Below, piece after piece: positions 1-64,000 of a DNA stretch of 64,000 bases (within the stretch, counting starts at the first letter, position 1; every line of letters begins with the position of its first letter). Under the pieces are notes generated by a model. That model was not told the origin of the DNA and did not search any database. It worked only from the letters and a program-made list of their open reading frames with translations. The stretch is taken from assembly GCA_030065755.1 (NCBI GenBank), contig JASJDA010000019.1:233-64232 (forward strand), given 5' to 3'. The translations under genes were made by a program, and so were the position numbers. The stretch is from Prochloraceae cyanobacterium (lineage in GTDB: Bacteria > Cyanobacteriota > Cyanobacteriia > Cyanobacteriales > JASJDA01).

Positions 1-6
1 TAAATT

Positions 7-48
7 CTACTCGTTACTCGTTACTCGTTACTCATTACTCGTTACTCC
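7..48. repeat. Tandem heptamer array, TTACTCG-type x6 (STRR-like)
   Basis: Read directly: ctactcg ttactcg ttactcg ttactca ttactcg ttactcc. Confidence 0.9.
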
Positions 49-110
49 CTCGCAGCAATTGGTACTTTTGCAAGAGGTCTATTTAAGATTGCTACACTTC
101 GGTTAGGAAA

Positions 111-138
111 GGCAACAGGCAATAGGCAATAGGCAATA
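111..138. repeat. Tandem heptamer array, GGCAATA-type x4
   Basis: Read directly: ggcaaca ggcaata ggcaata ggcaata. Confidence 0.9.
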
Positions 139-206
139 GATTCGGATAATTGATGTGTAGCAGTATTTTTTGAAATTGGTATAAGTTGAAGCAACCCGAT
201 CGCCTT

Positions 207-710
207 TCATCTGCGATCGCCACCAGTGGTTATTGAGCAGTTACATTGGTTTAATTCTCGTTCAGTAGTTCCAAATGTTCTTCTAAAATATCTATCCCTA
301 AGTCTCTGCCTTTTCCAAGGTCTAGAATATCTACCCCTACTTCTGAGAGTTCTCCAAGATTGAGGTTGTTCAATGCTTTCTAAACTACTGTCTGGAGAAG
401 AATATGAATAGGGACTTCTAGGACTGCTAAGGAGAATAGAGTCAGGATTATTCTCTGAAGAATCTTTGCTCTCGGTAGAAGTTTCCGTATCTCGAGGGTT
501 AATGGATTCGTTAACAGTATTAGGAACCCTAGAAGAGGAGTGACCGCAAATAGAAGTTAGATCTACAGTTTGTTGAGATGAGTTAATCATATAACAACCT
601 GGATTCGTCTGAGCTATTGCTTTCTCAGTTAGACTTGTTAGAGTACCTAAACTGCAGATCCCAAAAGCGATCGCAATAGTAGCTTGAGGAAAATTGAAAT
701 TTTTATTCAT
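207..710 (-). CDS. Hypothetical secreted protein
   Basis: 167-aa ORF with a signal-like N-terminus (ATIAIAFGICSLGTLTSLTEKAIAQ). The body is Ser/Pro-rich and low-complexity with a basic tail. No recognisable domain. Confidence 0.4.
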   Translation of the reverse strand: MNKNFNFPQATIAIAFGICSLGTLTSLTEKAIAQTNPGCYMINSSQQTVDLTSICGHSSSRVPNTVNESINPRDTETSTESKDSSENNPDSILLSSPRSPYSYSSPDSSLESIEQPQSWRTLRSRGRYSRPWKRQRLRDRYFRRTFGTTERELNQCNCSITTGGDRR

Positions 711-862
711 AACAATCTAATCTCCTCAATTGAAACTCTTTTTTTTTGACGATTATGATAATTTAAGGCAGCCAAGGATATTGACTAAAATCACCATGCC
801 AAAAAATCTTTCTACCTTCACTCTAGCAATCATACGGGAGATAATAGTTACTAAAAACATAG

Positions 863-2113
863 TCAAATATAACATTGACAGAATTTAGCTTGACCAGGAG
901 TAATCCTGACAGGGCGAACTACAACGCCCTCTATCCCTCCATCAAAGATTGTTGGGATTACTTTTCGCATGATATTATAACTGCCGTTAACATCGGCATT
1001 AATTCTTGTGTTTTGTCCTTTAATTTTGTACGTACCTCTGGTTTCTCGATAGCCACTAAACTTAACCTGTTTAGCACTAGCATCGCCGTAGTTAGGAATG
1101 AAATCGCCAGACAAAAAACTAGCACGAGAAGTATAACTTTCTTCGGTTGTAATCACTTCAATTCCTTTCAATGTCCCCTTATAAACAAGCATCTCTACAA
1201 AGCGAGCATGAGGAATCGACACAAAAGATTGATTATTCTTTTTGCCGTTGTTTACTGACTGTTTCCACAACGGATTTTGACCAATAATTAACTGGCTAAT
1301 GCCCCGAGAATCTAAATAGTTAATTATCCATCTAGAGGCTTGATGGAGGTAACTATCTACTCGATTGTTTCGCTTGGCTGTTAATCTTTGAATCCGGCGG
1401 GAAGTTGCTTTTTTACCTCGTAACTTTGACTGAAACTTGCTTTTATTTTTGTTATAGAACTGATTTAAACTCTTTAATGGTCGTCCGTTAACCAGAATAG
1501 GTATAAAACCTATTTGGTTTGATGTTAACGTCGCTAAATTGTCTACTCCAATATCTATCGCTGCTACTAGTTCTGGGTTGGTTACTGTGTGGTGTTCATC
1601 TTGATTGTAAACTATTTCAATTACATACTGCCCTACTTGGGGAATAATCCGAGCTTGAGCTATGTTTTTGGCAATAGTTGTCACCGTAATATCTGTGCCA
1701 GATAATTTAACGATTCCGTGTTTTAATCCAGTTTTGCTAATAGCCTGAATAGTGTAAATCAGTAAGTTACGCCCTTTAATTTTGTGTTTATATTTAGGTA
1801 ATTTTGGTCGACCAGTAAACTTATCGGGATTTTCTTGATAAGCTTTATTGGCTTCAAAAAAAGACTTCCAATTTTTATCTAACACTCTCAGGACTTGTTG
1901 ACTTACTTTTCTCGGTAGAGCTTGATAGTCTGGCTGGTCTTTTACTAAATGATAAACCTGATTAAACCCCAGATAAACTTTCTCAAAGATAAATGACTGA
2001 CGAATTAAATAGTTGGCATAGTTGTAAAGATTTTTAGAGAGAAAACACAAGTTGTCGATCTGTTTCCAGAGCGGACTAGTTTCTTTAACTATATGTCTTT
2101 CAACTTGCCTCAT
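863..2113 (-). CDS. tnpB: IS200/IS605-family TnpB (OrfB) RNA-guided endonuclease, solo copy with no tnpA
   Basis: 416-aa ORF with RuvC-like motifs AAIDIGVDN (D), ITTEESYTS (E) and INADVNGSYNI (D). It belongs to the YTSxxSFL / INADVNG subtype of OrfB proteins. Confidence 0.88.
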   Translation of the reverse strand: MRQVERHIVKETSPLWKQIDNLCFLSKNLYNYANYLIRQSFIFEKVYLGFNQVYHLVKDQPDYQALPRKVSQQVLRVLDKNWKSFFEANKAYQENPDKFTGRPKLPKYKHKIKGRNLLIYTIQAISKTGLKHGIVKLSGTDITVTTIAKNIAQARIIPQVGQYVIEIVYNQDEHHTVTNPELVAAIDIGVDNLATLTSNQIGFIPILVNGRPLKSLNQFYNKNKSKFQSKLRGKKATSRRIQRLTAKRNNRVDSYLHQASRWIINYLDSRGISQLIIGQNPLWKQSVNNGKKNNQSFVSIPHARFVEMLVYKGTLKGIEVITTEESYTSRASFLSGDFIPNYGDASAKQVKFSGYRETRGTYKIKGQNTRINADVNGSYNIMRKVIPTIFDGGIEGVVVRPVRITPGQAKFCQCYI

Positions 2114-2253
2114 TTTTTTCTCTTTAAATTGACACTAGTATTATCTCATATAATGAGATTTAGTTATTGAGATATTTGACAATATTCAAACACATTTGAC
2201 TACATTTACGTTAAATGTTTATGAGACATTCCACAGGACGAGACTCCGCTCAG

Positions 2254-2308
2254 CTAATAAAGAGGTTTGACAATAAGCTAAAGCCACATTCTCAAACCTC
2301 TTTATTAG
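2254..2308. repeat. Perfect 16-bp inverted repeat (hairpin, 23-nt loop) between the TPM gene 3' end and the tnpB 5' end
   Basis: ctaataaagaggtttg (2254-2269) is the exact reverse complement of caaacctctttattag (2293-2308). It could be the IS left-end subterminal palindrome or a U-tract-less terminator. Confidence 0.6.
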
Positions 2309-2374
2309 AATTTCCTGTTATTTTGCAGGGGAGTGTTTAACTCCGCATATCTAATACCTATACATACCTATTTT

Positions 2375-3184
2375 TTATGTCCCTTCTTCTCTGGTAGGTC
2401 GATCGATCATTGGGGATAAATAAGCTACTAAAGCACCTAAGATAAAGCCCATGACGTTGCGAAATAGAGGCAACCAATCAGTGGTACGGGTAACAACTGG
2501 CCCTATGCCGAAAGATATAAATAAAATTGCCCATAGAGGGGATATAATTAAAGCCCACTGCCAAGCAAATACTTGACCTGACTTGCGCGGAATACCGGCA
2601 AATCCAAGTATGACCCCGCCTACTATTGAGGTAATTAGAGTGAAAATCCACTGTTCTTTTGGCAGTCCAGGAACGACCTGACAACCGCCCTTAACCAAAC
2701 AGTCTTTTACTGTTTCAAGAGAATCAACAATAGCGTTGTTTTCTCCACGATCGCGGACATAGTAGAGATTGCCGAAGCGAGTTTGCAACTCAATCCAGAA
2801 AGTACGAGGTAGTAATTCATAGACATCATCGCCAATACTAAAGGCAAGTAGATTGCCTCCTCTACCGTCTGCAACTAGCAGGATGCTCTTATCGTCTAGA
2901 CCCCAATATTTGATTACTGCTCTACCAGGAGTGCGATCGTATTGAGTTAAAATTCGCAATTTCCAGCCTGTTTGTGCCTGAAAGTTGTCTATTTCTTTAA
3001 TCAGGGATTCTTCCTGTACTTTGGGCAGGTAATTAGCTAAATCTACGATCGGAGTCTCGGTGTCGGGCAATAACTCAGGGTTATTATACGCCCAGGCTGC
3101 TGATGGGGCAATGAACCAGGTCGATAAGCTAAGACAAACTACTCCTAGAAACACTAGAAGTTTTCGAGCAAAATTATTCTGCAT
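2375..3184 (-). CDS. TPM domain-containing protein (TLP18.3/Psb32-like), membrane anchored
   Basis: Signal peptide, then a TPM-type region (IVDLANYLP...IDNFQAQTGWKLRILT...ILLVADGRGGN), then C-terminal TM helices. ATG at 3184 is preferred over the TTG at 3217 used in the ORF track. Confidence 0.8.
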   Translation of the reverse strand: MQNNFARKLLVFLGVVCLSLSTWFIAPSAAWAYNNPELLPDTETPIVDLANYLPKVQEESLIKEIDNFQAQTGWKLRILTQYDRTPGRAVIKYWGLDDKSILLVADGRGGNLLAFSIGDDVYELLPRTFWIELQTRFGNLYYVRDRGENNAIVDSLETVKDCLVKGGCQVVPGLPKEQWIFTLITSIVGGVILGFAGIPRKSGQVFAWQWALIISPLWAILFISFGIGPVVTRTTDWLPLFRNVMGFILGALVAYLSPMIDRPTREEGT

Positions 3185-3321
3185 GGCTTTCTGTACTAAA
3201 AACTGAAAATTTAACAAGGTTGATTTAATAAAAAATATTTTTTCTTTACACTTCGTTACTATATTTTAAGGTTATTAATCGAAAAAAAAACGGCAATGTG
3301 CCTATTTTCTGAAATTTTTCT

Positions 3322-3822
3322 TTAGTAGTTGGGGTTTTGTTCCGATTCAGAGAGCTCGCGAGCCACAGGTGAAGTCCAATTAACTTCTGGGTTGGTGGGT
3401 GGTTCTAGCTCAATTGGCTCAGGAGTGTCTAAATGTCTTGGAGCTGAGGTATTGTTCCAAGTAGTCCAAGCTGCTTTGAGACCTGCAACAAAACTACGAG
3501 TCCCAACTTCTAATTTTTTGACTTGGTTTTTGGTACCTGTAACGCTACGATCGACTTGTTTGACGACTGAGGTCGCACTTTTTACTCCTTCATTAACTTC
3601 ATCAGTTAATTCGCTAATTTCTAATCCTGTCAAACGAATCGCCTCTAAAGTAGCTGGAAATTCCTTTCTGAGAGTATCAAATAATTTTTCAGCACTGCGA
3701 GCAGCACGAGACAACTCTTGCAGAGCTGGTAATGCTGTAATTACAACTACTGTTAAACTAACTGCTACTAAAAAAGTAGACAGTCCGAGCCAAAATAAGG
3801 GATCTATCTCGCTATCTGTCAT
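3322..3822 (-). CDS. DUF948-like membrane protein
   Basis: N-terminal TM helix followed by a coiled region (ALPALQELSRAARSAEKLFDTLRKEFPATLEAIRLTGLEISELTDEV), typical of cyanobacterial DUF948 proteins. Confidence 0.7.
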   Translation of the reverse strand: MTDSEIDPLFWLGLSTFLVAVSLTVVVITALPALQELSRAARSAEKLFDTLRKEFPATLEAIRLTGLEISELTDEVNEGVKSATSVVKQVDRSVTGTKNQVKKLEVGTRSFVAGLKAAWTTWNNTSAPRHLDTPEPIELEPPTNPEVNWTSPVARELSESEQNPNY

Positions 3823-3825
3823 TTA

Positions 3826-4176
3826 TCAAAGATTATCGGAGATTGAGGAATTAGAATTAGGAGAAATCTCGCGAGAGCGTTGGATTTGTTCGGCTTCTAG
3901 CTGACTTGCTTCAACACCCGCAGCGATCGATTCTTTGAGTCTACTGAGAGTATCGTCCCAGTTACGCACTGCTGATTCTGACAAGCGATCGGCTTGCAAT
4001 TGTACGCTAGTTGATAAATCCTCGGCTAACTGAGGTAAAGCATCGGCAGATTTTTTGAGTATCTTTCGAGTGTCTTTACCGCTGCGAGGAGCAACCAATA
4101 ATCCTATTACAGTACCTAGGGCGCCACCTAAAAGCATTCCCCCAATAAATAGACTAGTGTTATTTGTTTTTGACAT
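3826..4176 (-). CDS. YtxH domain-containing protein
   Basis: Gly-rich TM N-terminus with the LVAPRSGKDTRKILKK motif, characteristic of YtxH-like proteins. Confidence 0.75.
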   Translation of the reverse strand: MSKTNNTSLFIGGMLLGGALGTVIGLLVAPRSGKDTRKILKKSADALPQLAEDLSTSVQLQADRLSESAVRNWDDTLSRLKESIAAGVEASQLEAEQIQRSREISPNSNSSISDNL

Positions 4177-4229
4177 TTTCTCACCTCTATTGCCTTAAAA
4201 CAATTGTATGCAGATTTCTGCTATGGGTA

Positions 4230-4631
4230 TCAATTTACCCTTGCTTTTTGGGAAATTAGTTGGTCGTCATAGTCTAACCAAGCATTTATAGGCTGTTCTT
4301 TTGTTAGTTTTCTTATCTGTTGGATATATCTGCTTTGTCTGTATTGTCCCTGGTAAATTTTATATACCAAACTCACAATTGTTATTATTATTCTAATTTG
4401 CCGCAGTTGCAAATTAAGTTGGCGATACCTTTTTTTGAGATTGCGAGTAGCTATTTGACCAGGGGCGAGTGCATAAGGAGCAATATATAAAATTTGGGCA
4501 CTGATGCGATCGAGTGCGATTAAAATATCAGCTATGCTAGCTAATGCTTGCCGCATTTGCCAAATTTTCCAGGCTATAAATGAGTTTATTAGGGTGATAA
4601 ACAAATTACAAATAACCACGAACACTAACAT
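4230..4631 (-). CDS. Hypothetical membrane protein
   Basis: 133-aa ORF with an N-terminal TM helix. It is co-oriented with the YtxH and DUF948 genes. No recognisable domain. Confidence 0.5.
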   Translation of the reverse strand: MLVFVVICNLFITLINSFIAWKIWQMRQALASIADILIALDRISAQILYIAPYALAPGQIATRNLKKRYRQLNLQLRQIRIIITIVSLVYKIYQGQYRQSRYIQQIRKLTKEQPINAWLDYDDQLISQKARVN

Positions 4632-4683
4632 TTCCCTATCCTCTATAACCCTGTATAACTATAAATAATAACTATTGTTTCCT

Positions 4684-5937
4684 ATGGAAATACTCTGTAT
4701 CAGCAATGGTCACGGAGAAGACGCGATCGCTTTCAATATTCTCCAACAATTACAGCAATATCCTCAAGCACCCAATTTGGCTGTATTACCTTTAGTCGGG
4801 GAAGGAATTGCTTATACACAATTAAATATACCTGTTATCGGTAAGGTACAGAAAATGCCTTCTGGCGGCTTTATTAATAGGGATGGGTATCAACTTTGGC
4901 GAGACTTACGAAGTGGTCTAATTGGGCTAAGTTTAGCTCAATATCAGGTGATTCGTAAATGGGGACAAAATGGAGGAAAAATTCTGGCTGTAGGGGATAT
5001 TGTACCTCTTTTATTTGCTTGGTTGAGTGGTACAGATTACGTTTTTGTAGGTACGGCAAAGTCACAATATTATTTACGGGATGAAACTGGCTGGTTGTCT
5101 GAAACTTCTTGGTTAGAGCGTGAATTTGGGTCGGTTTATTATCCTTGGGAAACTTGGTTGATGAGCGATCGACGTTGCAAGGCTGTTTTTCCCAGAGATA
5201 AGCTGACTGCTGAAATTTTACAACAGCGATCGATTCGTGCCTTTGCTCTAGGCAATCCCATGATGGACGGATTTGTATTTTCTGAGGCAGAAAAGTCCCT
5301 AGATTTCCAACAGCAACGATCTCTATCAATACTTCTCCTTCCTGGTTCTAGAGTACCAGAAGCTCATCGCAATTGGCAAAAAATAATAAAAGCAATAGAA
5401 GGAATATTTTCTGTATTCACCGATACTAAATTGATATTTTTAGGAGCGATTTCTCCTGGTTTAAATATTGCCCCTTTTCGCGAATATCTCCTAGTTAAAG
5501 GCTGGAATGATGAATCTCAAAATTCAGTTGAGATGCCAATTGAAGATTCTAAAGCTGTTGCTTTTACCCAGAAAAATGGAGTATTAATTTTAACTCAAAA
5601 TGCTTATAAGAAATGTTTGAGAATTGCTGAAGTGGCGATCGCTATGGCGGGGACAGCAACAGAACAATTTGTGGGGTTAGGAAAACCAGCGATCGCTATT
5701 CCAGGAAGTGGCCCGCAATTTACTTATAATTTTGCTAAAGAGCAAACTCGTCTATTGGGTTGTTCTGTAATTTTAGTAGAAAATCCAACCAAAGTAGGAA
5801 ATGTTATTAAATCCGTGTTGTCAGATTCTCAAAGAATGAAGGCGATCGCACTTAATGGCAAAGAAAAGATGGGCACTTCTGGGGCAGGTGCTAGAATTGC
5901 TAACTGTGTGATGGAAAAGTTTTCTCTTGTTACGTAG
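4684..5937 (+). CDS. Lipid-A-disaccharide synthase-related protein (LpxB-like glycosyltransferase fold)
   Basis: N-terminus MEILCISNGHGEDAIA and C-terminal AMAGTATEQFVGLGKP resemble the cyanobacterial LpxB-related family. ATG at 4684 is preferred over the TTG at 4675. Confidence 0.75.
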   Translation: MEILCISNGHGEDAIAFNILQQLQQYPQAPNLAVLPLVGEGIAYTQLNIPVIGKVQKMPSGGFINRDGYQLWRDLRSGLIGLSLAQYQVIRKWGQNGGKILAVGDIVPLLFAWLSGTDYVFVGTAKSQYYLRDETGWLSETSWLEREFGSVYYPWETWLMSDRRCKAVFPRDKLTAEILQQRSIRAFALGNPMMDGFVFSEAEKSLDFQQQRSLSILLLPGSRVPEAHRNWQKIIKAIEGIFSVFTDTKLIFLGAISPGLNIAPFREYLLVKGWNDESQNSVEMPIEDSKAVAFTQKNGVLILTQNAYKKCLRIAEVAIAMAGTATEQFVGLGKPAIAIPGSGPQFTYNFAKEQTRLLGCSVILVENPTKVGNVIKSVLSDSQRMKAIALNGKEKMGTSGAGARIANCVMEKFSLVT

Positions 5938-5943
5938 CTAATC

Positions 5944-6078
5944 TTATGAATGATTAAATTCTCTTACAATTTGGAAATACTCGCAATAATCTTTAAACCT
6001 TTCATTGACTTCTTCAGCTTTCAAATCGAACTGTTCTAGAGAATAGCGATGAACGCCATGTTTGTGCTGGCGACTTTC
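5944..6078 (-). pseudogene. Possible orphan C-terminal remnant of a sulfotransferase-family gene
   Basis: A 44-codon frame bounded by stops reads ESRQHKHGVHRYSLEQFDLKAEEVNERFKDYCEYFQIVREFNHS. It resembles the conserved C-terminal tail of sulfotransferase-family proteins. It has no start codon. Confidence 0.3.
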
Positions 6079-6097
6079 TTAATGAGTTTAATTTTAT

Positions 6098-6895
6098 TCA
6101 AGAAATAGCTAATATCAGTGCTGAATAAATTACAGTACCAAACGTAAAAGACCAAAAACAACTTTGTTTACTTTCAGGAAGTTCTTCTTTAAGTACATTG
6201 AGGATAATTCCTCCAGCAACTAGACCCCACAAAATGGCAATAAAGGCTTCATTCAAATAAACAGCTTCTGCCATAATCCAACCTAACACTAAAGCTCCTG
6301 CTAAAATCCAACGTCCAATTTTGTCATAAGATCTTTTATGATGTATTCGCAAGCTGTGGTCGTTAATTAAAAAGTGAAGTGCTAGTGCTATACAAAGTAA
6401 TATTGCATTCACTAAACCATTTTTTTCTGTATTATTTAATAAGTCTCCAATAAGAATATTATAAATAGCAAAAGAGCCGATGTGAATCCAAAAAACATTC
6501 ATACTGGTACAATCTTCTCTTCCTGCTTCTCGGTTCAATCGACAAGATTTTTGAACTAATATTTCTAGACCATAAAATACGGTTAAACCCACTAAAGCTA
6601 AAATATAAATATGCTTTTCTAAATACTGAACTACTGCACCGCCATAATGTTCAATTTCTGTTTGTGCTTTGTTCAACTCTGGTAAAACTTCTAGAAAAAC
6701 ATAGGCAAGAGAAACCCCTGCGGCCAAAGAAAGCCAACGAGATTTAGGAAGAATTTTTTCAATCCAGTTTAATTTGCCAATAAAGATATGCAATAAAGCC
6801 AGAGCGATAGTAAAAAAAATGTAGAGCAGTTTAAGAAAAGGACTAATAGTATGGGATACTGTTTCGTGAATTTCTAATAAAAAATATAGATTCAT
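6098..6895 (-). CDS. Polytopic integral membrane protein (possibly a ZIP-like metal transporter)
   Basis: 265 aa with about 8 hydrophobic segments. His/Asp/Glu-containing TM motifs (HFLINDHSL, LKEELPE) weakly suggest a cation transporter. Confidence 0.5.
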   Translation of the reverse strand: MNLYFLLEIHETVSHTISPFLKLLYIFFTIALALLHIFIGKLNWIEKILPKSRWLSLAAGVSLAYVFLEVLPELNKAQTEIEHYGGAVVQYLEKHIYILALVGLTVFYGLEILVQKSCRLNREAGREDCTSMNVFWIHIGSFAIYNILIGDLLNNTEKNGLVNAILLCIALALHFLINDHSLRIHHKRSYDKIGRWILAGALVLGWIMAEAVYLNEAFIAILWGLVAGGIILNVLKEELPESKQSCFWSFTFGTVIYSALILAIS

Positions 6896-6964
6896 AGATT
6901 TGCTATTTGCTATTTGTTATTTTCCTCGTCTCCTCCTGCTCCCCCTGCTCATAAGCGTTTCAGC

Positions 6965-7621
6965 TTATCTTAGTGGCATTCCGCTATAGCCTTCATCTCC
7001 TGGGGACATTCCTACGCCGATCGAAGCTGGTTCGCCTTTTATCGTGTAGGAAACCTCGATAAGGGTTGCTATATCAAAATGATAGGGCCAAATACGAACG
7101 GGAGATGCACCTTTGGTATTAGTAACTATTTCTTGAAGTAAAAGATTAGTGTTGGCGAAATAATTAGCTAATTCTTGAAATTCTGCTTTTTGACTGCCAT
7201 CAAATGTTCGACCGCGAGCCAGAGGAGAATCGGGAAAATCATCGGGATAGGAAACAAAGGTAAGTTTTTCGACATCTGCTCCTAAAGGGTAAATTTCTGT
7301 TTTGAGCCAGTTCATTCCCTCATCCATTGTTTTGCGATCGAGAGATAATTCCGATCGCTTCTTCCCTCGATCGTCCAATATTATTGAGGTTAAACTAACA
7401 GGTTCTAGGGCAACTTGAAATGGTTGTTCCGCGGCCACAGTACCGCTAACAAAACAATTTAAATCGTAATTCCAAGTCAAACTTATATGACTCGTATCTG
7501 CTTTGGGTTCGGTTAAAAAATTGCCTACAGCAACTGCAAATTGAATTGCATAGTGTAATTGCAGTCGAGATTCAGTTAAAGATTTAGGAGCAATGTCTCC
7601 TACTTTTTGCCAATTATTCAC
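6965..7621 (-). CDS. Hypothetical conserved protein
   Basis: 218-aa ORF with compositionally normal coding sequence. The C-terminus ends abruptly next to a repeat tract, so it may be truncated. Confidence 0.5.
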   Translation of the reverse strand: MNNWQKVGDIAPKSLTESRLQLHYAIQFAVAVGNFLTEPKADTSHISLTWNYDLNCFVSGTVAAEQPFQVALEPVSLTSIILDDRGKKRSELSLDRKTMDEGMNWLKTEIYPLGADVEKLTFVSYPDDFPDSPLARGRTFDGSQKAEFQELANYFANTNLLLQEIVTNTKGASPVRIWPYHFDIATLIEVSYTIKGEPASIGVGMSPGDEGYSGMPLR

Positions 7622-7827
7622 GATTGTTTTATTCCTTTGATTTGAACTTTATGAAAATAGCGAAAATCGATAACGATCGAGATGAAACTAACTAATAAAA
7701 ATCCTATTCCTAGTAAGAATAGTAATAACGCGGAGGTTGTTAACCAAGTAGAATCTGTTGCCATTGCACAAGCAATGGCGAACATACTGAGTAGAAAAAT
7801 GCAAATAGCGATGTAAATCAACTCCAT
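7618..7827 (-). CDS. Small hypothetical membrane protein
   Basis: Two TM helices from MELIYIAICIFLLSMFAIA. The longer ORF-track version (to 8049) reads through repeat arrays and is unlikely to be real. Confidence 0.4.
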   Translation of the reverse strand: MELIYIAICIFLLSMFAIACAMATDSTWLTTSALLLFLLGIGFLLVSFISIVIDFRYFHKVQIKGIKQS

Positions 7828-7852
7828 CGAGTTGTGTAAATCTTTCTTTGAA

Positions 7853-7896
7853 GGAGAGGGGGAGAGGGGGAGATGGGGGAGTGTGGGGAGACTGGG
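7853..7896. repeat. G-rich tandem octamer array (NGGGGAGA family)
   Basis: Read directly: gagggggagagggggagatgggggagtgtggggagactgggg. Confidence 0.85.
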
Positions 7897-8016
7897 GTCC
7901 AATGATTCTATTTTTAATGAGGGAGTCCTTAACGATAACTTATCTGTTGAGGTAAATAGCTTAACTACAAATGAGGACTCCCTCATTAAAAATAAAGACA
8001 TCCTTCGGGGAGAATA

Positions 8017-8075
8017 ACAAATAGCAAACAGCCAACAGCCAACAGCCAACAGCTAACAGCCAACAGCTAACAGCA
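8017..8075. repeat. Tandem heptamer array, AACAGCY family (STRR-like)
   Basis: Read directly: aacaaat agcaaac agccaac agccaac agccaac agctaac agccaac agctaac agcaatt. Confidence 0.9.
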
Positions 8076-8076
8076 A

Positions 8077-9438
8077 TTAAATATCGAGTACTACCTTTTC
8101 AGTCTTGGGTTTAGCAATACAAATCAAGACTGTCCCTTCATCTGGGGTTCCGGTTGGGGGTTCTTCATACTCTATTTCTCCCTCTTCAATTCGACACATA
8201 CAAGTCAAACAAATTCCTGCGCGACAACTGTTGGGAGGATTAATGCCATTGTCTTCAGCAAATTCTAAAATAGTTCCATCATTACTTTGCCAAGTTGCAG
8301 TTTTTCCAGATTGAGCAAAAACTACTTCTTTACCTTCGCTGGTATCTTTAGTTTCAGTCTTTTTCTTTTCAGAAACTTTGCTGCTACCTTTGCTAAATGA
8401 TTCAAAAAAGACTCTCTCTTCTAGTACTCCTAATTCTGCTAATCCTTCTCTGAGGGAGGTGAGAAACGCAGGAGACCCGCAGAGGAAATATTCAGCATCA
8501 GTAGAACCATAGATGTTTTTAATCTCAGGTAAGATGGAATCTTTTATTAGAGTGGCATCTACATAACCATTACTTTGATAATGTCCCTCGTCTTCTGGTT
8601 GGGGACGACTGTAGCGGTAGTGGACTTTTAATTGAGAGTTTTGTTGCGCGATCGCCAGTACTTCGTCGCGGAAAGCGTGATATTGACCGTTTCTCGCACC
8701 GTGTACGAACCATACATTTTTGGAAGGGTTAAGGAGACTAGAAGCTTTTGCCATTGCTATCATCGGTGTAATCCCCACACCATTACTAATTAGTACCGCA
8801 GGTAAGGATTTATTTACGTCTATATAAAATTTGCCGTTGGGTGGTTTAGCGGGAATAATAGAACCTTCTTCAATGCGATCGTGCATAAAATTAGAAGCTA
8901 TCCCAGGTGGTACGTCTAACCCTTTAGGTGCTAATTCTCGCTTAATAGAAAGACGGTAGTACTGGTTTGGTTCGTTGCGATCGGAGAGAGAATAGGTACG
9001 AATTACTGGTCTTTGTTGAGATGGAATATCTAGTTTAATAGTTAGAAATTGACCTGGTTTGAAATTAGGAATTTCCTCTTTATCTTCAGGTTCAAGATAA
9101 AATGACGTGATTTCTTCACTTTCTTTAACTTTGCGCGTCACGACAAAATTACGCCAATCCTGCCAAACTTTTTTGTCAGTAACAGTATCTTGTTTTTGGT
9201 CAGTTTTTTTAGCTGTCTTGGTTTTATCTGTGGGTATTATCAACCCAAATACAGCACCAGCCGCAGTCCCGATTAAAGAAGCATATACGCCTAATTTATA
9301 AACAGATTTCTCATTTCGCTCGGATTTAGCTAGGTCAATGACTACCGAGCCAACGATCGTTACTATTGCAAACGATGTCACAGCAGATATAACACTTTTG
9401 AGTATTGGGTTTTGAATTTTTCTTAAACTAGAAAACAT
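8077..9438 (-). CDS. Membrane-anchored FNR-type FAD/NAD(P)-binding oxidoreductase with a C-terminal plant-type 2Fe-2S ferredoxin domain
   Basis: Two N-terminal TM helices. FAD motif RTYSLSD and an NAD-binding region (LISNGVGITP). 2Fe-2S ligand pattern CRAGICLTC...C near the C-terminus. Confidence 0.8.
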   Translation of the reverse strand: MFSSLRKIQNPILKSVISAVTSFAIVTIVGSVVIDLAKSERNEKSVYKLGVYASLIGTAAGAVFGLIIPTDKTKTAKKTDQKQDTVTDKKVWQDWRNFVVTRKVKESEEITSFYLEPEDKEEIPNFKPGQFLTIKLDIPSQQRPVIRTYSLSDRNEPNQYYRLSIKRELAPKGLDVPPGIASNFMHDRIEEGSIIPAKPPNGKFYIDVNKSLPAVLISNGVGITPMIAMAKASSLLNPSKNVWFVHGARNGQYHAFRDEVLAIAQQNSQLKVHYRYSRPQPEDEGHYQSNGYVDATLIKDSILPEIKNIYGSTDAEYFLCGSPAFLTSLREGLAELGVLEERVFFESFSKGSSKVSEKKKTETKDTSEGKEVVFAQSGKTATWQSNDGTILEFAEDNGINPPNSCRAGICLTCMCRIEEGEIEYEEPPTGTPDEGTVLICIAKPKTEKVVLDI

Positions 9439-9650
9439 TGAATATCTCCTCTATTAAGGTTGGGTTTGTAATTACAATTTTCTACTATTGTTGTTATTTT
9501 TTTCTCCAGTAGCGCATCAAATCGTCACAACTTACACAACATTGAAGACTGATACAAGGTTGTTCGCCATTAGGACATAATTTGAAACAAATTGTTTTTG
9601 GTTTTTTGGGATAGCGTCAATAGATTTCTGCGGCTAATAACATTGCTTTG

Positions 9651-9738
9651 GCTATTAGCTGTTAGCTGTTGGCTGTTGGTTGTTGATTATTGGCTTATGG
9701 TTTTCTGGCAAACAGCAATTAGCAAATAGCTAACAGCA
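9651..9738. repeat. Heptamer arrays: GCTGTTR orientation (9651-9700), then AACAGCA orientation (9709-9738)
   Basis: Read directly: gctattagctgttagctgttggctgttggttgttg ... ggcaaacagcaattagcaaatagctaacagc. Confidence 0.85.
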
Positions 9739-9748
9739 TAGAATAAGT

Positions 9749-10335
9749 TTAAGCACTACAATCTTGAATCAATTTGGCAATTAAACCCGTCCAAGCTGTT
9801 TGTTGATTCGCTCCAATCCCTGCCCCATTGTCGCCGTAAAAATATTCATAAAACAGAATTAAATCGCGCCAATGAGTGTTGTTTTGAAATTTATCAATAG
9901 CACCATAAACAGGTCTTTTACCTGAAGAATATTTGACAAAAATCTGAATGAGCCGCCGAGAAAATTCTACAGCAACTTCTTTGAGGTTCATCCAATTCCC
10001 CGAGCCGGTGGGACATTCAACTTTAAAATCATCTCCTAGATAATTATAAAATTCTAAGAACGATTCAACTATTAAAAAGTTTACCGACATCCAAATAGGG
10101 CCGCGCCAATTAGAATTGCCTCCAAATAAACATCGACCATTGCTAAAGGAATGCAGTGAAATGCTAAATCCCAAGCTGGAAACCAAGGATATTCCCACTT
10201 ATCTGGCATTGACAGAATATCGTCATTATGCAGGTGAATCCACTCTTTATTTCTTCCGTTTTTCCTTATTTCATCTGCTAACTGTTCTGATAATTGATAG
10301 ACTTTTAAATTGGTAAAACTAGGTCTGCTTATCAC
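9749..10335 (-). pseudogene. Degraded GH63-like glucosidase (N-terminally truncated, internal deletion, frameshift)
   Basis: Two overlapping frames. One contains [22 protein letters not shown] (mid-protein GH63 motif). The other contains [22 protein letters not shown]...[21 protein letters not shown] (far C-terminal region). Together they cover under 200 aa, whereas intact members of this family are several hundred aa longer. Confidence 0.7.
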
Positions 10336-10351
10336 CTTGAGTTCGTTTCCT

Positions 10352-10447
10352 ACTAGCCAACAGCTAAAAGCTAACAGCTAACAGCTAACAGCCAATAGCC
10401 AACAGCCAATAGCCAACAGCTAACAGCTAACAGCCAACAGCAATTAG
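10352..10447. repeat. Tandem heptamer array, AACAGCY family, about 13 units
   Basis: Read directly: ccaacagctaaaagctaacagctaacagctaacagccaatagccaacagccaatagccaacagctaacagctaacagccaacagcaatt. It overlaps the last ~6 codons and the stop of the downstream glucosidase gene. Confidence 0.9.
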
Positions 10448-12451
10448 CCAAGCACGTAAAACTTCGGCAACACTCCAAGCTTGAGCAAAGCATCCCCTGG
10501 GTGTAAAAGGTGCATCTGCGTCGAAAATTTCGCTGATATTACCTACACAACTATCTTGGATATGGTTTGCCATTGGTTCTAGGAAACTACGAGCTAAAGC
10601 TGGATTTTGATACACTTTCAAGTGAGCTTGTACAAAATGACCGATTAACCATCCCCAAGTAGTACCTTGATGATAGGAACCATCTCTCTGCAATCGATCG
10701 CCTCCATAGCGTTCGGTGTACTTAGGATGACTGGGAGAAAGCGATCGCAACCCGTAGGAAGTTAATAAAGTTGTCGCCACTTTATCCACTACACTCCTTT
10801 GTTGAGAGGTGCTTAGTAGGGACGGAAAACTTGAAACCGAATCCATAGCAGGTAAGGAAACAGCAAAAATCTGATTGGGACGCAAAGATAGATCGTTTCC
10901 TTCTGGCGTATCTAATACGTCATAGCAATAACCCTCAGCGTCGTCCCAAAATCTTTGAAAAGCTTCTTTTGTCTTAGCTGCCATTTGCTCGTATTCTGAG
11001 GCAGATTTACCCAAAATGCCAGCAAAATGCGCCATAGAAACTAGAGCATTGTACCACAGAGCATTTACTTCGACTGGTTTGCCAATACGGGGAGTGACTA
11101 CCCAATCTTCAACCTTGGCATCCATCCAGGTAAGCTGTACTCCAGTTTCCCCAGCATAAATTAAACCATCCCGATCTAAATGAATGTTATAGCGAGTTCC
11201 TTTAACGTGCCAGTCAATAATCTCTGCCAACAAAGGAAATAATTGAGCCAGAAATTCTCGATCGCCAGTGGCTTGGTAATAGGTGCGAATTGCCTCAAAA
11301 TACCAGAGAGTAGCATCAACGGTATTGTATTCTGGCACTTCTCCCGCGTCGGGAAAAAGATTAGGTAACATTCCGCGATCGACATACTTGGCAAAAGTAC
11401 TTAAAATCTTGCGAGCAATTTCTACTCGACCTGTACTTACTGTCAATCCTGGCAAACTAATCATCGTATCCCTTCCCCAATCAGTAAACCAGGGATAACC
11501 TGCAATGATAGTTTTTCCATCTGGATCGTCGTTTAAAGGGCGATCGACAATAAATCGATCTGCAGCAAGAACTAATTGTTCGACCCAACTAGGTATATTA
11601 TCGGTAGCCAGATTACTCTTTGAATACCAAAGATCTAATATTTGCCGATCGTAATCTTGTCTGCGATCGAGAGCGATTTTGCTATCTAATTTAGGGTTGT
11701 TTTGCGTACTTGCAATAACTGTAAAAGATTCTCCAAGTTGCAAAGTCACGCTACAAGTAGCAGCATGAAGACGATCTTCAATATCGTCTAAACCGCGATA
11801 ACTTTCTACTGATAAAGCAAAATTTTCATACCAAGTATGATTAATTTGCCAGTCAAAATTTGCTTTGTCTCCATCTTGAGTTGCCAGTAAATATAAAGTA
11901 GCAGCCTTAGGAAATGCCGTGACATTAATTCCCCGATCGATCTCTTCAATTTGCATTTGCCAACCATCATTATGGGTACTGCTGTGATAGTCTCGATAGT
12001 TAACCAAAGCTTTTAGAGATAGAGTTAGAGGCTGACTTCCCCGATAAAAGGTATAGCGAATATAGGTAGTGTTTTCTCCTTGTTGCATCCAAATTCGCTT
12101 TTCTATTAGTGCATCAGCACAAGCAAATGTCCATACTGGTATAGTTCCATCTAAACGAAAACTTTCTAGATTGAGATAGCCATGAGGTTCGATCGTCCCA
12201 TCTGCCCAACGATTAGTATAGAGAGGGTAGAATCGATCGTTATATTGAATAGTTTCATCTAACTGAGTTAATAATAAAGTGCGAGCCACAGGAGGCTTGA
12301 GAGCAGCTATAAGTAAGCCGTGATAGCGTCTGGTCGAAACTCCAGCCACAGTACCAGCAGCATAACCGCCAATACCGTTAGTTACTAACCATTCCCGTGT
12401 TTCCGCAGTAGCTAAATTCCCACAAATTTCTCGTCCAAAATGAATATTCAT
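10427..12451 (-). CDS. Glycogen debranching enzyme family protein (amylo-alpha-1,6-glucosidase)
   Basis: 674 aa. N-terminal motif REWLVTNGIGGYAAGTVAGVSTRRYHGLL, and a C-terminal (alpha/alpha)6 region (GYPWFTDWGRDTMISL, TWMDAKV, GSYHQGTTWGWLIG). Confidence 0.88.
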   Translation of the reverse strand: MNIHFGREICGNLATAETREWLVTNGIGGYAAGTVAGVSTRRYHGLLIAALKPPVARTLLLTQLDETIQYNDRFYPLYTNRWADGTIEPHGYLNLESFRLDGTIPVWTFACADALIEKRIWMQQGENTTYIRYTFYRGSQPLTLSLKALVNYRDYHSSTHNDGWQMQIEEIDRGINVTAFPKAATLYLLATQDGDKANFDWQINHTWYENFALSVESYRGLDDIEDRLHAATCSVTLQLGESFTVIASTQNNPKLDSKIALDRRQDYDRQILDLWYSKSNLATDNIPSWVEQLVLAADRFIVDRPLNDDPDGKTIIAGYPWFTDWGRDTMISLPGLTVSTGRVEIARKILSTFAKYVDRGMLPNLFPDAGEVPEYNTVDATLWYFEAIRTYYQATGDREFLAQLFPLLAEIIDWHVKGTRYNIHLDRDGLIYAGETGVQLTWMDAKVEDWVVTPRIGKPVEVNALWYNALVSMAHFAGILGKSASEYEQMAAKTKEAFQRFWDDAEGYCYDVLDTPEGNDLSLRPNQIFAVSLPAMDSVSSFPSLLSTSQQRSVVDKVATTLLTSYGLRSLSPSHPKYTERYGGDRLQRDGSYHQGTTWGWLIGHFVQAHLKVYQNPALARSFLEPMANHIQDSCVGNISEIFDADAPFTPRGCFAQAWSVAEVLRAWLIAVGC

Positions 12452-12453
12452 TA

Positions 12454-12813
12454 CTAATCGGTAATTGAATGACAGGTTAAAGGGACTCGAAACGTTTCTC
12501 CAAAAGCAGGTTTATAGTTTAACTGTAAGGTTTCCCACTCATAACACCCTTGGGGAATACCTATATCGGCTAAAATTAAATCTCCAGTTACCTCAGGTAA
12601 TAAACCCGTTTTTGGCAAAGCTAGAGTCATTGTCCAACGGGCGCGAATATAATCTCCTATAGTTTCTCCTGTAGTTGAATCTACACCAGAAGGAGTATCT
12701 AAACAGAGAATCGGTGCATCTTGAGTATTTGCCCAGTTAATTAGTTTTAAAGCATTACCTCTAGGTGCAGCCTGCAAACTATAACCAATAAGAGCATCAA
12801 TTATTGTTTCCAA
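12454..12813 (-). pseudogene. NAD(P)H-hydrate epimerase (YjeF N-terminal domain), C-terminal half only
   Basis: IDALIGYSLQAAPRG...PILCLDTPSGVDSTTG matches the distal half of YjeF_N. There is no ATG (TTG only), and the in-frame upstream sequence is unrelated and closed by a stop near 12878. Confidence 0.6.
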
Positions 12814-13230
12814 GTTATGTCGGAAAAAAGCGGCAAAAATTGCTGAATACTCAATCTAATTTGAGTTTTATTGTCTTTTTTCTGGCGATCGCTGGAAGTT
12901 AAAGATAGTACTTATATCCTATACGTGTAGAACAGTTTTTGTAACAGAATGTATCTGAGTTTTTGAGATGGATTTTGATTCTTATTTTGAGAGAGATTGC
13001 AGGATGTTGTTGAGTTTTACTTCGCGCAACCCAACTTACAATATTGGCGATCTTACTTACTATCGATCGTCAGAATTGTCTGCTGGCGGATACAATATAA
13101 CTATAATGTCAAGTGGAATAGTAGTCAGTCTTTTTAAGAGATTAGAATTAAGAAAAAATTCTCCGCTTTTTTCAGCAGAAAAAAAGCCACAGTAAATCTC
13201 TATTTTACAAACTTCTATTATTTTTTTAAA

Positions 13231-13482
13231 TTAATTGATATTTTTATCAATAAGAGAAACTAGCTCTTCTATATGTATATGTAATGGCTCTTCTTCATTT
13301 GTTTGACTATCAACTATCCAAGATGATTCTGGTCTAATTATAGTATTAGGAACGCGAGGATTAAGTGGAGTTCCTTTTTCATGAGAAACTGTGGGATTAA
13401 TTTTTAAAATACTTGTTATCTCTTTTGCACTTATTATTTTACTTGTAATACAAATACTAGCTTTGTTATATGATTTTTCCAT
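13231..13482 (-). CDS. DUF4279-like protein, probably C-terminally truncated
   Basis: 83 aa. ASICITSKIISAKEITSILKINPTVSHEKGTP resembles the N-terminal half of DUF4279 proteins, which I recall as noticeably longer. Confidence 0.45.
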   Translation of the reverse strand: MEKSYNKASICITSKIISAKEITSILKINPTVSHEKGTPLNPRVPNTIIRPESSWIVDSQTNEEEPLHIHIEELVSLIDKNIN

Positions 13483-13516
13483 ATTTACGATTTACCTATC
13501 TCTAGACTTCTATTTG

Positions 13517-13562
13517 CTGTTTGCTATTAAAACCAACAGCAAACAGCAAACAGCAAACAGCT
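13517..13562. repeat. Tandem heptamer array, AACAGCA family
   Basis: Read directly: ctgtttgctattaaaaccaacagcaaacagcaaacagcaaacagc. It abuts the stop codon of the methyltransferase gene. Confidence 0.85.
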
Positions 13563-14394
13563 AATTCCGACTTCGAGCAAAACTACCTGACCTATAGACC
13601 TCGTACATTAGCAAACTTCCTGCTACAGCGAGATTTAAGGAGTCAGCCTCACCTACCATCGGTATGCGGACTAGATCGTGGCACAAGTCTCGCTGTTGTC
13701 TAGTGAGACCTTGCCGCTCTTCGCCGAAGAAAAGAAGAGTAGAACGAGGATAATTGAACTTGTGAAAGTCGGCTGTTCCATCGGGAGATGCACCAACAAC
13801 ACTACAAGAGTGGCGGCGCACCCAATGATGAAGCGATGAGAAGTTAGTGCGCACTATCTTTTGATGGAAGATTGCACCCATACTAGGTCGAATAACGTTG
13901 GGGTCAAACGGATCGGCTTTGGTTCCGAGAAAGATAAAACCCGCTCCACCCACTGCGTCTGAAGTACGAATTAAGGTTCCTAAGTTGCCTGGCGATCGAA
14001 CAGTTTCGAGAGCTACCCAACACAAGCCAACTTGTGGCGAGACATGATGCAGCTTAGACCAATGCTGACGAACGATCGCGCCAATCCCTGAGGCTCTCGG
14101 ACAACAAGAGATGCTTCGGAATTGTTCGGGTGTGAGGTTAATAGTTGGGATACCCTGGCGACGAGACCTGCGAACTAGCTTTCTTGCTGGGGGTACGGTG
14201 AGTAACTTCTCGCTGAACAAGATTGTCGATATATTGAAGTTATTCTCAATTGCTCGTATAAAGTTACGCACGCCCTCGATGTAGAATAAGCCACGGGCAT
14301 CGCGGTGAGAGCGATCGATTTGGAGTTTCTTTACTTCGGCTAATGTAACCTCAACATCTAGCCGAGTTCGATCGGAACCCTTAGCTCCGATCAT
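13561..14394 (-). CDS. TrmH/SpoU-family RNA 2'-O-methyltransferase
   Basis: 277 aa. SpoU motifs NLGTLIRTSDAVGG, LFFGEERQGLT and IPMVGEADSLNLAVAGSLLMYE. GC is visibly higher (about 50 percent in sampled lines) than in the flanks. Confidence 0.85.
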   Translation of the reverse strand: MIGAKGSDRTRLDVEVTLAEVKKLQIDRSHRDARGLFYIEGVRNFIRAIENNFNISTILFSEKLLTVPPARKLVRRSRRQGIPTINLTPEQFRSISCCPRASGIGAIVRQHWSKLHHVSPQVGLCWVALETVRSPGNLGTLIRTSDAVGGAGFIFLGTKADPFDPNVIRPSMGAIFHQKIVRTNFSSLHHWVRRHSCSVVGASPDGTADFHKFNYPRSTLLFFGEERQGLTRQQRDLCHDLVRIPMVGEADSLNLAVAGSLLMYEVYRSGSFARSRN

Positions 14395-14584
14395 CCTCCT
14401 TCTGTGGAGTCTTCTGACTCTCTACAGGTGAAATTCTCAATATCATAATGAAAAGGGAAAGTAAAACTGCCAAACTTGGCACGTAATTACGACACAAAAA
14501 TTATAGCATCCGATTGAGACTGGGCTGTGCATTGCAACCACAATTGTTATGAACTACTCCACAGAACAGATATTAATTTAGATC

Positions 14585-14656
14585 GGGAACTTGCCAAATT
14601 TTAACAGTCTTATCCAAGCTACTACTAACAATAACTCGATCGTCACTTGCGATCGC
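14585..14656 (-). pseudogene. Isolated WD40-repeat remnant
   Basis: The minus-strand frame reads AIASDDRVIVSSSLDKTVKIWQVP, a single WD40 blade signature (DKTVKIW). There is no surrounding ORF. Confidence 0.35.
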
Positions 14657-14819
14657 GAATAGTTTTTAAATGTTCTGGTTCGTCTCGTGCTTGCCAATTT
14701 TCAATAATTTCTGACCTGACAATACTCTCGATGCAAAACTCCTCAAAACAATATAAAAGGCGAGCGCAACTAAAATAAAGATAATAGAAGATAGCATTAT
14801 ATTAATTGAACAAAATGTC

Positions 14820-14865
14820 GAACGCAGTCCCCATCTATAATCTTTGATTTAGATGGGGTGCGTTC
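14820..14865. repeat. Long near-perfect hairpin in a divergent intergenic region
   Basis: gaacgcagtccccatcta / tagatggggtgcgttc form a stem of about 16-18 bp with one mismatch (g in the left arm opposite t in the right) and a loop of about 12 nt. It lies about 80 nt upstream of the 14948 CDS. Confidence 0.7.
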
Positions 14866-14947
14866 AATCCCTAACTAATTGTAGATCGCCAAATCAGAGA
14901 TTTTGGTGGAAACTTAAACCCAATGAAAGTTGGAATGAGGAGTAAAG

Positions 14948-16111
14948 GTGGATATAAAAGCAGATGCACTCGTAAAATCAATGTATGAGGCAATCGATCG
15001 CAGGGATATAGCTGCTGCAATGGAGTTTATAGATGAAGAGTGCGTATATCAAGATCTGAACTTTCCCGAACCTTTTAAGGGTAAAGAAGCAGTCCGAAAA
15101 CTCTTCGAGAAATCTTGTGAAAGCATACCTGACGATTTATTATTCGTTATTGACGATATAACTACGGAAGATCCCTTAGCTGTAGGAGTAGTATGGCACG
15201 TAGAACTTGAAGGGATACCCTTACCCAACGGAAGAGGTGTAAGTTTCTATCGTCTTTCAAAAGAAACAGGTAAATTAGTCTTTGCTCGCGATATTGTGGA
15301 ACCGCCAATAAAACCAGGTGATGTATCCTTTTTTATTATCCGACTCATATCTCCACTGGTGCGAAAGTTCCTCAAACCGCAACAGGAAAATAAAAAACCA
15401 GGTCAACCTTTAGTTTCGCTGTTTTTCTGGCTTCTTGCTGCTGCATACATTTATATCCTTCTGCTTTCTCCTCCAGACCAAATACTCCCTGGAGAGCCAG
15501 CTTGGGCCATACAACCAGACACTCTACAAGAAGTCCTCGACGAATCGATAAATTTCTTCTTCGTCCTGCCAATTTTAAACGCGATCGGAATTCATACGAT
15601 GAAAGCGCCTACAGTTCATCCCGTATCGGAGGCGTTTTTTAACTTTGCAGTGGGGTGGATGTTTATGTTTTTGCCACTAATGCTAGCCGATCGCCGAGGT
15701 GACAGCCTTCCCAAAGTAGCTATATGGGGTCTGGGTATGTTTTTAACTAATGCTTTCCTGACTCCTTATATGGCACTACGCGCCGCTAAACCAATACCAG
15801 AAGAAGAAGATAATAATATTAAAAAAGGAGCGATCGCTCGCGTTTTTGGTTGGATTGGTCTTTTAGTAGGGACTACGGCTGTAGTTTGGTTTTTCTTTGC
15901 TAGACCAGAATTTGGAGGTGTGTCGGAAAGATTGCAGTATTTTGTAGAACAGTTAACTAGCCAGCGACTTACTTTTGCTTTTGCGGTAGATTTGATATTA
16001 TTTTCTATCTTCCAAGCGATATTATTGGGTTCGGTGCAACCAGTTGGCAGCAAGAGACGATGGTTGAGATTCATTCCTTTCTGGGGACTCGTTGCTTGGC
16101 TGATATTGTAG
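14948..16111 (+). CDS. SnoaL/NTF2-like domain fused to a polytopic membrane domain
   Basis: GTG start preceded by aggag. The N-terminal ~130 aa show an NTF2-like pattern (MYEAIDRRDIAAAMEFIDEECVYQD...). About 6 TM helices follow. Confidence 0.7.
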   Translation: MDIKADALVKSMYEAIDRRDIAAAMEFIDEECVYQDLNFPEPFKGKEAVRKLFEKSCESIPDDLLFVIDDITTEDPLAVGVVWHVELEGIPLPNGRGVSFYRLSKETGKLVFARDIVEPPIKPGDVSFFIIRLISPLVRKFLKPQQENKKPGQPLVSLFFWLLAAAYIYILLLSPPDQILPGEPAWAIQPDTLQEVLDESINFFFVLPILNAIGIHTMKAPTVHPVSEAFFNFAVGWMFMFLPLMLADRRGDSLPKVAIWGLGMFLTNAFLTPYMALRAAKPIPEEEDNNIKKGAIARVFGWIGLLVGTTAVVWFFFARPEFGGVSERLQYFVEQLTSQRLTFAFAVDLILFSIFQAILLGSVQPVGSKRRWLRFIPFWGLVAWLIL

Positions 16112-16133
16112 GGGGCGATCGAGGGATTTATTA

Positions 16134-18575
16134 TCAAATTTTTCGAGATCCTGTTTTATCCATCAATTGCTTGGTTATCTCAAGATAGTTCTCAGTTTGA
16201 TCTATCTGCTTGCTGGCTTCGGGAAGTAAATAACTGAGATTAGATATCAATTGTTCTTGTTTTTCTTTAGATAACTTGCGATCGGCTTGTGTCTGTCTTA
16301 AATTATCTCGATATCTGCAAAGATAAGCATCGAGACGCTTAAAATATTCATTTACTCTCTGCTGAAAATCTGCGTCTATATACTCAGTAATCCCTCGATT
16401 GATAGCATTCACACTTTTTTCAATTTGCTCGTTAATTTGAGTTACTAATTCTGCAAGATAAACAGTATAGTATGTTTCTTTTTTATCTGGCTTTTTGTAT
16501 GTTTCGGTAACTGCAACGGGTACTAACCACAACCAGTGAGTCCACTTTCTCTTTGTAACCATCCGTTTTCCATATCCCCGATCGACCGATCGAGTATTGT
16601 ATTTGACACTAGGTTTATCTACTTCTAGATCCTCAGCTTCTAATGTAGGTGTTGGTAAAACTAAATCTACGTCGAAAGCTTCTTGTAACCTCGACGTGGC
16701 TCTTTGGAGAATTGGTTTAGTCTCTTTTTCCAGAAAATAAGTTAATCCAGTGCGTGCATTTTTTATTTCGCTTTCAGAGTTTTTGCGGACACTATATAGC
16801 AAGCTTTCTGCTCTTTGTTTTGCCCAAGCAACTGCTTGATTAGCATATTCTTGTGCTTGCTCTTCAGTATGACACTCAACTACCCCTTTGGTTTGATATT
16901 TAACAGTAGACTTAAATCTTTGAGAAATCCATTTAGGAAATAATTCAACGTCGCTAATCTTAGTTAATAAAATTTCCCTAGCTTTCATGTCAATTTTTTC
17001 GACTATATTACCTCGATCGTAGTCTTCTTCTACAAAATAATCTTCAATACTAACTTTTGCTTCTTCTTTGAGCTGTTCGAGGATTTCGGTTAAATTGTGC
17101 TGAAGCGATTGTTTAATATTGTCTATTTCTGTTAATCGATTTCTACATAGCTCTAGATGTTTTAAATCTGCTTCTAGCGCCTCTACTTCTGTTTGCAATT
17201 TTTCTGCATCTTGTGAAATTGCCCGATTGCGAAGATTTAAATCGTCTTTTAAAGCTAATAAAAGGTTGCGACAGCGCATAAGTGCAGATTCCATACATCG
17301 AGGAGCGGCGCTTTCCATTAGTGCGGCGATCGCTTTTTCTAAAAAAGGTTTAAAACCAGATTTTTTCCAAAGTCTCTGAGCTTTTTTGTGTAAAATTTCT
17401 AATGTTGCATCTTCTAATTCTTCTTCCCAATCAATACCAAATACTTCTTGGGCTAATGCTTCTGCTGTTGCCATCTCAGAGATATCTACACCAGGATTTT
17501 GCTTTAATTCTAGTAAAAATTTAGTAGCAGAAAATCCTTGTATTGCGGAAATTTCAAAGACTTTATCCATATCGCTAGACTCGCTCAAACCTAAGTCAGC
17601 AAAAACAAACTCTTTGACCTGTTCGGTAGTCATATCACCTTTTCTGCGCTGGTCAACTTTGTTAACCAATACATAAAGGTTTTCTTCTCCTATTAACTCA
17701 ATAACTGGTTGAACTTGTTTTTTAATTTCTTCTGCTGCTTTGTTATTTAGTTGGGTAAAGTCGAGAACAATTAAAACAATAGAACTTCTTTGTAATTCCT
17801 GTTCTACTACTGCTGTTAATTTGAGGTTGTCTCCTGCTTCGTTGGGTCCAGGTGTATCTACAATTACTAAGTTTCCCAATTGTTCCGAGCGATCGCTTCC
17901 TTGAGAACGCCAAAAAGGAGTTTCAATATAGGGAACCTCTCTAAGTCGAGATAGAGGCTCGTTGAGGGGATCTAAACTACTACAAAGACGAACAACATCA
18001 TTTAAACTGGTCAAAACTTTCCCGATTTCTTGGCATCCAGAAACTCGATCGGGAATGACGAAAATATTAGTATTTTTAATTTCCTTAGCTAATTCCATTA
18101 AATGAGGATACTGAGCTAGTTGCTCCTCCATCCACTCAGTTCCCAAGGAGTTAATATGAAGATGTAAACTATTATATGTGTCTAAAAAAACCGAGATAAT
18201 TTCTTCTTTTAGTACTAAAATTGGTTCTGTTAATTCGGGATTAAAGACAATCTTGGTAGGAAGAGTTGTCATTGCTGAATTGCGACTGGGTAAAAGATCT
18301 TGACCGGCGATCGCATTAATAATAGTTGACTTACCAGCTTTCATCGGTGCAACGATCGCCATTCTCAGTTCTAGGGTTTCTACATTCCGAACTGATTCCT
18401 CTATTTCCCTTTCAAATTCTCCGTATTTCTGACCAGAACTATCAGCAATAAAATCGTTTTTGGCACGTTTCATTAGCGTGCCGATCTGTTTTAGCAAGTC
18501 GATAACATCTAATTTTAAATCTTGAATATTACCTTTTATGTCTTTGATTTCAGGTTTTATTTTTGAAGCAACCAT
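16134..18575 (-). CDS. Bacterial dynamin-like protein (large GTPase)
   Basis: 813 aa. G1 APMKAGKST, G3 DTPGPNE, G4 NKVD. A long coiled-coil stalk follows. Confidence 0.85.
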   Translation of the reverse strand: MVASKIKPEIKDIKGNIQDLKLDVIDLLKQIGTLMKRAKNDFIADSSGQKYGEFEREIEESVRNVETLELRMAIVAPMKAGKSTIINAIAGQDLLPSRNSAMTTLPTKIVFNPELTEPILVLKEEIISVFLDTYNSLHLHINSLGTEWMEEQLAQYPHLMELAKEIKNTNIFVIPDRVSGCQEIGKVLTSLNDVVRLCSSLDPLNEPLSRLREVPYIETPFWRSQGSDRSEQLGNLVIVDTPGPNEAGDNLKLTAVVEQELQRSSIVLIVLDFTQLNNKAAEEIKKQVQPVIELIGEENLYVLVNKVDQRRKGDMTTEQVKEFVFADLGLSESSDMDKVFEISAIQGFSATKFLLELKQNPGVDISEMATAEALAQEVFGIDWEEELEDATLEILHKKAQRLWKKSGFKPFLEKAIAALMESAAPRCMESALMRCRNLLLALKDDLNLRNRAISQDAEKLQTEVEALEADLKHLELCRNRLTEIDNIKQSLQHNLTEILEQLKEEAKVSIEDYFVEEDYDRGNIVEKIDMKAREILLTKISDVELFPKWISQRFKSTVKYQTKGVVECHTEEQAQEYANQAVAWAKQRAESLLYSVRKNSESEIKNARTGLTYFLEKETKPILQRATSRLQEAFDVDLVLPTPTLEAEDLEVDKPSVKYNTRSVDRGYGKRMVTKRKWTHWLWLVPVAVTETYKKPDKKETYYTVYLAELVTQINEQIEKSVNAINRGITEYIDADFQQRVNEYFKRLDAYLCRYRDNLRQTQADRKLSKEKQEQLISNLSYLLPEASKQIDQTENYLEITKQLMDKTGSRKI

Positions 18576-18726
18576 ATAGATTTTTATCTTAAACTTAATA
18601 AGAGTCTGACATAGGTTAAATTCTCAAAACCTGAGTAAATATACGGAAAGTAGTGTTAAGCTTCTAGTAGTTAAATTTTATTTTTGCAACAGTCATTTAT
18701 TTATGACTGATTAAATATAATTGGTA

Positions 18727-21084
18727 TTATTCGATTGCCGATCGCGGAAAACGACGCACCAAAGCTGGCAAAACAGGACACTGATTTTTCGGTTGTAAAT
18801 TGTTAGGTCGATCGCTTCTAAAAGTATTCCAACGAAATGGCCCCTGTTGCGCTGCAGAAATCCACAGCAAGCGTTTTGCCCTGGTCATAGCCACATATAG
18901 CAAGCGAAATTCTTCTGCTTTTTTCAGTTTTGCTGCTTCTTCCCAAGCGTCTGTGGGCTGGGGTATGGATTTATAATTTTCTCCAGTCTGATATTGAGTG
19001 TGGACGGCAGTGCGAATTTGGGCGCGGGCTACTTCTGAAAGGGTAAAATCGCCTAAAAACTTGGCAGCATTTGGCACCCAAGGTTTGCCAGGAAGTATGT
19101 CTTCATGCAAAAAGGGAATAAAAACGTAATCCCAGTCGAGTCCCTTAGCTTTGTGCATGGTGATAATTGTTATTTGCTTTGGGTGCGTATATCGATCGTC
19201 TGCGTCTTCGGCGACACCTTCAAATCTTTCTGAGCTAACTATTTCTTCTAGGGCAGCTATGATACTTTTGAGAGAAGTATTACCTATAATTTGTCGATAT
19301 ATCCTTTCTGCTAATTTTTCTACTGTAGCTAGTTCCGAACCCGTATACTTTAAAGTCATGCCCAGAAAAGTAATAAGCTGATAGTGGGGCAATTCTATGC
19401 GGGCGCGCAACAGGCTACAACAGTACCTGCTAGCTTGTTTTACGTGGGGTTTCTGAGGAGGATCGATCGGAGTTGGATAGAGAAATTTTTCTGGGTAAGT
19501 AGCAAGGGCGTTGAGGTCTTGAGTAGCTATTAAACTGCGTTTCTCTAAGATTTCTAAGGCAGCTTTGAGGTAATCTGGGGAATGAGGACGATCGAGAAAT
19601 TGTATTAATTTGAGTATTTCTTCGGGAATGTGAGAATGACGTTCTACTTCTCCTACTTCGTAAACATTAATCGAATGTTCTCGCGGTAAAATAGCTAATT
19701 GTTCTGCTAAAAAGCGACCTTGACGGTTTTCCCTCACTAAAATTGCTGCATTGCGATCGGGGTTTTCCTTTAGTAATTCGATCGCTCGCTTTTTAATTAA
19801 CTCAACGGTGTGATAAACATCATAAGGGTTATAAATTTCTAAACCTCTACCTTCTGGTTTGGGGTTGGCATCTGGCTGCGGATCGTCTGGGTCAACAGGA
19901 AGAATATCTTGCACTCGAAAAGGCATTTCAATTGCAGAATCTCCCCCTCTCCCCCTCTCCCCATCTCCCCCTCTCTCCTGCTGGTTAACCCATCTCAGCA
20001 TAAAATTAGCAGCATCGATAATAATTTGACTGCTGCGACCGGCCATATCCATAGTTGACAAGCGACCTCGATCGCTACAAATTTCGCAAAACCAGTTGAA
20101 ATAAATGGGGTCAGCAGGAGTAAAAGTAGAGTTAATTGCTTGGTTGGGATCGCCGACTCGTACTAAATTAGGAGAAGCATCGGGATTATTGGCATCTGTT
20201 GCTAAAGTTCTGAGCAATTTTTCTTGTAGGGGACTAGAATCTTGGGCTTCGTCTTCAAAAACCGCAAATACTTGCTTTTGCCACAATTGCCTGATATGTA
20301 GGTCTTCTAGGACTCGCAAAGCCCCTAAAATCATGTCGTCGTAGTCTATTAAGTCTCGATCGACGGTCAATTTTTGATATTGTTGATATAATTGCGCCCC
20401 TATTGCTAAAATTTCGTATTCGTCATTAGTTTTTTGACTCAATTCCCACACGTCTTCTGGTAGCAAACCAGAACTTTTTGCTTCCCGAATTACTATATGA
20501 GCGAGTTGAGGTAAAATTTCCGTGCGCAATACTGACTGACGGCGCAACCTTTCTGTTTCTTCTCCGTCAAATTGTCTACCTTCGAGTAGTATCTTATATT
20601 TACTAGGAGTAGTAGCAATCCACTTTTCTACACAACTTCTGATGATGCGATGATTGGTAGTTGGGGTTATTAGGGTTGCTGTATCTAAATTTAGTTGTGA
20701 CAAGTCGGGATGGCGACTGGCAATATTTAAGGCTAAACCGTGGAGAGTATGAACTACAAAACCACCAGGGGGGAGCAATAGGTCTTTGAGGCGATCGCGT
20801 ATCTTACTTTTAATACTAGCAGCAGCCGAGCGAGTGTATGTAACTACCACCAGTTGTTTTTTAGGATGGAGTTGATGGCGCGCTATTGCTATTGCTGCGG
20901 CTACTGAGAGACTGTGAGATTTCCCAGCACCTGGGACTGCTGAAACCGCCATTTGTCCCGAGCGCCACTCTGCTAGGCTTTTTTGTCCCGAGCGCAAACT
21001 ATTGGCTAGTTGCTCTAATTTTTCCTCTAGTGGGATGAAATATTCTGGTTTTTCCCCTGAAGGAGATGAAATTATATTAGTCAT
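18727..21084 (-). CDS. UvrD/REP-type superfamily 1 ATP-dependent DNA helicase
   Basis: Walker A AVPGAGKSHSL and DEAQD-type motif FEDEAQDS. C-terminal motifs TMHKAKGLDWDYVFIP and LLYVAMTRAKRLLWIS. ATG at 21084 is preferred. The ORF track extends to a GTG at 21150. Confidence 0.85.
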   Translation of the reverse strand: MTNIISSPSGEKPEYFIPLEEKLEQLANSLRSGQKSLAEWRSGQMAVSAVPGAGKSHSLSVAAAIAIARHQLHPKKQLVVVTYTRSAAASIKSKIRDRLKDLLLPPGGFVVHTLHGLALNIASRHPDLSQLNLDTATLITPTTNHRIIRSCVEKWIATTPSKYKILLEGRQFDGEETERLRRQSVLRTEILPQLAHIVIREAKSSGLLPEDVWELSQKTNDEYEILAIGAQLYQQYQKLTVDRDLIDYDDMILGALRVLEDLHIRQLWQKQVFAVFEDEAQDSSPLQEKLLRTLATDANNPDASPNLVRVGDPNQAINSTFTPADPIYFNWFCEICSDRGRLSTMDMAGRSSQIIIDAANFMLRWVNQQERGGDGERGRGGDSAIEMPFRVQDILPVDPDDPQPDANPKPEGRGLEIYNPYDVYHTVELIKKRAIELLKENPDRNAAILVRENRQGRFLAEQLAILPREHSINVYEVGEVERHSHIPEEILKLIQFLDRPHSPDYLKAALEILEKRSLIATQDLNALATYPEKFLYPTPIDPPQKPHVKQASRYCCSLLRARIELPHYQLITFLGMTLKYTGSELATVEKLAERIYRQIIGNTSLKSIIAALEEIVSSERFEGVAEDADDRYTHPKQITIITMHKAKGLDWDYVFIPFLHEDILPGKPWVPNAAKFLGDFTLSEVARAQIRTAVHTQYQTGENYKSIPQPTDAWEEAAKLKKAEEFRLLYVAMTRAKRLLWISAAQQGPFRWNTFRSDRPNNLQPKNQCPVLPALVRRFPRSAIE
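19939..19978. repeat. C-rich octamer array (complement of NGGGGAGA) inside the helicase CDS
   Basis: Read directly: tctccccc tctccccc tctcccca tctccccc tctctcc. On the coding strand it is translated as GGDGERGRGGD. Confidence 0.85.
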
Positions 21085-21462
21085 CTCGAAATTATACCAA
21101 TTGCGATCGTGCAACTGAGTTAATTTAACTAAACAGAAAAGTTGTGCCACATCTGATGAAAAGCAGATTCAAGGGAGCGCACAAAATTCTCAACCTGAAA
21201 CAGAGGGCCGTTGTACTTATTTGCTTATTTCTTTAATGACAAAGCTACCGAACACTTATTTGGAGAGGGAATTTTACCAGAAGACTTGAATGACACGCCG
21301 CTACGCGGATCTCTTCGAGATCGCATAGGTCGAGTTTTAGATAAATTATATGAGGGGAGCATCCCATTTTGGCAAATATAAAGAAAAAGTGAGCAACTGC
21401 GATCCGCTACAAAGATTTTGCTCAGGTACTTATTGCCACTCCCCCCGTCTCCCACGCCAAAA

Positions 21463-24400
21463 TCACTCAAAAGGAAGATCTGTAATTGCAAACTTTCTCA
21501 TTTCTTCTTGAGGTAAATTATCTTCAACAATTCTAGTTTTTAAACTTCTTACCATTTTTTCATAGAGATTGCGAACTTCTCTAGCGTTGGCAAAATTATG
21601 TCTGCGATTGTGATACCAATTTAGGAATCTTTTCTTTAATAAATTGGAGACATTTTCGGGAACGATCCAACCATCTTTTTCTGCCATCTTCAGAAAGATT
21701 TGATGGAGTTGTTCGCCAGTATAATCGGGGAATTCTATTTTATAGGCAATGCGAGATTCTAAACCAGAATTAACGCTGAGAAAATATTGCATTTCGCGGG
21801 AGTAGCCAGCAAAGATTACCACGAGACGATCGCGATATTTCTCTAATAATGGGACCAAAGTATCGATCGCTTCAATTCCATAAGTATCTCGATCGCTGTT
21901 ATTTAAAGCATAGGCTTCGTCAAGAAACAATACTCCATCTAACGCTAACTCAACTCCTTGTTTGGTTTTAATTGCAGTTTGTCCTTGATACTGTCCCACT
22001 AAGTTAGTTCTATTTACTTCGTAAAATCCTCCTTTTCGGAGCAATCCTAATGCTTTAAAAATTCTGCCAATCAGTCGCGCAACGGTAGTTTTACCCGTAC
22101 CAGGATTGCCAGTAAATAGCATATGTCTAGTTTCACTATCGTGAATTTGATGACCAGCTTCTAGCAATCGCTGGTTTGCTAATTGAGTATTGATCAATTC
22201 TCGAACTGTAATTTTTACCGAATCAAGACCGATTAAACTATCTAGTTCTTGAAGTAAGCTTTCAAGATTTTCTCGATCTGCTAGATTGCTAGCTATTTTA
22301 TATTCTGGAGGAATATCTTCCACGCTCAACGCGAGCATTTTTTCTCCAGAGAGATTATCCCTAACAATGCGACTCTTGAGTCGCCTTACCATTGCTTCAA
22401 ATAGGTTGCGTACGTTGCGAGCATTGGCAAAGTTTTCATCGCGACTAGTGTAAATATTAGCGAAAACTTGCACCAAATAGTCTGATAAATCTGGCGAGCA
22501 AATCCATCCACTATTTTCACACATACTCAAAAAGATTTGTTGCATTTCATCGCCAGTATAGTCAGAGAATTCAATCTGATAAGCAATGCGAGATTCTAAT
22601 CCTGGGTTGGAATTAATTAACTGTCGCATTTGAGGAGCATACCCAGCAAAAATTACGATCGTACGCTGGCGATAATTTTCCATCAGGGAGATGAGAGTAT
22701 TAACTGCTTCTCTACCGTATTCGTCGTTTTCCCCTTGTATTAGAGCATAAGCTTCATCGACAAACAGAATCCCGTCCAGTGCCGATCGCACAGCAGCAGC
22801 AGTCAGCTTAGCAGTATGTCCTTGATATTGACCTACCAGTAAATCTCGTCTAACTTCAACAAACTGTCCTTTTTTTAAGACTCCCAATTCTTTAAATATT
22901 TCTCCCATCAAAGAAGCAACCGTAGTTTTACCCGTACCAGGATTGCCGATAAATACCATGTGACGGGTTTCGGTTTGATCTACTTTCATACCAACAGTTC
23001 GCAGTCGCTGATTGGCTATTTCAGTATCAACTATTTCTTTGACTACCTGTTTGACTGATGACAACCCTACTAAACTATCGAGTTCTTGTAAGAGAATATT
23101 TAAGGATTTGCCGTTTTGAACTTTGCAGTTTTTGACGATCGTATTGTCTTGAGAATCGAGAGATATTGCTAAATCAGCATTGCCAACAATCTCGCAATCT
23201 TCAATTACTCCTTTGCCATTATCTTTGACGGATATTCCATTTCCTTTGTTGTCATATATTTTACTTTTTTTAATAACAGGATCTGCTTCTAAAGTTATAC
23301 TTATTCCTCCTGCTTTATTAGCAAAAACACTGCAATTCTCTATCAATCCTTTTCCTTTTTCTGCTATTGCTATACCTTGTTTTTCTCCATAAATATTGCA
23401 GTTAATAATGGTCGGATCTGCTTCTGAAGTAATACTTATACCTTTATCTTTATTGTCATATATTTCACAGCTATCAATTATTCCTTGCCCTTTATCTGTT
23501 ACTAATATACCGTAGCTTTTTCCTCCATATATTTGACATTTTTTAATAACTGGATTGCCTCCTGAATTTATAGCAACACCTGGATAAGTATTGCCATATA
23601 TTTCACAATTGTCAATTAATCCTTGTCCGTTTTCTGCTATAGATATGCCATTAGTACCGTTATATATTTTGCATCTTTTGACTACTGGATTGCTTCCTGA
23701 AGTAATAGCAATACCTGGATAAGTATTGCCATATATTTCACAATTTTCAATTAATCCTTGCCCGCCATTTGTTATTAGTATTCCATTGGTACCATTATAA
23801 ATTTTGCATTTTAATATTTTAGATTTTGCTTCTGAAGTAATGCCAATTCCTGGATAAGCATTTGCAAAAATATTGCATTCTTCTACGATAACTTTACTAT
23901 TTTCTGCTATCCATATCCCGCTTTTTTCACTGTCATGAATTTGACATCTTCTAATTATTGCTTCACTGCCATGACTGACTATGATATTTGACAAGCGATG
24001 ATTGTAAATTTGGCAATCTTCGACGATTCCACTTGCGCCTCGATCGAATTTAATTCCAGCATCTGGCCCCCCGTATACTTTGGACTTTTTGAGAATAATT
24101 GTGCCACTATTTTCAACTTTCACCCCCACTCCAACAGACGTAGTAATAAAACAATTTTCTAGTACTAAATTACCTTCATTAATACTTATTACACATTGAA
24201 AATTGTCGCCAACACTAGTACGTTTAGCAAGTAGAGAAACATTTTTAACTATAGCTTCAGTAGTTTGCATCTGAAGGCAGCTAGTTCCTAATCCTTCAAT
24301 AGCAACATCTTTCGCCGAGCCATCGCCGACAATTTTTACAGGTTTATTAATAATAATATTTTCTTTATATAATCCAGGTTTGACTCTGATAGTAGTTCCA

Positions 24401-24504
24401 TTACAAGCCAGAGCAAGTGCTTGACTAATTGTTTGAAAATACGACCATCTTTTTTTAGAGACAACTAGCTCAAGCGGAGCTTGACTAGAAAAAGTTTGCA
24501 TCAT
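21463..24504 (-). CDS. Parallel beta-helix repeat protein fused to two tandem CbbX/SpoVK-type AAA+ ATPase modules
   Basis: 1013 aa. Residues ~40-460 are PbH1-type coils (CxIYxNxxxGIxI). Two paralogous AAA+ units each carry GNPGTGKTTVA (Walker A), (L/F)FxDEAYAL (Walker B) and NARxVRNL. Confidence 0.85.
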   Translation of the reverse strand: MMQTFSSQAPLELVVSKKRWSYFQTISQALALACNGTTIRVKPGLYKENIIINKPVKIVGDGSAKDVAIEGLGTSCLQMQTTEAIVKNVSLLAKRTSVGDNFQCVISINEGNLVLENCFITTSVGVGVKVENSGTIILKKSKVYGGPDAGIKFDRGASGIVEDCQIYNHRLSNIIVSHGSEAIIRRCQIHDSEKSGIWIAENSKVIVEECNIFANAYPGIGITSEAKSKILKCKIYNGTNGILITNGGQGLIENCEIYGNTYPGIAITSGSNPVVKRCKIYNGTNGISIAENGQGLIDNCEIYGNTYPGVAINSGGNPVIKKCQIYGGKSYGILVTDKGQGIIDSCEIYDNKDKGISITSEADPTIINCNIYGEKQGIAIAEKGKGLIENCSVFANKAGGISITLEADPVIKKSKIYDNKGNGISVKDNGKGVIEDCEIVGNADLAISLDSQDNTIVKNCKVQNGKSLNILLQELDSLVGLSSVKQVVKEIVDTEIANQRLRTVGMKVDQTETRHMVFIGNPGTGKTTVASLMGEIFKELGVLKKGQFVEVRRDLLVGQYQGHTAKLTAAAVRSALDGILFVDEAYALIQGENDEYGREAVNTLISLMENYRQRTIVIFAGYAPQMRQLINSNPGLESRIAYQIEFSDYTGDEMQQIFLSMCENSGWICSPDLSDYLVQVFANIYTSRDENFANARNVRNLFEAMVRRLKSRIVRDNLSGEKMLALSVEDIPPEYKIASNLADRENLESLLQELDSLIGLDSVKITVRELINTQLANQRLLEAGHQIHDSETRHMLFTGNPGTGKTTVARLIGRIFKALGLLRKGGFYEVNRTNLVGQYQGQTAIKTKQGVELALDGVLFLDEAYALNNSDRDTYGIEAIDTLVPLLEKYRDRLVVIFAGYSREMQYFLSVNSGLESRIAYKIEFPDYTGEQLHQIFLKMAEKDGWIVPENVSNLLKKRFLNWYHNRRHNFANAREVRNLYEKMVRSLKTRIVEDNLPQEEMRKFAITDLPFE
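23194..23877. repeat. About 135-nt (45-aa) tandem coding repeats x5 within the beta-helix region
   Basis: tggataagtattgccatatatttcacaatt occurs at 23581 and again at 23716. At protein level, CEIYGNTYPG(I/V)AI(T/N)SG...C(K/Q)IY(N/G)G repeats. Confidence 0.8.
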
Positions 24505-24658
24505 CGATTCCTCTAATCCCCTGGCGAAAAGTGTAGAAAATGGCTGTTTGTTTTGGTGTAATAGCTGGAAATGCTAAACCAGATCGGATATTTAAGCAGA
24601 CAAAGAAACTATGTCTTCTTTCTTAGCTTAGAGGATGTTGCACGAGGGTGGTTGTCGA

Positions 24659-26071
24659 TTAAAGTTGTAAGCACAATTCTCGAAAGCGATCGCCTCGATG
24701 CTCAAAACTCTGGTATTGGTCAAAGCTAGCACAAGCCGGAGATAATAAAACTACTTTAGCATTTTTATTTCTCGCAAATTCTACTGCTCTACAAACAGCA
24801 TTTTCCATTGTTTCTACAATCTCATAAGACTCATAACCAGATTGTTGCAAACGAACAGCAAAAACAGGTGCGGCTTCACCAATTAATAAAACCCCCGCAG
24901 CTTTAGCTTTAATTGTCTCTATCCAACGGTTGTCATCTCCTTGTTTTGCTTCTCCACCAGCAATTAAAATAACTGGCGCATTTACGGAGGTCAAACCTAC
25001 TTCTGCTGCATCGTAATTGGTGGCTTTACTATCATTGACATAGTCCACTCCAGCACGGGTACAAATATATTCGAGACGATGGGAAACTCCCCCGAAATTG
25101 GCAATAGCAGAGGCGATCGCTTCTTTGTCTATACCTGCTAATTTAGCCGCTGCTACAGCCAGTAATAGGTTTTGCTGATTGTGGACTCCAATCATTTTAA
25201 ACAAAGATATGGGTAAAATTAACTCGCCAAAAGCGACCACCCAACCATCTTCTATATAGACTCCCTTTGCTCGATCGCACTTGAGTCTATCTTTCCCTTT
25301 AACGCTCGTCCAATAAACATTATTCCAGCGATCGCCTACCTTATCCCGCAAGTAGGGATCGTCTCCATTAATGATTTTTTGGGGAGAGCGATCGAGTAAA
25401 GAAGCTTTAATTTGGTAGTATTTTTCTAGGGTTTTGTGGCGAGCGAGGTGATCGGGGGTCAAAGTAGTAAAAATAGCTATCTCTGGCGCTAGTTCGATGG
25501 AAGACTCAATTTGATAGCTACTAATTTCGGCTACGATCCAGTCAAGTTTTTTCTCATCTGCGGTTCGATCGTCTTCTACTTCTTGCCTTCGGTGTAAAGC
25601 TAATTCGCAAGCCGCATAACCAATATTGCCACAGGCAGGAGCATTTAAGCCAGCAGCTTGAAAAATGGCAGCAATTAAAGCAGTGGTGGTAGTTTTACCG
25701 TTAGTTCCCGTAATTCCGACCCAAGGAACTGTTTTGAGATAGCGCCAAGCTAATTCTAATTCCCCGATCGTGTCAATTCCTAAGTTTCTCGCTTCTACTA
25801 ATAGGGGAATGTCCCAGGGAACGCCAGGACTGACTACAATTAAGTCAGGTCGTCCGTCGCGATCGAGAGTAGGTTTGTGAGCCAGTTTAACTGTAACCCC
25901 TTCCGTTGTTAACTGTTGTTGGGATTTTTGTAAGCTTTCATAGTTAGGACGTGCAGCAATACTGTCGATGCTAGCAGAATCGCTCAAAGTAACTTCCCAA
26001 CCATTTCTATTCAATACGGAAGCAGCCGCTATTCCCGATCGTCCCAATCCAATTACCTGCGCTTTTGGCAT
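24659..26071 (-). CDS. murD: UDP-N-acetylmuramoyl-L-alanine--D-glutamate ligase
   Basis: N-terminal Rossmann [13 protein letters not shown]-loop [12 protein letters not shown], and Mur ligase C-terminal domain. 470 aa. Confidence 0.92.
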
Positions 26072-26173
26072 AGATATCTATACTAAATATTCTTCATAAA
26101 AGCATAAATATCCTAGCTTCTATTTGAGTTATATTCAAACGATTTAAACTATAAGTGTCTCAAATAGTTTAGA

Positions 26174-26800
26174 TTATTTATACTTACTGCGAATATTTTT
26201 GCGTAATTCTTGCACTGCTTTTCGAGGAGATTCAGCGATCGCCAATTTCTCTATTAAGCCAATATCTAAATCGGGAAGCAAAGTACTTTTCTCTTGTTTT
26301 ACGTAATTTTCTTTGGCTAAAAAATAGATACTAAAGCGATTATTTTTCCAGAGCCAAACTTCTTTTATTCCCAGCCGCTTATAAACTTCTAGAGTATCTA
26401 CTCCCCCACTGGTTACAGATATTTCAATAGCCAGATCGGGAAATTCTTTTTCACTGCCAATACAATAACATTCATCTGGCTCTTTCCCTACTCGACCTTC
26501 TTCTTTACGAAAAGTAGTCGAACCCAAAGGATAGTAGTCAATTTCAGCTTCTTGTAGATAAGCTTCTAACAAAACAGCTATATGTTTCTTGATTTTCTCG
26601 TGAGAGCGACTTGGTGACATAATTACTAAAGTTCCATCTAGATATGATACTCGATATCTAGAACTGTCTCCTAAGCGATCGGCCAGCTTAGAATATTCTT
26701 CCCAAGGTACTGGTGAAATAATACGTCTTTCTTCTGGATCGGTTGCTGTTATTTGGATCTCTTCTAACCCTAAAATCAAAGTATTTGTTGTTGTTAGCAT
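26174..26800 (-). CDS. Uma2-family (DUF820) restriction-endonuclease-like protein
   Basis: YRVSYLDGTLVIMSPSRSHE ... PDLAIEI ... YKRLGIKEVWLW pattern. ATG at 26800 is preferred over the upstream extension. Confidence 0.8.
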   Translation of the reverse strand: MLTTTNTLILGLEEIQITATDPEERRIISPVPWEEYSKLADRLGDSSRYRVSYLDGTLVIMSPSRSHEKIKKHIAVLLEAYLQEAEIDYYPLGSTTFRKEEGRVGKEPDECYCIGSEKEFPDLAIEISVTSGGVDTLEVYKRLGIKEVWLWKNNRFSIYFLAKENYVKQEKSTLLPDLDIGLIEKLAIAESPRKAVQELRKNIRSKYK

Positions 26801-27054
26801 TCTCGCTCGCCTTACTTCATCACCTATACATCTCATGATATCTAAACCTCGTACGATGATGTAATTAAATCGAGGGAAGTAGCAAAACAATCAGCTTTTA
26901 CTATTAATATAAATGTCAACATTTATGCTAATAGTAATTTTTCTGAGGCAATTATTTTTAGATTTTGTTTATACTTTTATTAAAGAGCTTGTGAGATAAT
27001 TAAATCATTCTTGAGGGGCAACTAAATTCTAACATCTATATAGGCGATCTAACT

Positions 27055-27450
27055 ATGAAAAAAGTAATGTTTGTGTGCAAGAAAAATTCCTGTCGATCGC
27101 AAATGGCAGAAGGATTTGCTCGTAAACTAGGAGAAGGTAAAATTAATGTCACCAGTTCCGGTTTAGAAGCTTCTCAGGTCAATCCTACAGCTATTGAAGT
27201 AATGTCGGAACTTAATATCGATATTAGCCAGCAAACTTCTGACCCTCTAAGTAATTTTAAAGCAGAAGATTATGACGTAGTAATTTCTTTGTGCGGTTGT
27301 GGAGTAAATTTACCAGAAGAATGGGTAGTTAGAGAAGTATTTCAAGACTGGCAATTAGACGATCCAGACGGACAACCAATTGAAACTTTTCATCGAGTAA
27401 GAGATGAAGTTAAACAAAGAGTAGAAAAGTTAATTGATGCTGTTGGCTGA
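27055..27450 (+). CDS. arsC: Arsenate reductase, LMW-PTPase fold
   Basis: Catalytic loop VCKKNSCRSQMAEG and downstream Cys pair LCGCG. 131 aa. The last four codons (DAVG) and the stop lie in a heptamer array. Confidence 0.85.
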   Translation: MKKVMFVCKKNSCRSQMAEGFARKLGEGKINVTSSGLEASQVNPTAIEVMSELNIDISQQTSDPLSNFKAEDYDVVISLCGCGVNLPEEWVVREVFQDWQLDDPDGQPIETFHRVRDEVKQRVEKLIDAVG

Positions 27451-27560
27451 TTGCTGTTAGCTGTTGGCTGTTAGCTGATTGCTGTTAGCTGTTGGCTGTT
27501 GGCTGTTGGCTGTTAGCTGTTAGCTGTTGGCTGTTAGCTGTTAGCTGTTGGCTGTTAGCT
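27439..27560. repeat. Tandem heptamer array, GCTGTTR orientation, about 17 units
   Basis: Read directly: gctgttggctgattgctgttagctgttggctgttagctgattgctgttagctgttggctgttggctgttggctgttagctgttagctg... Confidence 0.9.
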
Positions 27561-27577
27561 TTTTGTTTATAATTCTC

Positions 27578-27662
27578 TTCCTCATCTCCCCTATCTCCCT
27601 CATCTCCTCATCTCCCCACACCCCCCCACACCCCCTCTCCCCCTCTCCCCACACCCCCCCCT
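27578..27662. repeat. C-rich 7-8-nt repeat array (complement of the NGGGGAGA family)
   Basis: Read directly: ttcctcatctcccctatctccctcatctcctcatctccccacacccccccacaccccctctccccctctccccacaccccccc. Confidence 0.85.
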
Positions 27663-28234
27663 CATTTAATTTGTTTTGCTAATTCTAACCAAGTAGAAAT
27701 TCCTTTTTTAGTTGGTTGTCCTGTTGGAGTAAATGTCCAAATAGCTCGTTTGTGCTGGGGTCCATAACTAATGTGAATAGGTCTATTTGTCCCGTAAAAA
27801 TAGAGAGAATCAAAAGGCAATTTTTGCGATAAAATCCAATCAACCAGAGTCTTACTATTCAGATTTACTATTAAAAAATCGCAAGCGGCTCCTAAGCGAT
27901 CGCAATAATAGTTACCTTTACTATTAATTTCGCAAGCCATATGCTGGTCTCTGGTGGGGTCAATACGACCGTTTTTAATTCCTGTAACTGGATCTTTTTT
28001 ATTGAGATATTTTTTTAAATCTGGGGAACAAAATCCATAAGTAAGTTTAAATTTCTCTCTACCAAAATTATCTATTATCGGGTCAATAATGAATTTATTT
28101 AGAGCTTTTATTGCGGCGATCGTTTCGGGATTTTTAGGATTAGTATCCAGGCGATCGGCATACTTTTTATAAGTTTTAGTACAAGTGCAAAATTCTTCTA
28201 AAGTTAAGTATTTCCCCAATTTTATTACTGACAT
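27662..28234 (-). CDS. Hypothetical protein (weak peptidase M15-like features)
   Basis: 190-aa ORF. LTLEEFCTC near the N-terminus and DQH...LGAACDF loosely recall zinc D-Ala-D-Ala carboxypeptidase-fold proteins. Not secure. Confidence 0.5.
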   Translation of the reverse strand: MSVIKLGKYLTLEEFCTCTKTYKKYADRLDTNPKNPETIAAIKALNKFIIDPIIDNFGREKFKLTYGFCSPDLKKYLNKKDPVTGIKNGRIDPTRDQHMACEINSKGNYYCDRLGAACDFLIVNLNSKTLVDWILSQKLPFDSLYFYGTNRPIHISYGPQHKRAIWTFTPTGQPTKKGISTWLELAKQIK

Positions 28235-28246
28235 ACTTTGATTAAG

Positions 28247-28305
28247 AGAGGAGGAGTGTGGGGAGTGTGGGGAGATGGGGAGAGGGGGAGATGGGGAGAG
28301 GGGGA
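28247..28305. repeat. G-rich tandem octamer array (NGGGGAGA)
   Basis: Read directly: tgtggggag tgtggggaga tggggaga gggggaga tggggaga gggggaga gggggagt. It is inverted relative to the 27578-27662 array. Confidence 0.9.
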
Positions 28306-28314
28306 GAGGGGGAG

Positions 28315-28346
28315 TAACAAAAAACCTCTGGCCCCTGACCTCTGAC
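28315..28346. repeat. Tandem heptamer array TGACCTC x3-4
   Basis: Read directly: cctctggcccctgacctctgacctctgacctt. Confidence 0.8.
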
Positions 28347-28357
28347 CTCTGACCTTA

Positions 28358-31171
28358 CTAAACTGGTTGTGCTACCTGGGGTTGGAATTGGAATAACGAA
28401 TACACTACATTACGACGAATGTCAACCATCATTTCCAAGAACATTTCATAACCTTCTTGCTTGTATTCAATTAGGGGATCTTTTTGACCGTAACCTCGCA
28501 AACCGATCGACTCTCGCAAACCATCCATTGCTTGTAGGTGTTCGCGCCACAGGTTGTCAATTTGATTCAAGATAAAGAATCTTTCTGCCTCGCGCATTAA
28601 GCCTGGCTTAATTTGGTCTACTTGAGCTTCTTTAAGATCGTAGGCTTTGCGTACTTCTTCGTGGAGAAAGTTTTTGATTTCGGTAGAGGTGAGGTTGTCG
28701 AGATCGCTGGGTTCTACGTCTTCCATTAGGTAGACAAACTGTATAACTTTCTTAACTAGATTGTCTAGATCCCATTCCTCTGGGGGTAATTCTGGGTTGA
28801 TATAGTAATTAACTATATCGTCCATAGTTTTTTCAGCGTACTCGATCACTTGCTCTTTAAGATCCAAACCTTCTAGTACCCGTCGGCGTTCGGCGTATAT
28901 AGCGCGGCGCTGGTTGTTCATTACTTCGTCGTATTCAAATACCTGTTTGCGGGTATCGTAGTAGAAGGTTTCTACTTTTTTCTGCGCCCCTTCTAGAGAA
29001 CGGGTGAGCATGGGTGATTCGATCGGCATATCTTCTTCAACCTGGAAGAAATTCATCAAACCCGCGACCCGTTCGCCGCCAAAAATCCGCAGTAGATTGT
29101 CTTGTAAACTCAAGAAGAATTTAGTCGAACCTGGGTCTCCTTGTCTTCCTGCACGACCTCGCAACTGGTTGTCAATGCGTCGCGACTCGTGGCGTTCGGT
29201 TCCAATAACGTGGAGCCCTCCCTTTTTGACTACTTCATTGTGTTCTTTACTGGTGTATTCTTCGTATTCTTGGCGAATAGTTTTATATACTTGCCGCAGT
29301 TTTTGAACGACTGGATCGTCTGTGGGAGCATTTTCACTAGCGATCGCTATTTTTTCTTCTGCTTCCAATTCTGGCAAACTTTGCTGACCGTATTCTTGTA
29401 CGGCAAACTTTACTGTTTCTTTGAGCATTCCCTCAGTTTCGGGGGATAATTGTGTGGGGAAAATCTCAGGGGATGCTCGCCAGGTTTTCACCTTTTTCTT
29501 CTCCAGCCCTGGATCGAAGCCTTGAGGTTTTTCTCGCCCTCCCAATGCTGGTATGCTTACTGCTAATTCGTCTTCTTCTGGGCGAACTATTTTAGGCATC
29601 AAATATTCTCGCACCTTCAGCCGCGCCATGTAATCAGCATTACCGCCCAAAATAATATCTGTACCCCGCCCTGCCATGTTTGTAGCTATTGTCAAAGCCC
29701 CTTTCCGCCCTGCTTGAGCAACAATTTCTGATTCTCTTTCTACGTTTTCTGGTCTAGCGTTGAGTAGGTTGTGGGGAATTTTCTTTTGCTGTAGCAGTGA
29801 AGAAAGCAATTCCGATTTTTCTACAGAAGTTGTTCCCACCAACACGGGACGACCTAACTCGTGCATTTCGGCGCATTCTTCTGCTAGGGCTTTCCATTTC
29901 CATTCTTCTTGTTTGTAGACCACATCTGGCAAGTCTCCCCGCCTAGAAGGTAAGTTGGTGGGAATTATAGTGACCTGGAGATTGTATACTTTTTCAAACT
30001 CTGTTTCTTCTGTTTTTGCCGTTCCTGTCATCCCTGCCAGTTTGGGATACAGCAGAAAGAAGTTTTGATAAGTAATAGTTGCCAGAGTCTGAGTTTCTTT
30101 TTGAATGTCCACTCTTTCTTTGGCTTCTATTGCTTGGTGAAGACCGTCACTCCAGCGCCTTCCAGCTAATACCCGTCCAGTAAATTCGTCTACAATTACT
30201 ACCTCTCCATTACGAACGATGTAGTTTACGTCTTGAGTAAATAATTCCTTCGCTTTAATGGCGTTAAATATGTAGTGAGCCCAAGGATTTTCTTGATCGT
30301 AGAGGTCTTTTACATTGAGGAGTTTTTCGGCTTCAGCAAACCCTTCATCGGTCATTATCACGTTGCGGGCTTTTTCATCTACTTCGTAGTGTCCTTGTCC
30401 TTCATTTTCCTCAGTTTCTTTGACGAGTAATTTCGCTATTTCCGCCGCTTTCATGTATTTTTCTGTGGGGCGTTCTACTTGTCCTGAGATAATTAAAGGG
30501 GTTCTTGCTTCGTCAACTAATACTGAGTCTACTTCGTCGATGATGCAGTAGTTAAAAGGACGCTGTACTACTTCTGCGCCAGAGGTTGCCATGTTATCCC
30601 GCAGGTAGTCGAAGCCCAATTCGCTGTTAGTGGTATATGTTATGTCGCAGGCGTAGTTTTTTTTGCGTTCTGGCGGGTTCATTCCTGCTTGTATTAGTCC
30701 TACACTCAGCCCTAAAAAGCGGTGTACTTGTCCCATCCACTCCGCATCTCGCCGTGCTAGATAGTCGTTAACCGTTACGACGTGTACCCCTTTCCCTGTC
30801 AAACCATTGAGATAAGCTGGTAAAGTCGATACTAGAGTTTTTCCTTCTCCTGTTTTCATCTCGGCAATTTGTCCGGAGTTCAGAACTATGCCCCCAAGTA
30901 ATTGCACGTCGTAGTGTCGCATCCCTAAAACGCGCACAGATGCTTCTCTTACTACTGCAAAAGCTTCTGGTAAAATGTCTTCTAGTATTTCTTCTCGTTC
31001 TCGATCGCTTTGGGCTTTTTCTATTTGCTCCCTAAACTCTACTGTCTTCTGTTTTAGTTGCTCGTCAGACAGTTTTTTTATCTCTTCCTCGAAAAGATTA
31101 ATTTCTGTAACTATTGGTTGAAATTTTTTCAGTTTTCGTGTATTAGGATCGCCCAGTAATCTTTTCAGCAT
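28358..31171 (-). CDS. secA: Preprotein translocase ATPase SecA
   Basis: 937 aa. [17 protein letters not shown]-terminus, Walker [39 protein letters not shown]. Confidence 0.97.
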
Positions 31172-31325
31172 AGTATTTTTGTTATCTGTTTTATGTCTTT
31201 GTGTTTATATTGCGATCGCTTGCTGCTCGTTGACAATTATAGATAGATATAAAAATATTATCATTATAGTCTTAGGTGTAGCAGTTACGGCAATAGTTAC
31301 ACTCTTGTTCGAGGGAGGTCAAAAC

Positions 31326-32651
31326 TTAGAATTTAGGAGGGCCAAGGCGAGTAGCAAAATTCTCCGAGCGAGTGGGGGATATTTGGCGAGCTTTGAGAAT
31401 TGCTCCTACTAAAAACATATAAGATAGAACTCCTACTAATGCTAAAACTAAAATACCGAGGGCTCCACTCAAAGCAGTTGAAGCATTCCACAAGGCGTGT
31501 AGGACAGACGAACTCAGATACCCAATTCCTAAAAGCTGCCAGCGCTTAGACGGTTTAAGTGCGCTTAAGCCGATAAAATAGCCAAAATAACCGCTATATG
31601 CCATGTGTCCGGCGACTGAACCGATTATTCTCGGAATTAGTAACTGAAGTCCTACTACTTCTCCAGATTCCTGAATGACTATATGAACGTATTGTCCTAC
31701 AGTTTCGAGTAAAGTGAAACCAGCAGCCGAAGCAGTTGCTATTAAAATTGCGTCGAGAGGTTCTCTAACCCCAATACGTTCTCGCCAAGGAGAGTCTAGC
31801 AGAGATCCCAACCACATCGCTGCAAACACTGGTATGGCTTTGAGCAACTCTTCCATTAATCCCGCGCCAAAAAACATCCGCACGAACAAAGGAAGAAAAG
31901 GTAAATTTGAATCTTGAGGTATGCTACCTGGGAGAATTTCGCGGAAAACGAAGATAAATAGCTTCAAAACGGGGCTATTTAAAATTATTATAGTGGCTAG
32001 AGCCGAACCTATAAGTAACCACCAAGGTTTATGCTTGCCAGCAAGTCGGTAGACAAAGTAAAAACCAGCCCCAGCTAGATAGGTTCCCAGTAAAAAGTTG
32101 AAAGCATCTGGATTGCCAATAGAAGTAAACAGCCCTATAACTAATAAAACCGTAATAATACCTGGTACCAGATAGGCTTTTTGTATTAAATCTTCTTTGG
32201 AGGAGAGAATAGGAACTAACTGGGTTATGTTAAGACCTGTATCGGTCTTTTGAGTCATTGGAGAACGTTTGGTTGGTTTTAATACTCTTTGTTGACAGTC
32301 AAAAATAAATTCTGGTCCCGATCGCCCCAAAGCAATGCTATCGCCAGTTTCTAAGATTTGACAGCCTTTCAAACGCCGACCGTTAACATAAGTGCCGTTG
32401 GAGCTTTCTAAGTCACATACCTGCCACAAAGGTGACCCATCTGATGCTACTAAGTTCAACGGACGAATTTCTACGTGCCTGCGAGAAACACCTTGATATT
32501 CTCTAGAGTCAATAATAATCTGACAACTCGGCGCTCTTCCTATTAAGAGTGATTGACTTGTTGATAGTGGATGATAACTATATTTTTCTTTACCTTGAAT
32601 GTCTGAGGTAAGCTGTTTGAGAAAAGCTTGGTATATATTTTGTCCGGTCAT
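31326..32651 (-). CDS. FHA domain fused to a PrsW-family intramembrane protease domain
   Basis: N-terminal FHA (LIGRAPSCQIII...VSRRHVEI...SSNGTYVNGRRL). The C-terminal polytopic domain has GLMEELLKAIP and HALWNAS motifs, typical of PrsW. Confidence 0.8.
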   Translation of the reverse strand: MTGQNIYQAFLKQLTSDIQGKEKYSYHPLSTSQSLLIGRAPSCQIIIDSREYQGVSRRHVEIRPLNLVASDGSPLWQVCDLESSNGTYVNGRRLKGCQILETGDSIALGRSGPEFIFDCQQRVLKPTKRSPMTQKTDTGLNITQLVPILSSKEDLIQKAYLVPGIITVLLVIGLFTSIGNPDAFNFLLGTYLAGAGFYFVYRLAGKHKPWWLLIGSALATIIILNSPVLKLFIFVFREILPGSIPQDSNLPFLPLFVRMFFGAGLMEELLKAIPVFAAMWLGSLLDSPWRERIGVREPLDAILIATASAAGFTLLETVGQYVHIVIQESGEVVGLQLLIPRIIGSVAGHMAYSGYFGYFIGLSALKPSKRWQLLGIGYLSSSVLHALWNASTALSGALGILVLALVGVLSYMFLVGAILKARQISPTRSENFATRLGPPKF

Positions 32652-33184
32652 CTCAAAATTTTGCCTGATTTTTTAGAAAGAGCCAAGACAAACGAGAAAA
32701 GTCCTTTACCTTCAAAGGTACATAAATTTTATCGAGCTTTTGTACCTTACTTGTTTTTTGACATTCGTCTCGCTTTAGCTTTTACGGAAAAAAAGCTACT
32801 AGTAACCCAGGAATTGGGAACAAGGGGAGTCAGCACCAAGATGTTTTGACCAGCACGCAGTAAACTTACGGGGCTTTTTAAACCCCCTCGTTTTCTCATT
32901 TATTTCAGTAATTTAGCCATCGGAGCCTTTGCGAGTTATTTTTAGACACAATGTTTTTTATTATAATTTAATATTAATTTTACAATCTTATTGACTCTTT
33001 AGTTTAAATTATTCCTATAATTGCCATTTTACTCAAAAAGTAGTCATAGCTGATTGTTTTGAAGTATATAAGTAAAAATTATGTTTAAAACAATTTAAAG
33101 AGTCTACAGTATAGTAAGTCAATAGGAAAAAAACTCCCGAAAATAAATAAAAACTTTAGTAATAAAATTTTTGAGTTCTTAACT

Positions 33185-33553
33185 ATGATCGAGCCTTCTG
33201 TTCTAAAAAGCAAATTGGAAAATTTTATCGGCAGCACTTCTGATGTAGAAGGAGCGGTTTTAGTAAGCCCTGATGGCTTAACAATAACCTCTGTTCTACC
33301 TAACGCTTTAGATGACGAACGAACCTCAGCAATGTCAGCAGCGATGCTGTCCTTAGGGGATTGTATTGCTAAAGATTTAGCTAGAGGAGATATAGAGCGG
33401 GTTTTGGTTGAGGGATTAACAGGTTATGGGATTGTAGTTGGCTGCGGTGAAGATATGGTTTTGCTGGTTTTGGCGAATAAAAATGGTAAGCAAGGAATAC
33501 TGTTTCTAGCCATTAATAGCTTAGTCAAAGAAATTTCACCCTTACTAGTTTGA
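33185..33553 (+). CDS. Roadblock/LC7 (MglB-like) domain protein
   Basis: 122 aa. VEGAVLVSPDGLTITS and ERTSAMSAAMLSLG patterns. Confidence 0.8.
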   Translation: MIEPSVLKSKLENFIGSTSDVEGAVLVSPDGLTITSVLPNALDDERTSAMSAAMLSLGDCIAKDLARGDIERVLVEGLTGYGIVVGCGEDMVLLVLANKNGKQGILFLAINSLVKEISPLLV

Positions 33554-33593
33554 TCGATGTAAAGTATCCTGAAAAGAGATTTTGAGGCAAATA

Positions 33594-34331
33594 ATGTCTT
33601 TGCAACGTCGCGACGGTCGTCAAAAAGACCAACTACGTCCTGTCCGTTTTGAAATAGATTATACTCCCTTTGCTGCTGGCTCTGTTTTAACTTGTTGTGG
33701 CGAAACTAGAGTACTTTGTACGGCTAGCATAGAATCAGGAGTACCGAAATTTCTCGCAGATAGTGGTAGCGGTTGGCTAACTGCTGAATATCGAATGCTA
33801 CCATCGGCAACCCAGCAACGCCAACAAAGAGAATTTATGCGTCTTTCCGGACGCACTCAAGAAATTCAACGCCTAATTGGACGAAGTTTGCGCGCAAGCA
33901 TCGATCTTAAAGGTCTCGGAGAGAGAACTATTATTATTGATGCTGACGTGTTGAGTGCAGATGCTGGTACTCGTACCACCTCGATCGTGGGGGGTTATGT
34001 GGCTTTAGCTTCTGCTATTAATAAATTAGTTCAAAGAGGAGAATTAGAAAAATCTCCTTTGCACGATCGAGTGGCAGCAGTTTCGGTAGGACTTATTGAA
34101 GGAGAACCATTTCTAGATTTAAATTACTCAGAAGATGTGGCTGCTGAGGTGGATTTTAATGTAGTGATGAGACAAGATCTAAGCATAATTGAAGTCCAAG
34201 GAACAGCCGAGTCGGGAAGTTACACTAGAACTCAGTTAAATAAGATTTTGGACTTAGCAGAGAAAGGGATTAAAGAGTTGTTGGTGGCGCAAAAAAAAGC
34301 TTTAAGTGCTTGCCAAAAAACTGAGAACTAA
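33594..34331 (+). CDS. rph: Ribonuclease PH
   Basis: [15 protein letters not shown]..., [37 protein letters not shown] at 33594 is preferred over the TTG at 33582. Confidence 0.93.
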
Positions 34332-34392
34332 TCAGTTTTTTGACATCTAGCCGACGCTGACAAATGGGGGAAAGCGCGGCGGTTTTTTAGCT

Positions 34393-35325
34393 TCACAAGG
34401 AGGCATTATTCTTGTTAGTTATATCGTCTTCTATTTGATTCTTTTTACGAAAGAAAATAAAATAGGCGATCGCGTTAATTATAAGTAGGGCGACTAAAGT
34501 AGTTTTAGGGTTTAACTTTTCAGTTAAAAAAATTGAAGGTGAAGGTAGAGCAGAAAACTTGTAATTTACTAATAAAGCTACATACAAATTATTAACTGCG
34601 TGAGTAGCAATAGCTAATTCTAATCCGTTATCTTTAATTGTTATTATTGCGAAAAATAATCCCATAGTTAAATAAATACCTATCCAAAAGATTAATGAAG
34701 ATTGACTACTGAGTACTTCGGGATTTAATAAGTGGACTAAACAAAAAATTAAAGAGGAAAACAATATAGACAAAAAACTATTAAATTTGAGACCGAATAA
34801 CTGTATCAGATAACCGCGAAAGAATAGCTCTTCGATAGTAGTTTGAATAGGGGTCAAGATTAGAGCTATTGGCAGAAATACTAAGAACTTTTCTGCTTCA
34901 AAAGTCAATTGATAACTCGCGTTAAAAACTAAGTAATTAATGAGATCGATCGCCAATAATAAAACAAAATAGATGCTAAATCCTTCGATAATTCTTTTCC
35001 AGTTAATCCGATCTCTAGGAGTAATAAGTGTAAGTAGCGATCGCTTGTGAATGAGAAGAACTGCTAGATATAAACCTAAAGCAAAAAAAACAAAGGCAAA
35101 ATTGAGAGTTATATAGCTCCAAATTACATCTATACCCTCAATTCTTTGGGTAGCTTCGTCGAACGTAGTATTAGGATTATTATCAAATAGCACTATTGAT
35201 AGTAAAACACTGTAGGGGATTACACCCAGAAACATCCAAAAAAATAAAATCAGAGTAATTGAGACTAAATAACGCCACCCCTGATTTTTTCCTAATTGAG
35301 CTAACTTTAGATATTTTTTAGTCAT
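34393..35325 (-). CDS. CPBP-family (CAAX) intramembrane glutamic protease
   Basis: Motifs EELFFRGYL, FCLVHLLN and HAVNN in a polytopic membrane protein. Confidence 0.85.
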   Translation of the reverse strand: MTKKYLKLAQLGKNQGWRYLVSITLILFFWMFLGVIPYSVLLSIVLFDNNPNTTFDEATQRIEGIDVIWSYITLNFAFVFFALGLYLAVLLIHKRSLLTLITPRDRINWKRIIEGFSIYFVLLLAIDLINYLVFNASYQLTFEAEKFLVFLPIALILTPIQTTIEELFFRGYLIQLFGLKFNSFLSILFSSLIFCLVHLLNPEVLSSQSSLIFWIGIYLTMGLFFAIITIKDNGLELAIATHAVNNLYVALLVNYKFSALPSPSIFLTEKLNPKTTLVALLIINAIAYFIFFRKKNQIEDDITNKNNASL

Positions 35326-35678
35326 TATTCAATGTAATGTCCTAAGGATTCCCCTACCTCGACAGAAGTGAGCCATGAAGGCAAACAAAGTGGCAGGTAG
35401 GAACTGATAACTGTTTGCTGTTTGCTGGTAACTGTTATATATAAACTTACGATCGCCACTCAATAAAGGAAAAATTGCTAGAAATTAAGATTTATTGAAT
35501 TTTAACAAGATTTTAGTAACTAAAATATTCGAGTTAACCCCTATCAGTCAAAGAGTTTAGGCGATCGATACTGACTTTCATCTGGGTTTAGCGTTCGCTC
35601 AGCAACGTGAGACAATTCTAAGACAATTAACACGAGCTTTTGCCCCAAGTGGATCGTTGGTAAAGGGAGAAATAATTT

Positions 35679-37205
35679 ATGAAATTAGCTTACTGGATGT
35701 ATGCAGGCCCAGCACATATTGGCACTCTACGCATTGCCAGTTCTTTTAAAAACGTTCATGCTATCATGCACGCACCTCTTGGCGACGACTACTTTAACGT
35801 GATGCGCTCTATGTTAGAAAGAGAAAGAGACTTCACCCCTGTAACTGCCAGTGTGGTCGATCGAAATGTTCTGGCACGGGGTTCTCAAGAAAAAGTAGTC
35901 GATAATATCGTGCGCAAAGATGGAGAAGAAAACCCCGACTTAATTGTTTTAACTCCCACTTGTACTTCAAGCATTCTACAAGAAGACTTAGAAAACTTCG
36001 TCTCTCGTGCTCAGATGGATACTAAGGGAGACGTGATGTTAGCAGATGTCAACCACTATAGAGTCAACGAACTACAAGCAGCCGATCGCACCCTACATCA
36101 AATAGTCCAATTTTATATTGAGAAAGCTCGTAAAAAAGGGGAACTCCCACAAGGAAAAACAGAAAAACCCTCGGTTAACATTATCGGGATCTCCACTCTC
36201 GCCTTTCACAACCAGCACGACTGCACGGAATTGAAGCGTTTAATGGCAGATTTGGGGATCGAGGTCAATGAAGTAATTCCTGAAGGTGCTTCCGTACACA
36301 ACCTAAAAAACCTACCTCGCGCTTGGTTTAACCTGGTACCCTATCGGGAGCTAGGTTTGATGGCAGCTCGTTACTTAGAAGAAGAGTTTGGAATGCCATA
36401 TGTAGATATTACCCCCATGGGCGTGGTAGAAACAGCGCGCTGCATTCGCCAAATTCAAAAAGTGCTTAACGATCGAGGAGCAAATTTAGACTACGAGGAG
36501 TACATAAATAATCAAACTCTCTACGTTTCTGAAGCTGCTTGGTTCTCGAGATCGATCGACTGTCAGAATTTAACAGGTAAAAAAGCCGTAGTATTTGGGG
36601 ACAGTACCCACGCTGCAGCTATGACTAAAATTTTGGCGCGGGAGATGGGTATAAAAGTAGTTTGGGCTGGCACTTATTGCAAATACGATGCAGACTGGTT
36701 CCGCGAACAAGTGAGCGAATATTGTGAGGAAGTCATTATTAGCGAGGACAACGGCGAAATTGGGGACGCGATCGCTCGAGTCGAACCCTCTGCTATTTTT
36801 GGTACCCAAATGGAACGACACGTTGGCAAGCGTTTGAATATACCTTGTGGCGTTATTGCTCCCCCAATTCACATCCAAAACTTCCCGATCGGTTACAAAC
36901 CATTTTTAGGTTACGAAGGGACTAATCAAATTACCGATCTCGTTTATAATTCATTTACTTTGGGAATGGAAGACCACCTATTAGAAATCTTTGGCGGACA
37001 CGATACTAAGGAAGCGATACACAAAGGAATTTCTGCTGATTCTGACCTAAATTGGAGCAAAGAAGCTAAAGCAGAGTTAAATAAGGTACCTGGTTTTGTG
37101 CGGGGTAAGGTGAAGCGCAATACTGAAAAATTTGCGAGAGAGCGCAATTTAACTGAAATTACTCTTGAAGTAATGTATGCAGCTAAAGAGGCTGTTGGTG
37201 CTTAG
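35679..37205 (+). CDS. chlB: Light-independent protochlorophyllide reductase subunit B
   Basis: 508 aa. [40 protein letters not shown]-terminus, diagnostic of ChlB. Confidence 0.97.
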
Positions 37206-37233
37206 TTAAGGGGTCGAGCAGTCTGAAATTTCA

Positions 37234-37267
37234 AAGGGTATTTTTAATTAAATACCCTTATATTTTT
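37234..37267 (+). terminator. Rho-independent terminator after chlB
   Basis: aagggtattt / aaataccctt form a 10-bp stem with a 6-nt loop, followed by atattttt. Confidence 0.6.
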
Positions 37268-37596
37268 GATAATATAAACTAATACAAAACAATCGTAAAA
37301 ACTATCTCAATTCGTCGTTGAGAAAAATGTTGAATTTACTGCTAATTAAGTGTAAGAGGTTTTGTCTTACTATTGTCTTACGAATTTATACAAACTAATT
37401 ATTACGCCAATATAAAAATTAGTTCGTCGATCTCTATTTATTCGTTATCTTTTGGTGAGTTTTTAATACCAGACTACTTAAACATTTGTACCTAAAGTTT
37501 AAGAAACACTATTAAAAAATACAAATAAATTCATAAGTCTGCGATAAAAGTTACTTAAACAGTTGTCTAACAGCAGTAAATAACAGGAGATTGTGC

Positions 37597-38022
37597 GTGA
37601 ACGCAGCAGAACAAGCTAGAGGCTTAAACGTTTCCACTAAAATTGCCGCTCTAATCAATTTGTTCAAGTCTGAGTTTCCCGATGCCAAGGCAGATCTAAA
37701 ACCTTGGAGAAACGACCCCGAAACCCTTTCTTGGGTAGATCCAGATTCGATCGATATTGGCTTTCACTTTCCAGGTTGGAGTAGACGTATCAATTGTCAC
37801 AGCATCTTAGTACAGATTCGCTTTTACCAAGATCCCCTGGATGCCAAAAAAAGATTAATTGGCATAGAAACCGCAGGATTTAGCCATCAAGGACAAGCTT
37901 GGCGACTCTCGACAGTGGAAAACTGGCAATTTTTTGGCAGCTATCAACCTGCTATTGAACCAAAAGAGCAAATCAAACATTTCTGTCGTAACGTATTTGA
38001 GTTATTCGATCGCTCTTTGTGA
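37597..38022 (+). CDS. Hypothetical protein
   Basis: ORF with aggaga 6 nt upstream of the GTG at 37597. It is translationally coupled (ATGA overlap) to the next ORF. Confidence 0.55.
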   Translation: MNAAEQARGLNVSTKIAALINLFKSEFPDAKADLKPWRNDPETLSWVDPDSIDIGFHFPGWSRRINCHSILVQIRFYQDPLDAKKRLIGIETAGFSHQGQAWRLSTVENWQFFGSYQPAIEPKEQIKHFCRNVFELFDRSL

Positions 38023-38618
38023 TGAAGCTTTTAATATTAGGATTGTTGGGAGGAGTTGCTCTTATGGTTCCTATGCTTCAATCAATAGTGCAGCTTGCAA
38101 TTAGCTATCCATTAGTTACTCGTTACTCGATCGCAACAAAAAATACTTCTCAGAAGTGTCCAGTCGATCTGGAGAGTTTAACTTCTTTAATGCTAGAAGA
38201 CCTTCCGAATTACACTAATCGAGTTATTCGTCAGTCTTCCACACCCCAAAGGTCAAATAGAACCCGTCGGTCTGTCATTTTAGCCGGAAAGCCAGAGTTT
38301 GAACCTCTCCCTCTTTCTCAGAATCAATATAGCCCTCTGTTCTCTGAATCACCCGAACAGGTATTTTTCACTACTTTAGAGCGGCAATATCTTGACGATC
38401 GAGTTCTTGAGGTTCAAAATTATCACTGGCTGTTTCTTTCCCAAACAAAAAGCGGCTGGAGATTGGTAATGCTCTTTTCTCGTTTGGGTTCTACCTCAAA
38501 AGCTCGACCTCCTTTACCACCAAGGGAAACTAGTAACAGCGCGATCGGTCAAGCTGTTCGCCTCTGGTTGAGAGATTGTCGTGCTGGTGCTATTAGACCT
38601 ATAGAAAAGTCAAAATAG
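38019..38618 (+). CDS. Hypothetical protein with an N-terminal TM/signal segment
   Basis: 199 aa. Has a 4-nt overlap with the upstream ORF. No recognisable domain. Confidence 0.55.
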   Translation: MMKLLILGLLGGVALMVPMLQSIVQLAISYPLVTRYSIATKNTSQKCPVDLESLTSLMLEDLPNYTNRVIRQSSTPQRSNRTRRSVILAGKPEFEPLPLSQNQYSPLFSESPEQVFFTTLERQYLDDRVLEVQNYHWLFLSQTKSGWRLVMLFSRLGSTSKARPPLPPRETSNSAIGQAVRLWLRDCRAGAIRPIEKSK

Positions 38619-38734
38619 CAAGGGTTTGAAATAAAAATTTACTTGCTCGTACTTGACCTATTTTTCTGGCGTTGCTTGCAGTTAAGTACGAGTAGATAAT
38701 AAATTAATTAAATCCCAAACAATTTTTTTAGAGT

Positions 38735-39256
38735 ATGAAGAGAAAAAATAAAAATAGGTTTGAGAAAATTTTGAGTATTTTTGTGTTCTTATTGCTCGGT
38801 CTCAATCTACTCATATTAGCTCCCCAAAAGGCAATAGCGCAAGAAACTCAACTCAATTACACTCTCAGCGAATTGCGCAATCGAGATTTTTCCGAGCAAA
38901 ATTTACAAGGAGCTTCTTTTGCGGGTGCAGACGTGCGGGGATCTTCCTTTAAAGGAGCGAATTTAAAAAAAACAATCCTTACTAAAGGTTCTTTTATTAA
39001 GACCGATTTAAGAGGAGCTGACCTTTCAAAATCATTTGCCGATCGAGCTATATTTGACGATTCCGATCTCAGTAATGCTATTTTTGTCGATGCTATTCTT
39101 AGTAGCAGCACTTTTTACCATACGACTATTACAGGGGCAGATTTTTCTGACGCAATTATCGATCGCTATCAAGTATCTTTAATGTGTAAAACAGCAGAAG
39201 GAGTTAATCCAGTTACAGGAGTTTCAACTAGAGAAAGTTTGGGTTGTCCCGAATGA
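38735..39256 (+). CDS. Pentapeptide repeat protein with signal peptide
   Basis: After a signal sequence: [42 protein letters not shown]... Confidence 0.85.
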
Positions 39257-40378
39257 AACTGTTAATAAACCTGCAGTGGTGGAGCTTTCTGGGACTTTAG
39301 TGGTATTTTTGGAGCCAAATAGTTCCTCTCTACCTTCTGGTGAGTTGAACATATCGCCGTTGCTGTGTTCGACCCCCTCAACAATTACCTTCCTGTGTGT
39401 CCGAGCGCCATAAAAGTCTTCAAGATAGTTAAAGTAAATAGTACCTCTTTCTAAACGTTGAGAACCCTGCAACATAGCTCTACAACCTTTAGCTAAGCTA
39501 GAATAATTTGGGTCGTTGTCTTCGTTACCAAGCAAATAAACAACGTCTCTGTCTTTATACTGGTCTCTAATTCCGTCTGCACCAACTCGAGCGGGATAAT
39601 CAAACAAGTCGTCAAGACCATATCTCCATTCGTTGTATCTAGAACAAGCCTCAATAGTTTCTGCATCTGGAATTTCAAACTTGTCTAGAGTTCCTTTTAC
39701 GACCCTTTTGCCATCCAAGTAAAGGTAAGAAGAAGGATTAGCAACTACGTATTTCACGCGAACTCCTTCTGGTTCGACTTGAGTTGAAGCCGCATAGCGG
39801 TTGACAAATTGTCCCCCTGCTGAGTGACCAGCAACGACTATCTCCTTTAAATTGGGGAATAGATCGGAATTGGTTAAGGTTGCAATCATGTCATCGACAA
39901 TGCTATAAGTGCTGTAACGGAATGGGTCACTATTGCTACTCCCGCTTTTCCAACCACCACTGCTCCAAGACAGATATTCATCTTCTGGAAGACCTAATTT
40001 TACTAGATCGTCATCAGTGAGAAATTGAGGAGCGATAATCATTGTATTGTCTTCGGCTTCAGCATTAATGGCGGCGTTTAACATATTCTCATAATAAACA
40101 TCCGCGTTGCGGTTAGTGCCGTGAATGACAATTACAGCTCGCTCGAGATCTGAATTAGTAGCGTCTAAGGAGTAATTATTACAGTAACGAAGACTTCCTG
40201 TATTTCCGTCAGAGTTAACTGACCATATATTGTCGCACATACCAGTTGGGCCTGCGTGAGCAGGTGCCTGATTCGACAAAACAGCCGCTGTACCGAAAAG
40301 AAAACTGCCTAATTTTGCTATTTTTTTTATTTTAAATTGATTGAAGATGCTGAGAGTATTTTCTAATTTAAAAACCAT
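39224..40378 (-). CDS. Secreted alpha/beta hydrolase
   Basis: Signal peptide and nucleophile elbow AGHSAGG. 384 aa. Its 3' end overlaps the convergent pentapeptide gene by 33 nt. Confidence 0.7.
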
Positions 40379-40559
40379 AATTTTAAACCCTTAAAGACAG
40401 ATCTTTAAATCGAGCAAACAGATTATCTTGATAAAAAAATGACATACCGTGATGTCACTTAGATAAAAATATTGAGAAAATGTGACAAATTTGAGACAAA
40501 AAAGAGTCAAAATTAGGTTAGATAAATTTTATTTAAAAAAATATTTAATGGGGTGTTTG

Positions 40560-41141
40560 TTAATATAAGATCGTTGCTGTTAAACCCACATCCTTGAGAT
40601 TTTGTAGTATGTTTAGAGCATTTTCTAGATTACTAAAAACTCCAACTTGCAACACAGATTTTCCATTATCAACAGTAGTAAAAGCATCTGAGTAAAGCGA
40701 TCGCACTATAGCTTCTTGATTGGCATCTTCTACCGAAACTATCACTTGATAAAGGGTTCTGTCTTTTGGTTGAGAAAGAGGTTTTCTACGTCTAAAATTA
40801 GGGAAATTAGATTCTGGAATTGGTACGTCAGGAACCGGAAGTTTTTCAGGGTAAGGTGGGGTTGATGAGGTGACGGAAGTTTGAGTATTTTTACCTGGAC
40901 AAGAAACGAGGTAAAAAATACGATCGTCACTCGGATCGATTGTGGTCTTAATAGCTAGATCGGGCGATCGTCGAGTTGAATTTTTTTTATTGGGGATAAC
41001 TCCACCGATTCTAAGTTGTGCTGCTGCGATCGGATTGTTACCTAAAGCAATTATCGCAGCAGCAAGCACCAGACCTATATTAATGCTCGACGAAACAAGA
41101 ATCCTTATAGTAGATTTACAGTAGACCTCTAGATTTCCCAC
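40560..41141 (-). CDS. SPOR-like domain protein, membrane anchored
   Basis: N-terminal TM helix and a Pro-rich linker. The C-terminal ~70 aa (YQVIVSVEDANQ...LQVGVFSNLENALNILQNLKDVGL) resemble a SPOR domain. GTG start. Confidence 0.55.
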   Translation of the reverse strand: MGNLEVYCKSTIRILVSSSINIGLVLAAAIIALGNNPIAAAQLRIGGVIPNKKNSTRRSPDLAIKTTIDPSDDRIFYLVSCPGKNTQTSVTSSTPPYPEKLPVPDVPIPESNFPNFRRRKPLSQPKDRTLYQVIVSVEDANQEAIVRSLYSDAFTTVDNGKSVLQVGVFSNLENALNILQNLKDVGLTATILY

Positions 41142-41236
41142 GATTTTTTTCCTCGATCGCGCGCTATTGCCAATGAATGAGGATGAAAGGAATATGTCGT
41201 TCCTTCACTATGATACTCTTTGAGGGCTAACTGAGT

Positions 41237-41758
41237 TTATCTATAATTTTTCTCGATCGTCTTGACATAACTATTAATACTAATATAAAACAGCATATAC
41301 ACTACTACATCTAAAATATCTACAACAATATCTAATATTGAAATTGGCAAAAAAACTAAGAGCCACCGCAATACGAATAATATGGCATAGGCAACACCTA
41401 GTTTATAAGAATTATGATTTTTATTGACTATATTTCTTTTCTTCTCAGCTCGTTGCAAACCTATAACTAGAGAGGGAAAACTAATGAATGCCCAGTATAA
41501 ATTAAACAAGGGGACAAACAAAAAACCTACTGCTTTTCCTGGAGTAGTGGCGCGATATTTTTCAGGAATAGCTTGCCAACAACTATAGTGTAAAATAGAC
41601 CAAAAAACAATGTCTATTACCAAGATAGGCAAGGTAAATAAAAGAACTAATCCTGCTTTTTCATCTTCTCCAACTAGTGTGAGAATACTAAATAAGACAA
41701 TTATTGAAGAGCCGAGAAAATACAATACTAAAGCAGGAATCAAATAATTATTTCTCAC
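41237..41758 (-). CDS. Hypothetical polytopic membrane protein
   Basis: 173 aa with about 4 TM helices. Confidence 0.55.
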   Translation of the reverse strand: MRNNYLIPALVLYFLGSSIIVLFSILTLVGEDEKAGLVLLFTLPILVIDIVFWSILHYSCWQAIPEKYRATTPGKAVGFLFVPLFNLYWAFISFPSLVIGLQRAEKKRNIVNKNHNSYKLGVAYAILFVLRWLLVFLPISILDIVVDILDVVVYMLFYISINSYVKTIEKNYR

Positions 41759-41932
41759 GAGAAATTAGTTTTTAACAATAGAGAATTTAATCTCATCATA
41801 AAACTTAGATCGGCAATTGAAAAGAATAGCCTTTTAGGCGATTAACACCTCAACTCTCAAATAGACGATCGCAAGCGGCATCTTTATAATAAAATCGCCT
41901 TAGTTTAGCTTTAAATTTTTTAATCTTAAATA

Positions 41933-42667
41933 GTGAAACTATTTGTATATCACACCCCCGAATTAACCCCAACCGATCGCCTACCCGATTGTGCTGTTGT
42001 CATAGACGTATTGCGCGCCACAACTACCATTGCGACCGCTTTGAATGCTGGGGCTGAAGCAGTCCAAGCTTTCAGCGACATAGACAAACTAATCGCAGAA
42101 AGCGAAAAATTACCCCCCGAAAAACGAATTAGAGCTGGAGAAAGGGGCGGTGCTAAAGTGGATGGTTGCGATTTAGGAAATTCTCCCCTAGATTGTACGA
42201 AAGATGTAGTGCAAGGAAGGCGATTGTTTATTAGTACTACTAATGGAACTCGCGCTCTCCAGCGGGTGGAAAACTCACCAGTTGTGATTACCGCAGCTCA
42301 AGTAAATCGTCAAGCAGCCGTACAATATTTGCAACAAAAACAGCCAGAAACAGTTTGGTTAGTGGGATCGGGATGGCAAGGAGGTTATTCGCTAGAAGAT
42401 ACTGCTTGCGCTGGAGCGATCGCCAAATCGATTTTAGAAGAAAAAGGACAATCTAACCCAGAAGCGATCGGTAATGACGAAGTAATTGCGGCGATCGCCC
42501 TTTATTCTCAATGGGAAAATAATTTACTAGAAATGTTTTCCCAAGCAACTCACGGTCAACGCCTGTTGAGTTTAAATTGCGAGGAAGATTTAAAATATTG
42601 CGCTCAAACCGATACCTTAGATATTTTGCCAATTCAGACGCGACCAGGATTTCTAGTTAAAAACTAA
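41933..42667 (+). CDS. comB: 2-phosphosulfolactate phosphatase family protein (ComB-like)
   Basis: [20 protein letters not shown] and GERGG...GCDLGNSP motifs. GTG start. Confidence 0.85.
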
Positions 42668-43356
42668 GAAGCTTGGCGTAGTTTTTGCTGCTGTCGGTTG
42701 AAATGTTTTTGTTCTTCTGTTAACAAGGAGAAATTCTCAATGGGAGGACGCATATCCCATTGAGTTTCCGCAAATAGGAGTAAATGTACTGTCATTAATA
42801 ACCCTGTGGTGAGAAACTGCCACGAGCCGCAGTAGGGTAGTAAGATGATTCCGAATAAGTGGATAACACTAGGAATAATAAAGGCACGCGATCGCAACCC
42901 TACAGCAGTGCAAAGATATCCAATACCGCACAAACCCAACCAAATATGACACAAATTCATTAAAACCAGACCCCATCCCAGAAAAATCCCTAAATCTGTG
43001 ATGACAGTACCAGCCAGCATTAAAATTACCCAACTATATAACATCCAGCGCAGACGCTCTACACTTACCCAAAAGTAAGTCATTACAGTCATTAGTAGAG
43101 TCCCTACACCTGTCAACACAGACCAAAAAATTGCTTGGGTATTCCAATTAATAGGTGCAAACTGAGCTGTTATAAAGATTGCGGCGCATATTAACCCCCA
43201 AAGCACGAACACTTGATCTATACGCGTGTAAAATCCTGAAAATAGGGTCTTATCCCTGATTTTTAAATTAACTTGTAGTAATCCTTCAAGATCTTGATAA
43301 TCGAGGTATTCTTGTTTGCGGCAGAGTATGGGACGTGTAAAATTAAAAAAACTCAT
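42664..43356 (-). CDS. Hypothetical polytopic membrane protein
   Basis: 230 aa with about 6 TM helices. Its 3' end overlaps the convergent comB-like gene by 4 nt. Confidence 0.55.
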
Positions 43357-43500
43357 TCAACGAGATTGTTACTTATTGTTACATAATTTTATTAAAGCTT
43401 ACATAAGTATAACTGTGTCAATCAATCTCGCAGTTAAAATCGATACAAAAGATTTTTAATTCGCTTACCACACCTTTGCAGGATAGGGAAAAAAGAGAAT

Positions 43501-44673
43501 ATGAAGATTCTTGTTGCCAGCCACACTTATATTGTCGATCTCAACTGCGAGAAGCTGAAATGGCTGACTAAGTTAGATCCTGAAATTGAAGTAACGGTAG
43601 TAGTACCGAAGCGTTGGCGACCAGGTGGAGTTCAGAATAAAATTATCGAGACAAAAGAGCGTACTGAAGGGAATTTTCGCGTAGTCCCAGTCTCTAACTT
43701 CTCCCAGAACAATCAAGGACTTCTATGCTTCGGTGCCGATATTATCGATCTACTCAGAGACTTTAAGCCCCAAATTATCCAAGTAGAACAAGGCTCTAAA
43801 TCTTTAGGTTACGCTCAGCTAATTACTCTCAATCGACTACTGAGACTAAAAGCCAAAAATGTCTTCTTTACTTGGTGGAATTTACCCTACGAAAATAAAT
43901 TTCCTATTTCTCTGCTAGAGTCTTATAATCTTCGTCATACCGACGGACTCATTGCTGGCAATACGGACGGAGCAGAAATACTTAAAGAAAAGGGGTATAG
44001 GGGGCAAGTAAAAGTTATGCCCCAGTTAGGAGTAGATGAAAATCTTTTTTCCCCTCGTCCTCAAACCGAACTAGCTTCCCAATTAGGAATTAGTCCCTCA
44101 GAATTTGTCGTTGGATTTGTGGGGAGATTTGTAGAAGAAAAAGGCATATTAACTCTCATTCAATCCCTTGCAGGTTTAACTGAGTTATCTTGGAAGTTAC
44201 TTTTATTGGGGCGAGGCCCTCTTAAAGAAAAAGTTAGCGAACTAAGTGCCGAATTAGGCATTAAAGACCGACTGGTCTTAGTAGAAAGCGTTCCACACGA
44301 TCGAGTTCCTCTTTACATTAACTTGATGAACGCCTTGGTGCTACCGTCGGAAACTACCTATAAGTTTAAAACTTTGACTTCTGTTGGGTGGAAAGAACAG
44401 TTCGGTCACGTCTTGATTGAGGCGATGGCTTGTAGAATACCCGTAGTCGGTTCTGATTCTGGGGAAATTCCCTACGTGATTGGCGATACTGGTCTAGTTT
44501 TTCCAGAAGGGGATATAGAAGCTTTACGCGATCGCTTGCGGCAATTGATGGAGAATTCAGAATTGGCAGATAAGTTAGCCCACAAGGGTTACGAAAGGTC
44601 AATGCAACAATATACCAATCAGGCATTAGCCAGGCAACAACTAGATTTTTATAAAAAATTGTTTGCAAGTTAA
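43501..44673 (+). CDS. Glycosyltransferase family 4 (GT-B fold)
   Basis: GRFVEEKG, then the E-x7-E region FGHVLIEAMACRIPVVGSDSGEIP. Confidence 0.85.
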   Translation: MKILVASHTYIVDLNCEKLKWLTKLDPEIEVTVVVPKRWRPGGVQNKIIETKERTEGNFRVVPVSNFSQNNQGLLCFGADIIDLLRDFKPQIIQVEQGSKSLGYAQLITLNRLLRLKAKNVFFTWWNLPYENKFPISLLESYNLRHTDGLIAGNTDGAEILKEKGYRGQVKVMPQLGVDENLFSPRPQTELASQLGISPSEFVVGFVGRFVEEKGILTLIQSLAGLTELSWKLLLLGRGPLKEKVSELSAELGIKDRLVLVESVPHDRVPLYINLMNALVLPSETTYKFKTLTSVGWKEQFGHVLIEAMACRIPVVGSDSGEIPYVIGDTGLVFPEGDIEALRDRLRQLMENSELADKLAHKGYERSMQQYTNQALARQQLDFYKKLFAS

Positions 44674-45059
44674 AAGCAAAAATAAATAATTTATTAAGTA
44701 ATTATAAAGCTGAAGTAACAATAGTTTAAGTTAAGTTAAAGTAAGTGAAGAAAAAAATAAAAATGAGATAAATAAAAGTTAAGAACGTGTGATGTTGGTA
44801 GTTTATCAAAACTTTGAGGTGCGATAAACCAAGTTTATAGCTATACTCACTTAGCTAATTATTTTCTGTAACAAAACAACTATTTAGTAGAATTACGGTT
44901 GTTTATAAGAAATTAAAAATTTAATATCTCATTTATAAGGTAATTCCTAGCTGGGACTCACTTGATGGAGGAAATCGCAGTACTAGAGATATTATCCTCG
45001 TTACTTACTGCTTGCAGCAGCGCTCGCGATCCCGCCAAAATAGCAAAATAGAAGAAAAA

Positions 45060-45320
45060 ATGACTAAGGAGGAAAAGGTGTACGCAAACTCTCAAAAAAC
45101 AAAAGAAAATAGCGAATCAATAGAAGTATCTCTCAAGAAACTATCTAGCAATATCTATGAAAAATTTTTAAGTTCTCACCCAGAATTTAAGAATTTATCA
45201 ACCCAGACTGAAGAACAAATACTACAAAAAACTCTAATGGGATCTATTCAAGATGTTTTAGAGAACTTTGAAGAGTATTTAGAGTCATATTGTACTGAGA
45301 GACTAAAAAATTCGCGTTGA
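45060..45320 (+). CDS. Hypothetical small protein
   Basis: 86-aa ORF from the ATG at 45060. Charged and helical. No recognisable domain. Confidence 0.4.
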   Translation: MTKEEKVYANSQKTKENSESIEVSLKKLSSNIYEKFLSSHPEFKNLSTQTEEQILQKTLMGSIQDVLENFEEYLESYCTERLKNSR

Positions 45321-45496
45321 AAGTAACAAAATACTCCCCGTGACGATCGAGATTTGTCATCTTCATATTTGCCTTAGTCTCAGCCGCAACAAATCTTACT
45401 GTTCAGCGTCACTTAGGATTAACTCCCAAGTAAAGAGGTAAAATATTCTCAAGTAACGAGGAGTTAATGGCTGGAATATTTAATTAGAGTGGAATA

Positions 45497-46678
45497 ATGC
45501 GAGTTCTACAAATAGTTCCTTCGATCTCCTTAGTCTACGGTGGCCCCAGTCAAATGGTCTTAGGATTATCTGCCGCCCTAGCATCACAAGGAATTGACGT
45601 GACCCTTTTGACTACCGATTCTAATGGAGATGCAGGTCAACCCCCCTTAGACGTGCCTTTGGAACAACCAGTAGAGCGGGACGGATATCAGATTTTGTAC
45701 TTCCGTTGTTCTCCTTTCCGTCGTTACAAATTTTCTCTCGGTTTATTGCGGTGGTTAAATGCTCGTGCTTCTAATTACGACATAGCACACATTCACGCCT
45801 TATTTTCTCCCGTCAGCAGTGCTGCTGCAACTATAGCAAGATATCAAAATTTACCCTACATACTCCGTCCTCTCGGTACTTTAGATCCAGCCGATTTACA
45901 AAAAAAACGACAGCTAAAGCGAATTTACGGACTATTGTGGGAAAGACCTAATTTAGCAGGTGCTGCTGCGGTTCATTTTACTAGTTCGATCGAACGCGAT
46001 ATTTCTGAAAGATTTGGAGCTAAAACAAACGATTTGGTGATTCCTTTGGGAGTACAATTCGATAGTTGTTTGCCAGAACCAGGTCAGACCCGCGATCGAC
46101 TGGGAATTGCACCCGATCGGCCTTTAATTCTATTTATGTCTCGCATCGATCCCAAGAAAGGTTTAGACCTGCTGATTCCTGCCTTAGAAAGACTTTTAGA
46201 AGAGGGAATTGATTTTCATTTTGTTCTAGCTGGTGCTAATCCTCAAGATCCAAACTACGAAAATCAGATTCAGCAGCAGGTTGAGAAATCTAAGTTAGGC
46301 GATCGCACCGCGATTACGGGTTTTGTTGAAGGGGATTTAAAACTAGGATTGCTCCAGGATGCAGACTTATTTGTATTGCCTTCCTACTACGAGAATTTTG
46401 GCATTGCTGTAGCCGAGGCGATGTTTGCTGGAACTCCAGTAGTTATTTCCGATCGCGTTCATATTTGGCAAGAAGTACAGCTTGCTGAAGCTGGATGGGT
46501 AAGCAATTGCAGCGTCGATAATTTAATCTCGACAATCAAATTAGCCCTGCAAGATCCCAAACAATTGCAGCATCGCGGACTAAATGCTCGTCAATTAGCT
46601 ACAGATAAATATAGTTGGAGCGCGATCGCCAAAGAAGCGATCGATGTTTATCGTCAATTAATAGAAATAGAAAAATAA
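45497..46678 (+). CDS. Glycosyltransferase family 4 (GT-B fold)
   Basis: MRVLQIVPSISLVYGGPS N-terminus, SRIDPKKG, and FGIAVAEAMFAGTPVVISD. Confidence 0.85.
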   Translation: MRVLQIVPSISLVYGGPSQMVLGLSAALASQGIDVTLLTTDSNGDAGQPPLDVPLEQPVERDGYQILYFRCSPFRRYKFSLGLLRWLNARASNYDIAHIHALFSPVSSAAATIARYQNLPYILRPLGTLDPADLQKKRQLKRIYGLLWERPNLAGAAAVHFTSSIERDISERFGAKTNDLVIPLGVQFDSCLPEPGQTRDRLGIAPDRPLILFMSRIDPKKGLDLLIPALERLLEEGIDFHFVLAGANPQDPNYENQIQQQVEKSKLGDRTAITGFVEGDLKLGLLQDADLFVLPSYYENFGIAVAEAMFAGTPVVISDRVHIWQEVQLAEAGWVSNCSVDNLISTIKLALQDPKQLQHRGLNARQLATDKYSWSAIAKEAIDVYRQLIEIEK

Positions 46679-46851
46679 ATTTCTCAAAAGGCTTGCAATT
46701 TTTGTTTAATTATGATTATAATGACCTGATTATTTAAAAAAAAAGATTGAGAGTTATTACAAAAAATAATAAACTTTATATTTTTTATAAAAAAAATTGC
46801 TTCCTCAAATAAGATGACATAAGATTCAAAAGTAGTTTGCACAATAGATGT

Positions 46852-47172
46852 ATGTATCTAATCGTCTCAGAGGAAGGAGAGCTGAAAAAAGTTTTTGTGC
46901 GGAAAAGATCTAAAATTTGTTTTAAAAATAAACTTTTAACAAGAGGGCCCTCGTTTTCTAAAAAATTAAAACAAGCAGCGATAAATTTTTGCGAAAAATA
47001 TTTTGACCCAAAACTATTTTTTTTAATAGTAGAAAATAATTTCTACTTTACAGTCTGGATAGATAAGTCGGAAATAGCCGCTCGGGTAGATAAATATCAA
47101 AAGATATTGGCAACTAAAGGTGGAGAGGATTTGGAAAATAGCCTCAAGTGGGAATTGAAGAAGCTGGAGTAA
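46852..47172 (+). CDS. Hypothetical small protein
   Basis: ORF from the ATG at 46852 (the track uses the TTG at 46837). No recognisable domain. Confidence 0.4.
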   Translation: MYLIVSEEGELKKVFVRKRSKICFKNKLLTRGPSFSKKLKQAAINFCEKYFDPKLFFLIVENNFYFTVWIDKSEIAARVDKYQKILATKGGEDLENSLKWELKKLE

Positions 47173-47367
47173 GGCAACGACAGACAATTATAATTCAAAG
47201 AACAAATTGTTAGCTTAAAGCTTCGATGTCCCCACATTATAATATAAGTGAAACAACATATTCATTATTGTGCGACGGCGGTTAAAGCTGATGCCTCATC
47301 AACTCGTGTGAGTTGACGGCAGTTTCATGAGACAAACTCAGTAAATTTAAGTAAGCAAGATCTTTGT

Positions 47368-47931
47368 ATGACTTCTGTAGTCGGTGTAGAAAAACAAAAA
47401 TTAGAAAAGCCACCTTTACAAATTCATTATTTAGGCGATCGGGCCTTGCGTCAGGGAGCCAAACGCATTGCTAAAGTAGATGAAGATGTTCGGCAGCTAG
47501 TAAAGAAAATGCTTCAAACTATGTATAGCGCCGACGGCATTGGTCTAGCAGCTCCCCAAGTAGCAGTTAATAAACAATTAATTGTTATTGACTGCGAACC
47601 AGACAATGCTGCCAATACCCCATTAGTATTAATCAACCCAAAAATTATTCGCCAAAGCCGAGAATTGTGCAACGCTGAAGAAGGCTGTTTGAGCATCCCT
47701 GGAGTTTACCAGGACGTAACTCGTCCACAAGCTATTGAAGTAACATTTAAAGACGAGCGGGGTCGTCCGATTAAGTTAAAAGCTTCGGGGCTACTAGCCA
47801 GAGTAATACAACATGAAATGGATCACCTCGCTGGCATTCTTTTTGTAGATAGAGTTAAAAATAGTCTGGCTTTAACCGAAGAACTAAAAAAACAAGGTTT
47901 TTCCCTGCAAGCAGTTAAGCCAATTGCATAG
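47368..47931 (+). CDS. def: Peptide deformylase
   Basis: Motifs GIGLAAPQV, EGCLSIPG and QHEMDHL. Confidence 0.95.
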   Translation: MTSVVGVEKQKLEKPPLQIHYLGDRALRQGAKRIAKVDEDVRQLVKKMLQTMYSADGIGLAAPQVAVNKQLIVIDCEPDNAANTPLVLINPKIIRQSRELCNAEEGCLSIPGVYQDVTRPQAIEVTFKDERGRPIKLKASGLLARVIQHEMDHLAGILFVDRVKNSLALTEELKKQGFSLQAVKPIA

Positions 47932-47981
47932 AGTAAATTTTTTCTATTGACTCAATGGGAAAAGAATTAGTTTGGTTTGAA

Positions 47982-48007
47982 ATTAGCCCTCGAAACCGAG
48001 GGCTAAT
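47982..48007. terminator. Stem-loop after def (possible terminator)
   Basis: attagccctcg aaac cgagggctaat is a perfect 11-bp stem. The flanking T-tracts are weak. Confidence 0.45.
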
Positions 48008-48061
48008 TAACAGTTGTTAAAATACTAACTAAGGTAATTATACATAGAGGAGTAAAAACAA

Positions 48062-48262
48062 GTGCTAACACCAAAAAGTGGTGTATTTTTAATGGGTTCC
48101 TGTATTGCAGCGATCGCCGCTGTAGGTTCTGTATTTGAGCTGTCTTCGGGAACCCCAGAATTAGGAAATTTAACCACAGGAGCTATTTTAGCAGCCAGCA
48201 TTCCCTTAACAATATTGTTTTTTGTGGTTGCAGTAGCCGACGCCAGAGCTAATATAAAATAA
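48062..48262 (+). CDS. Possible small two-TM membrane protein
   Basis: GTG start with agaggag 9 nt upstream, and two hydrophobic helices. It competes with an overlapping antisense ORF that looks non-coding. Confidence 0.4.
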   Translation: MLTPKSGVFLMGSCIAAIAAVGSVFELSSGTPELGNLTTGAILAASIPLTILFFVVAVADARANIK

Positions 48263-48272
48263 CAATTACTCA

Positions 48273-48884
48273 TCAGAAGCTGTTTGTAGTTGCAACGATC
48301 GCGTATTGAGCGATCGTCATGATATAGGCGACTCGTTCCCTCGCAGAAAGTTCTTGCCATTGTTTTAGTTGAATCAATTTAATTGCAAATTCACTAAATC
48401 GATCGACTCCCTCCTGCCCTGTAGCAACTATTGAACTAGCAAATAGTCTCAAATCTTCTTCTGTCCAACCCGACACTAGTGGTTTGACGCATTCAACTAA
48501 TTGTGGTGTTGGACGGAGATTGACCGAACGAATTTCCACTGCTCTTTTGGCGATCGTCTCCAAGTACATATCGGGTACGAAACCGCCAAAATGCTCTGAT
48601 AAAGATTTTTGTACGCGATAAATATCTTCCCTTTCCCAGCATTGGGAAAGGGAAGCAAATAAGCTTTCTGCTCCTGCTGCAATTTCAGAGGAGTCTAAAA
48701 AATCTGTCAGGCGAAAATCTGGTTCGATATCGTTATCTATAGGATCGGATTCAATTGCTTCTAAATTTGGATCTATTGGAGCGATATGCTCCTGCAGCCA
48801 AAGGATCTCCTGTAATTCCCGTTCTATTATTTGAGAATTTTCTCCCTTGACTGCTCGAGGATCCATAGGACTATTCCTATGCAT
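48273..48884 (-). CDS. Hypothetical protein
   Basis: 203-aa acidic ORF directly downstream of, and co-oriented with, the PP2C gene. Confidence 0.55.
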   Translation of the reverse strand: MHRNSPMDPRAVKGENSQIIERELQEILWLQEHIAPIDPNLEAIESDPIDNDIEPDFRLTDFLDSSEIAAGAESLFASLSQCWEREDIYRVQKSLSEHFGGFVPDMYLETIAKRAVEIRSVNLRPTPQLVECVKPLVSGWTEEDLRLFASSIVATGQEGVDRFSEFAIKLIQLKQWQELSARERVAYIMTIAQYAIVATTNSF

Positions 48885-48952
48885 TTTTCAACATCAACTT
48901 GGTAAGGGTTATATCGATAGCTACAATAGCTGACTTTCAATTTACGCATTCA

Positions 48953-51394
48953 TTAATTTTTTTGCTTGGGTAGAGATTTTGGCGGCTCGCTAACGATCGA
49001 GGAAGGACAATTATCCCTTAAATGATTAGAGACAGAGGCGATTTTAGTCTGGTGGACATCGATTAGCTTTGTTAGTTCCTCCGCTTTGATCCAGAGTTTC
49101 TTTTTGTGTTGGAGTAATTTTTCTTGTGCTTCTGAATCTACGAAATCGCGATAATTATCGGGGAGATAGCAAATTTCTACTGACAGCCAATCGCGGCTAG
49201 ACTGTTCTGGTAGGATTTGTATAACGCTTTCTGCGGGAATTACGACAAAATCTCGATCGGGTTGAGAAACTTCCTCAGATGAAGTCGACCACAAATCGAG
49301 CTTTTGTCGTACCTGTTTGATGCGGATTTGTTTTCGATCGGTATTTGTGTTTACCTCTGGAGACTGGTTGGGAAGGGTAACGTCGTCGTATTTGCTTATT
49401 GCTTCTGGAGACTGGTTGGGAAAGGTAACGTCGTCGCTTTCGCTTATTACCTCTGGAGATTGGTTGGGAAAGCTAAGGTCTTCATTTTTGCTAACCTCTG
49501 GAGACCCGTCGGAAGGAGATATGCTCTCAGAATTGGAGCTAATAGAAGTTTGCCAATCTTCGAGCGTTTTCCGGATCTTCTTAACCTTTTGTCCAGGGTT
49601 GTCGTATAAAAATAAGCCCAATCCTACAGCCAAAGACGCAGTCAAGACTATAAATATCCATAACTTCAAGGATAATTTAAAAGGCTGTTTCTCTTTTTTT
49701 CCAGGCTCCTCAACACTCTCAGTATCTGAAATCTCGATATCTGACATATCTATAAGTGGAGGCAGGGAAGATTTAATGTTAGAGAAAGAAACTGACGTAT
49801 TCTCAGCGTCTTTATTTGGCTTTACCTTACAGTGGACTAGAGCTACCGTAACGTTATCGTGGCCATTTTGCCGATTAGCAATTTCTAGCAATCGTTTGGT
49901 TGCTGTAGCTACATTTTTTTCCCCTTCAATTACTGGCAAAATTTCTTTTTGCCAGTATTGATCTATGCGATCGAAATCGCTCAGACCGTCGGAACAAAGT
50001 AAGAAAATGCTATCTTCGTCTAAGATCGATCGGTCTATCGTAGGACGTAAATTAACAGAAGACTCCATGCCTAAGGCTTGAACCAAAGCGCCTCCATTGG
50101 GATATTGTATTGCATCCCGATAAAGAGCGTATCCTAGCTGTACCTCTCTCGAAGCCAAATCGTCATCTATAGTAACTTGGTGACAACCTGTAGCAGTTAT
50201 CCAGTAAATGCGAGAATCCCCTACGTGAGTGAGATACATTTGATGATCTCTTGCTAGGGTCATCACTATAGTTGTTCCCATGCGCTGGCGTTCTTGACGT
50301 TTTTCGCTGTCGTTGCGAGCGCTAATTGCATCGTTAGCCGCACAGGTAAACTTGTTTAATTGGGAGATTATTGTACTTGGGTTAACTCGATCTTTATCGA
50401 AATTTTGTTGCTCGATATTTTCTAGTATTGAATATATAGCTAATTCAGAAGCAATTTCGCCGTCGGCGTTTCCTCCAATCCCGTCACATACGATTGCCAA
50501 ATTTTTATCGTCAGAATTACTCTTAACTAATTCTCCAGTGTTGGGATAGCAAGCATCTTCATTATGCTTGCGAGTTGGCCCTGAGTCAGTAAGAGTATAA
50601 AATTCGTATTTGCGAGAAAAATTTTTTCCGCAGCGAGACATTGCTTCGTCTAGAATCGCAATTACTTTTTCTGGGCGAGTAATTTTTTCTGTTTCTAGTT
50701 CTTGACAAAGTTGTTTTAAAAAATCACTAATGCTGTGAGAAGCATTTACTGCTAAATCCGACCAAACCTCAGCTAATTGTTTTAAATCGAAAGAATTTAA
50801 TCCGTCGAGATGCAATTGTTGTAACTGAAATATAGGGCCGTTAACTCTCAATAGTTCTGGTTTCAGCAAGCTCGAAACTGCCCCTTTATCAAACAGGGGG
50901 TTCCAAATTCTAGCTATTTGCCACAACCAGTTTAGCTGTCGCAACGCACTTGCTTCTTGCCAAACGTCGCTTAATTTTGGCAATAACTCTTCTGAATATT
51001 TTGGTTCTCCCGATCGATCAGTAGGTACAGTTCCATATTCTAAGAACCATATTTCCTTAGATTGCTCCTCGCTTGCAGGAATGTAACTGTAAATTTGAGG
51101 TATGTTGAGTCGGTTGTTAAACAACTTGAGATAAGGAAGAATGTTCCTGGGAATTTCATCCGGTATTTCTGGCGGCTGCGCTGGTTGAGTATCTAGAACA
51201 ACTCGCTCTTGTTTTAGCAAATAGCGATCGTTTATTAACTCTCCAATCTCATAGGTATATATCCCATCTCCCAGCGCCCACAGATAGCGCTTTACTATAG
51301 GCGTGCGGCATTTATGACACAGCTTACTTTTAAAAGAGTTTTCTGCCTGACAGTTAGGATTTGAGCATCGAATTTTTGCCGCATTATTTTGCAT
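48953..51394 (-). CDS. PP2C-family Ser/Thr phosphatase with N-terminal zinc ribbon, central TM helix and repeat-containing C-terminal region
   Basis: CSNPNCQAEN...CHKC zinc ribbon. PP2C motifs NEDACY, VCDGIGGNADGEIAS, LLCSDGLSD and GHDNVTVALV. TM helix LKLWIFIVLTASLAVGLGLFLY. Confidence 0.85.
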   Translation of the reverse strand: MQNNAAKIRCSNPNCQAENSFKSKLCHKCRTPIVKRYLWALGDGIYTYEIGELINDRYLLKQERVVLDTQPAQPPEIPDEIPRNILPYLKLFNNRLNIPQIYSYIPASEEQSKEIWFLEYGTVPTDRSGEPKYSEELLPKLSDVWQEASALRQLNWLWQIARIWNPLFDKGAVSSLLKPELLRVNGPIFQLQQLHLDGLNSFDLKQLAEVWSDLAVNASHSISDFLKQLCQELETEKITRPEKVIAILDEAMSRCGKNFSRKYEFYTLTDSGPTRKHNEDACYPNTGELVKSNSDDKNLAIVCDGIGGNADGEIASELAIYSILENIEQQNFDKDRVNPSTIISQLNKFTCAANDAISARNDSEKRQERQRMGTTIVMTLARDHQMYLTHVGDSRIYWITATGCHQVTIDDDLASREVQLGYALYRDAIQYPNGGALVQALGMESSVNLRPTIDRSILDEDSIFLLCSDGLSDFDRIDQYWQKEILPVIEGEKNVATATKRLLEIANRQNGHDNVTVALVHCKVKPNKDAENTSVSFSNIKSSLPPLIDMSDIEISDTESVEEPGKKEKQPFKLSLKLWIFIVLTASLAVGLGLFLYDNPGQKVKKIRKTLEDWQTSISSNSESISPSDGSPEVSKNEDLSFPNQSPEVISESDDVTFPNQSPEAISKYDDVTLPNQSPEVNTNTDRKQIRIKQVRQKLDLWSTSSEEVSQPDRDFVVIPAESVIQILPEQSSRDWLSVEICYLPDNYRDFVDSEAQEKLLQHKKKLWIKAEELTKLIDVHQTKIASVSNHLRDNCPSSIVSEPPKSLPKQKN
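49354..49497. repeat. 48-nt tandem repeat x3 inside the PP2C gene
   Basis: Units start at 49354, 49402 and 49450 (a fourth, partial unit at 49495). They encode (F/L)PNQSPE(V/A)IS(E/K)xDDVT. Confidence 0.85.
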
Positions 51395-51453
51395 ATAACT
51401 TAATTTGCTCTATCGGGCGATCTTACGATTTAGTGCTGGGATTACCAGGGTAG

Positions 51454-51483
51454 GGTATTCAGAAATTTAACTTATCTGAATAC
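51454..51483 (-). terminator. Stem-loop downstream of the ndhM operon
   Basis: ggtattcaga / tctgaatacc form a perfect 10-bp stem with a 10-nt loop. There is no clear U-tract. Confidence 0.35.
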
Positions 51484-51527
51484 CTTACAACCGAACATTT
51501 CAAAAATTGTAGCGTCTGATTTTCAAC

Positions 51528-51821
51528 TTAATAGTCGTTTCCTCCTCGATCTTTTGCTTGGGAATAATAGTCTGCCAAAGAGGTGCTATTTTTAATCAAT
51601 CTCGGCCACAGAATCAGAAAGTAAGTCCACCAAGCTAATATTGCTAGGGACAGCACTACTGTTACCCAGACGATTTTTGTTAATATCCAAGTTCCAGTAG
51701 GTAGGATAATTCCGACTAGTATTATTGACCAAGGCTGACACCACCAGGGTTTATAATTCCAAGGATTGAGGCTTTCTTTGGTTGAAAATCTCTGCTCTGT
51801 TTTATTTGTATTTACCTTCAT
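51528..51821 (-). CDS. Small conserved membrane protein
   Basis: 97 aa with a Trp-rich segment ([14 protein letters not shown]) and two TM helices. Its start overlaps the ndhM 3' end by 20 nt. Confidence 0.55.
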
Positions 51822-52158
51822 CAGCAGGGCTATCTATTCGTGGCAGTCCCATACTGTAATTTAGTACTCGACCACCTAGGTTATAACTAATTTCTCCCTT
51901 CTGGAGAAGGGAACGGATAAAATGCTCTAAGTCAGAGCCAATGCGACGCAAGTTGTATTCACTCAACTCTTCCCCATTATATGATTCTACTAAATCGTCA
52001 AATTTACGATAAACTTTCTGCAAGGAATCTTCTTGCCAATTAAATTCATTATCGGGATCGATGTCTAAAGTTAATACGCCGTCATTGGGGACTAGTTCGT
52101 TACCCTGAACCTCAGCGGTATAAATCCGAATATGACGGGTAGTGGATTTTAATAGCAT
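51802..52158 (-). CDS. ndhM: NAD(P)H-quinone oxidoreductase (NDH-1) subunit M
   Basis: [24 protein letters not shown]...[13 protein letters not shown] is diagnostic of cyanobacterial NdhM. Confidence 0.93.
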
Positions 52159-52284
52159 AGAAATTTATTTTTCCTAAGTTTACCTTCTTAAATTTTTACA
52201 TTTTCTGTCCCTGAATAGTTTCATATTCTGGGATCTTAAAATATGTCTTTATTCTAAAAATTTTAACAAATCATTTATCCTCTG

Positions 52285-52319
52285 CAAAAATTTGGCTTGC
52301 GAATTGTTCGCAAACCAAA
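52285..52319 (-). terminator. Rho-independent terminator of ppa
   Basis: Minus-strand RNA uuugguuugcgaa-caau-uucgcaagccaaa forms a 13-bp stem with one G-U pair, followed by uuuuu. It lies 29 nt after the ppa stop. Confidence 0.7.
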
Positions 52320-52347
52320 CTATTGTTAGATATTCTGTTCTAACGTT

Positions 52348-52763
52348 TTACTGTCCCGCTGCTTGGATGCATTTTTCTATTAGAGAGTTTACCGCATCCA
52401 CATCCTTCCAACCGAGAATTTCAGTGACTTTCTTCTCTAGATTTTTGTAAGTACTGAAAAATTCAGCAATTTCATCTAATCGATGTGTGGCAATGTCAGA
52501 AAGGCTTTTGACTTGGTTGTAACGAGGGTCTTTGTCGGGGACGCAAAGAAGTTTCTCGTCGCGATCGCCTCCGTCAATCATTTCTAGCATTCCAACTGGT
52601 CGTGCTGCTATTATGCAGCCTGGAAAAGTCGGTTGGTCTATCAATACCATTCCATCTAAAGGATCGCCGTCGTCGGCTAAGGTATTCGGGATAAAACCGT
52701 AATCGCAAGGGTACTGTACTGAAGAATACAATACGCGATCGAGCGCAAAAGCATTGAGGTCTT
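52348..52763 (-). CDS. ppa: Inorganic pyrophosphatase, exon 2 (codon 33 positions 2-3 through the stop)
   Basis: Encodes (K)[44 protein letters not shown]... The frame is closed by TAA immediately upstream unless it is spliced to exon 1. Confidence 0.88.
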
Positions 52764-53676
52764 GTTAAACTAAGCCGAGAAGTCACCTTTTCGACTCGTC
52801 TTCAAAACGGTACGTGAAAGTTTCCCTTCATACCGCTCCTCACCAAACGCGGTGCAGCTAAGACATACTTCCGTAAAATTTATATTGGAAAGCTCTGAAG
52901 ACAAACAAATACAACTTAATTTTTTATCCATCCCACCGCAGCTCAATTAACTGGTTTTGGGCATATTCATTGCTGTTTCTCCTCATTCCACGTTTGCTGT
53001 GAGTCCGTCTGCATATCCTTCCTATTACAGCAAGGCATTGGCTTCTGACTCAATCCCACCTGTCCCCAGCATTCGGTTAGCACCTACTTGCAGAAACATT
53101 TATCTTTCTCAAGAGCATGGGGGAGGTTACTTCGTTCCTAACTGGCTTTGGTTTCTGGCTTTAGGGTCTCTCTTTCCGCCGAAATTTAAAAGGGTGCGTC
53201 TATTGTAAAGATTAAACTTTATTTAGCTCTTGGCATCTAGTTGACAATCTATTTGCCGATATATTATCTTCCCTGCATTTCAGCCTTTTTTGCAGGTCTA
53301 CGATGACGACGGTTCCAAAAGAGTTCGCTTTTGCTACCCATAACCAGTTGCTAGAGGCATTACCGCATTTAGGCTAGCAGTAATTTCCCTTTTTCTTCCC
53401 GCTTCAGGGTTTGATGGCTAGTCTCGAACCTGGGGAAGTGCTGTCACTCCTGCACCTGGAGGGTTGGACTTGTTCGGTAATTTTCCTGAAAATGGTTCGG
53501 TAATTTCTGCTCATTTTCTGTTAAGATATATGAACAACCTTAAATTCAAGATAAACTCACTCGAACTCACCAACAAGCCAGCTAAGTTATCAAGATGAAA
53601 ATACTCATCTTGTGGCTAATCCCTCAACCCAAAACCCGATCGAGTTAGGGGCTGATTTCTAGCCAACGAATCGCAC
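52764..53676 (-). ncRNA. ORF-less group II intron (913 nt) interrupting ppa
   Basis: The minus strand begins GUGCGA at 53676. Domain V-like hairpin GAGCGGUAUGAAGGGAAACUUUCACGUACCGUUU lies about 40 nt from the 3' end. The intron ends ...UUUAAC. No ORF of at least 60 aa on the intron strand lies within the intron; the one 70-aa minus-strand ORF touching it (52574..52786) straddles the 3' splice site. The exon join restores the frame. Confidence 0.82.
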
Positions 53677-53773
53677 TATCAAATTCGTACTTATTTTTGC
53701 TACCTGCTGGAATTTCAATTAAAACATTGATGACACCAGGTTTTGGTCGAGCATTAATGCGCGATAAATCCAC
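53677..53773 (-). CDS. ppa: Inorganic pyrophosphatase, exon 1
   Basis: GTG start with ggaga 7 nt upstream. Encodes (M)[31 protein letters not shown] plus the first base of Lys33. Confidence 0.85.
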
Positions 53774-53803
53774 AATCTATCTCCTCGGGCAATAAATTCC
53801 GAT

Positions 53804-53846
53804 CTAGGGCATTGCTTACTGGAAACAGCCAGCTAAAATGCCCTAG
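53804..53846. repeat. Perfect 10-bp inverted repeat (23-nt loop) just upstream of the ppa start
   Basis: ctagggcatt (53804-53813) pairs with aatgccctag (53837-53846). Confidence 0.6.
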
Positions 53847-53927
53847 TGAAGCATTCTACATGCCATAGGGATATAGATTAACAATAATGCCTATCTAAGC
53901 AAATTAATTTTTAAAGCCTTTTTAGAA

Positions 53928-54116
53928 TTAGTTCTTCATTTGAGGTAATGAGTATATGTTTTTTGGTAAATACTTAACGCTACTGTTTGAAGAGTAGTAC
54001 GCGATGCAGAATAAAGGTAAAGTCAAGGTTAATAGAGCGATCGCAGTTCCAGCTATCTGCGCCCATCTATTCTGAGGAGGTTCAGAAGAATTGCTTGACG
54101 AACCTGTTGATTGCAT
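53928..54116 (-). CDS. Small hypothetical membrane protein
   Basis: 62 aa from the ATG at 54116, with one TM helix (IAGTAIALLTLTLPLFCIAYY). Confidence 0.4.
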   Translation of the reverse strand: MQSTGSSSNSSEPPQNRWAQIAGTAIALLTLTLPLFCIAYYSSNSSVKYLPKNIYSLPQMKN

Positions 54117-54214
54117 AAAATAATATATTTTGAGTTTGGTCAGTTTTTGAGAGCAAAAGGTTTTCAACAAACCTTTCTCATATAATTCTAACGATTTATC
54201 ACTACTATTAACAA

Positions 54215-54245
54215 TAAAAAAACCGCCACAGAGGTTCGGGCGGTC
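54215..54245 (-). terminator. Rho-independent terminator after the DUF362 gene
   Basis: Minus-strand accgcc-(11 nt)-ggcggu followed by uuuuuuu. Confidence 0.65.
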
Positions 54246-54332
54246 TGAATAAGCAATCGGAGGGTAATAATAGATTAGAAGGGAAAAAGCCGAAATTATG
54301 TAGCAAATTTGACTACTTAAGCTTTTTTTTCC

Positions 54333-55295
54333 TTATTTAGTGATATAAGCATTCCTTGGTTCTCGAATAAACCTTATGTATAGGTGCTTAAAAGTAGAAC
54401 GTAAAACGCGAGGTAGACCAAAATCGATCGCGATGAGGTTTTCTGGTAATTTCCAGTCAGAAATTTGTAATTGTGCGGGATTTTGCCGAACGAAGTCAAT
54501 CTGAGATAATTGGGAACAAAGTCCTAATCTCGATTGGGCGGCAAGTGTGGGTACGAGATCTGGGTCAACTTTAAGAATTTCTACGATCGCTCGATCGAGG
54601 GCAAAAACGTCCTCAGAGGCTCCTAGAAGGCCTAAAGAGCGAGGTTCGCCCCCGCTAGGTCCATTTCCTTGATGAGCGACAATACCGTCGATAATGGTTA
54701 AATTTGGGGCGATCGCTCGTGCAGTTTCTACTAACATCTCGCCAAAACGGTTGGCATCTTTCCCTGCTTCCATATGCCACCAGGCTTTCATTTTACCTGG
54801 AACGCAGCCAAAAAGGTTTTTCACTCCCATGGTCATTGTTAGCTGCGCGTGGGATTTAATTTTAGGTAGGTTAATTACTACATCTGCATCCATTGCTTCT
54901 TTGGACAAACGCAGGTGGTTGAAGCGATCGCTAGTAGTTTGATAGCGCTTACCGCTAAATTCAACTATGGGTAAGTTTAATTCTTCCATAAAAGAAAGAT
55001 ACCCATTGTTTCTAGCAACTCCTCTAGCACTACCAAATGCTGGACTGTCCCCAAAAAATGGTTTTCCTCCTGCTTCTTTTACGAGTTGGGCAACGCAGTA
55101 AACTATTTCTGGGCGAGTAATACATTCTTTTCCTGGTCTTCCTGCGGTTAACAGGTTGGGTTTGAGGAGGACGCGATCGCCATTTTTGACAAAAGCTTCC
55201 ATTCCTCCCAGAGGTTCTAATAAAGTTTCTATTCGAGAACGCAAACTTTTTACTTCGTAGGAGTCGGCGCGAATTAAACTGACGGTAGATTTCAT
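54333..55295 (-). CDS. DUF362 domain-containing protein
   Basis: 320 aa. VLLKPNLLTA...ITRPEIV...FGDSPAFGS... pattern, typical of DUF362. Confidence 0.75.
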   Translation of the reverse strand: MKSTVSLIRADSYEVKSLRSRIETLLEPLGGMEAFVKNGDRVLLKPNLLTAGRPGKECITRPEIVYCVAQLVKEAGGKPFFGDSPAFGSARGVARNNGYLSFMEELNLPIVEFSGKRYQTTSDRFNHLRLSKEAMDADVVINLPKIKSHAQLTMTMGVKNLFGCVPGKMKAWWHMEAGKDANRFGEMLVETARAIAPNLTIIDGIVAHQGNGPSGGEPRSLGLLGASEDVFALDRAIVEILKVDPDLVPTLAAQSRLGLCSQLSQIDFVRQNPAQLQISDWKLPENLIAIDFGLPRVLRSTFKHLYIRFIREPRNAYITK

Positions 55296-55362
55296 GTAAT
55301 TAATGCGAGCAGGATCTTTTTTTTGTGCTATAATTATTTATAGTAAATTTAATTTGCTCTAA

Positions 55363-56586
55363 ATGCTCCAAGTACTCAAAGTAAGACTATATCCAAACAC
55401 CCAACAGCAACAAGCCTTAAGTCAATCTTTTGGTAATTGTCGCTGGCTTTGGAATTATTGTCTTAATTTGATGAATCAGACTTATATAGATACGGGAAAA
55501 GGCTTATCAGGATATGAAGTTAAAAAGCAAATACCACAACTGAAAAAAGAGTACGAGTGGTTAAAGTTAACTTACTCTCAATGCTTACAGCAGGTTTGTT
55601 TAAATCTCGGTACTGCTTTTAATAACTTCTTTGAAAGAAGAAACAAATATCCTCGTTTTAAATCAAAGCATGGCAAACAATCTATACAATATCCTCAAAA
55701 TGTAAAAAGGATAGAAGATTGTTTAAGGCTACCAATGATAGGGGATGTCAAAGCAGTATTTCATCGAGAAATAGAAGGAAAAATAAAAACTGTAACTATA
55801 TCTAAAAACAAGTCAGATCAATACTTTGCAGCTATTTTATTTGAAGATGGTAAAGAGCAACCTAAATCAAATATCGAGGTGAAAGCAATAGGTATAGACC
55901 TGGGAATTAATCATTTTGCTATCACCAGTGACGGTAACAAATTTGATAACCCCAGATGGCTAGCCAAACACGAACAAAATTTAAAGGTTAAACAACAAAA
56001 ATTATCTAGAAAAGAAAAAGCGCACCGCCTGCGCCGAGGTCTCCTCGGCGTAAAGACGGAGCAAGAAGCATCAAACAACAGAAATAAAGCTAGAAAAGTT
56101 GTAGCTAAAGTACATAACAAAATACGATTATGTCGCTCTGATTTTCATCACAAACTATCGCGCAGGATAGTAAACGAAAACCAAATTATTGTAGTTGAAA
56201 ATCTAGCAGTCTCAAACATGGTCAAGAACCCCAAAATATCTAAGGCTATAAGTCAAGTAGGATGGGGACAATTTTGTACCATGCTTAAATATAAAGCGGA
56301 GGGAGAAGGCAAGGTATATCAAGAGGTAGATAGATTTTTTCCTAGTTCTAAAACTTGTAATGTTTGCCTCAACCAAGTTGATAGTTTGCCTCTTGAAATA
56401 AGATTTTGGGACTGTTCTAGCTGTGGCACTAAACACATAGATCGTGATATTAACGCCGCTAAAAATATCCGAGATGAAGGACTGCGAATTATTTCCTCTG
56501 GGACGGGGGATAAAGCCTATCGCCAAACTGTAAGACTTCGTGCTGGAGGACGCAAGAAATCCACTATTCCGCTAGTTTCTGGGTAG
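55363..56586 (+). CDS. tnpB: IS200/IS605-family (IS1341-type) TnpB RNA-guided endonuclease, solo copy
   Basis: 407 aa. RuvC D (AIGIDLGINHFA), E (IIVVENLAVSNM) and D (DRDINAAKNI). Zinc finger CNVC...CSSCG. N-terminal LKVRLYPNTQQQQAL. Confidence 0.92.
   Translation: MLQVLKVRLYPNTQQQQALSQSFGNCRWLWNYCLNLMNQTYIDTGKGLSGYEVKKQIPQLKKEYEWLKLTYSQCLQQVCLNLGTAFNNFFERRNKYPRFKSKHGKQSIQYPQNVKRIEDCLRLPMIGDVKAVFHREIEGKIKTVTISKNKSDQYFAAILFEDGKEQPKSNIEVKAIGIDLGINHFAITSDGNKFDNPRWLAKHEQNLKVKQQKLSRKEKAHRLRRGLLGVKTEQEASNNRNKARKVVAKVHNKIRLCRSDFHHKLSRRIVNENQIIVVENLAVSNMVKNPKISKAISQVGWGQFCTMLKYKAEGEGKVYQEVDRFFPSSKTCNVCLNQVDSLPLEIRFWDCSSCGTKHIDRDINAAKNIRDEGLRIISSGTGDKAYRQTVRLRAGGRKKSTIPLVSG
56019..56068. repeat. GC-rich palindrome-containing ~50-nt segment in frame inside tnpB
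   Basis: agcgcaccgcctgcgccgaggtctcctcggcgtaaagacggagcaagaag. The core gccgagg-tct-cctcggc (56033-56049) is a perfect hairpin. Local GC is far above the surrounding gene. Confidence 0.6.
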
Positions 56587-56630
56587 GAAGCCCACGCTGT
56601 ACCGTCAGGTCAGCGTGTGGTAGTTCACAA
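56430..56630 (+). ncRNA. Putative omega RNA (reRNA) scaffold of the TnpB element. The 5' boundary is approximate.
   Basis: In established TnpB systems the guide RNA overlaps the tnpB 3' end and stops at the IS right end. Here a terminal hairpin cccacgctg-(11 nt)-cagcgtgtgg followed by tagttcac lies just after the stop codon. Confidence 0.45.
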
Positions 56631-56787
56631 CAGTCGGGATTATTAACTCTACCTCGCTCCACCACTGATGATAGTTTTGAGGTAATGCTAGATGGTTTGT
56701 TTGTGGCGATCGAACACGTAATGAAGGATGCAAGATGAAAAATTTGAGGGCTATAAAACTTATACAGCGCATTGTTTAGCACGGTTT

Positions 56788-59700
56788 TCACCCTGCCAGC
56801 CGTCGATCGTCTTTCGGTATCTCTCCATCGCGACGGTTGTCCTCTTGCAAGCCATTAATGATAATTTGAGCTAACGCAGAGGCTGCTTCTAGATGAATAT
56901 TGTGTCCCCCTGGGACAAAAAATCGCTTTGCTTGGGGCATGGCTGCTTGTTGCTCTGAGAGATCTTCTTTTTGATTGAAATTGCTTTTATCCCCATAAAT
57001 TAAAGTTGTAGGAACTTTAATTTGTTTTAGTAGACCTAAGTACTGGGATCTACTGAGATTGTTGATGTCAACTCCAATACAAGTACTAAGTAAAGGATCC
57101 CATTGCCAACGCAAGCCTCCGGTGCAAGGTTCAGTAATTCTTTGGGCTAGTTTCATGGCTAGTGACTCAGATAAGACAGGGTTAGCCTTATGCAAGCGTT
57201 CTGCAGCAGTAGCCAAGTTAGGAAAAACATGATGTTTGGGAGGAGAAGCGAGATAGTCTAGATGAGTTGCTATTTGTTCGGCAGTTTCATCGAAACGGAC
57301 TTCTCTCTGTAGTATGGTTTCTACTAATACCAACTCTTTAACCTTCTGAGGACGGGAACTAGCAAATAAAGCAGCAATAACTGACCCAAGAGAGTGCCCT
57401 ATTAAAGTAAAAGGCATGTATGTTAATTTTTCTATTATTGCATCCAAGTCTGCTAGAAAATCGAGTAAGCTATAGGAAGATTGACTCCCTCCATGAGCAG
57501 AGCGTCCGTGTCCCCGCAAATCTGGAGCAACAACCCAGTAGCCTTTTTGGGCTAAACGCTCAGCTAATTCTGACCAAGCTGCCCCTTGGTCGAGAAGGCC
57601 GTGAAGACACAATATTAAGCGTCCAGCTTCTGGTCCCCAACTGCAAAGACATAGATTTAAACCTCGCACTTTCAAAAAATGTTCCTTCATGGTTGTTGTG
57701 GAAGAAGGACCTTTTGCTTTCGAGGGTAATTGGTAATCAAGGGAAGTAGCGACTCGAGCGGCCAAATCTTCGAGTTGGTGAGGCAGTTTAATTTTGTTCT
57801 CAACTTGCTCTAGTGCAGTCTCAATTTGTTTGTGTTGGAGAAAGTTGGAATCTCCAATGGACGTGGATTTGCTGCTGTGAAACCCATCCGTCATTCTCGC
57901 TCCTTCATAAGGTTTGAGTATGGCTGGGTCAAAAGGAATGGCCAAAAATTCACATAAACCCTTCATTAGCTTTTCGGGTTGTACGACTAAATCTTCATAC
58001 CGGATTAGATGATGACGTTTTTGCTCGATTTGTTTGCAGAAATCGCGGATGTTTTGGTTGCTGTTTGCCCAGATATGTTCTGCTACTTTGTAGGAGTCTG
58101 TACGATCTGCATCCACGAGTTTATCGGTTCTCATGCGAACAAAAGACTCAATTACGGCATAAGGATGACGTACTAGGTAAATGTATTTAGCATTTTCAAA
58201 TAAATCTTCTGCTCTTTCCAAAGTCTGTCTATGCATTCCGTAGGTAGTAGATTTATCCACCAGTATGCGATCGCCTGCTAGATTCTTCAGCATGGCATAG
58301 ATTTCATAGATGGAAACGTCATCTGCTATTAGTTGCTTAATCAACTCTTGGCTGGCACGAGAGTCAATTCCTTTTAATTCCCTTAAAGCTCGCTGCAGTC
58401 CATCTTCAAGATAAGAGATATCCACTTCTGGCTGCCTTTCGCTCATGGTATTAAAGGGTAATAAGTGCAATTCTGGAGGAGAAAATATAGAACAATGTCT
58501 TGCTAGCATTATTCTTAGTAAGTTAGACCCAGATCTGGGACTAGAAAGAATAAATGCCATGCCAGTAAGTTTTTTTCCCATACTGACACTGGAGGAAGGG
58601 GGGGACGTAGGGGAGAATGGGATACTCGTGGAGAAGGATAATTTTTGCTTCTGCTGACTTTTGACTTGAATATGGGTGCGTTCAAACTCACTAACTAGAT
58701 ATCTCGCCAGAGAATGAATTGTGGGTCGCTTGTATAATTCTTGCGCATATAACATTAATCGTAAATCGCGCCCTATTCGATTAATTGTTTCCACAACCAT
58801 CAACGAATCTATGCCTAAATCCAGCAAACTATCGATTAACTGAATTTGCTCTGGGTGCATTTGTAATGTAGCCGAGATTAAGTTTTTTAAATAAGAATTT
58901 AAAAATTCCTGCCGTTGAGAGGATGACATTTTCAACAGGGAAGTAAATATTTGTGTTTGTGGAGCTGCTGGTTTAGCTGCTAATTTTTCTCGATCCTGTT
59001 GAACCGATATTTTCAGCAATTCCGACACGAGATTGACTTGTTCTGGAGAAAATTTGCCAGTTTTTTCTAATTGTTGAGCCAACTGTTGGGGATCTGGAGT
59101 TTTCCGCCAATCCGCAATGGTTGGGGTCTGACTTTCGCAAGAGGAATAAGCGAATTTTTGGCTTGCATTTGCTGAAGTCTCCACCCAATACCGTTGCCTT
59201 TGAAAGGGATAAGTGGGTAAGACAACTTTATTACGGGGAAGATAGGCTTCAAAACTCCTCCAATCCACTTTTACCCCTGCCACATATAACTCAGCTAATG
59301 TCTCTAAGATCTGCTGCCAATCTTCTTTTCCTGGGCGTAAGGAAGGCAACCATTTTGCTTGGCGATCGTCGGGGACAGATTGGCGTGCCATGCCTAATAA
59401 TACTGGTTTTGGACCGATCTCGACGAATAACTCGTAACCTTTCTCGGCTAAAGTCTCAATTGCTGGAGCAAACAGCACTGTCTGACGAATGCGATCGCAC
59501 CAGTATTCGGGAGTGGCGATCTCTCTATCTACTGGATCTCCTGTGAGGTTAGAAATTAATTCAATTTTGGGTTGTTGATAGTTTATTTGACTGGCTATCT
59601 GCCGAAACTCAGCCAACATTGGCTCCATCAGAGGAGAATGGAAAGCATGAGAAACTTGTAGTTTAGTTGTTTTAATTCCTGCTTCAGTTAAAGTCTGAGT

Positions 59701-61884
59701 TAAAGTTGCTATAGCTGAAGTTGTGCCAGAAATAACTATAGCTTCGGGTGCATTGACTGCGGCGATCGCAATTTCTTTATCTAAGTGATACTTCTCGATC
59801 GTACTTTGAATCGTCTCTGCACTAGCTATCACTGCTCGCATTTCCCCATTAGGAGGCAATTGCTGCATGAGGCGACCTCTATGGGTCACTAGTTTCAGTG
59901 CTTCGGCGAGAGAGAAAACCCCAGCCAGGGTAGCAGCAACATATTCTCCTAAACTGTGACCGACCAACCCATCGGGTTTAATCCCCCAGGAGATCCACAT
60001 CTGAGCCAGGGCATATTCTAAGGCAAAGAGGGCTGGTTGAGTGTAAGCAGTTCGATCGATAAGTCGATCGTCTCGATTTTCAGGATAGAGAATAGAAAGT
60101 AGAGATTGCTCTAATTCCCCACGGAGGAGGCGATCGCATTCATCAATTGCTTGGCGGAATGTGGGTTGAGTCAGATAAAGTTGTTTGCCCATATTTGCAG
60201 ATTGGCAACCTTGTCCCGTGCATAAAAAGGCTATTTTCGAGCTTTCCTCTTTAGCTTTACCTGTAATTAAACCACTGGCTCGATCGCCTGCTAAAAAGCT
60301 TTGAAGTTTTTCTACTAATTCCCCACGAGACACGCCAGTAACAGCTAATCTATGTTGAAAATGAGTCCGTCCAGTATTAGCTGTAAAACAAATATCTGCC
60401 AAAGATTCCGATCCAGGCGATTGTAGAAAATCCTGATAGTTTTGAGCTAAATCCTGTAAAGCTTCTTTTGTCTTAGCGGTAATAGTCAGTATTTTTAAAG
60501 GATGTTCGTCAGCTTTGTGTGGAGAGACTGCCGACTCTGGTGCTTCTTCTAGGATTACGTGAGCGTTAACGCCACCAATACCGAAACTACTAACACCCGC
60601 ACGACGAGGAATATCTTTACCAGTCTCAGTTTTTAACTTCTGCCACTCTTGAGTTTCTTCAACAATATAAAAAGGGCTATTTTCGAGTTTAATCCGAGGG
60701 TTTAATTGCTTAAAATTAACGATTTTAGGCAACTTTTTATGCTTCATTGCCAAAACTACTTTAATTATTCCGGCAATGCCAGAAGCGCCTTCCAAATGTC
60801 CGATATTGGTCTTAACTGTTCCTAGACCGCAATAGGGTTTATCAACTGAAGATAAATCGTACTTTTGATGTAATTGTCTAAATGCTCGTTTGAGACCATT
60901 AATTTCTATTGGATCGCCTAAGGGCGTGCCTGTACCGTGGGCTTCGATATAGGAAATCGTATTGGGGAGGACATTAGCTTTTGTATAGGCGTCGCAAAGC
61001 ACTTGTGCTTGACCATAAACATTGGGAGATGTCAAACTTCTTGCTCTTCCACCATGATTTACTGCACTCCCTCTAATCACTCCGTAAATATGGTCTTCAT
61101 CTTCAATGGCCTTAGCTAGAGGTTTTAATAAAATTAATCCTGCTCCTTCTCCACGTACATAGCCGTCAGCCTCGCTGTCAAAAGCTTTGCACTGTCCTTG
61201 TGGAGACAACATCCTTAATTGGCTCATTTGAATGTATCTCGTCGGCGTACAGAAAATACTCACTCCACCTACGAGTGCCATGTTACATTCCTGTTCCTTC
61301 AAAGCATTTATAGCTTGATGGATTGCTACTAGCGAACTCGAGCAAGCTGTGTCTACAGGAATACTGGGACCGCGAAAATTGAAAAAGGAAGAAATACGAT
61401 TGGGGATCATGCAAGTCCAAGTTCCAGTCCCAGCGTGTCCGTTAGTGTATTGTTGATACCCATTTTGCAAAAGATCGTAGTCATAGTTACACGCTCCGAT
61501 AAAAACACCAACAGAACTTCCAGATAGTTGAGACGGTGGATATCCAGCATCCTCCAAACATGACCAACTTAGCTCCAGCATCAGCCTCTGCTGAGGATCC
61601 ATTCGTTGTGCTTCCCGAGGAGAGATGCCGAAAAATTTGGCATCGAATTGGTCTATCCCCTCAATAAACCCACCCCATTTACTAATACTTTTATTTTGCT
61701 CTTCAGGATTAGAAGAATAATACTTTTCAACTTCCCATCGCTCACAAGGAATTTCACTAATACTATTGATTTCTTCTTTTAAATTTTGCCAAAACTGTTG
61801 GTAGTTATTTGCTCCTGGAAATCGACAAGCCATACCAACAATAGCAATTGACCCAATCTTCTCTTGTTCTACATAGTCGGACAT
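56788..61884 (-). CDS. Type I polyketide synthase, KS-AT-ACP-sulfotransferase-thioesterase (no KR, no loading domain)
   Basis: KS aa ~12-447 (DTACSSS Cys181, EAHGTGT His316, NIGHLEGASG His363). AT aa ~551-880 (GHSLGE Ser644, HAFH). Post-AT motif YPFQRQRYW at aa 892-900. ACP LGIDSL Ser1027. ST aa ~1105-1385 (SSPRSGSN, PPELHLL, RHPYAVIES). TE aa ~1400-1680 (GHSLGS Ser1498, GGHNIH). Confidence 0.92.
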   Translation of the reverse strand: MSDYVEQEKIGSIAIVGMACRFPGANNYQQFWQNLKEEINSISEIPCERWEVEKYYSSNPEEQNKSISKWGGFIEGIDQFDAKFFGISPREAQRMDPQQRLMLELSWSCLEDAGYPPSQLSGSSVGVFIGACNYDYDLLQNGYQQYTNGHAGTGTWTCMIPNRISSFFNFRGPSIPVDTACSSSLVAIHQAINALKEQECNMALVGGVSIFCTPTRYIQMSQLRMLSPQGQCKAFDSEADGYVRGEGAGLILLKPLAKAIEDEDHIYGVIRGSAVNHGGRARSLTSPNVYGQAQVLCDAYTKANVLPNTISYIEAHGTGTPLGDPIEINGLKRAFRQLHQKYDLSSVDKPYCGLGTVKTNIGHLEGASGIAGIIKVVLAMKHKKLPKIVNFKQLNPRIKLENSPFYIVEETQEWQKLKTETGKDIPRRAGVSSFGIGGVNAHVILEEAPESAVSPHKADEHPLKILTITAKTKEALQDLAQNYQDFLQSPGSESLADICFTANTGRTHFQHRLAVTGVSRGELVEKLQSFLAGDRASGLITGKAKEESSKIAFLCTGQGCQSANMGKQLYLTQPTFRQAIDECDRLLRGELEQSLLSILYPENRDDRLIDRTAYTQPALFALEYALAQMWISWGIKPDGLVGHSLGEYVAATLAGVFSLAEALKLVTHRGRLMQQLPPNGEMRAVIASAETIQSTIEKYHLDKEIAIAAVNAPEAIVISGTTSAIATLTQTLTEAGIKTTKLQVSHAFHSPLMEPMLAEFRQIASQINYQQPKIELISNLTGDPVDREIATPEYWCDRIRQTVLFAPAIETLAEKGYELFVEIGPKPVLLGMARQSVPDDRQAKWLPSLRPGKEDWQQILETLAELYVAGVKVDWRSFEAYLPRNKVVLPTYPFQRQRYWVETSANASQKFAYSSCESQTPTIADWRKTPDPQQLAQQLEKTGKFSPEQVNLVSELLKISVQQDREKLAAKPAAPQTQIFTSLLKMSSSQRQEFLNSYLKNLISATLQMHPEQIQLIDSLLDLGIDSLMVVETINRIGRDLRLMLYAQELYKRPTIHSLARYLVSEFERTHIQVKSQQKQKLSFSTSIPFSPTSPPSSSVSMGKKLTGMAFILSSPRSGSNLLRIMLARHCSIFSPPELHLLPFNTMSERQPEVDISYLEDGLQRALRELKGIDSRASQELIKQLIADDVSIYEIYAMLKNLAGDRILVDKSTTYGMHRQTLERAEDLFENAKYIYLVRHPYAVIESFVRMRTDKLVDADRTDSYKVAEHIWANSNQNIRDFCKQIEQKRHHLIRYEDLVVQPEKLMKGLCEFLAIPFDPAILKPYEGARMTDGFHSSKSTSIGDSNFLQHKQIETALEQVENKIKLPHQLEDLAARVATSLDYQLPSKAKGPSSTTTMKEHFLKVRGLNLCLCSWGPEAGRLILCLHGLLDQGAAWSELAERLAQKGYWVVAPDLRGHGRSAHGGSQSSYSLLDFLADLDAIIEKLTYMPFTLIGHSLGSVIAALFASSRPQKVKELVLVETILQREVRFDETAEQIATHLDYLASPPKHHVFPNLATAAERLHKANPVLSESLAMKLAQRITEPCTGGLRWQWDPLLSTCIGVDINNLSRSQYLGLLKQIKVPTTLIYGDKSNFNQKEDLSEQQAAMPQAKRFFVPGGHNIHLEAASALAQIIINGLQEDNRRDGEIPKDDRRLAG

Positions 61885-62467
61885 AAATTTTAGATGCTGT
61901 AGTTTTATAAATTATCCTGAAAGCGTTTAGCACAGATATAAATGATTAGTTTTAGATTTTTTTTATATTTAGACAATATTTAAATATCCTAATCGAATTT
62001 GGTTGTATTTTACAAGTAACTATTTTTAGTACACGACGCAATACAATTGTACTTTAAAAACCAACGATAAGACTTTTTATCAGCAAAATAGTGGGTACGA
62101 TCGCACAAACATAAAAATAAGTATATTCTGGAAACAAAAGAATGTAAAAAACAACTATGGGGTCGTATATTAATAAAATTCAATCAGTATTATAATGATT
62201 GTTTATAAAAAGGATTGTAGAACAATCATCACACATTCATCATTCATAACTGCCAGTTTACTTTTGTATTGCAGACTACGCTTAAAGGAAAGAGATGATG
62301 GTATGGAGCAAGGGGTAGCGATCTAGATATTTTCTGATTTTAGCCGAAGGTCAAAAGTTACATAGCCATTGTATTGATGTGAGATTGTTGAGAGATGCTT
62401 CTTCATTTATCATAGTCAACAATACTAAAATAGAAACAGTTCTAAGCTTTCTTTACTGGCGTGCTCA

Positions 62468-64000
62468 ATGAATCAAATCTCTGACTTCCAGGATCCCGCA
62501 CCTCAAAAACAACAAATTAATTTTCTATCTAATTTTCTTCAGCAACAATCAGATAGATTAGAATCTCAAGATCTTTGTTTTCAACAAGCAATTACTCAGA
62601 TTGTCTGGCGGGCTGATATAAAGGGAGAATTAACTCATATCAATCAGCAATGGAATAAATATACGGGATTGCAATCTACCGAAGCGTTAGGGTTTGGATT
62701 TCTCCGTGCAATTCATGAAGAAGATCGCGAGATTACAATTTACCAGTGGCAAAAAGCAATAGAAACAAAACAACCTTACGAGATTGAGTTTCGCTTGCAG
62801 CAAAAAGATGGCAAATATCATACCTTCTTAAACAGTGCAGAACCAGTTCGAGATAAAAACGGTCGAGTTTTAGAGTGGCTCGGAACCTCTACCAGTCTTG
62901 GCAAACTCAAACAAGTCGAAGCCAGACTACAACAGAAAAATAGATTTCTACAAACACTGCTAGAAAATCTATTTGATGGCATTGTTGCTTGCGATTCTAG
63001 TGGAAAACTAACCTTATTTAATCAAGCAGCTCAAAAACTTCACCAACTGCCTTCTATGTTAATATCTCCCGAACAATGGGCGAGTTACTACGATCTTTAT
63101 TGTTCCGATGGCGAAACACCGATCGAAAAAGAGCAATTTCCTCTGTTTAAGGCGTTGCATGGAGAATATATCCACAATGAAGAAATGATAGTTGTTCCCA
63201 AACAAGGAAAAGCTAGAACTTTGCTAACTAGTGGCGCTCCTATTGTTCAAGAAGATGATGAGAAACTTGGTGCGGTAGTAGTCTTGCGAGATATTACCGA
63301 ACAAAAACAAGCTAGAGAAGAACTTGCCCAACTAAACAAAGAACTAGAGCAACGCGTCATTCAACGTACCAGTCAACTGGAAATAGCTAACCGTATCAAA
63401 GACGAATTATTACTGCGGGAGCGCAAAGCCAGGCAAGAAGCAGAACTTGCCAAAACGCACACAAAGATCTATCAAGATATTGTCAACAACATTCAGATTG
63501 GCTTTGGTATTTGGCATTTAGAAGACCCAGAAGATATTTCCAGCTTTCGACTGGTTGCTGCCAATCCAGCCTCTAGCACATTACTCGGAATAGATATTGA
63601 AAAAGAAATTGGCAAGCCAATACGTGAATGTTTCCCCAATTTGTTCGACAAGCATACCGCTCTAATAAAAGCTTTAGCAGAGGTGTTCAACTCCGGTCAA
63701 GCAATAGAGCTTGAAGAGATGCCTTATGAAGACGATCGCATTTCCCACATGATTATTAACATCAAAGTTTTTCCTATGCCCGATCGTTGTGTAGGTCTTG
63801 CCTTTGAGAATATTACCGAACGCAAGCAGATTGAAAACGCCTTAATCGAAAGTACGCGAAAGTATCGATCGGTAGTGAACAGCGTTCGAGAAGTGATTTT
63901 TCAGACAGATGACGCTGGTTATTGGCAATTTTTAAATCCCGCTTGGTTTGAAATTACGGGGTTTCCAGTAGTAGAAAGTCTAGAGCGACATTTTAGTGAA
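62468..64000 (+). CDS. Multi-PAS/PAC sensory signal-transduction protein (5' part; continues past the window end)
   Basis: The frame from the ATG at 62468 is open to the window end (511 codons, checked codon by codon). It contains repeated PAS/PAC-like blocks (ITERK, RDITEQKQAREEL, ...FQTDDAGYWQFLNPAWFEITG) separated by coiled linkers. Confidence 0.8.
   Translation, partial: MNQISDFQDPAPQKQQINFLSNFLQQQSDRLESQDLCFQQAITQIVWRADIKGELTHINQQWNKYTGLQSTEALGFGFLRAIHEEDREITIYQWQKAIETKQPYEIEFRLQQKDGKYHTFLNSAEPVRDKNGRVLEWLGTSTSLGKLKQVEARLQQKNRFLQTLLENLFDGIVACDSSGKLTLFNQAAQKLHQLPSMLISPEQWASYYDLYCSDGETPIEKEQFPLFKALHGEYIHNEEMIVVPKQGKARTLLTSGAPIVQEDDEKLGAVVVLRDITEQKQAREELAQLNKELEQRVIQRTSQLEIANRIKDELLLRERKARQEAELAKTHTKIYQDIVNNIQIGFGIWHLEDPEDISSFRLVAANPASSTLLGIDIEKEIGKPIRECFPNLFDKHTALIKALAEVFNSGQAIELEEMPYEDDRISHMIINIKVFPMPDRCVGLAFENITERKQIENALIESTRKYRSVVNSVREVIFQTDDAGYWQFLNPAWFEITGFPVVESLERHFSE

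What the first reader, a model, noticed from the sequence alone, without database searches (positions are those of the whole stretch)
52348..53773. Essential pyrophosphatase gene ppa is split by a 913-nt ORF-less group II intron
Seen in the sequence:
- The ppa reading frame stops at a TAA just upstream of ...[15 protein letters not shown].
- The missing N-terminus, (M)[31 protein letters not shown], lies 913 nt further upstream on the same strand. It has its own GGAG ribosome-binding site and a GTG start.
- The intervening RNA starts GUGCGA.
- It carries a domain V-like hairpin, GAGCGGUAUGAAG-GGAAA-CUUUCACGUACCGUUU, followed by a short domain VI-like region, and ends in AAC.
- Joining 53677 to 52763 rebuilds codon AAA (Lys33) and gives a 513-nt, 170-aa ORF reading EFDKDLNAF.
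- The intron has no maturase/RT ORF, so splicing in vivo would need a trans-acting intron-encoded protein or self-splicing.

Established knowledge: bacterial group II introns usually avoid conserved housekeeping genes. Cyanobacteria are a known partial exception.
Basis: partly seen in the sequence, partly recalled or inferred. Interest (0 to 1): 0.75.

Follow-up and report, generated by a model that had tools for sequence, protein, structure and literature searches.

The report
ORF-less group II intron splitting ppa
A cyanobacterial gene for the housekeeping enzyme inorganic pyrophosphatase is split by a real 913-base self-splicing-type (group II) intron with no gene of its own; related species share it, one is seen splicing it in environmental RNA, and it is a clean new example of a phenomenon already known in cyanobacteria.

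Summary
On the minus strand, ppa exon 1 (53773-53677, GTG start, GGAG ribosome-binding site) and exon 2 (52763-52348) are separated by a 913-nt element (53676-52764). It starts GUGCGA and ends AAC.

- **Gene restored:** joining the exons gives a 170-aa family I pyrophosphatase (Pfam E=2.7e-59) with no gap against solved structures or an uninterrupted cyanobacterial ppa.
- **Group II intron:** Rfam's domain V/VI model (57.9 bits) ends exactly at the 3' splice site.
- **Shared by relatives:** the same intron sits at the same codon in at least three other cyanobacterial lineages with the same gene order.
- **Functional ribozyme:** across these lineages a six-domain fold is supported by 31 compensatory base pairs. 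EBS1 co-varies with the exon. Both exons are under strong purifying selection (dN/dS 0.04-0.10).
- **Spliced in vivo (orthologue):** in one orthologue, contigs from two metatranscriptomes join the exons at exactly the predicted junction. No RNA data exist for the window's own organism.
- **Origin:** the intron is an ORF-deleted derivative of a chloroplast-like group IIB retroelement.
- **Open question:** whether it needs a maturase supplied in trans.

It is a new member of a known kind, of moderate interest.

The parts
53781..53784 (-). GGAG ribosome-binding site, 7 nt upstream of the GTG start
   Evidence: Read directly from the sequence
53677..53773 (-). ppa exon 1: GTG start, codons 1-32 plus the first base of codon 33
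   Evidence: Conserved in the orthologues with dN/dS 0.06-0.11
53685..53689 (-). IBS2 candidate UACGA (exon positions -13 to -9)
   Evidence: Complementary to the invariant intron UCGUA. 5 bp in the window and 6 bp in L052. No covariation is available
53677..53682 (-). IBS1 UUGAUA (last 6 nt of exon 1)
   Evidence: Pairs with EBS1 UGUCAA. In L052 the exon is UCGAUA and EBS1 is UAUCGA, a compensatory change between exon and intron
52764..53676 (-). Whole group II intron, 913 nt, GUGCGA...AAC, without an ORF
   Evidence: Orthologues are L092:3733-4640, L052:5928-6776 and L077..605
53137..53665 (-). Domain I (about intron 12-540), a multi-branched fold that holds EBS1, EBS2 and the zeta receptor
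   Evidence: RNAalifold helices 2-18. Pairs with changes on both sides in helices 4, 5, 9, 12, 13, 15, 17 and 18
53338..53342 (-). UAUGG half of an 11-nt-type GAAA-tetraloop receptor (zeta)
   Evidence: Lies opposite CCUAAA (53160-53165) in helices 13/14 and is invariant in all six sequences. The motif assignment rests on my own knowledge
53160..53165 (-). CCUAAA half of the zeta receptor
53299..53303 (-). EBS2 candidate UCGUA (intron 374-378), in an internal loop of domain I
   Evidence: Invariant in the orthologues and complementary to exon UACGA. In paralogue L077 intron 2, an 8-nt stretch about 40 nt upstream of its EBS1, after the shared AACC(G/A)UC motif, pairs with that intron's own exon
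53241..53246 (-). EBS1 UGUCAA (intron 431-436), in the terminal loop of hairpin 421-444
   Evidence: The loops read as equivalent in L077 introns 2 and 3 match their own insertion sites
53058..53127 (-). Domain II (intron 550-619)
   Evidence: Helices 19-21, with 8 pairs changed on both sides
53000..53052 (-). Domain III (intron 625-677), preceded by J2/3 GGGAU
   Evidence: Helices 22-24. 86-90% identical among the orthologues and 81-89% identical to ORF-bearing relatives
52841..52999 (-). Domain IV (intron 678-836), short and fast-evolving, without a functional ORF
   Evidence: Helix 25 closes it with 3 compensatory pairs. Only 45-62% identical among the orthologues, about the neutral level
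52953..52964 (-). Remnant of the start of the intron-encoded protein: AUG CCC AAA ACC (MPKT), followed by a stop
   Evidence: Aligns to the start codon region of ORF-bearing relatives (L005b IEP starts MPKTDSPK). The AUAUGCCC motif is invariant in the orthologues. L092 keeps about 36 degenerate codons of the N-terminus
52805..52838 (-). Domain V: 34 nt, AGC triad, 2-nt bulge, GAAA loop
   Evidence: Rfam RF00029 at 57.9 bits and RF04357 at 55.1 bits. Two pairs compensated among the orthologues
52767..52801 (-). Domain VI
   Evidence: Helix 29, 15 pairs, 2 compensated
52771..52771 (-). Bulged adenosine of domain VI (intron 906, 8th base from the 3' end): the predicted branch point
   Evidence: Unpaired in the consensus fold and in the Rfam alignment, and invariant
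52348..52763 (-). ppa exon 2: last two bases of codon 33 through the TAA stop
   Evidence: dN/dS 0.04-0.11

Best explanation
The element is a genuine, functional, ORF-less group IIB intron of the chloroplast-like lineage. It sits in phase 1 inside codon 33 of the single ppa gene seen in this window, in an uncultured marine mat or sediment cyanobacterium.

Proposed mechanism:
- The gene is transcribed as one pre-mRNA.
- The intron folds into six domains.
- It finds the 5' exon through EBS1 (UGUCAA) pairing with IBS1 (UUGAUA), and probably through EBS2 (UCGUA) pairing with IBS2 (UACGA).
- Domain V docks through its GAAA loop on a UAUGG/CCUAAA receptor in domain I.
- The bulged A906 of domain VI attacks the 5' splice site, and the exons are ligated to GAU-AAA-GAC. 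This yields mRNA for a 170-aa family I inorganic pyrophosphatase.

Proposed history:
- The intron descends from a retroelement that encoded an RT-maturase-endonuclease.
- It lost about 1.8 kb of ORF from domain IV, keeping only the start-codon region.
- It has since been inherited with the gene through several speciations as a splicing-only element.

Shown here: anatomy, fold, exon recognition, selection on the exons, and splicing of the orthologue in vivo.

Inferred only: the branching chemistry, splicing in the window's own organism, and efficient splicing in vivo being helped by a maturase supplied in trans from a related intron elsewhere in the genome.
For: 1. **Boundaries and gene restoration:**
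2. **Domain V/VI:** the Rfam model ends on the exact 3' splice base.
3. **Orthologues:** the intron sits at the identical codon, with the same gene order (DUF362 - NsiR4 - small ORF - ppa - ndhM - DUF6737 - PP2C), in L092/L127, L052/L124/L126 and L077. They are 70-80% identical to the window intron. Capilliphycus, which lacks the intron, has different downstream neighbours.
4. **Fold:** 179 pairs, with 96.7% of cells paired against 35-47% when the partners are slid. 31 pairs changed on both sides against 2-7 when slid. 0 of 500 shuffles reach the observed values.
5. **Constraint by domain:** D3, D5 and D6 are 86-97% identical and D1 is 71-81%. D4 is 45-62%, close to the 45-50% identity implied by synonymous sites.
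6. **EBS1/IBS1 co-variation:** window and L092 have UGUCAA with UUGAUA; L052 has UAUCGA with UCGAUA. Two paralogous introns in L077 carry EBS1-type loops that match their own sites (AUUGGG with CCCAAU, UAUUGG with CCAAUA).
7. **Exon selection:** dN/dS is 0.10, 0.10 and 0.04 with dS 0.8-1.6, in exon 1 and exon 2 separately.
8. **Splicing in vivo (orthologue):** stromatolite metatranscriptome contigs join L052 5927 to 6777, skipping exactly 849 nt (GT..AC).
   - X14: 209 nt, 0 mismatches, depth 46.8.
   - X13: 363 nt, depth 37.1.
   - Both contigs start at the same base, 24 nt upstream of the GTG, as an mRNA 5' end would.
   - Intron pieces in X13 have depth 12-13.
   - In the L092 lineage, intron RNA contigs reach depth 23-51 against 3-5 for the exons in run X16.
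9. **Origin:**
   - The nearest ORF-bearing relatives (Halothece L026, Capilliphycus L005 and L056) encode 594-615-aa proteins. The one tested, the Halothece L026 protein, has as its best solved relative the T.el4h maturase-RT, 6ME0, at E=1.2e-102 over its full length.
   - The window's D4 keeps the start-codon region of such an ORF.
   - Against the Capilliphycus intron, the window's own contigs look like a clean 1848-nt deletion.
10. **Possible trans helper:**
   - The D5 segment has about 6 times the depth of its flanks in three independent DNA runs (168.5/28.6, 127.9/21.2, 12.3/2.3). That fits about five further related introns whose abundance tracks this genome.
   - ORF-less bacterial introns nearly always co-reside with related IEP-encoding introns (PMC4424553).
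Against: - No RNA run holds the window organism's own ppa, so splicing is shown only for an orthologue whose intron is 70% identical.
- The exon-joined RNA contigs could in principle come from a co-occurring intron-less strain or from DNA carry-over. The zero mismatches to the L052 exons, the shared 5' end and the depth excess over the intron argue against this but do not exclude it.
- No Rfam D1-D4 family matched the intron body at E<=1.
- EBS2/IBS2 is only 5 bp in the window and does not vary, so it is untested by covariation.
- No intron-encoded protein lies in the 64-kb window. The extra D5 copies could not be assigned to this genome with certainty or shown to carry an ORF.
- With only six sequences from four lineages, the shuffle controls overstate significance.
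Confidence: 0.9

Rival explanations
1. The intron is real and spliced but needs no intron-encoded protein. It self-splices in vivo or uses a host factor, like C.te.I1 of Clostridium tetani or organellar splicing-only introns.
For: - There is no IEP in the intron or in the 64-kb window.
- The ribozyme core is highly conserved and complete.
- It has persisted through several speciations, which a splicing-only, organelle-like element would do.
- One bacterial precedent exists (PMC4424553).
Against: - The start-codon region of the lost ORF in D4 stays invariant while the rest of D4 drifts. In other group II introns this region is the maturase's main binding site (my own knowledge).
- About five further D5-sharing copies track the genome's depth across three samples.
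- IEP-type sequences are abundant in the same metagenomes.
- Known ORF-less bacterial introns almost always have a related IEP in the genome (PMC4424553; PMC4649490).
Confidence: 0.25
2. The interrupted ppa is a pseudogene. The intron no longer splices, and pyrophosphatase activity comes from another gene.
For: - The whole genome is not available, so a second ppa, a family II PPase or an H+-PPase cannot be excluded.
- There is no RNA for this organism.
- Gene callers annotate only fragments of 42 and 127 aa.
Against: - Both exons keep an intact frame and evolve at dN/dS 0.04-0.10 across lineages separated by dS of about 1.
- The ribozyme core is conserved far above the neutral level, with compensatory changes.
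- The orthologue's ligated exons are seen in RNA.
- There is no other ppa in the window.
Confidence: 0.03
3. The shared position reflects repeated independent homing of a mobile ORF-less intron, mobilised in trans, into the same conserved ppa site, rather than vertical inheritance.
For: - ORF-less introns can be mobilised by IEPs of related introns in cyanobacteria (my own knowledge of the Thermosynechococcus work, not read here).
- The lineages co-occur in the same metagenomes: JAAUYD holds the window-type and L052-type loci, and JAAUYH holds the L052-type and L092-type loci.
- ppa protein identity among intron-bearing lineages (84-88%) is no higher than to intron-less cyanobacteria (86-88%).
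Against: - Intron divergence (70-80% identity, with indels) is of the same order as exon synonymous divergence.
- All lineages share the same ORF deletion and remnant.
- All share a gene order not seen in the intron-less Capilliphycus.
Confidence: 0.1
4. Assembly artefact: a group II intron from another organism was chimerically joined into ppa in a metagenome assembly.
For: - The source is a metagenome.
- Repeated D5 segments break the Logan contigs at 52806-52842.
Against: - Identical structure in ENA, NCBI and Logan assemblies, with flanks and intron at equal depth (28.6 and 29.9; 21.2 and 20).
- The same structure is present in four other lineages from other studies.
Confidence: 0.01

Closest known systems
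[quoted passage not shown] 2005 as cited there)
   Same: - Cyanobacterial host.
- The intron interrupts a conserved protein-coding housekeeping gene.
- No ORF in domain IV.
- Splicing seen as split RNA-seq reads or contigs.
- Related IEP-encoding introns exist in cyanobacteria.
- One relative (L077) has several introns in one gene, as in dnaN.
   Different: - The host gene (ppa) is not among those reported. A full-text search found no paper linking ppa to a group II intron.
- Here the intron is shown to be shared by several species-level lineages and to co-diverge with its gene.
- Trans-maturase dependence is not shown here.
Thermosynechococcus elongatus chloroplast-like group IIB introns, such as T.el4h (structure 6ME0)
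   Same: - The IEP of one of the nearest ORF-bearing RNA relatives (Halothece L026) matches the T.el4h maturase-RT at E=1.2e-102 over its full length.
- GUGCG 5' end, 34-nt domain V with a GAAA loop, and EBS1 and EBS2 recognition.
   Different: - The window intron has no IEP.
- It sits in an essential gene rather than in intergenic or mobile DNA.
- Class assignment is indirect, through relatives.
Plastid group II introns in housekeeping genes (Rfam RF04357, ndhA/ndhB domain V)
   Same: - Domain V reaches that family's gathering score (55.1 against 53 bits).
- ORF-less and splicing-only, vertically inherited inside a housekeeping gene.
   Different: - The host is a free-living bacterium.
- The ribozyme is not degenerate.
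- No host-encoded splicing factors are known.
C.te.I1 of Clostridium tetani, the one known bacterial ORF-less intron without any IEP in its genome (PMC4424553)
   Same: An ORF-less bacterial group II intron that could be autonomous in splicing.
   Different: - Different class and host.
- Here the depth data hint at further related introns in the genome, so autonomy is not indicated.

Membership tests
Group II intron (ribozyme) | 5' end GUGYG and 3' end AY | tested here: met
   GUGCG at 53676-53672 and ...AAC ending at 52764. Both are invariant in the orthologues
Group II intron (ribozyme) | Domain V: about 34 nt, AGC triad, 2-nt bulge, GNRA loop | tested here: met
   RF00029 at 57.9 bits (gathering score 40) and RF04357 at 55.1 bits (gathering score 53). 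GAGCGGUAUGAAGG-GAAA-CUUUCACGUACCGUUU. Two pairs compensated
Group II intron (ribozyme) | Domain VI with a bulged adenosine 7-8 nt from the 3' splice site | tested here: met
   A906 (window 52771) is unpaired in a 15-bp helix, is the 8th base from the end, and is invariant
Group II intron (ribozyme) | Six helical domains around a central wheel, supported by covariation | tested here: met
   RNAalifold on six sequences gives D1-D6. 31 of 179 pairs changed on both sides, 96.7% paired against 35-47% when slid. The structure was derived from the same alignment, so there is some bias
Group II intron (ribozyme) | EBS1-IBS1 pairing with the last bases of the 5' exon | tested here: met
   6 bp in every lineage. 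There is an A-U to G-C switch between window/L092 and L052. Paralogous introns in L077 match their own sites
Group II intron (ribozyme) | Match to a curated D1-D4 covariance model | tested here: not met
   No Rfam D1-D4 family matched at E<=1 in 52300-53900. I believe those models were built on other bacterial classes (my own knowledge, not checked here), so this weighs little
Group II intron (ribozyme) | Exons ligated at the predicted junction in RNA | tested here: inconclusive
   Met for the orthologue L052: 5927 joined to 6777, skipping 849 nt, in runs X13 and X14. No RNA run exists for the window organism
Group IIB, chloroplast-like (CL) class | EBS2-IBS2 pairing (absent in class IIC) | tested here: inconclusive
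   UCGUA pairs with UACGA (5 bp; 6 bp in L052), but both sides are invariant. In L077 intron 2, an 8-nt stretch about 40 nt upstream of its EBS1 pairs with that intron's exon
Group IIB, chloroplast-like (CL) class | Zeta-zeta' contact: D5 GNRA loop with a tetraloop receptor in D1 | tested here: met
   GAAA loop, plus UAUGG (intron 335-339) opposite CCUAAA (512-517) in helices 13/14, invariant. This is a motif-level test only
Group IIB, chloroplast-like (CL) class | IEP phylogeny places the intron in class CL | tested here: inconclusive
   The intron has no IEP. The IEP tested, from ORF-bearing RNA relative L026 (Halothece), is closest to T.el4h (6ME0, E=1.2e-102), far ahead of LtrA (IIA) and GsI-IIC (E about 1e-36). 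The assignment is indirect
Mobile group II retroelement | RT/maturase ORF in domain IV | tested here: not met
   The longest sense ORF is 58 aa and there is no tblastn match. Only a four-codon remnant of the start (MPKT) remains. It is therefore a splicing-only derivative, not an autonomous retroelement
Trans-maturase-dependent ORF-less intron (Trichodesmium type) | A related IEP-encoding intron in the same genome that promotes splicing | not testable with these tools
   Only 64 kb of the genome is available and it holds no IEP. The roughly 6-fold depth of the D5 segment in three runs hints at more copies. Many IEP-type contigs exist in the metagenomes but cannot be assigned to this genome
Family I soluble inorganic pyrophosphatase (host gene) | Full-length match to PF00719 and gap-free alignment to solved enzymes | tested here: met
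   E=2.7e-59 over profile positions 1-151 of 153. 3I98 at E=1.8e-46, with no gap at the junction. 84-88% identical to cyanobacterial PPases

The most novel reading that the evidence does not exclude
This intron lineage behaves like an organellar intron in a free-living bacterium. It would be a splicing-only, IEP-less element fixed in an essential gene, inherited through speciation, and spliced without any dedicated maturase. In this clade ppa would also be an intron hotspot: one relative (L077) carries three introns, two of them separated by a single exon nucleotide, so that the downstream intron can recognise its 5' exon only after the upstream one has been removed.
Probability: 0.2. Interest if true: 0.7.

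Novelty: new member of a known kind. Interest (0 to 1): 0.45.

Why it matters
- Bacterial group II introns are usually described as selfish retroelements that avoid essential genes. Their non-mobile derivatives are thought not to persist long (PMC4424553). Here an ORF-less intron sits in a gene for a housekeeping enzyme and has been kept, with its ribozyme under selection, through several speciations.
- Its orthologue is seen spliced in natural microbial-mat RNA. That makes it a useful natural example of the 'domesticated', organelle-like state proposed as a step toward eukaryotic introns.
- It offers a compact 850-913-nt chloroplast-like IIB ribozyme family with built-in comparative data.
- Practically, automated annotation splits this gene into fragments of 42 and 127 aa. 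Such genomes will therefore be scored as lacking an intact ppa.

Tried and rejected
- **Rfam at permissive threshold** on 52300-53900: only domain V/VI families matched, no D1-D4 family.
- **Other copies in the window:** none found by blastn or by a D5 pattern with 3 mismatches.
- **RNA runs for the window's own exon 2:** none could be listed.
- **Truncated ppa homologues as a sign of further hosts:** among the top 120 hits only the window's own 127-aa product is truncated.
- **X9 RNA contig:** I first took it for L077-type spliced mRNA. At 95% likeness it does not lie on L077. At 85% it does, but with about 90% identity. It belongs to an L052-like organism, so it says nothing about L077's extra introns.
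- **L092 lineage RNA (X15-X17):** no exon-exon joint was found. There are only intron contigs and one unspliced intron/exon-2 contig.
- **Loose ends next to D5 in the DNA runs:** blasted against all loci without a hit.
- **DNA runs laid on an IEP-bearing Capilliphycus intron:** hundreds of IEP-type contigs at widely varying depth, none assignable to this genome.
- **Weak tblastn hit of the IEP at window 23680-23937 (E=0.002):** it lies in a 1013-aa ORF whose sequence, as I read it, has beta-helix repeats followed by two Walker-A (GTGKT) ATPase modules. I take it as chance.
- **Delta-delta', EBS3-IBS3, epsilon and gamma contacts:** not assigned. The candidates were not diagnostic.
Full report
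**1. The observation**

On the minus strand, a GGAG (53784-53781) lies 7 nt before a GTG at 53773. The frame runs for 32 codons plus one base, to 53677. The next base starts GUGCGA.

After 913 nt the sequence ends ...GGCUUAGUUUAAC at 52764, and exon 2 begins AAGACC at 52763.

Joining the two exons gives 513 nt and 170 aa. The product matches Pfam PF00719 over its full length (E=2.7e-59). It aligns without a gap across the junction to solved family I pyrophosphatases.

An uninterrupted ppa from Capilliphycus salinus aligns to exon 1 and exon 2 base for base, with nothing missing at the junction. tblastn finds no other ppa in the window.

Independent assemblies at ENA, NCBI and Logan carry the same structure, with equal depth on the intron and its flanks.

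**2. Is it a group II intron?**

- Rfam's group II domain V/VI model scores 57.9 bits against a gathering score of 40. It covers 52840-52764 and ends on the base required to restore the frame. A plastid domain V family also passes its threshold.
- No D1-D4 Rfam family matched at a permissive threshold, so I looked for relatives.
- A domain V pattern scan of one genome per species returned 120 loci. blastn picked out L092, L052 and L077 as extended matches.
- A junction-specific pattern in metagenome contigs added L124, L126 and L127.

In all of these, the same intron lies at the same position in ppa (GAU A|AA GAC). The gene order is also the same: DUF362, NsiR4, a small ORF, ppa, ndhM, DUF6737, PP2C.

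There are four lineages:

| Lineage | Intron length | Identity to window intron |
|---|---|---|
| Window type | 913 nt | - |
| L092/L127 | 908 nt | 80% |
| L052/L124/L126 | 849 nt | 70% |
| L077 | only the 3' 605 nt are in the locus | partial |

(Lengths and identities.) L092 and L052 are MAGs labelled Prochloraceae. Capilliphycus, which has no intron in ppa, has different downstream genes.

**3. Structure**

RNAalifold on the six sequences gives the canonical layout in intron coordinates:

| Domain | Intron positions |
|---|---|
| D1 | about 12-540 |
| D2 | 550-619 |
| D3 | 625-677 |
| D4 | 678-836 |
| D5 | 839-872 |
| D6 | 876-910 |

- Of 179 pairs, 31 keep pairing through changes on both sides. 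96.7% of cells are standard pairs.
- When the 3' partners are slid by 1-3 columns, the values fall to 35-47% paired and 2-7 compensated pairs.
- None of 500 shuffles reaches the observed values. With four lineages, and a structure derived from the same alignment, these controls are generous. The per-helix pattern is still convincing: compensation occurs in D1, D2, D3, the D4 closing stem, D5 and D6.
- Conservation by domain is what a working ribozyme predicts. D3, D5 and D6 are 86-97% identical and D1 is 71-81%. D4 is 45-62%, about the level of synonymous sites.
- D6 has an invariant bulged A, the 8th base from the 3' end (window 52771).
- D5 has the AGC triad and a GAAA loop. D1 carries an invariant UAUGG/CCUAAA motif of the tetraloop-receptor type.

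**4. Exon recognition**

The terminal loop of hairpin 421-444 reads UGUCAA in the window and L092. This is complementary to their exon end UUGAUA.

In L052 and L077 the loop reads UAUCGA, and the L052 exon end is UCGAUA. An A-U pair has become G-C by changes in both the intron and the exon.

Two further introns in L077's ppa carry loops that I read as equivalent. Each matches its own site: AUUGGG with CCCAAU, and UAUUGG with CCAAUA.

An EBS2 candidate (UCGUA, intron 374-378) pairs with exon UACGA. Both sides are invariant, so it is not tested by covariation.

**5. Is the gene alive and the intron spliced?**

*Selection.* Between lineages, dS is 0.8-1.6 while dN/dS is 0.10, 0.10 and 0.04, and it is similar for exon 1 and exon 2 taken separately. 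A split gene that was not rejoined would not keep both halves under such selection.

*Direct RNA evidence for the orthologue.* In two stromatolite metatranscriptomes, contigs join L052 5927 to 6777, skipping exactly the 849-nt intron (GT..AC).
- The X14 contig is 209 nt, has no mismatch to the L052 exons, and has depth 46.8.
- The X13 contig is 363 nt with depth 37.1.
- Both begin at the same base, 24 nt upstream of the start codon.
- Intron pieces in X13 have depth 12-13.

*L092 lineage.* Intron contigs reach depth 23-51 against 3-5 for the exons in run X16, as expected if the excised intron accumulates.

*Window organism.* No RNA run could be listed for it. Splicing in this organism is therefore inferred from orthology.

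**6. Origin and helper protein**

- The intron has no ORF longer than 58 aa on the sense strand and no similarity to an IEP.
- Its nearest ORF-bearing relatives, in Halothece (L026) and Capilliphycus (L005, L056), carry a 594-615-aa RT-maturase-endonuclease ORF in D4. The Halothece (L026) protein, the one I searched, has as its best solved relative the T.el4h maturase-RT of Thermosynechococcus (6ME0, E=1.2e-102), far ahead of LtrA or GsI-IIC. This places the family in the chloroplast-like IIB group, indirectly.
- The window's D4 aligns with those relatives up to and including the IEP start codon (AUG CCC AAA ACC, MPKT, against MPKTDSPK in L005b) and then breaks off.
- L092 retains about 36 degenerate codons of the N-terminus.
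- Against the Capilliphycus intron, the window's own DNA contigs appear as a clean 1848-nt deletion.
- The start-codon motif is invariant among the orthologues while the rest of D4 drifts. In other group II introns this region is the maturase's main binding site (my own knowledge), so this is a hint of continued protein binding, not proof.
- The D5 segment has about six times the depth of its flanks in three separate DNA runs, in the same ratio each time. That suggests about five further related introns in the same genome. Whether any of them encodes an IEP could not be determined.

**7. Comparison and novelty**

Group II introns in conserved genes are a known speciality of cyanobacteria and of the CL lineage (PMC4424553). 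Trichodesmium has 17 spliced introns in 10 genes, ten of them ORF-less (PMC4143802, PMC4649490). A trans-acting IEP has been shown there (cited in PMC4649490).

Full-text searches found no report of an intron in ppa. The case is therefore a new member of a known kind.

What it adds:
- evidence that an ORF-less bacterial intron has persisted through speciation under selection;
- splicing seen in natural RNA;
- a relative with three introns in the same gene.

**8. Verdict**

Confidence that this is a functional, spliced group II intron is 0.9. The trans-maturase question remains open: roughly 0.6 for a maturase in trans against 0.25 for autonomy. Interest is 0.45.

Noticed in passing
L077:606-2602 (contig CAYWIH010000086.1, bases 8001-16000): In this relative, ppa carries three group II introns. 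After the orthologue of the window intron (ending at 605) come intron 2 (686-1495), one single exon nucleotide A (1496), and intron 3 (1497-2267). The reading frame (..VPN-T-LADDG..) is restored only if the lone A is kept. Intron 3's EBS1 (UAUUGG) pairs with CCAAUA, a sequence that exists only after intron 2 is removed. This implies an obligate splicing order, and that intron 3 inserted first.
   Followed up: partly
window 54220-54276 (-); also L052:5291-5355: NsiR4, the nitrogen stress-induced sRNA (RF02677, 48.1 bits), lies upstream of an 80-aa ORF (53928-54170) and of ppa. Its position is conserved in the orthologous locus L052.
   Followed up: no
window 52590 and 53677, DNA(?) run X2: One Logan contig (depth 10.2, 25 nt on the shorter side) joins the exact 5' splice site (53677) to a point 173 nt inside exon 2. 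It skips 1086 nt and is out of frame. It is absent from X1, X3 and X4. It could be a mis-assembly, a foreign ppa fragment or a deletion allele.
   Followed up: no
window 52770-52883 and 53397-53453: In DNA runs X1, X2 and X3 the domain V segment has about 6 times the depth of its flanks, in the same ratio in all three. A D1 segment has 1.4-2.8 times the flanking depth. This is a sign of about five more related introns that track this genome's abundance.
   Followed up: partly
L124/L125 (assembly JAAUYD) and L126/L127 (assembly JAAUYH): Different intron-bearing lineages co-occur in the same metagenome assemblies. JAAUYD holds the window-type and L052-type loci. JAAUYH holds the L052-type and L092-type loci.
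   Followed up: no
L092:3751-4426, RNA run X16: Contigs of the orthologous intron have depth 23-51 while the flanking exons have 3-5. This fits a stable excised intron RNA. One 208-nt contig in X15 spans the unspliced intron/exon-2 boundary.
   Followed up: partly
L001 and L003 gene calls; window 53645-53773 and 52348-52731: Automated gene calling splits ppa into a 42-aa product, whose last 10 residues are read from the intron, and a 127-aa product starting at an internal TTG. The genome would therefore be scored as lacking an intact ppa.
   Followed up: yes
window 21463-24504 (-): A 1013-aa ORF whose sequence, as I read it, has beta-helix repeats followed by two Walker-A (GTGKT) ATPase modules; no domain search was run. 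It gave a weak chance hit (E=0.002) to the intron-encoded protein query and does not look like a reverse transcriptase.
   Followed up: partly

Follow-up and report, generated by a model that had tools for sequence, protein, structure and literature searches.

The stretch of DNA analysed in this work (64 kb in length, referred to as the window) carries on its minus strand a single unbroken reading frame which starts with ATG and encodes a polyketide synthase (PKS) of type I, 1698 aa long, with the domain order KS-AT-ACP-ST-TE, without KR. The features of the gene and of its surroundings are the following:

54333 to 55295, minus strand: gene of the DUF362 / Npun_F2552 family, co-oriented with the PKS gene, with no conserved link to ST-TE synthases
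55363 to 56586, plus strand: TnpB gene of the IS200/IS605 family, oriented convergently to the PKS gene and present in the second assembly too
56788 to 61884, minus strand: whole ORF of the KR-less PKS, 1698 aa, delimited by the ORF, Pfam and structure matches and found in a second assembly (L083)
56788 to 56853, minus strand: C-terminal tail, 21 codons and stop, without counterpart in the nearest relatives (L001/L090), whose homology ends at 56852
56857 to 57693, minus strand: thioesterase (TE), aa ~1398-1676, CurM TE family, from the match to 3qit
57079 to 57081, minus strand: codon 1602, Cys where 54/56 aligned homologues have Arg, aligned to the last Arg of IIRTR in the CurM TE
57703 to 58587, minus strand: sulfotransferase (ST), aa ~1100-1394, CurM/Ols ST family, from structure match and homologue alignment
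58246 to 58248, minus strand: codon 1213, Thr where 56/56 aligned homologues have Pro (DKSPTY), adjoining the Lys-Ser pair
58522 to 58524, minus strand: codon 1121, Asn in place of the Thr of 56/56 aligned homologues, at the end of the PAPS 5'-phosphate loop SSPRSGST
58696 to 58983, minus strand: pre-ACP linker and ACP, aa 968-1063, Ser1027, with LYPRE changed to LYAQE
58981 to 58986, minus strand: deduced KR-deletion joint, codons 967/968 (…REKL/AAKPAAPQ…), with an abrupt onset, at this point, of DNA homology to the nearest relative with a KR
58984 to 59268, minus strand: post-AT linker YPFQRQRYW and a conserved element of helical appearance (…DPQQLAQQLEKTGKFSPEQVNLVSELLKISVQQDREKL, aa 873-967), 65% identical to the pre-KR element of canonical Ols L091/L094
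59269 to 60228, minus strand: AT, aa 553-872, GHSLGE with Ser644 and HAFH 746 (malonyl type), from Pfam, with normal conservation
60283 to 60702, minus strand: KS-AT linker, aa 395-534, from Pfam
60712 to 61851, minus strand: KS, aa 12-391, Cys181/His316/His363, from Pfam, of an N-terminal 'starter' KS clade
61885 to 62467, no strand assigned: upstream non-coding AT-rich region, 583 nt, with no FAAL/ACP remnant

In addition to the KS, the KS-AT linker and the AT, the Pfam scan of the 1698-aa protein returned PP-binding (aa 998-1063), Sulfotransfer_3 (aa 1111-1320) and Abhydrolase_1 (aa 1423-1667), and no match to KR or adh_short. Among solved structures, the CurM ST (4gbm, E 5e-101) and the CurM TE (3qit, E 2e-92) matched the regions listed for the two domains, and 4gox appeared as a further match to the ST fold and family; Pfam domains and CurM matches taken together thus assigned all stretches of the protein. 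An earlier reading of this DNA (hereafter the sequence-only reading) had listed motifs for every domain, and all the positions that it gave were exact: C181, H316 and H363 in the KS, S644 (GHSLGE) and HAFH 746 in the AT, YPFQRQRYW 892-900 in the linker, S1027 in the ACP, SSPRSGSN 1114 and PPELHLL 1136 in the ST, and GHSLGS 1496 and GGHN 1659 in the TE. It had also stated that a KR is lacking and proposed a profile-HMM annotation; this annotation, performed with Pfam, yielded no KR match, the AT-to-ACP gap of 125 aa only leaves no room for a KR, and the GxGxxG/A motif was absent between aa 880 and 1000. As compared with an ST-TE alkene module, the protein thus possesses the KS-AT extension unit with its active-site Cys/His/His and AT Ser, and the phosphopantetheine Ser on an ACP immediately ahead of the ST, whereas the in-module KR which would provide the beta-hydroxyl is missing. 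An independent metagenome scaffold (L083) carries a gene of identical length, 1 nt different, and the architecture is most likely not an assembly artefact; the two near-identical assemblies, possibly from the same sample, represent one population.

Beyond the upstream non-coding region a divergent PAS gene begins at 62468, in agreement with the ~580 nt of AT-rich DNA described before, and a promoter and terminator scan gave nothing above chance, with a single promoter-like match upstream of the gene (62148-62120, minus strand). The previously reported lack of a FAAL/ACP loading region held across the 64 kb, where tblastn with full-length canonical Ols proteins detected no FAAL, loading-ACP or KR remnant; none of the ~39 other ORFs scanned in the window was an SDR, FAAL, ACP or PPTase, and no DUF6208 remnant was present in it. 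NdhM and ChlB mark this DNA as that of a cyanobacterium. The sister lineage (L001/L090) has only a 41-aa DUF6208 remnant left. The sequence-only reading had described the DUF362 gene as the co-oriented downstream gene and as a possible reductase acting in trans. Its orientation was correct, but it is not adjacent, as the TnpB gene sits between it and the PKS gene; a reductase role is not supported, given this separation, the membership of the protein in a conserved cyanobacterial family (Npun_F2552) and the absence of the gene from the other ST-TE loci compared. The possibility that the DUF362 gene corresponds to DUF6208, the gene which follows other ST-TE genes, was likewise rejected for want of similarity.

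Only 11 residues precede the KS core, with no docking region. The window KS showed 44-54% identity to all KSs of ST modules, whereas the latter shared 56-87% among themselves, and 71-82% identity to the KSs of L086, P0393, L087 and others. In the NJ tree it fell in the N-terminal 'starter' clade, apart from the Ols and CurM KSs (support 95-98%), and therefore it is not the KS of an Ols proper and the gene is a mosaic, a feature which had escaped the sequence-only reading; the members of its clade are encoded by the first gene of clusters, not by the last. The AT-to-ACP linker resembled that of natural cyanobacterial KS-AT-ACP modules, including Anabaena and Microcoleus anatoxicus proteins. Relatives within the KS clade were often visibly degraded, L084 being frameshifted, L087 and L168 truncated, and gene 1 of L085 lacking half its AT.

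A KR was present in 39 of 41 ST-bearing PKS loci fetched with visible upstream sequence; the matches listed for the generic hydrolase pattern with which the genome collection was scanned are a sample and no full census. The two exceptions were L083, the same gene in its second assembly, and L022, whose AT is dead; among the ST-bearing library representatives examined, only P0146, itself without an AT, lacked a KR. No second KR-less orthologue appeared among the matches listed when metagenomes were scanned with the junction peptide. On the question, raised by the sequence-only reading, of whether orthologues conserve the KR-less architecture, the loci and matches examined show no conserved orthologue. 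Full-length architectures of the comparison proteins were rebuilt from their loci, the proteins returned by the index being shorter than ~1400 aa or ~800 aa. Five proteins of the right length (P0130, P0138, P0144, P0179, and P0267) were rejected as N-terminally cut AT-KR-ACP-ST-TE fragments.

Relative to L091, a Pfam-verified canonical Ols (FAAL-ACP-KS-AT-KR-ACP-ST-TE), residues 1636-2141 (506 aa, psiKR and KR) are missing in frame from the window protein, and at the joint the post-AT element runs into the pre-ACP linker. For L003, also a canonical Ols, the alignment to the window was limited to its aa 739-1648 and 2108-2882. The nearest relatives, L001/L090, from the metagenomes GCA_013332675.1 and its sister JAAUYG assembly, displayed 87.6% nt identity over 2135 nt, ungapped, from codon 968 to their own stop codon (window nt 56852), and carry the C-terminus of a KR (YAAAN) upstream of the shared stretch; both contigs break inside the KR, and no close relative spans the KS-AT part. 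No solved-structure relative of the post-AT element was found. As demonstrated by these alignments together with the KS tree, the gene is a mosaic that arose from an Ols-type olefin synthase by in-frame deletion: a gene of the FAAL-ACP-KS-AT-KR-ACP-ST-TE type was the ancestor of its post-AT element, ACP, ST and TE, and the entire KR (psiKR plus catalytic part, about 506 aa) was lost through a precise in-frame excision. A deletion derivative had been among the options proposed earlier; with a KR in L001/L090 and L091, and exactly 506 psiKR/KR residues gone, this option is now strongly supported.

Loosening of constraint was expressed as the deviations at near-invariant columns (conserved in at least 90% of sequences), with 56 homologues for the ST and TE positions named here. 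Deviations amounted to 2/121 columns in the KS, 3/92 in the AT, 2/15 in the ACP, 12/89 in the ST, two of these being invariant in 56/56 homologues, and 2/51 in the TE, whose conservation was otherwise normal. The rate was thus significantly lower in KS+AT than in ACP-ST-TE (5/213 vs. 16/155; p = 0.002) or in the ST by itself (p = 0.0004). In the window lineage, evolution was about three times as fast as in the sister P0001 (60 to 19 lineage changes in a relative-rate test with six outgroups; p = 4e-6), the changes being distributed as 10:0 in the ACP, 25:5 in the ST and 24:14 in the TE, the last of which was not significant. Values of dN/dS were 0.41 against L001/L090 and 0.10 for the KS against L086. 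The ORF is open across 5.1 kb and its alignment with L001 is ungapped. If neutral decay accounted for the excess substitutions, ACP-ST-TE by itself should contain 3-7 stops, and the probability of finding none there would be ~0.001-0.03; plain neutral decay is therefore unlikely. These comparisons indicated that the KS, the AT and the catalytic core of the TE retained ordinary purifying selection and that the ST, and to a lesser extent the ACP, changed at many near-invariant positions. Fast evolution of the ACP could equally be an adaptation to the new KS/AT or to a partner in trans.

Alignment with CurM supported the family and the core catalytic residues of ST and TE. The ST kept the PSB-loop Arg1117, Glu1138, His1140, Lys1211 and Ser1212, and the TE kept the triad of the CurM-type alpha/beta-hydrolases (Ser1498/Glu1522/His1661), whereas the loop Thr, the Pro of DKSP and the TE Arg were not conserved. 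The earlier statement that all motifs are intact was thus too generous: the PAPS loop ends in Asn instead of the Thr of 56/56 homologues, DKSTTY replaces DKSPTY, and the TE has Cys instead of the Arg of 54/56. We take position 1602 to be that of Arg205 of the CurM TE, the proposed sulfate-binding lid Arg of ST-associated TEs, so that this feature of alkene modules is lost as well. With all its direct catalytic and PAPS-binding residues kept, the ST may still be catalytically active, and the changes in its second shell could reflect adaptation instead of decay.

Among the known systems, the window ACP-ST-TE belongs to the clade of Ols (Synechococcus/Picosynechococcus sp. PCC 7002 type; here L091, L003, L007, and L025), with identities of up to 68-73% for the TE and 59-73% for the ST (73% for ST/TE against L091), and shares with Ols the post-AT element, the malonyl-type AT and the catalytic residues of ST and TE. 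In contrast with Ols, it lacks the KR and, within 64 kb, the FAAL-ACP loader and the DUF6208 neighbour, its KS comes from another clade, its ST is loosened and its TE Arg is lost. CurM, the terminal module of curacin A synthase (KS-AT-KR-ACP-ST-TE), provided the best solved-structure match for the ST and TE, end to end, and shares with the window protein an N-terminal KS and the lack of a FAAL loader. However, CurM has a KR and ends a multi-module line, differs from the window protein at the three substituted residues (loop Thr, Pro after Lys-Ser and TE Arg), and CurM-like modules in L015/L019 were only 46-47% identical to the window ACP-ST-TE. A KR-less ST module occurs also in L022 (MAG 'bacterium BP4.bin29'; KS-AT-ACP-ST-TE, with the AT shortened and dead, GYGVG) and at the end of P0146, a 6260-aa PKS (…KR-ACP-KS-(no AT)-ACP-ST-TE). 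In these two the beta-hydroxyl can be inherited, since P0146 has a KR-ACP module in cis and the docking-like helix of L022 implies an upstream module, whereas the window protein has an intact AT and neither an upstream module nor a docking region. In anatoxin-a biosynthesis, the product of the KS-AT-ACP module AnaG is released by the thioesterase AnaA as a beta-keto acid, which decarboxylates to a methyl ketone. The same effective set (KS, AT, ACP and hydrolytic TE, with no beta-processing) is predicted for the window protein, which differs in having a CurM-type alpha/beta-hydrolase as TE, fused in cis behind the ST.

The explanation that we favour, with a probability of roughly 0.5, is that of a functional KS-AT-ACP-TE which would free a beta-keto acid, and from it a methyl ketone, with a vestigial ST and the canonical alkene formation lost. 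An acyl primer provided in trans would still be condensed by the module with malonyl-ACP to form a beta-ketoacyl-ACP. With the KR absent no beta-hydroxyl would be formed, and therefore the ST would have no group to sulfonate; since the TE follows it, it would be kept in frame as a spacer. The TE would merely hydrolyse the thioester, and the freed beta-keto acid would decarboxylate to a 2-alkanone instead of a 1-alkene. With the constraint on its ST loosened, the gene seems to be a derivative of a known enzyme, either re-purposed or in decay, and not a new mechanism. The option of a different chemistry, also named in the sequence-only reading, may hold, but hardly as an elaborate new ST chemistry, the ST being the one domain clearly loosened and the conserved TE Arg being gone.

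A young pseudogene, in which deletion of the KR, along with the disappearance of the loader and the partner gene downstream, ended the pathway before the ORF was broken, accounts for several of the observations and is nonetheless rather unlikely. The architecture is a singleton among the 41 loci, and the gene stands isolated among housekeeping genes near an IS element, the 64 kb holding neither a FAAL nor an ACP, a KR or a DUF6208 gene; dN/dS is raised, the rate excess is 3:1, the homology to the nearest relatives breaks off abruptly at both ends, the sister lineage has itself retained just the DUF6208 remnant, and relatives of the KS (L084, L087, L168, and L085 gene 1) are often degraded. Against this stand the domain-specific loosening, a nearly normal TE, the lack of stops and frameshifts where several stops are expected, and an intact ORF common to both assemblies. 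Reduction of the beta-ketoacyl-ACP by a FabG or some other SDR whose gene lies elsewhere, after which ST and TE would make a 1-alkene as in Ols and CurM, is distinctly improbable. In its favour, the (3R)-hydroxy products of FabG have the configuration on which the ST acts, ST and TE have kept their direct catalytic residues, the ORF is maintained, and the fast evolution of the ACP could reflect adaptation to the partner in trans. Nevertheless, an unchanged chemistry should keep the ST and the TE Arg conserved, and both are altered, which argues against such a reductase, as do the lack of an SDR within the window, the DUF362 gene having no link to ST-TE loci, and the KR in cis in 39 of the 41 natural ST modules.

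The two remaining explanations received considerably less credit. A non-elongating terminal module, whose KS would pass on a beta-hydroxyacyl chain from a KR-containing protein encoded elsewhere for offloading by ST and TE, follows the pattern of the other two natural KR-less ST modules (L022 and P0146), but is very unlikely for the window protein: the AT is dead or missing in those two and intact and normally conserved here, the KS has a docking-like N-terminal helix in L022 and comes after a KR-ACP in cis in P0146 as opposed to the 11 leading residues found here, the window KS clade heads clusters and does not end them, and the loosened ST and Arg1602Cys speak against a kept sulfate chemistry. 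New ST-TE chemistry on a beta-keto or enol substrate, with release of a sulfated product or of a terminal alkyne, would agree with the maintained ORF and with an ST which keeps its catalytic residues while surrounding invariant residues change, a pattern that a change of substrate would also produce; we consider it hardly credible. To our knowledge such chemistry has no precedent, the lost TE Arg speaks against any sulfate-dependent offloading, the changes (at the Thr of the PSB loop and at the Pro that follows Lys-Ser) adjoin residues in contact with PAPS and no obvious acceptor pocket, and the lineage is a singleton without conserved orthologues. The specific route in which the retained ST-TE pair would sulfate the enol form, hydrolyse the thioester and expel sulfate with decarboxylation to give a terminal alkyne is just as improbable.

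All these data refer to one uncultured population known by its DNA, in which the gene could be on its way out. If the enol-sulfation explanation were true, the loss of one domain from an olefin synthase would have opened a new way of making alkynes biosynthetically. The gene represents a natural knock-out of one step and shows how selection acts afterwards on the domains that depend on the KR. For PKS engineering, the joint, flanked by the post-AT element and the pre-ACP linker, is an in-frame KR excision site which has left an open and apparently selected gene. If the protein is active, it would be a one-protein path by which an acyl primer becomes a methyl ketone, derived from an alkene-making enzyme.

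The synthase proved to be a single open reading frame, in which Pfam delimited all domains:

56788-61884, minus strand: whole open reading frame, 1698 codons, ATG start
aa 12-391, minus strand: KS
aa 395-534, minus strand: KS-AT linker
aa 553-872, minus strand: AT
aa 998-1063, minus strand: PP-binding domain (ACP)
aa 1111-1320, minus strand: Sulfotransfer_3
aa 1423-1667, minus strand: Abhydrolase_1

Every motif position listed in the sequence-only reading was exact, and the KS-AT-ACP-ST-TE order without a KR was confirmed. No Pfam match to a KR or short-chain dehydrogenase occurred in the 1698-aa protein, and a motif scan found no GxGxxG/A between the post-AT motif and the ACP. The spacing from AT to ACP is 125 residues and the remaining residues are all assigned; there is therefore no room for a hidden KR fold. 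Among solved structures, aa ~1100-1394 aligned end to end with the sulfotransferase (ST) of CurM, the terminal curacin module (4gbm, E 5e-101), and likewise with that of the olefin synthase Ols (4gox), and aa ~1398-1676 aligned with the CurM TE (3qit, E 2e-92). Mis-assembly is unlikely because the gene recurs on an ENA metagenome scaffold (L083) with a single substitution (gene nt 1363, Pro455Ser); the DNA upstream is identical there and the IS element downstream is shared, and past the stop codon the two spacers differ by a 3-nt indel (window 56660-56670). Both assemblies may come from one sample.

Loci with ACP-ST-TE relatives were taken from species-representative genomes and metagenomes, as a sample and not a census, and their domains were mapped. 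Among the matches listed, a KR lay directly before the ACP in 39 of the 41 ST-bearing PKS loci with a visible upstream side; the two exceptions were L083, the gene's own second copy, and L022, whose AT is shortened, with GYGVG replacing GHSxG. The KR-less terminal module of L022 (L022:384-4763) has a KS that begins with a docking-like helix. In a 50%-identity representative library, every ST-bearing match examined contained a KR except P0146, a 6260-aa PKS ending in KR-ACP-KS-(no AT)-ACP-ST-TE (KR-less module, aa ~4250-6260). L022 and P0146 are probably non-elongating transfer modules, sulfonating a β-hydroxyl made one module earlier. Possible conservation of the KR-less architecture in orthologs was thus followed across loci, and the form with an intact AT was found in the window gene only, among the matches listed. 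Among the papers searched for ST-TE and olefin synthases, nothing resembled a KR-less ST-TE synthase, and one paper reported only Ols genes that are split between FAAL and PKS part.

The closest relatives of the C-terminal half, among the matches listed, were L001 and L090, two metagenome contigs of 99.6% mutual identity that share 87.6% DNA identity with the window over 2135 ungapped nt (77% in protein). This similarity starts abruptly at codon 968 of the gene, just upstream of which the C-terminus of a KR (…GNYAAANAF…) is encoded in both contigs, and ends as abruptly at their stop codon, the window continuing for 21 unrelated codons. The next relative, the canonical Ols locus L091 (FAAL-ACP-KS-AT-ψKR-KR-ACP-ST-TE, ~2850 aa, verified by Pfam), is 73% identical to the window in ST and TE, and its AT-to-KR stretch matches, at 65% identity, window aa 884-968, YPFQRQRYWIETSEDESQKVAYSS…NTQQLAQRLEKVGKFSPEQVNLLPEMLEVLVKQHRCQL. 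Side-by-side comparison of the flanks placed the joint at …VQQDREKL / AAKPAAPQ…, the missing part being L091 residues 1636-2141 (506 aa), from the ψKR start, TxATxxD(C/W)FYQVxW, to …LSELVRETKSI past the catalytic KR. The same gap was found against canonical L003 (aa 1649-2107) and CurM-like L015. The whole KR was thus removed by a clean in-frame excision from an Ols-type ancestor, and the earlier suggestion of a deletion derivative is borne out by these gaps and by the KR end in L001 and L090.

Several other features of these loci were observed. L001 and L090, from two different metagenome assemblies, both break inside the C-terminal part of the KR, and a short KR segment is repeated in inverted orientation at the opening of L001 (L001:1-139). 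This points to an assembly problem or polymorphism at the contig starts. A sodium:sulfate symporter-family gene (L001:3382-5028) adjoins the Ols-type gene of L001 and may have to do with providing sulfate for PAPS. A conserved element of ~45 residues, (N/D)xxQLAQxLEKxGKFSPEQxxLLPxLLxxLxxQHQ, follows the post-AT linker (window 58984-59190, aa ~900-967) and recurs in L091, L094, L015, L019, P0271, P0275, P0346 and L088 gene 1, before KRs, before the ACPs of KR-less modules, or, in a KS-AT protein (L088 gene 1), as the last residues. Sequence comparison linked it to no solved structure, and a role in dimerisation or docking is possible. Of the 28 ST-TE loci with >1.5 kb visible downstream, 18 carry a DUF6208 gene of ~318 aa with a hydrophobic N-terminus immediately behind the ST-TE gene (L002:2186-3139 and L091:12182-13147; also L004, L007, L012, L013, L015-L018, L020, L021, L023, L025, L046, L093, L095, L097, L099-L101 and L105). 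It is reduced to a 41-aa remnant in L001 and L090 and absent from the window; NCBIfam has no name for it and the papers searched contained no mention of it. It appears to be a partner of Ols/CurM-type synthases that has gone unrecognised.

The KS has another history. KSs of ST-TE modules are 56-87% identical to one another, whereas the window KS shares only 44-54% identity with each of these, that of L091 among them, and 71-82% with KSs that open KS-AT genes of marine filamentous cyanobacteria (Symploca, Moorena, Okeania). It clusters with those starter KSs at 95-98% bootstrap; trans-AT-type KSs adjoin this group, and the Ols clade lies at a distance. L085 and L088 each have a multi-gene PKS opened by such a KS-AT gene, and the later modules of L085 are close relatives of L019, a CurM-like ST-TE line. 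From aa ~120 up to the end of the L086 contig, which covers at least aa 630, identity to it was 70-88%; from the post-AT region onward the Ols relatives were closest. The gene is therefore a mosaic, its KS differing in origin from the Ols-type part. Relatives in this KS clade are often visibly damaged: KS-AT pieces are frameshifted in L084:9757-12459, the AT is cut in half and followed by an ACP-like domain with LEYS replacing DSL in L085:1978-4640, a 310-aa KS stub lies beside Tn7 and integrase genes in L087:10001-10933, and L168:4188-5879 holds a KS without AT, with an AMP-binding fragment upstream.

The surroundings of the gene were as follows:

directly upstream of the PKS gene: 583 nt of AT-rich non-coding DNA
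beyond it, divergent: multi-PAS gene
55363-56586, plus strand: IS200/IS605 TnpB gene, convergent with the PKS gene, between it and the DUF362 gene
863-2113, minus strand: second IS200/IS605-family TnpB gene

The upstream picture thus agrees with the earlier description of about 580 nt of AT-rich non-coding DNA and a divergent PAS gene. No TnpA was found near either TnpB gene, and the L083 scaffold ends inside the first, as expected of a repeat. The proposal that the co-oriented DUF362 gene downstream supplies a reductase was not upheld, since the TnpB gene intervenes and NCBIfam names the product a conserved 'Npun_F2552 family' protein. Past it lie genes for inorganic pyrophosphatase, NdhM, a PP2C-domain protein, peptide deformylase and two glycosyltransferases, and elsewhere in the window SecA, ChlB, a Mur ligase and a glycogen debranching enzyme are encoded; the PKS gene is isolated in core cyanobacterial chromosome and not part of a biosynthetic cluster. 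Scanning ~39 window ORFs gave no SDR, FAAL, ACP or PPTase, and tblastn with full-length canonical Ols proteins detected no remnants of FAAL, loading ACP or KR in the 64 kb, in agreement with the earlier remark that a FAAL/ACP loading region is lacking. SecA (28358-31171) has no relative of at least 90% identity among ~15 billion proteins; the source organism is of a poorly sampled cyanobacterial lineage. A 1013-aa protein of right-handed β-helix repeats fused to two AAA ATPase domains (21463-24504, minus strand), a dynamin-family GTPase (16134-18575, minus strand) and a 2-phosphosulfolactate phosphatase homologue (41933-42667, plus strand) show no evident link to the PKS.

Constraint differed among domains. 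Residues departing from columns at least 90% conserved among homologues numbered 2/121 in KS, 3/92 in AT, 2/15 in ACP, 12/89 in ST and 2/51 in TE (ST vs. KS plus AT, p = 0.0004), the median homologue having ~3 in each of three alignments (KS; AT; ACP-ST-TE together); only two distant non-cyanobacterial homologues deviated more in ACP-ST-TE. The earlier statement that all catalytic motifs look intact holds for the positions that align with directly catalytic residues (ST Arg, Glu, His, Lys and Ser; TE Ser, Glu and His) and needs qualifying around them. Among the altered ST positions, the PAPS loop closes with Asn, SSPRSGS(T→N), where 56/56 homologues have Thr, and the residue directly after the Lys-Ser pair is Thr, DKS(P→T)TY, where 56/56 have Pro; at Gly1129Arg, Met1168Arg, Pro1346Ser and Trp1362Glu the usual residue occurs in 54-55 of 56 each. 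The one striking TE change, Arg1602Cys (Arg in 54/56), aligns with the final Arg of IIRTR in the CurM TE, which would be Arg205, the proposed sulfate contact, if the deposited chain has three extra N-terminal residues. Against the sister P0001, with six outgroups, lineage-specific replacements were 60 in the window and 19 in the sister (p = 4e-6), distributed as 10:0 in ACP, 25:5 in ST and 24:14 in TE, the last not significant. Pairwise dN/dS with L001/L090 was 0.41 at dS 0.27, or about 0.6 for the window's branch with dS divided equally, vs. 0.10 for the KS with L086, at much greater, saturated depth. In summary, conservation is kept in KS, AT and the TE core and loosened in the ST, a conserved TE Arg has gone, the loader is absent and the KS is foreign.

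The most likely mechanism, with a probability of about 0.5, is that an acyl primer delivered in trans would be extended by two carbons to a β-ketoacyl-ACP, the ST, left without substrate, would be kept as an in-frame spacer, the TE would hydrolyse the thioester, and decarboxylation of the β-keto acid would give a methyl ketone. In natural KS-AT-ACP modules the AT-to-ACP linkers are closely similar to the one here. A young pseudogene is a less probable explanation, although the gene is isolated and IS-flanked, sister contigs hold a degraded DUF6208 remnant and the KS clade is prone to decay; it fits poorly with the domain-specific conservation and the open frame. ACP-ST-TE has neither stop codons nor indels relative to L001, whereas a neutral time sufficient for the excess replacements would predict 3-7 stops (probability of none, 0.03-0.001); in the ST by itself an open frame would be kept in any case, since any stop in it would remove the TE.

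Unchanged chemistry with a KR acting in trans seems rather unlikely, as it leaves the ST and TE Arg changes unexplained. A non-elongating terminal module in the style of L022 and P0146 is improbable, given the intact AT and the missing docking region, and a new ST chemistry acting on an enol is the most improbable of all. Compared with Ols/CurM ST-TE offloading modules, its ancestors and the nearest to it in predicted working, the window protein lacks a cis KR and the conserved TE Arg, and compared with Ols proper it also lacks the FAAL-ACP loader and an Ols-clade KS. It is best classed as a deletion derivative of this known type. As a domain deletion made by nature it is instructive, and its evolutionary signature is coherent; it is a singleton among the matches listed, from an uncultured population, and may be on its way to loss.
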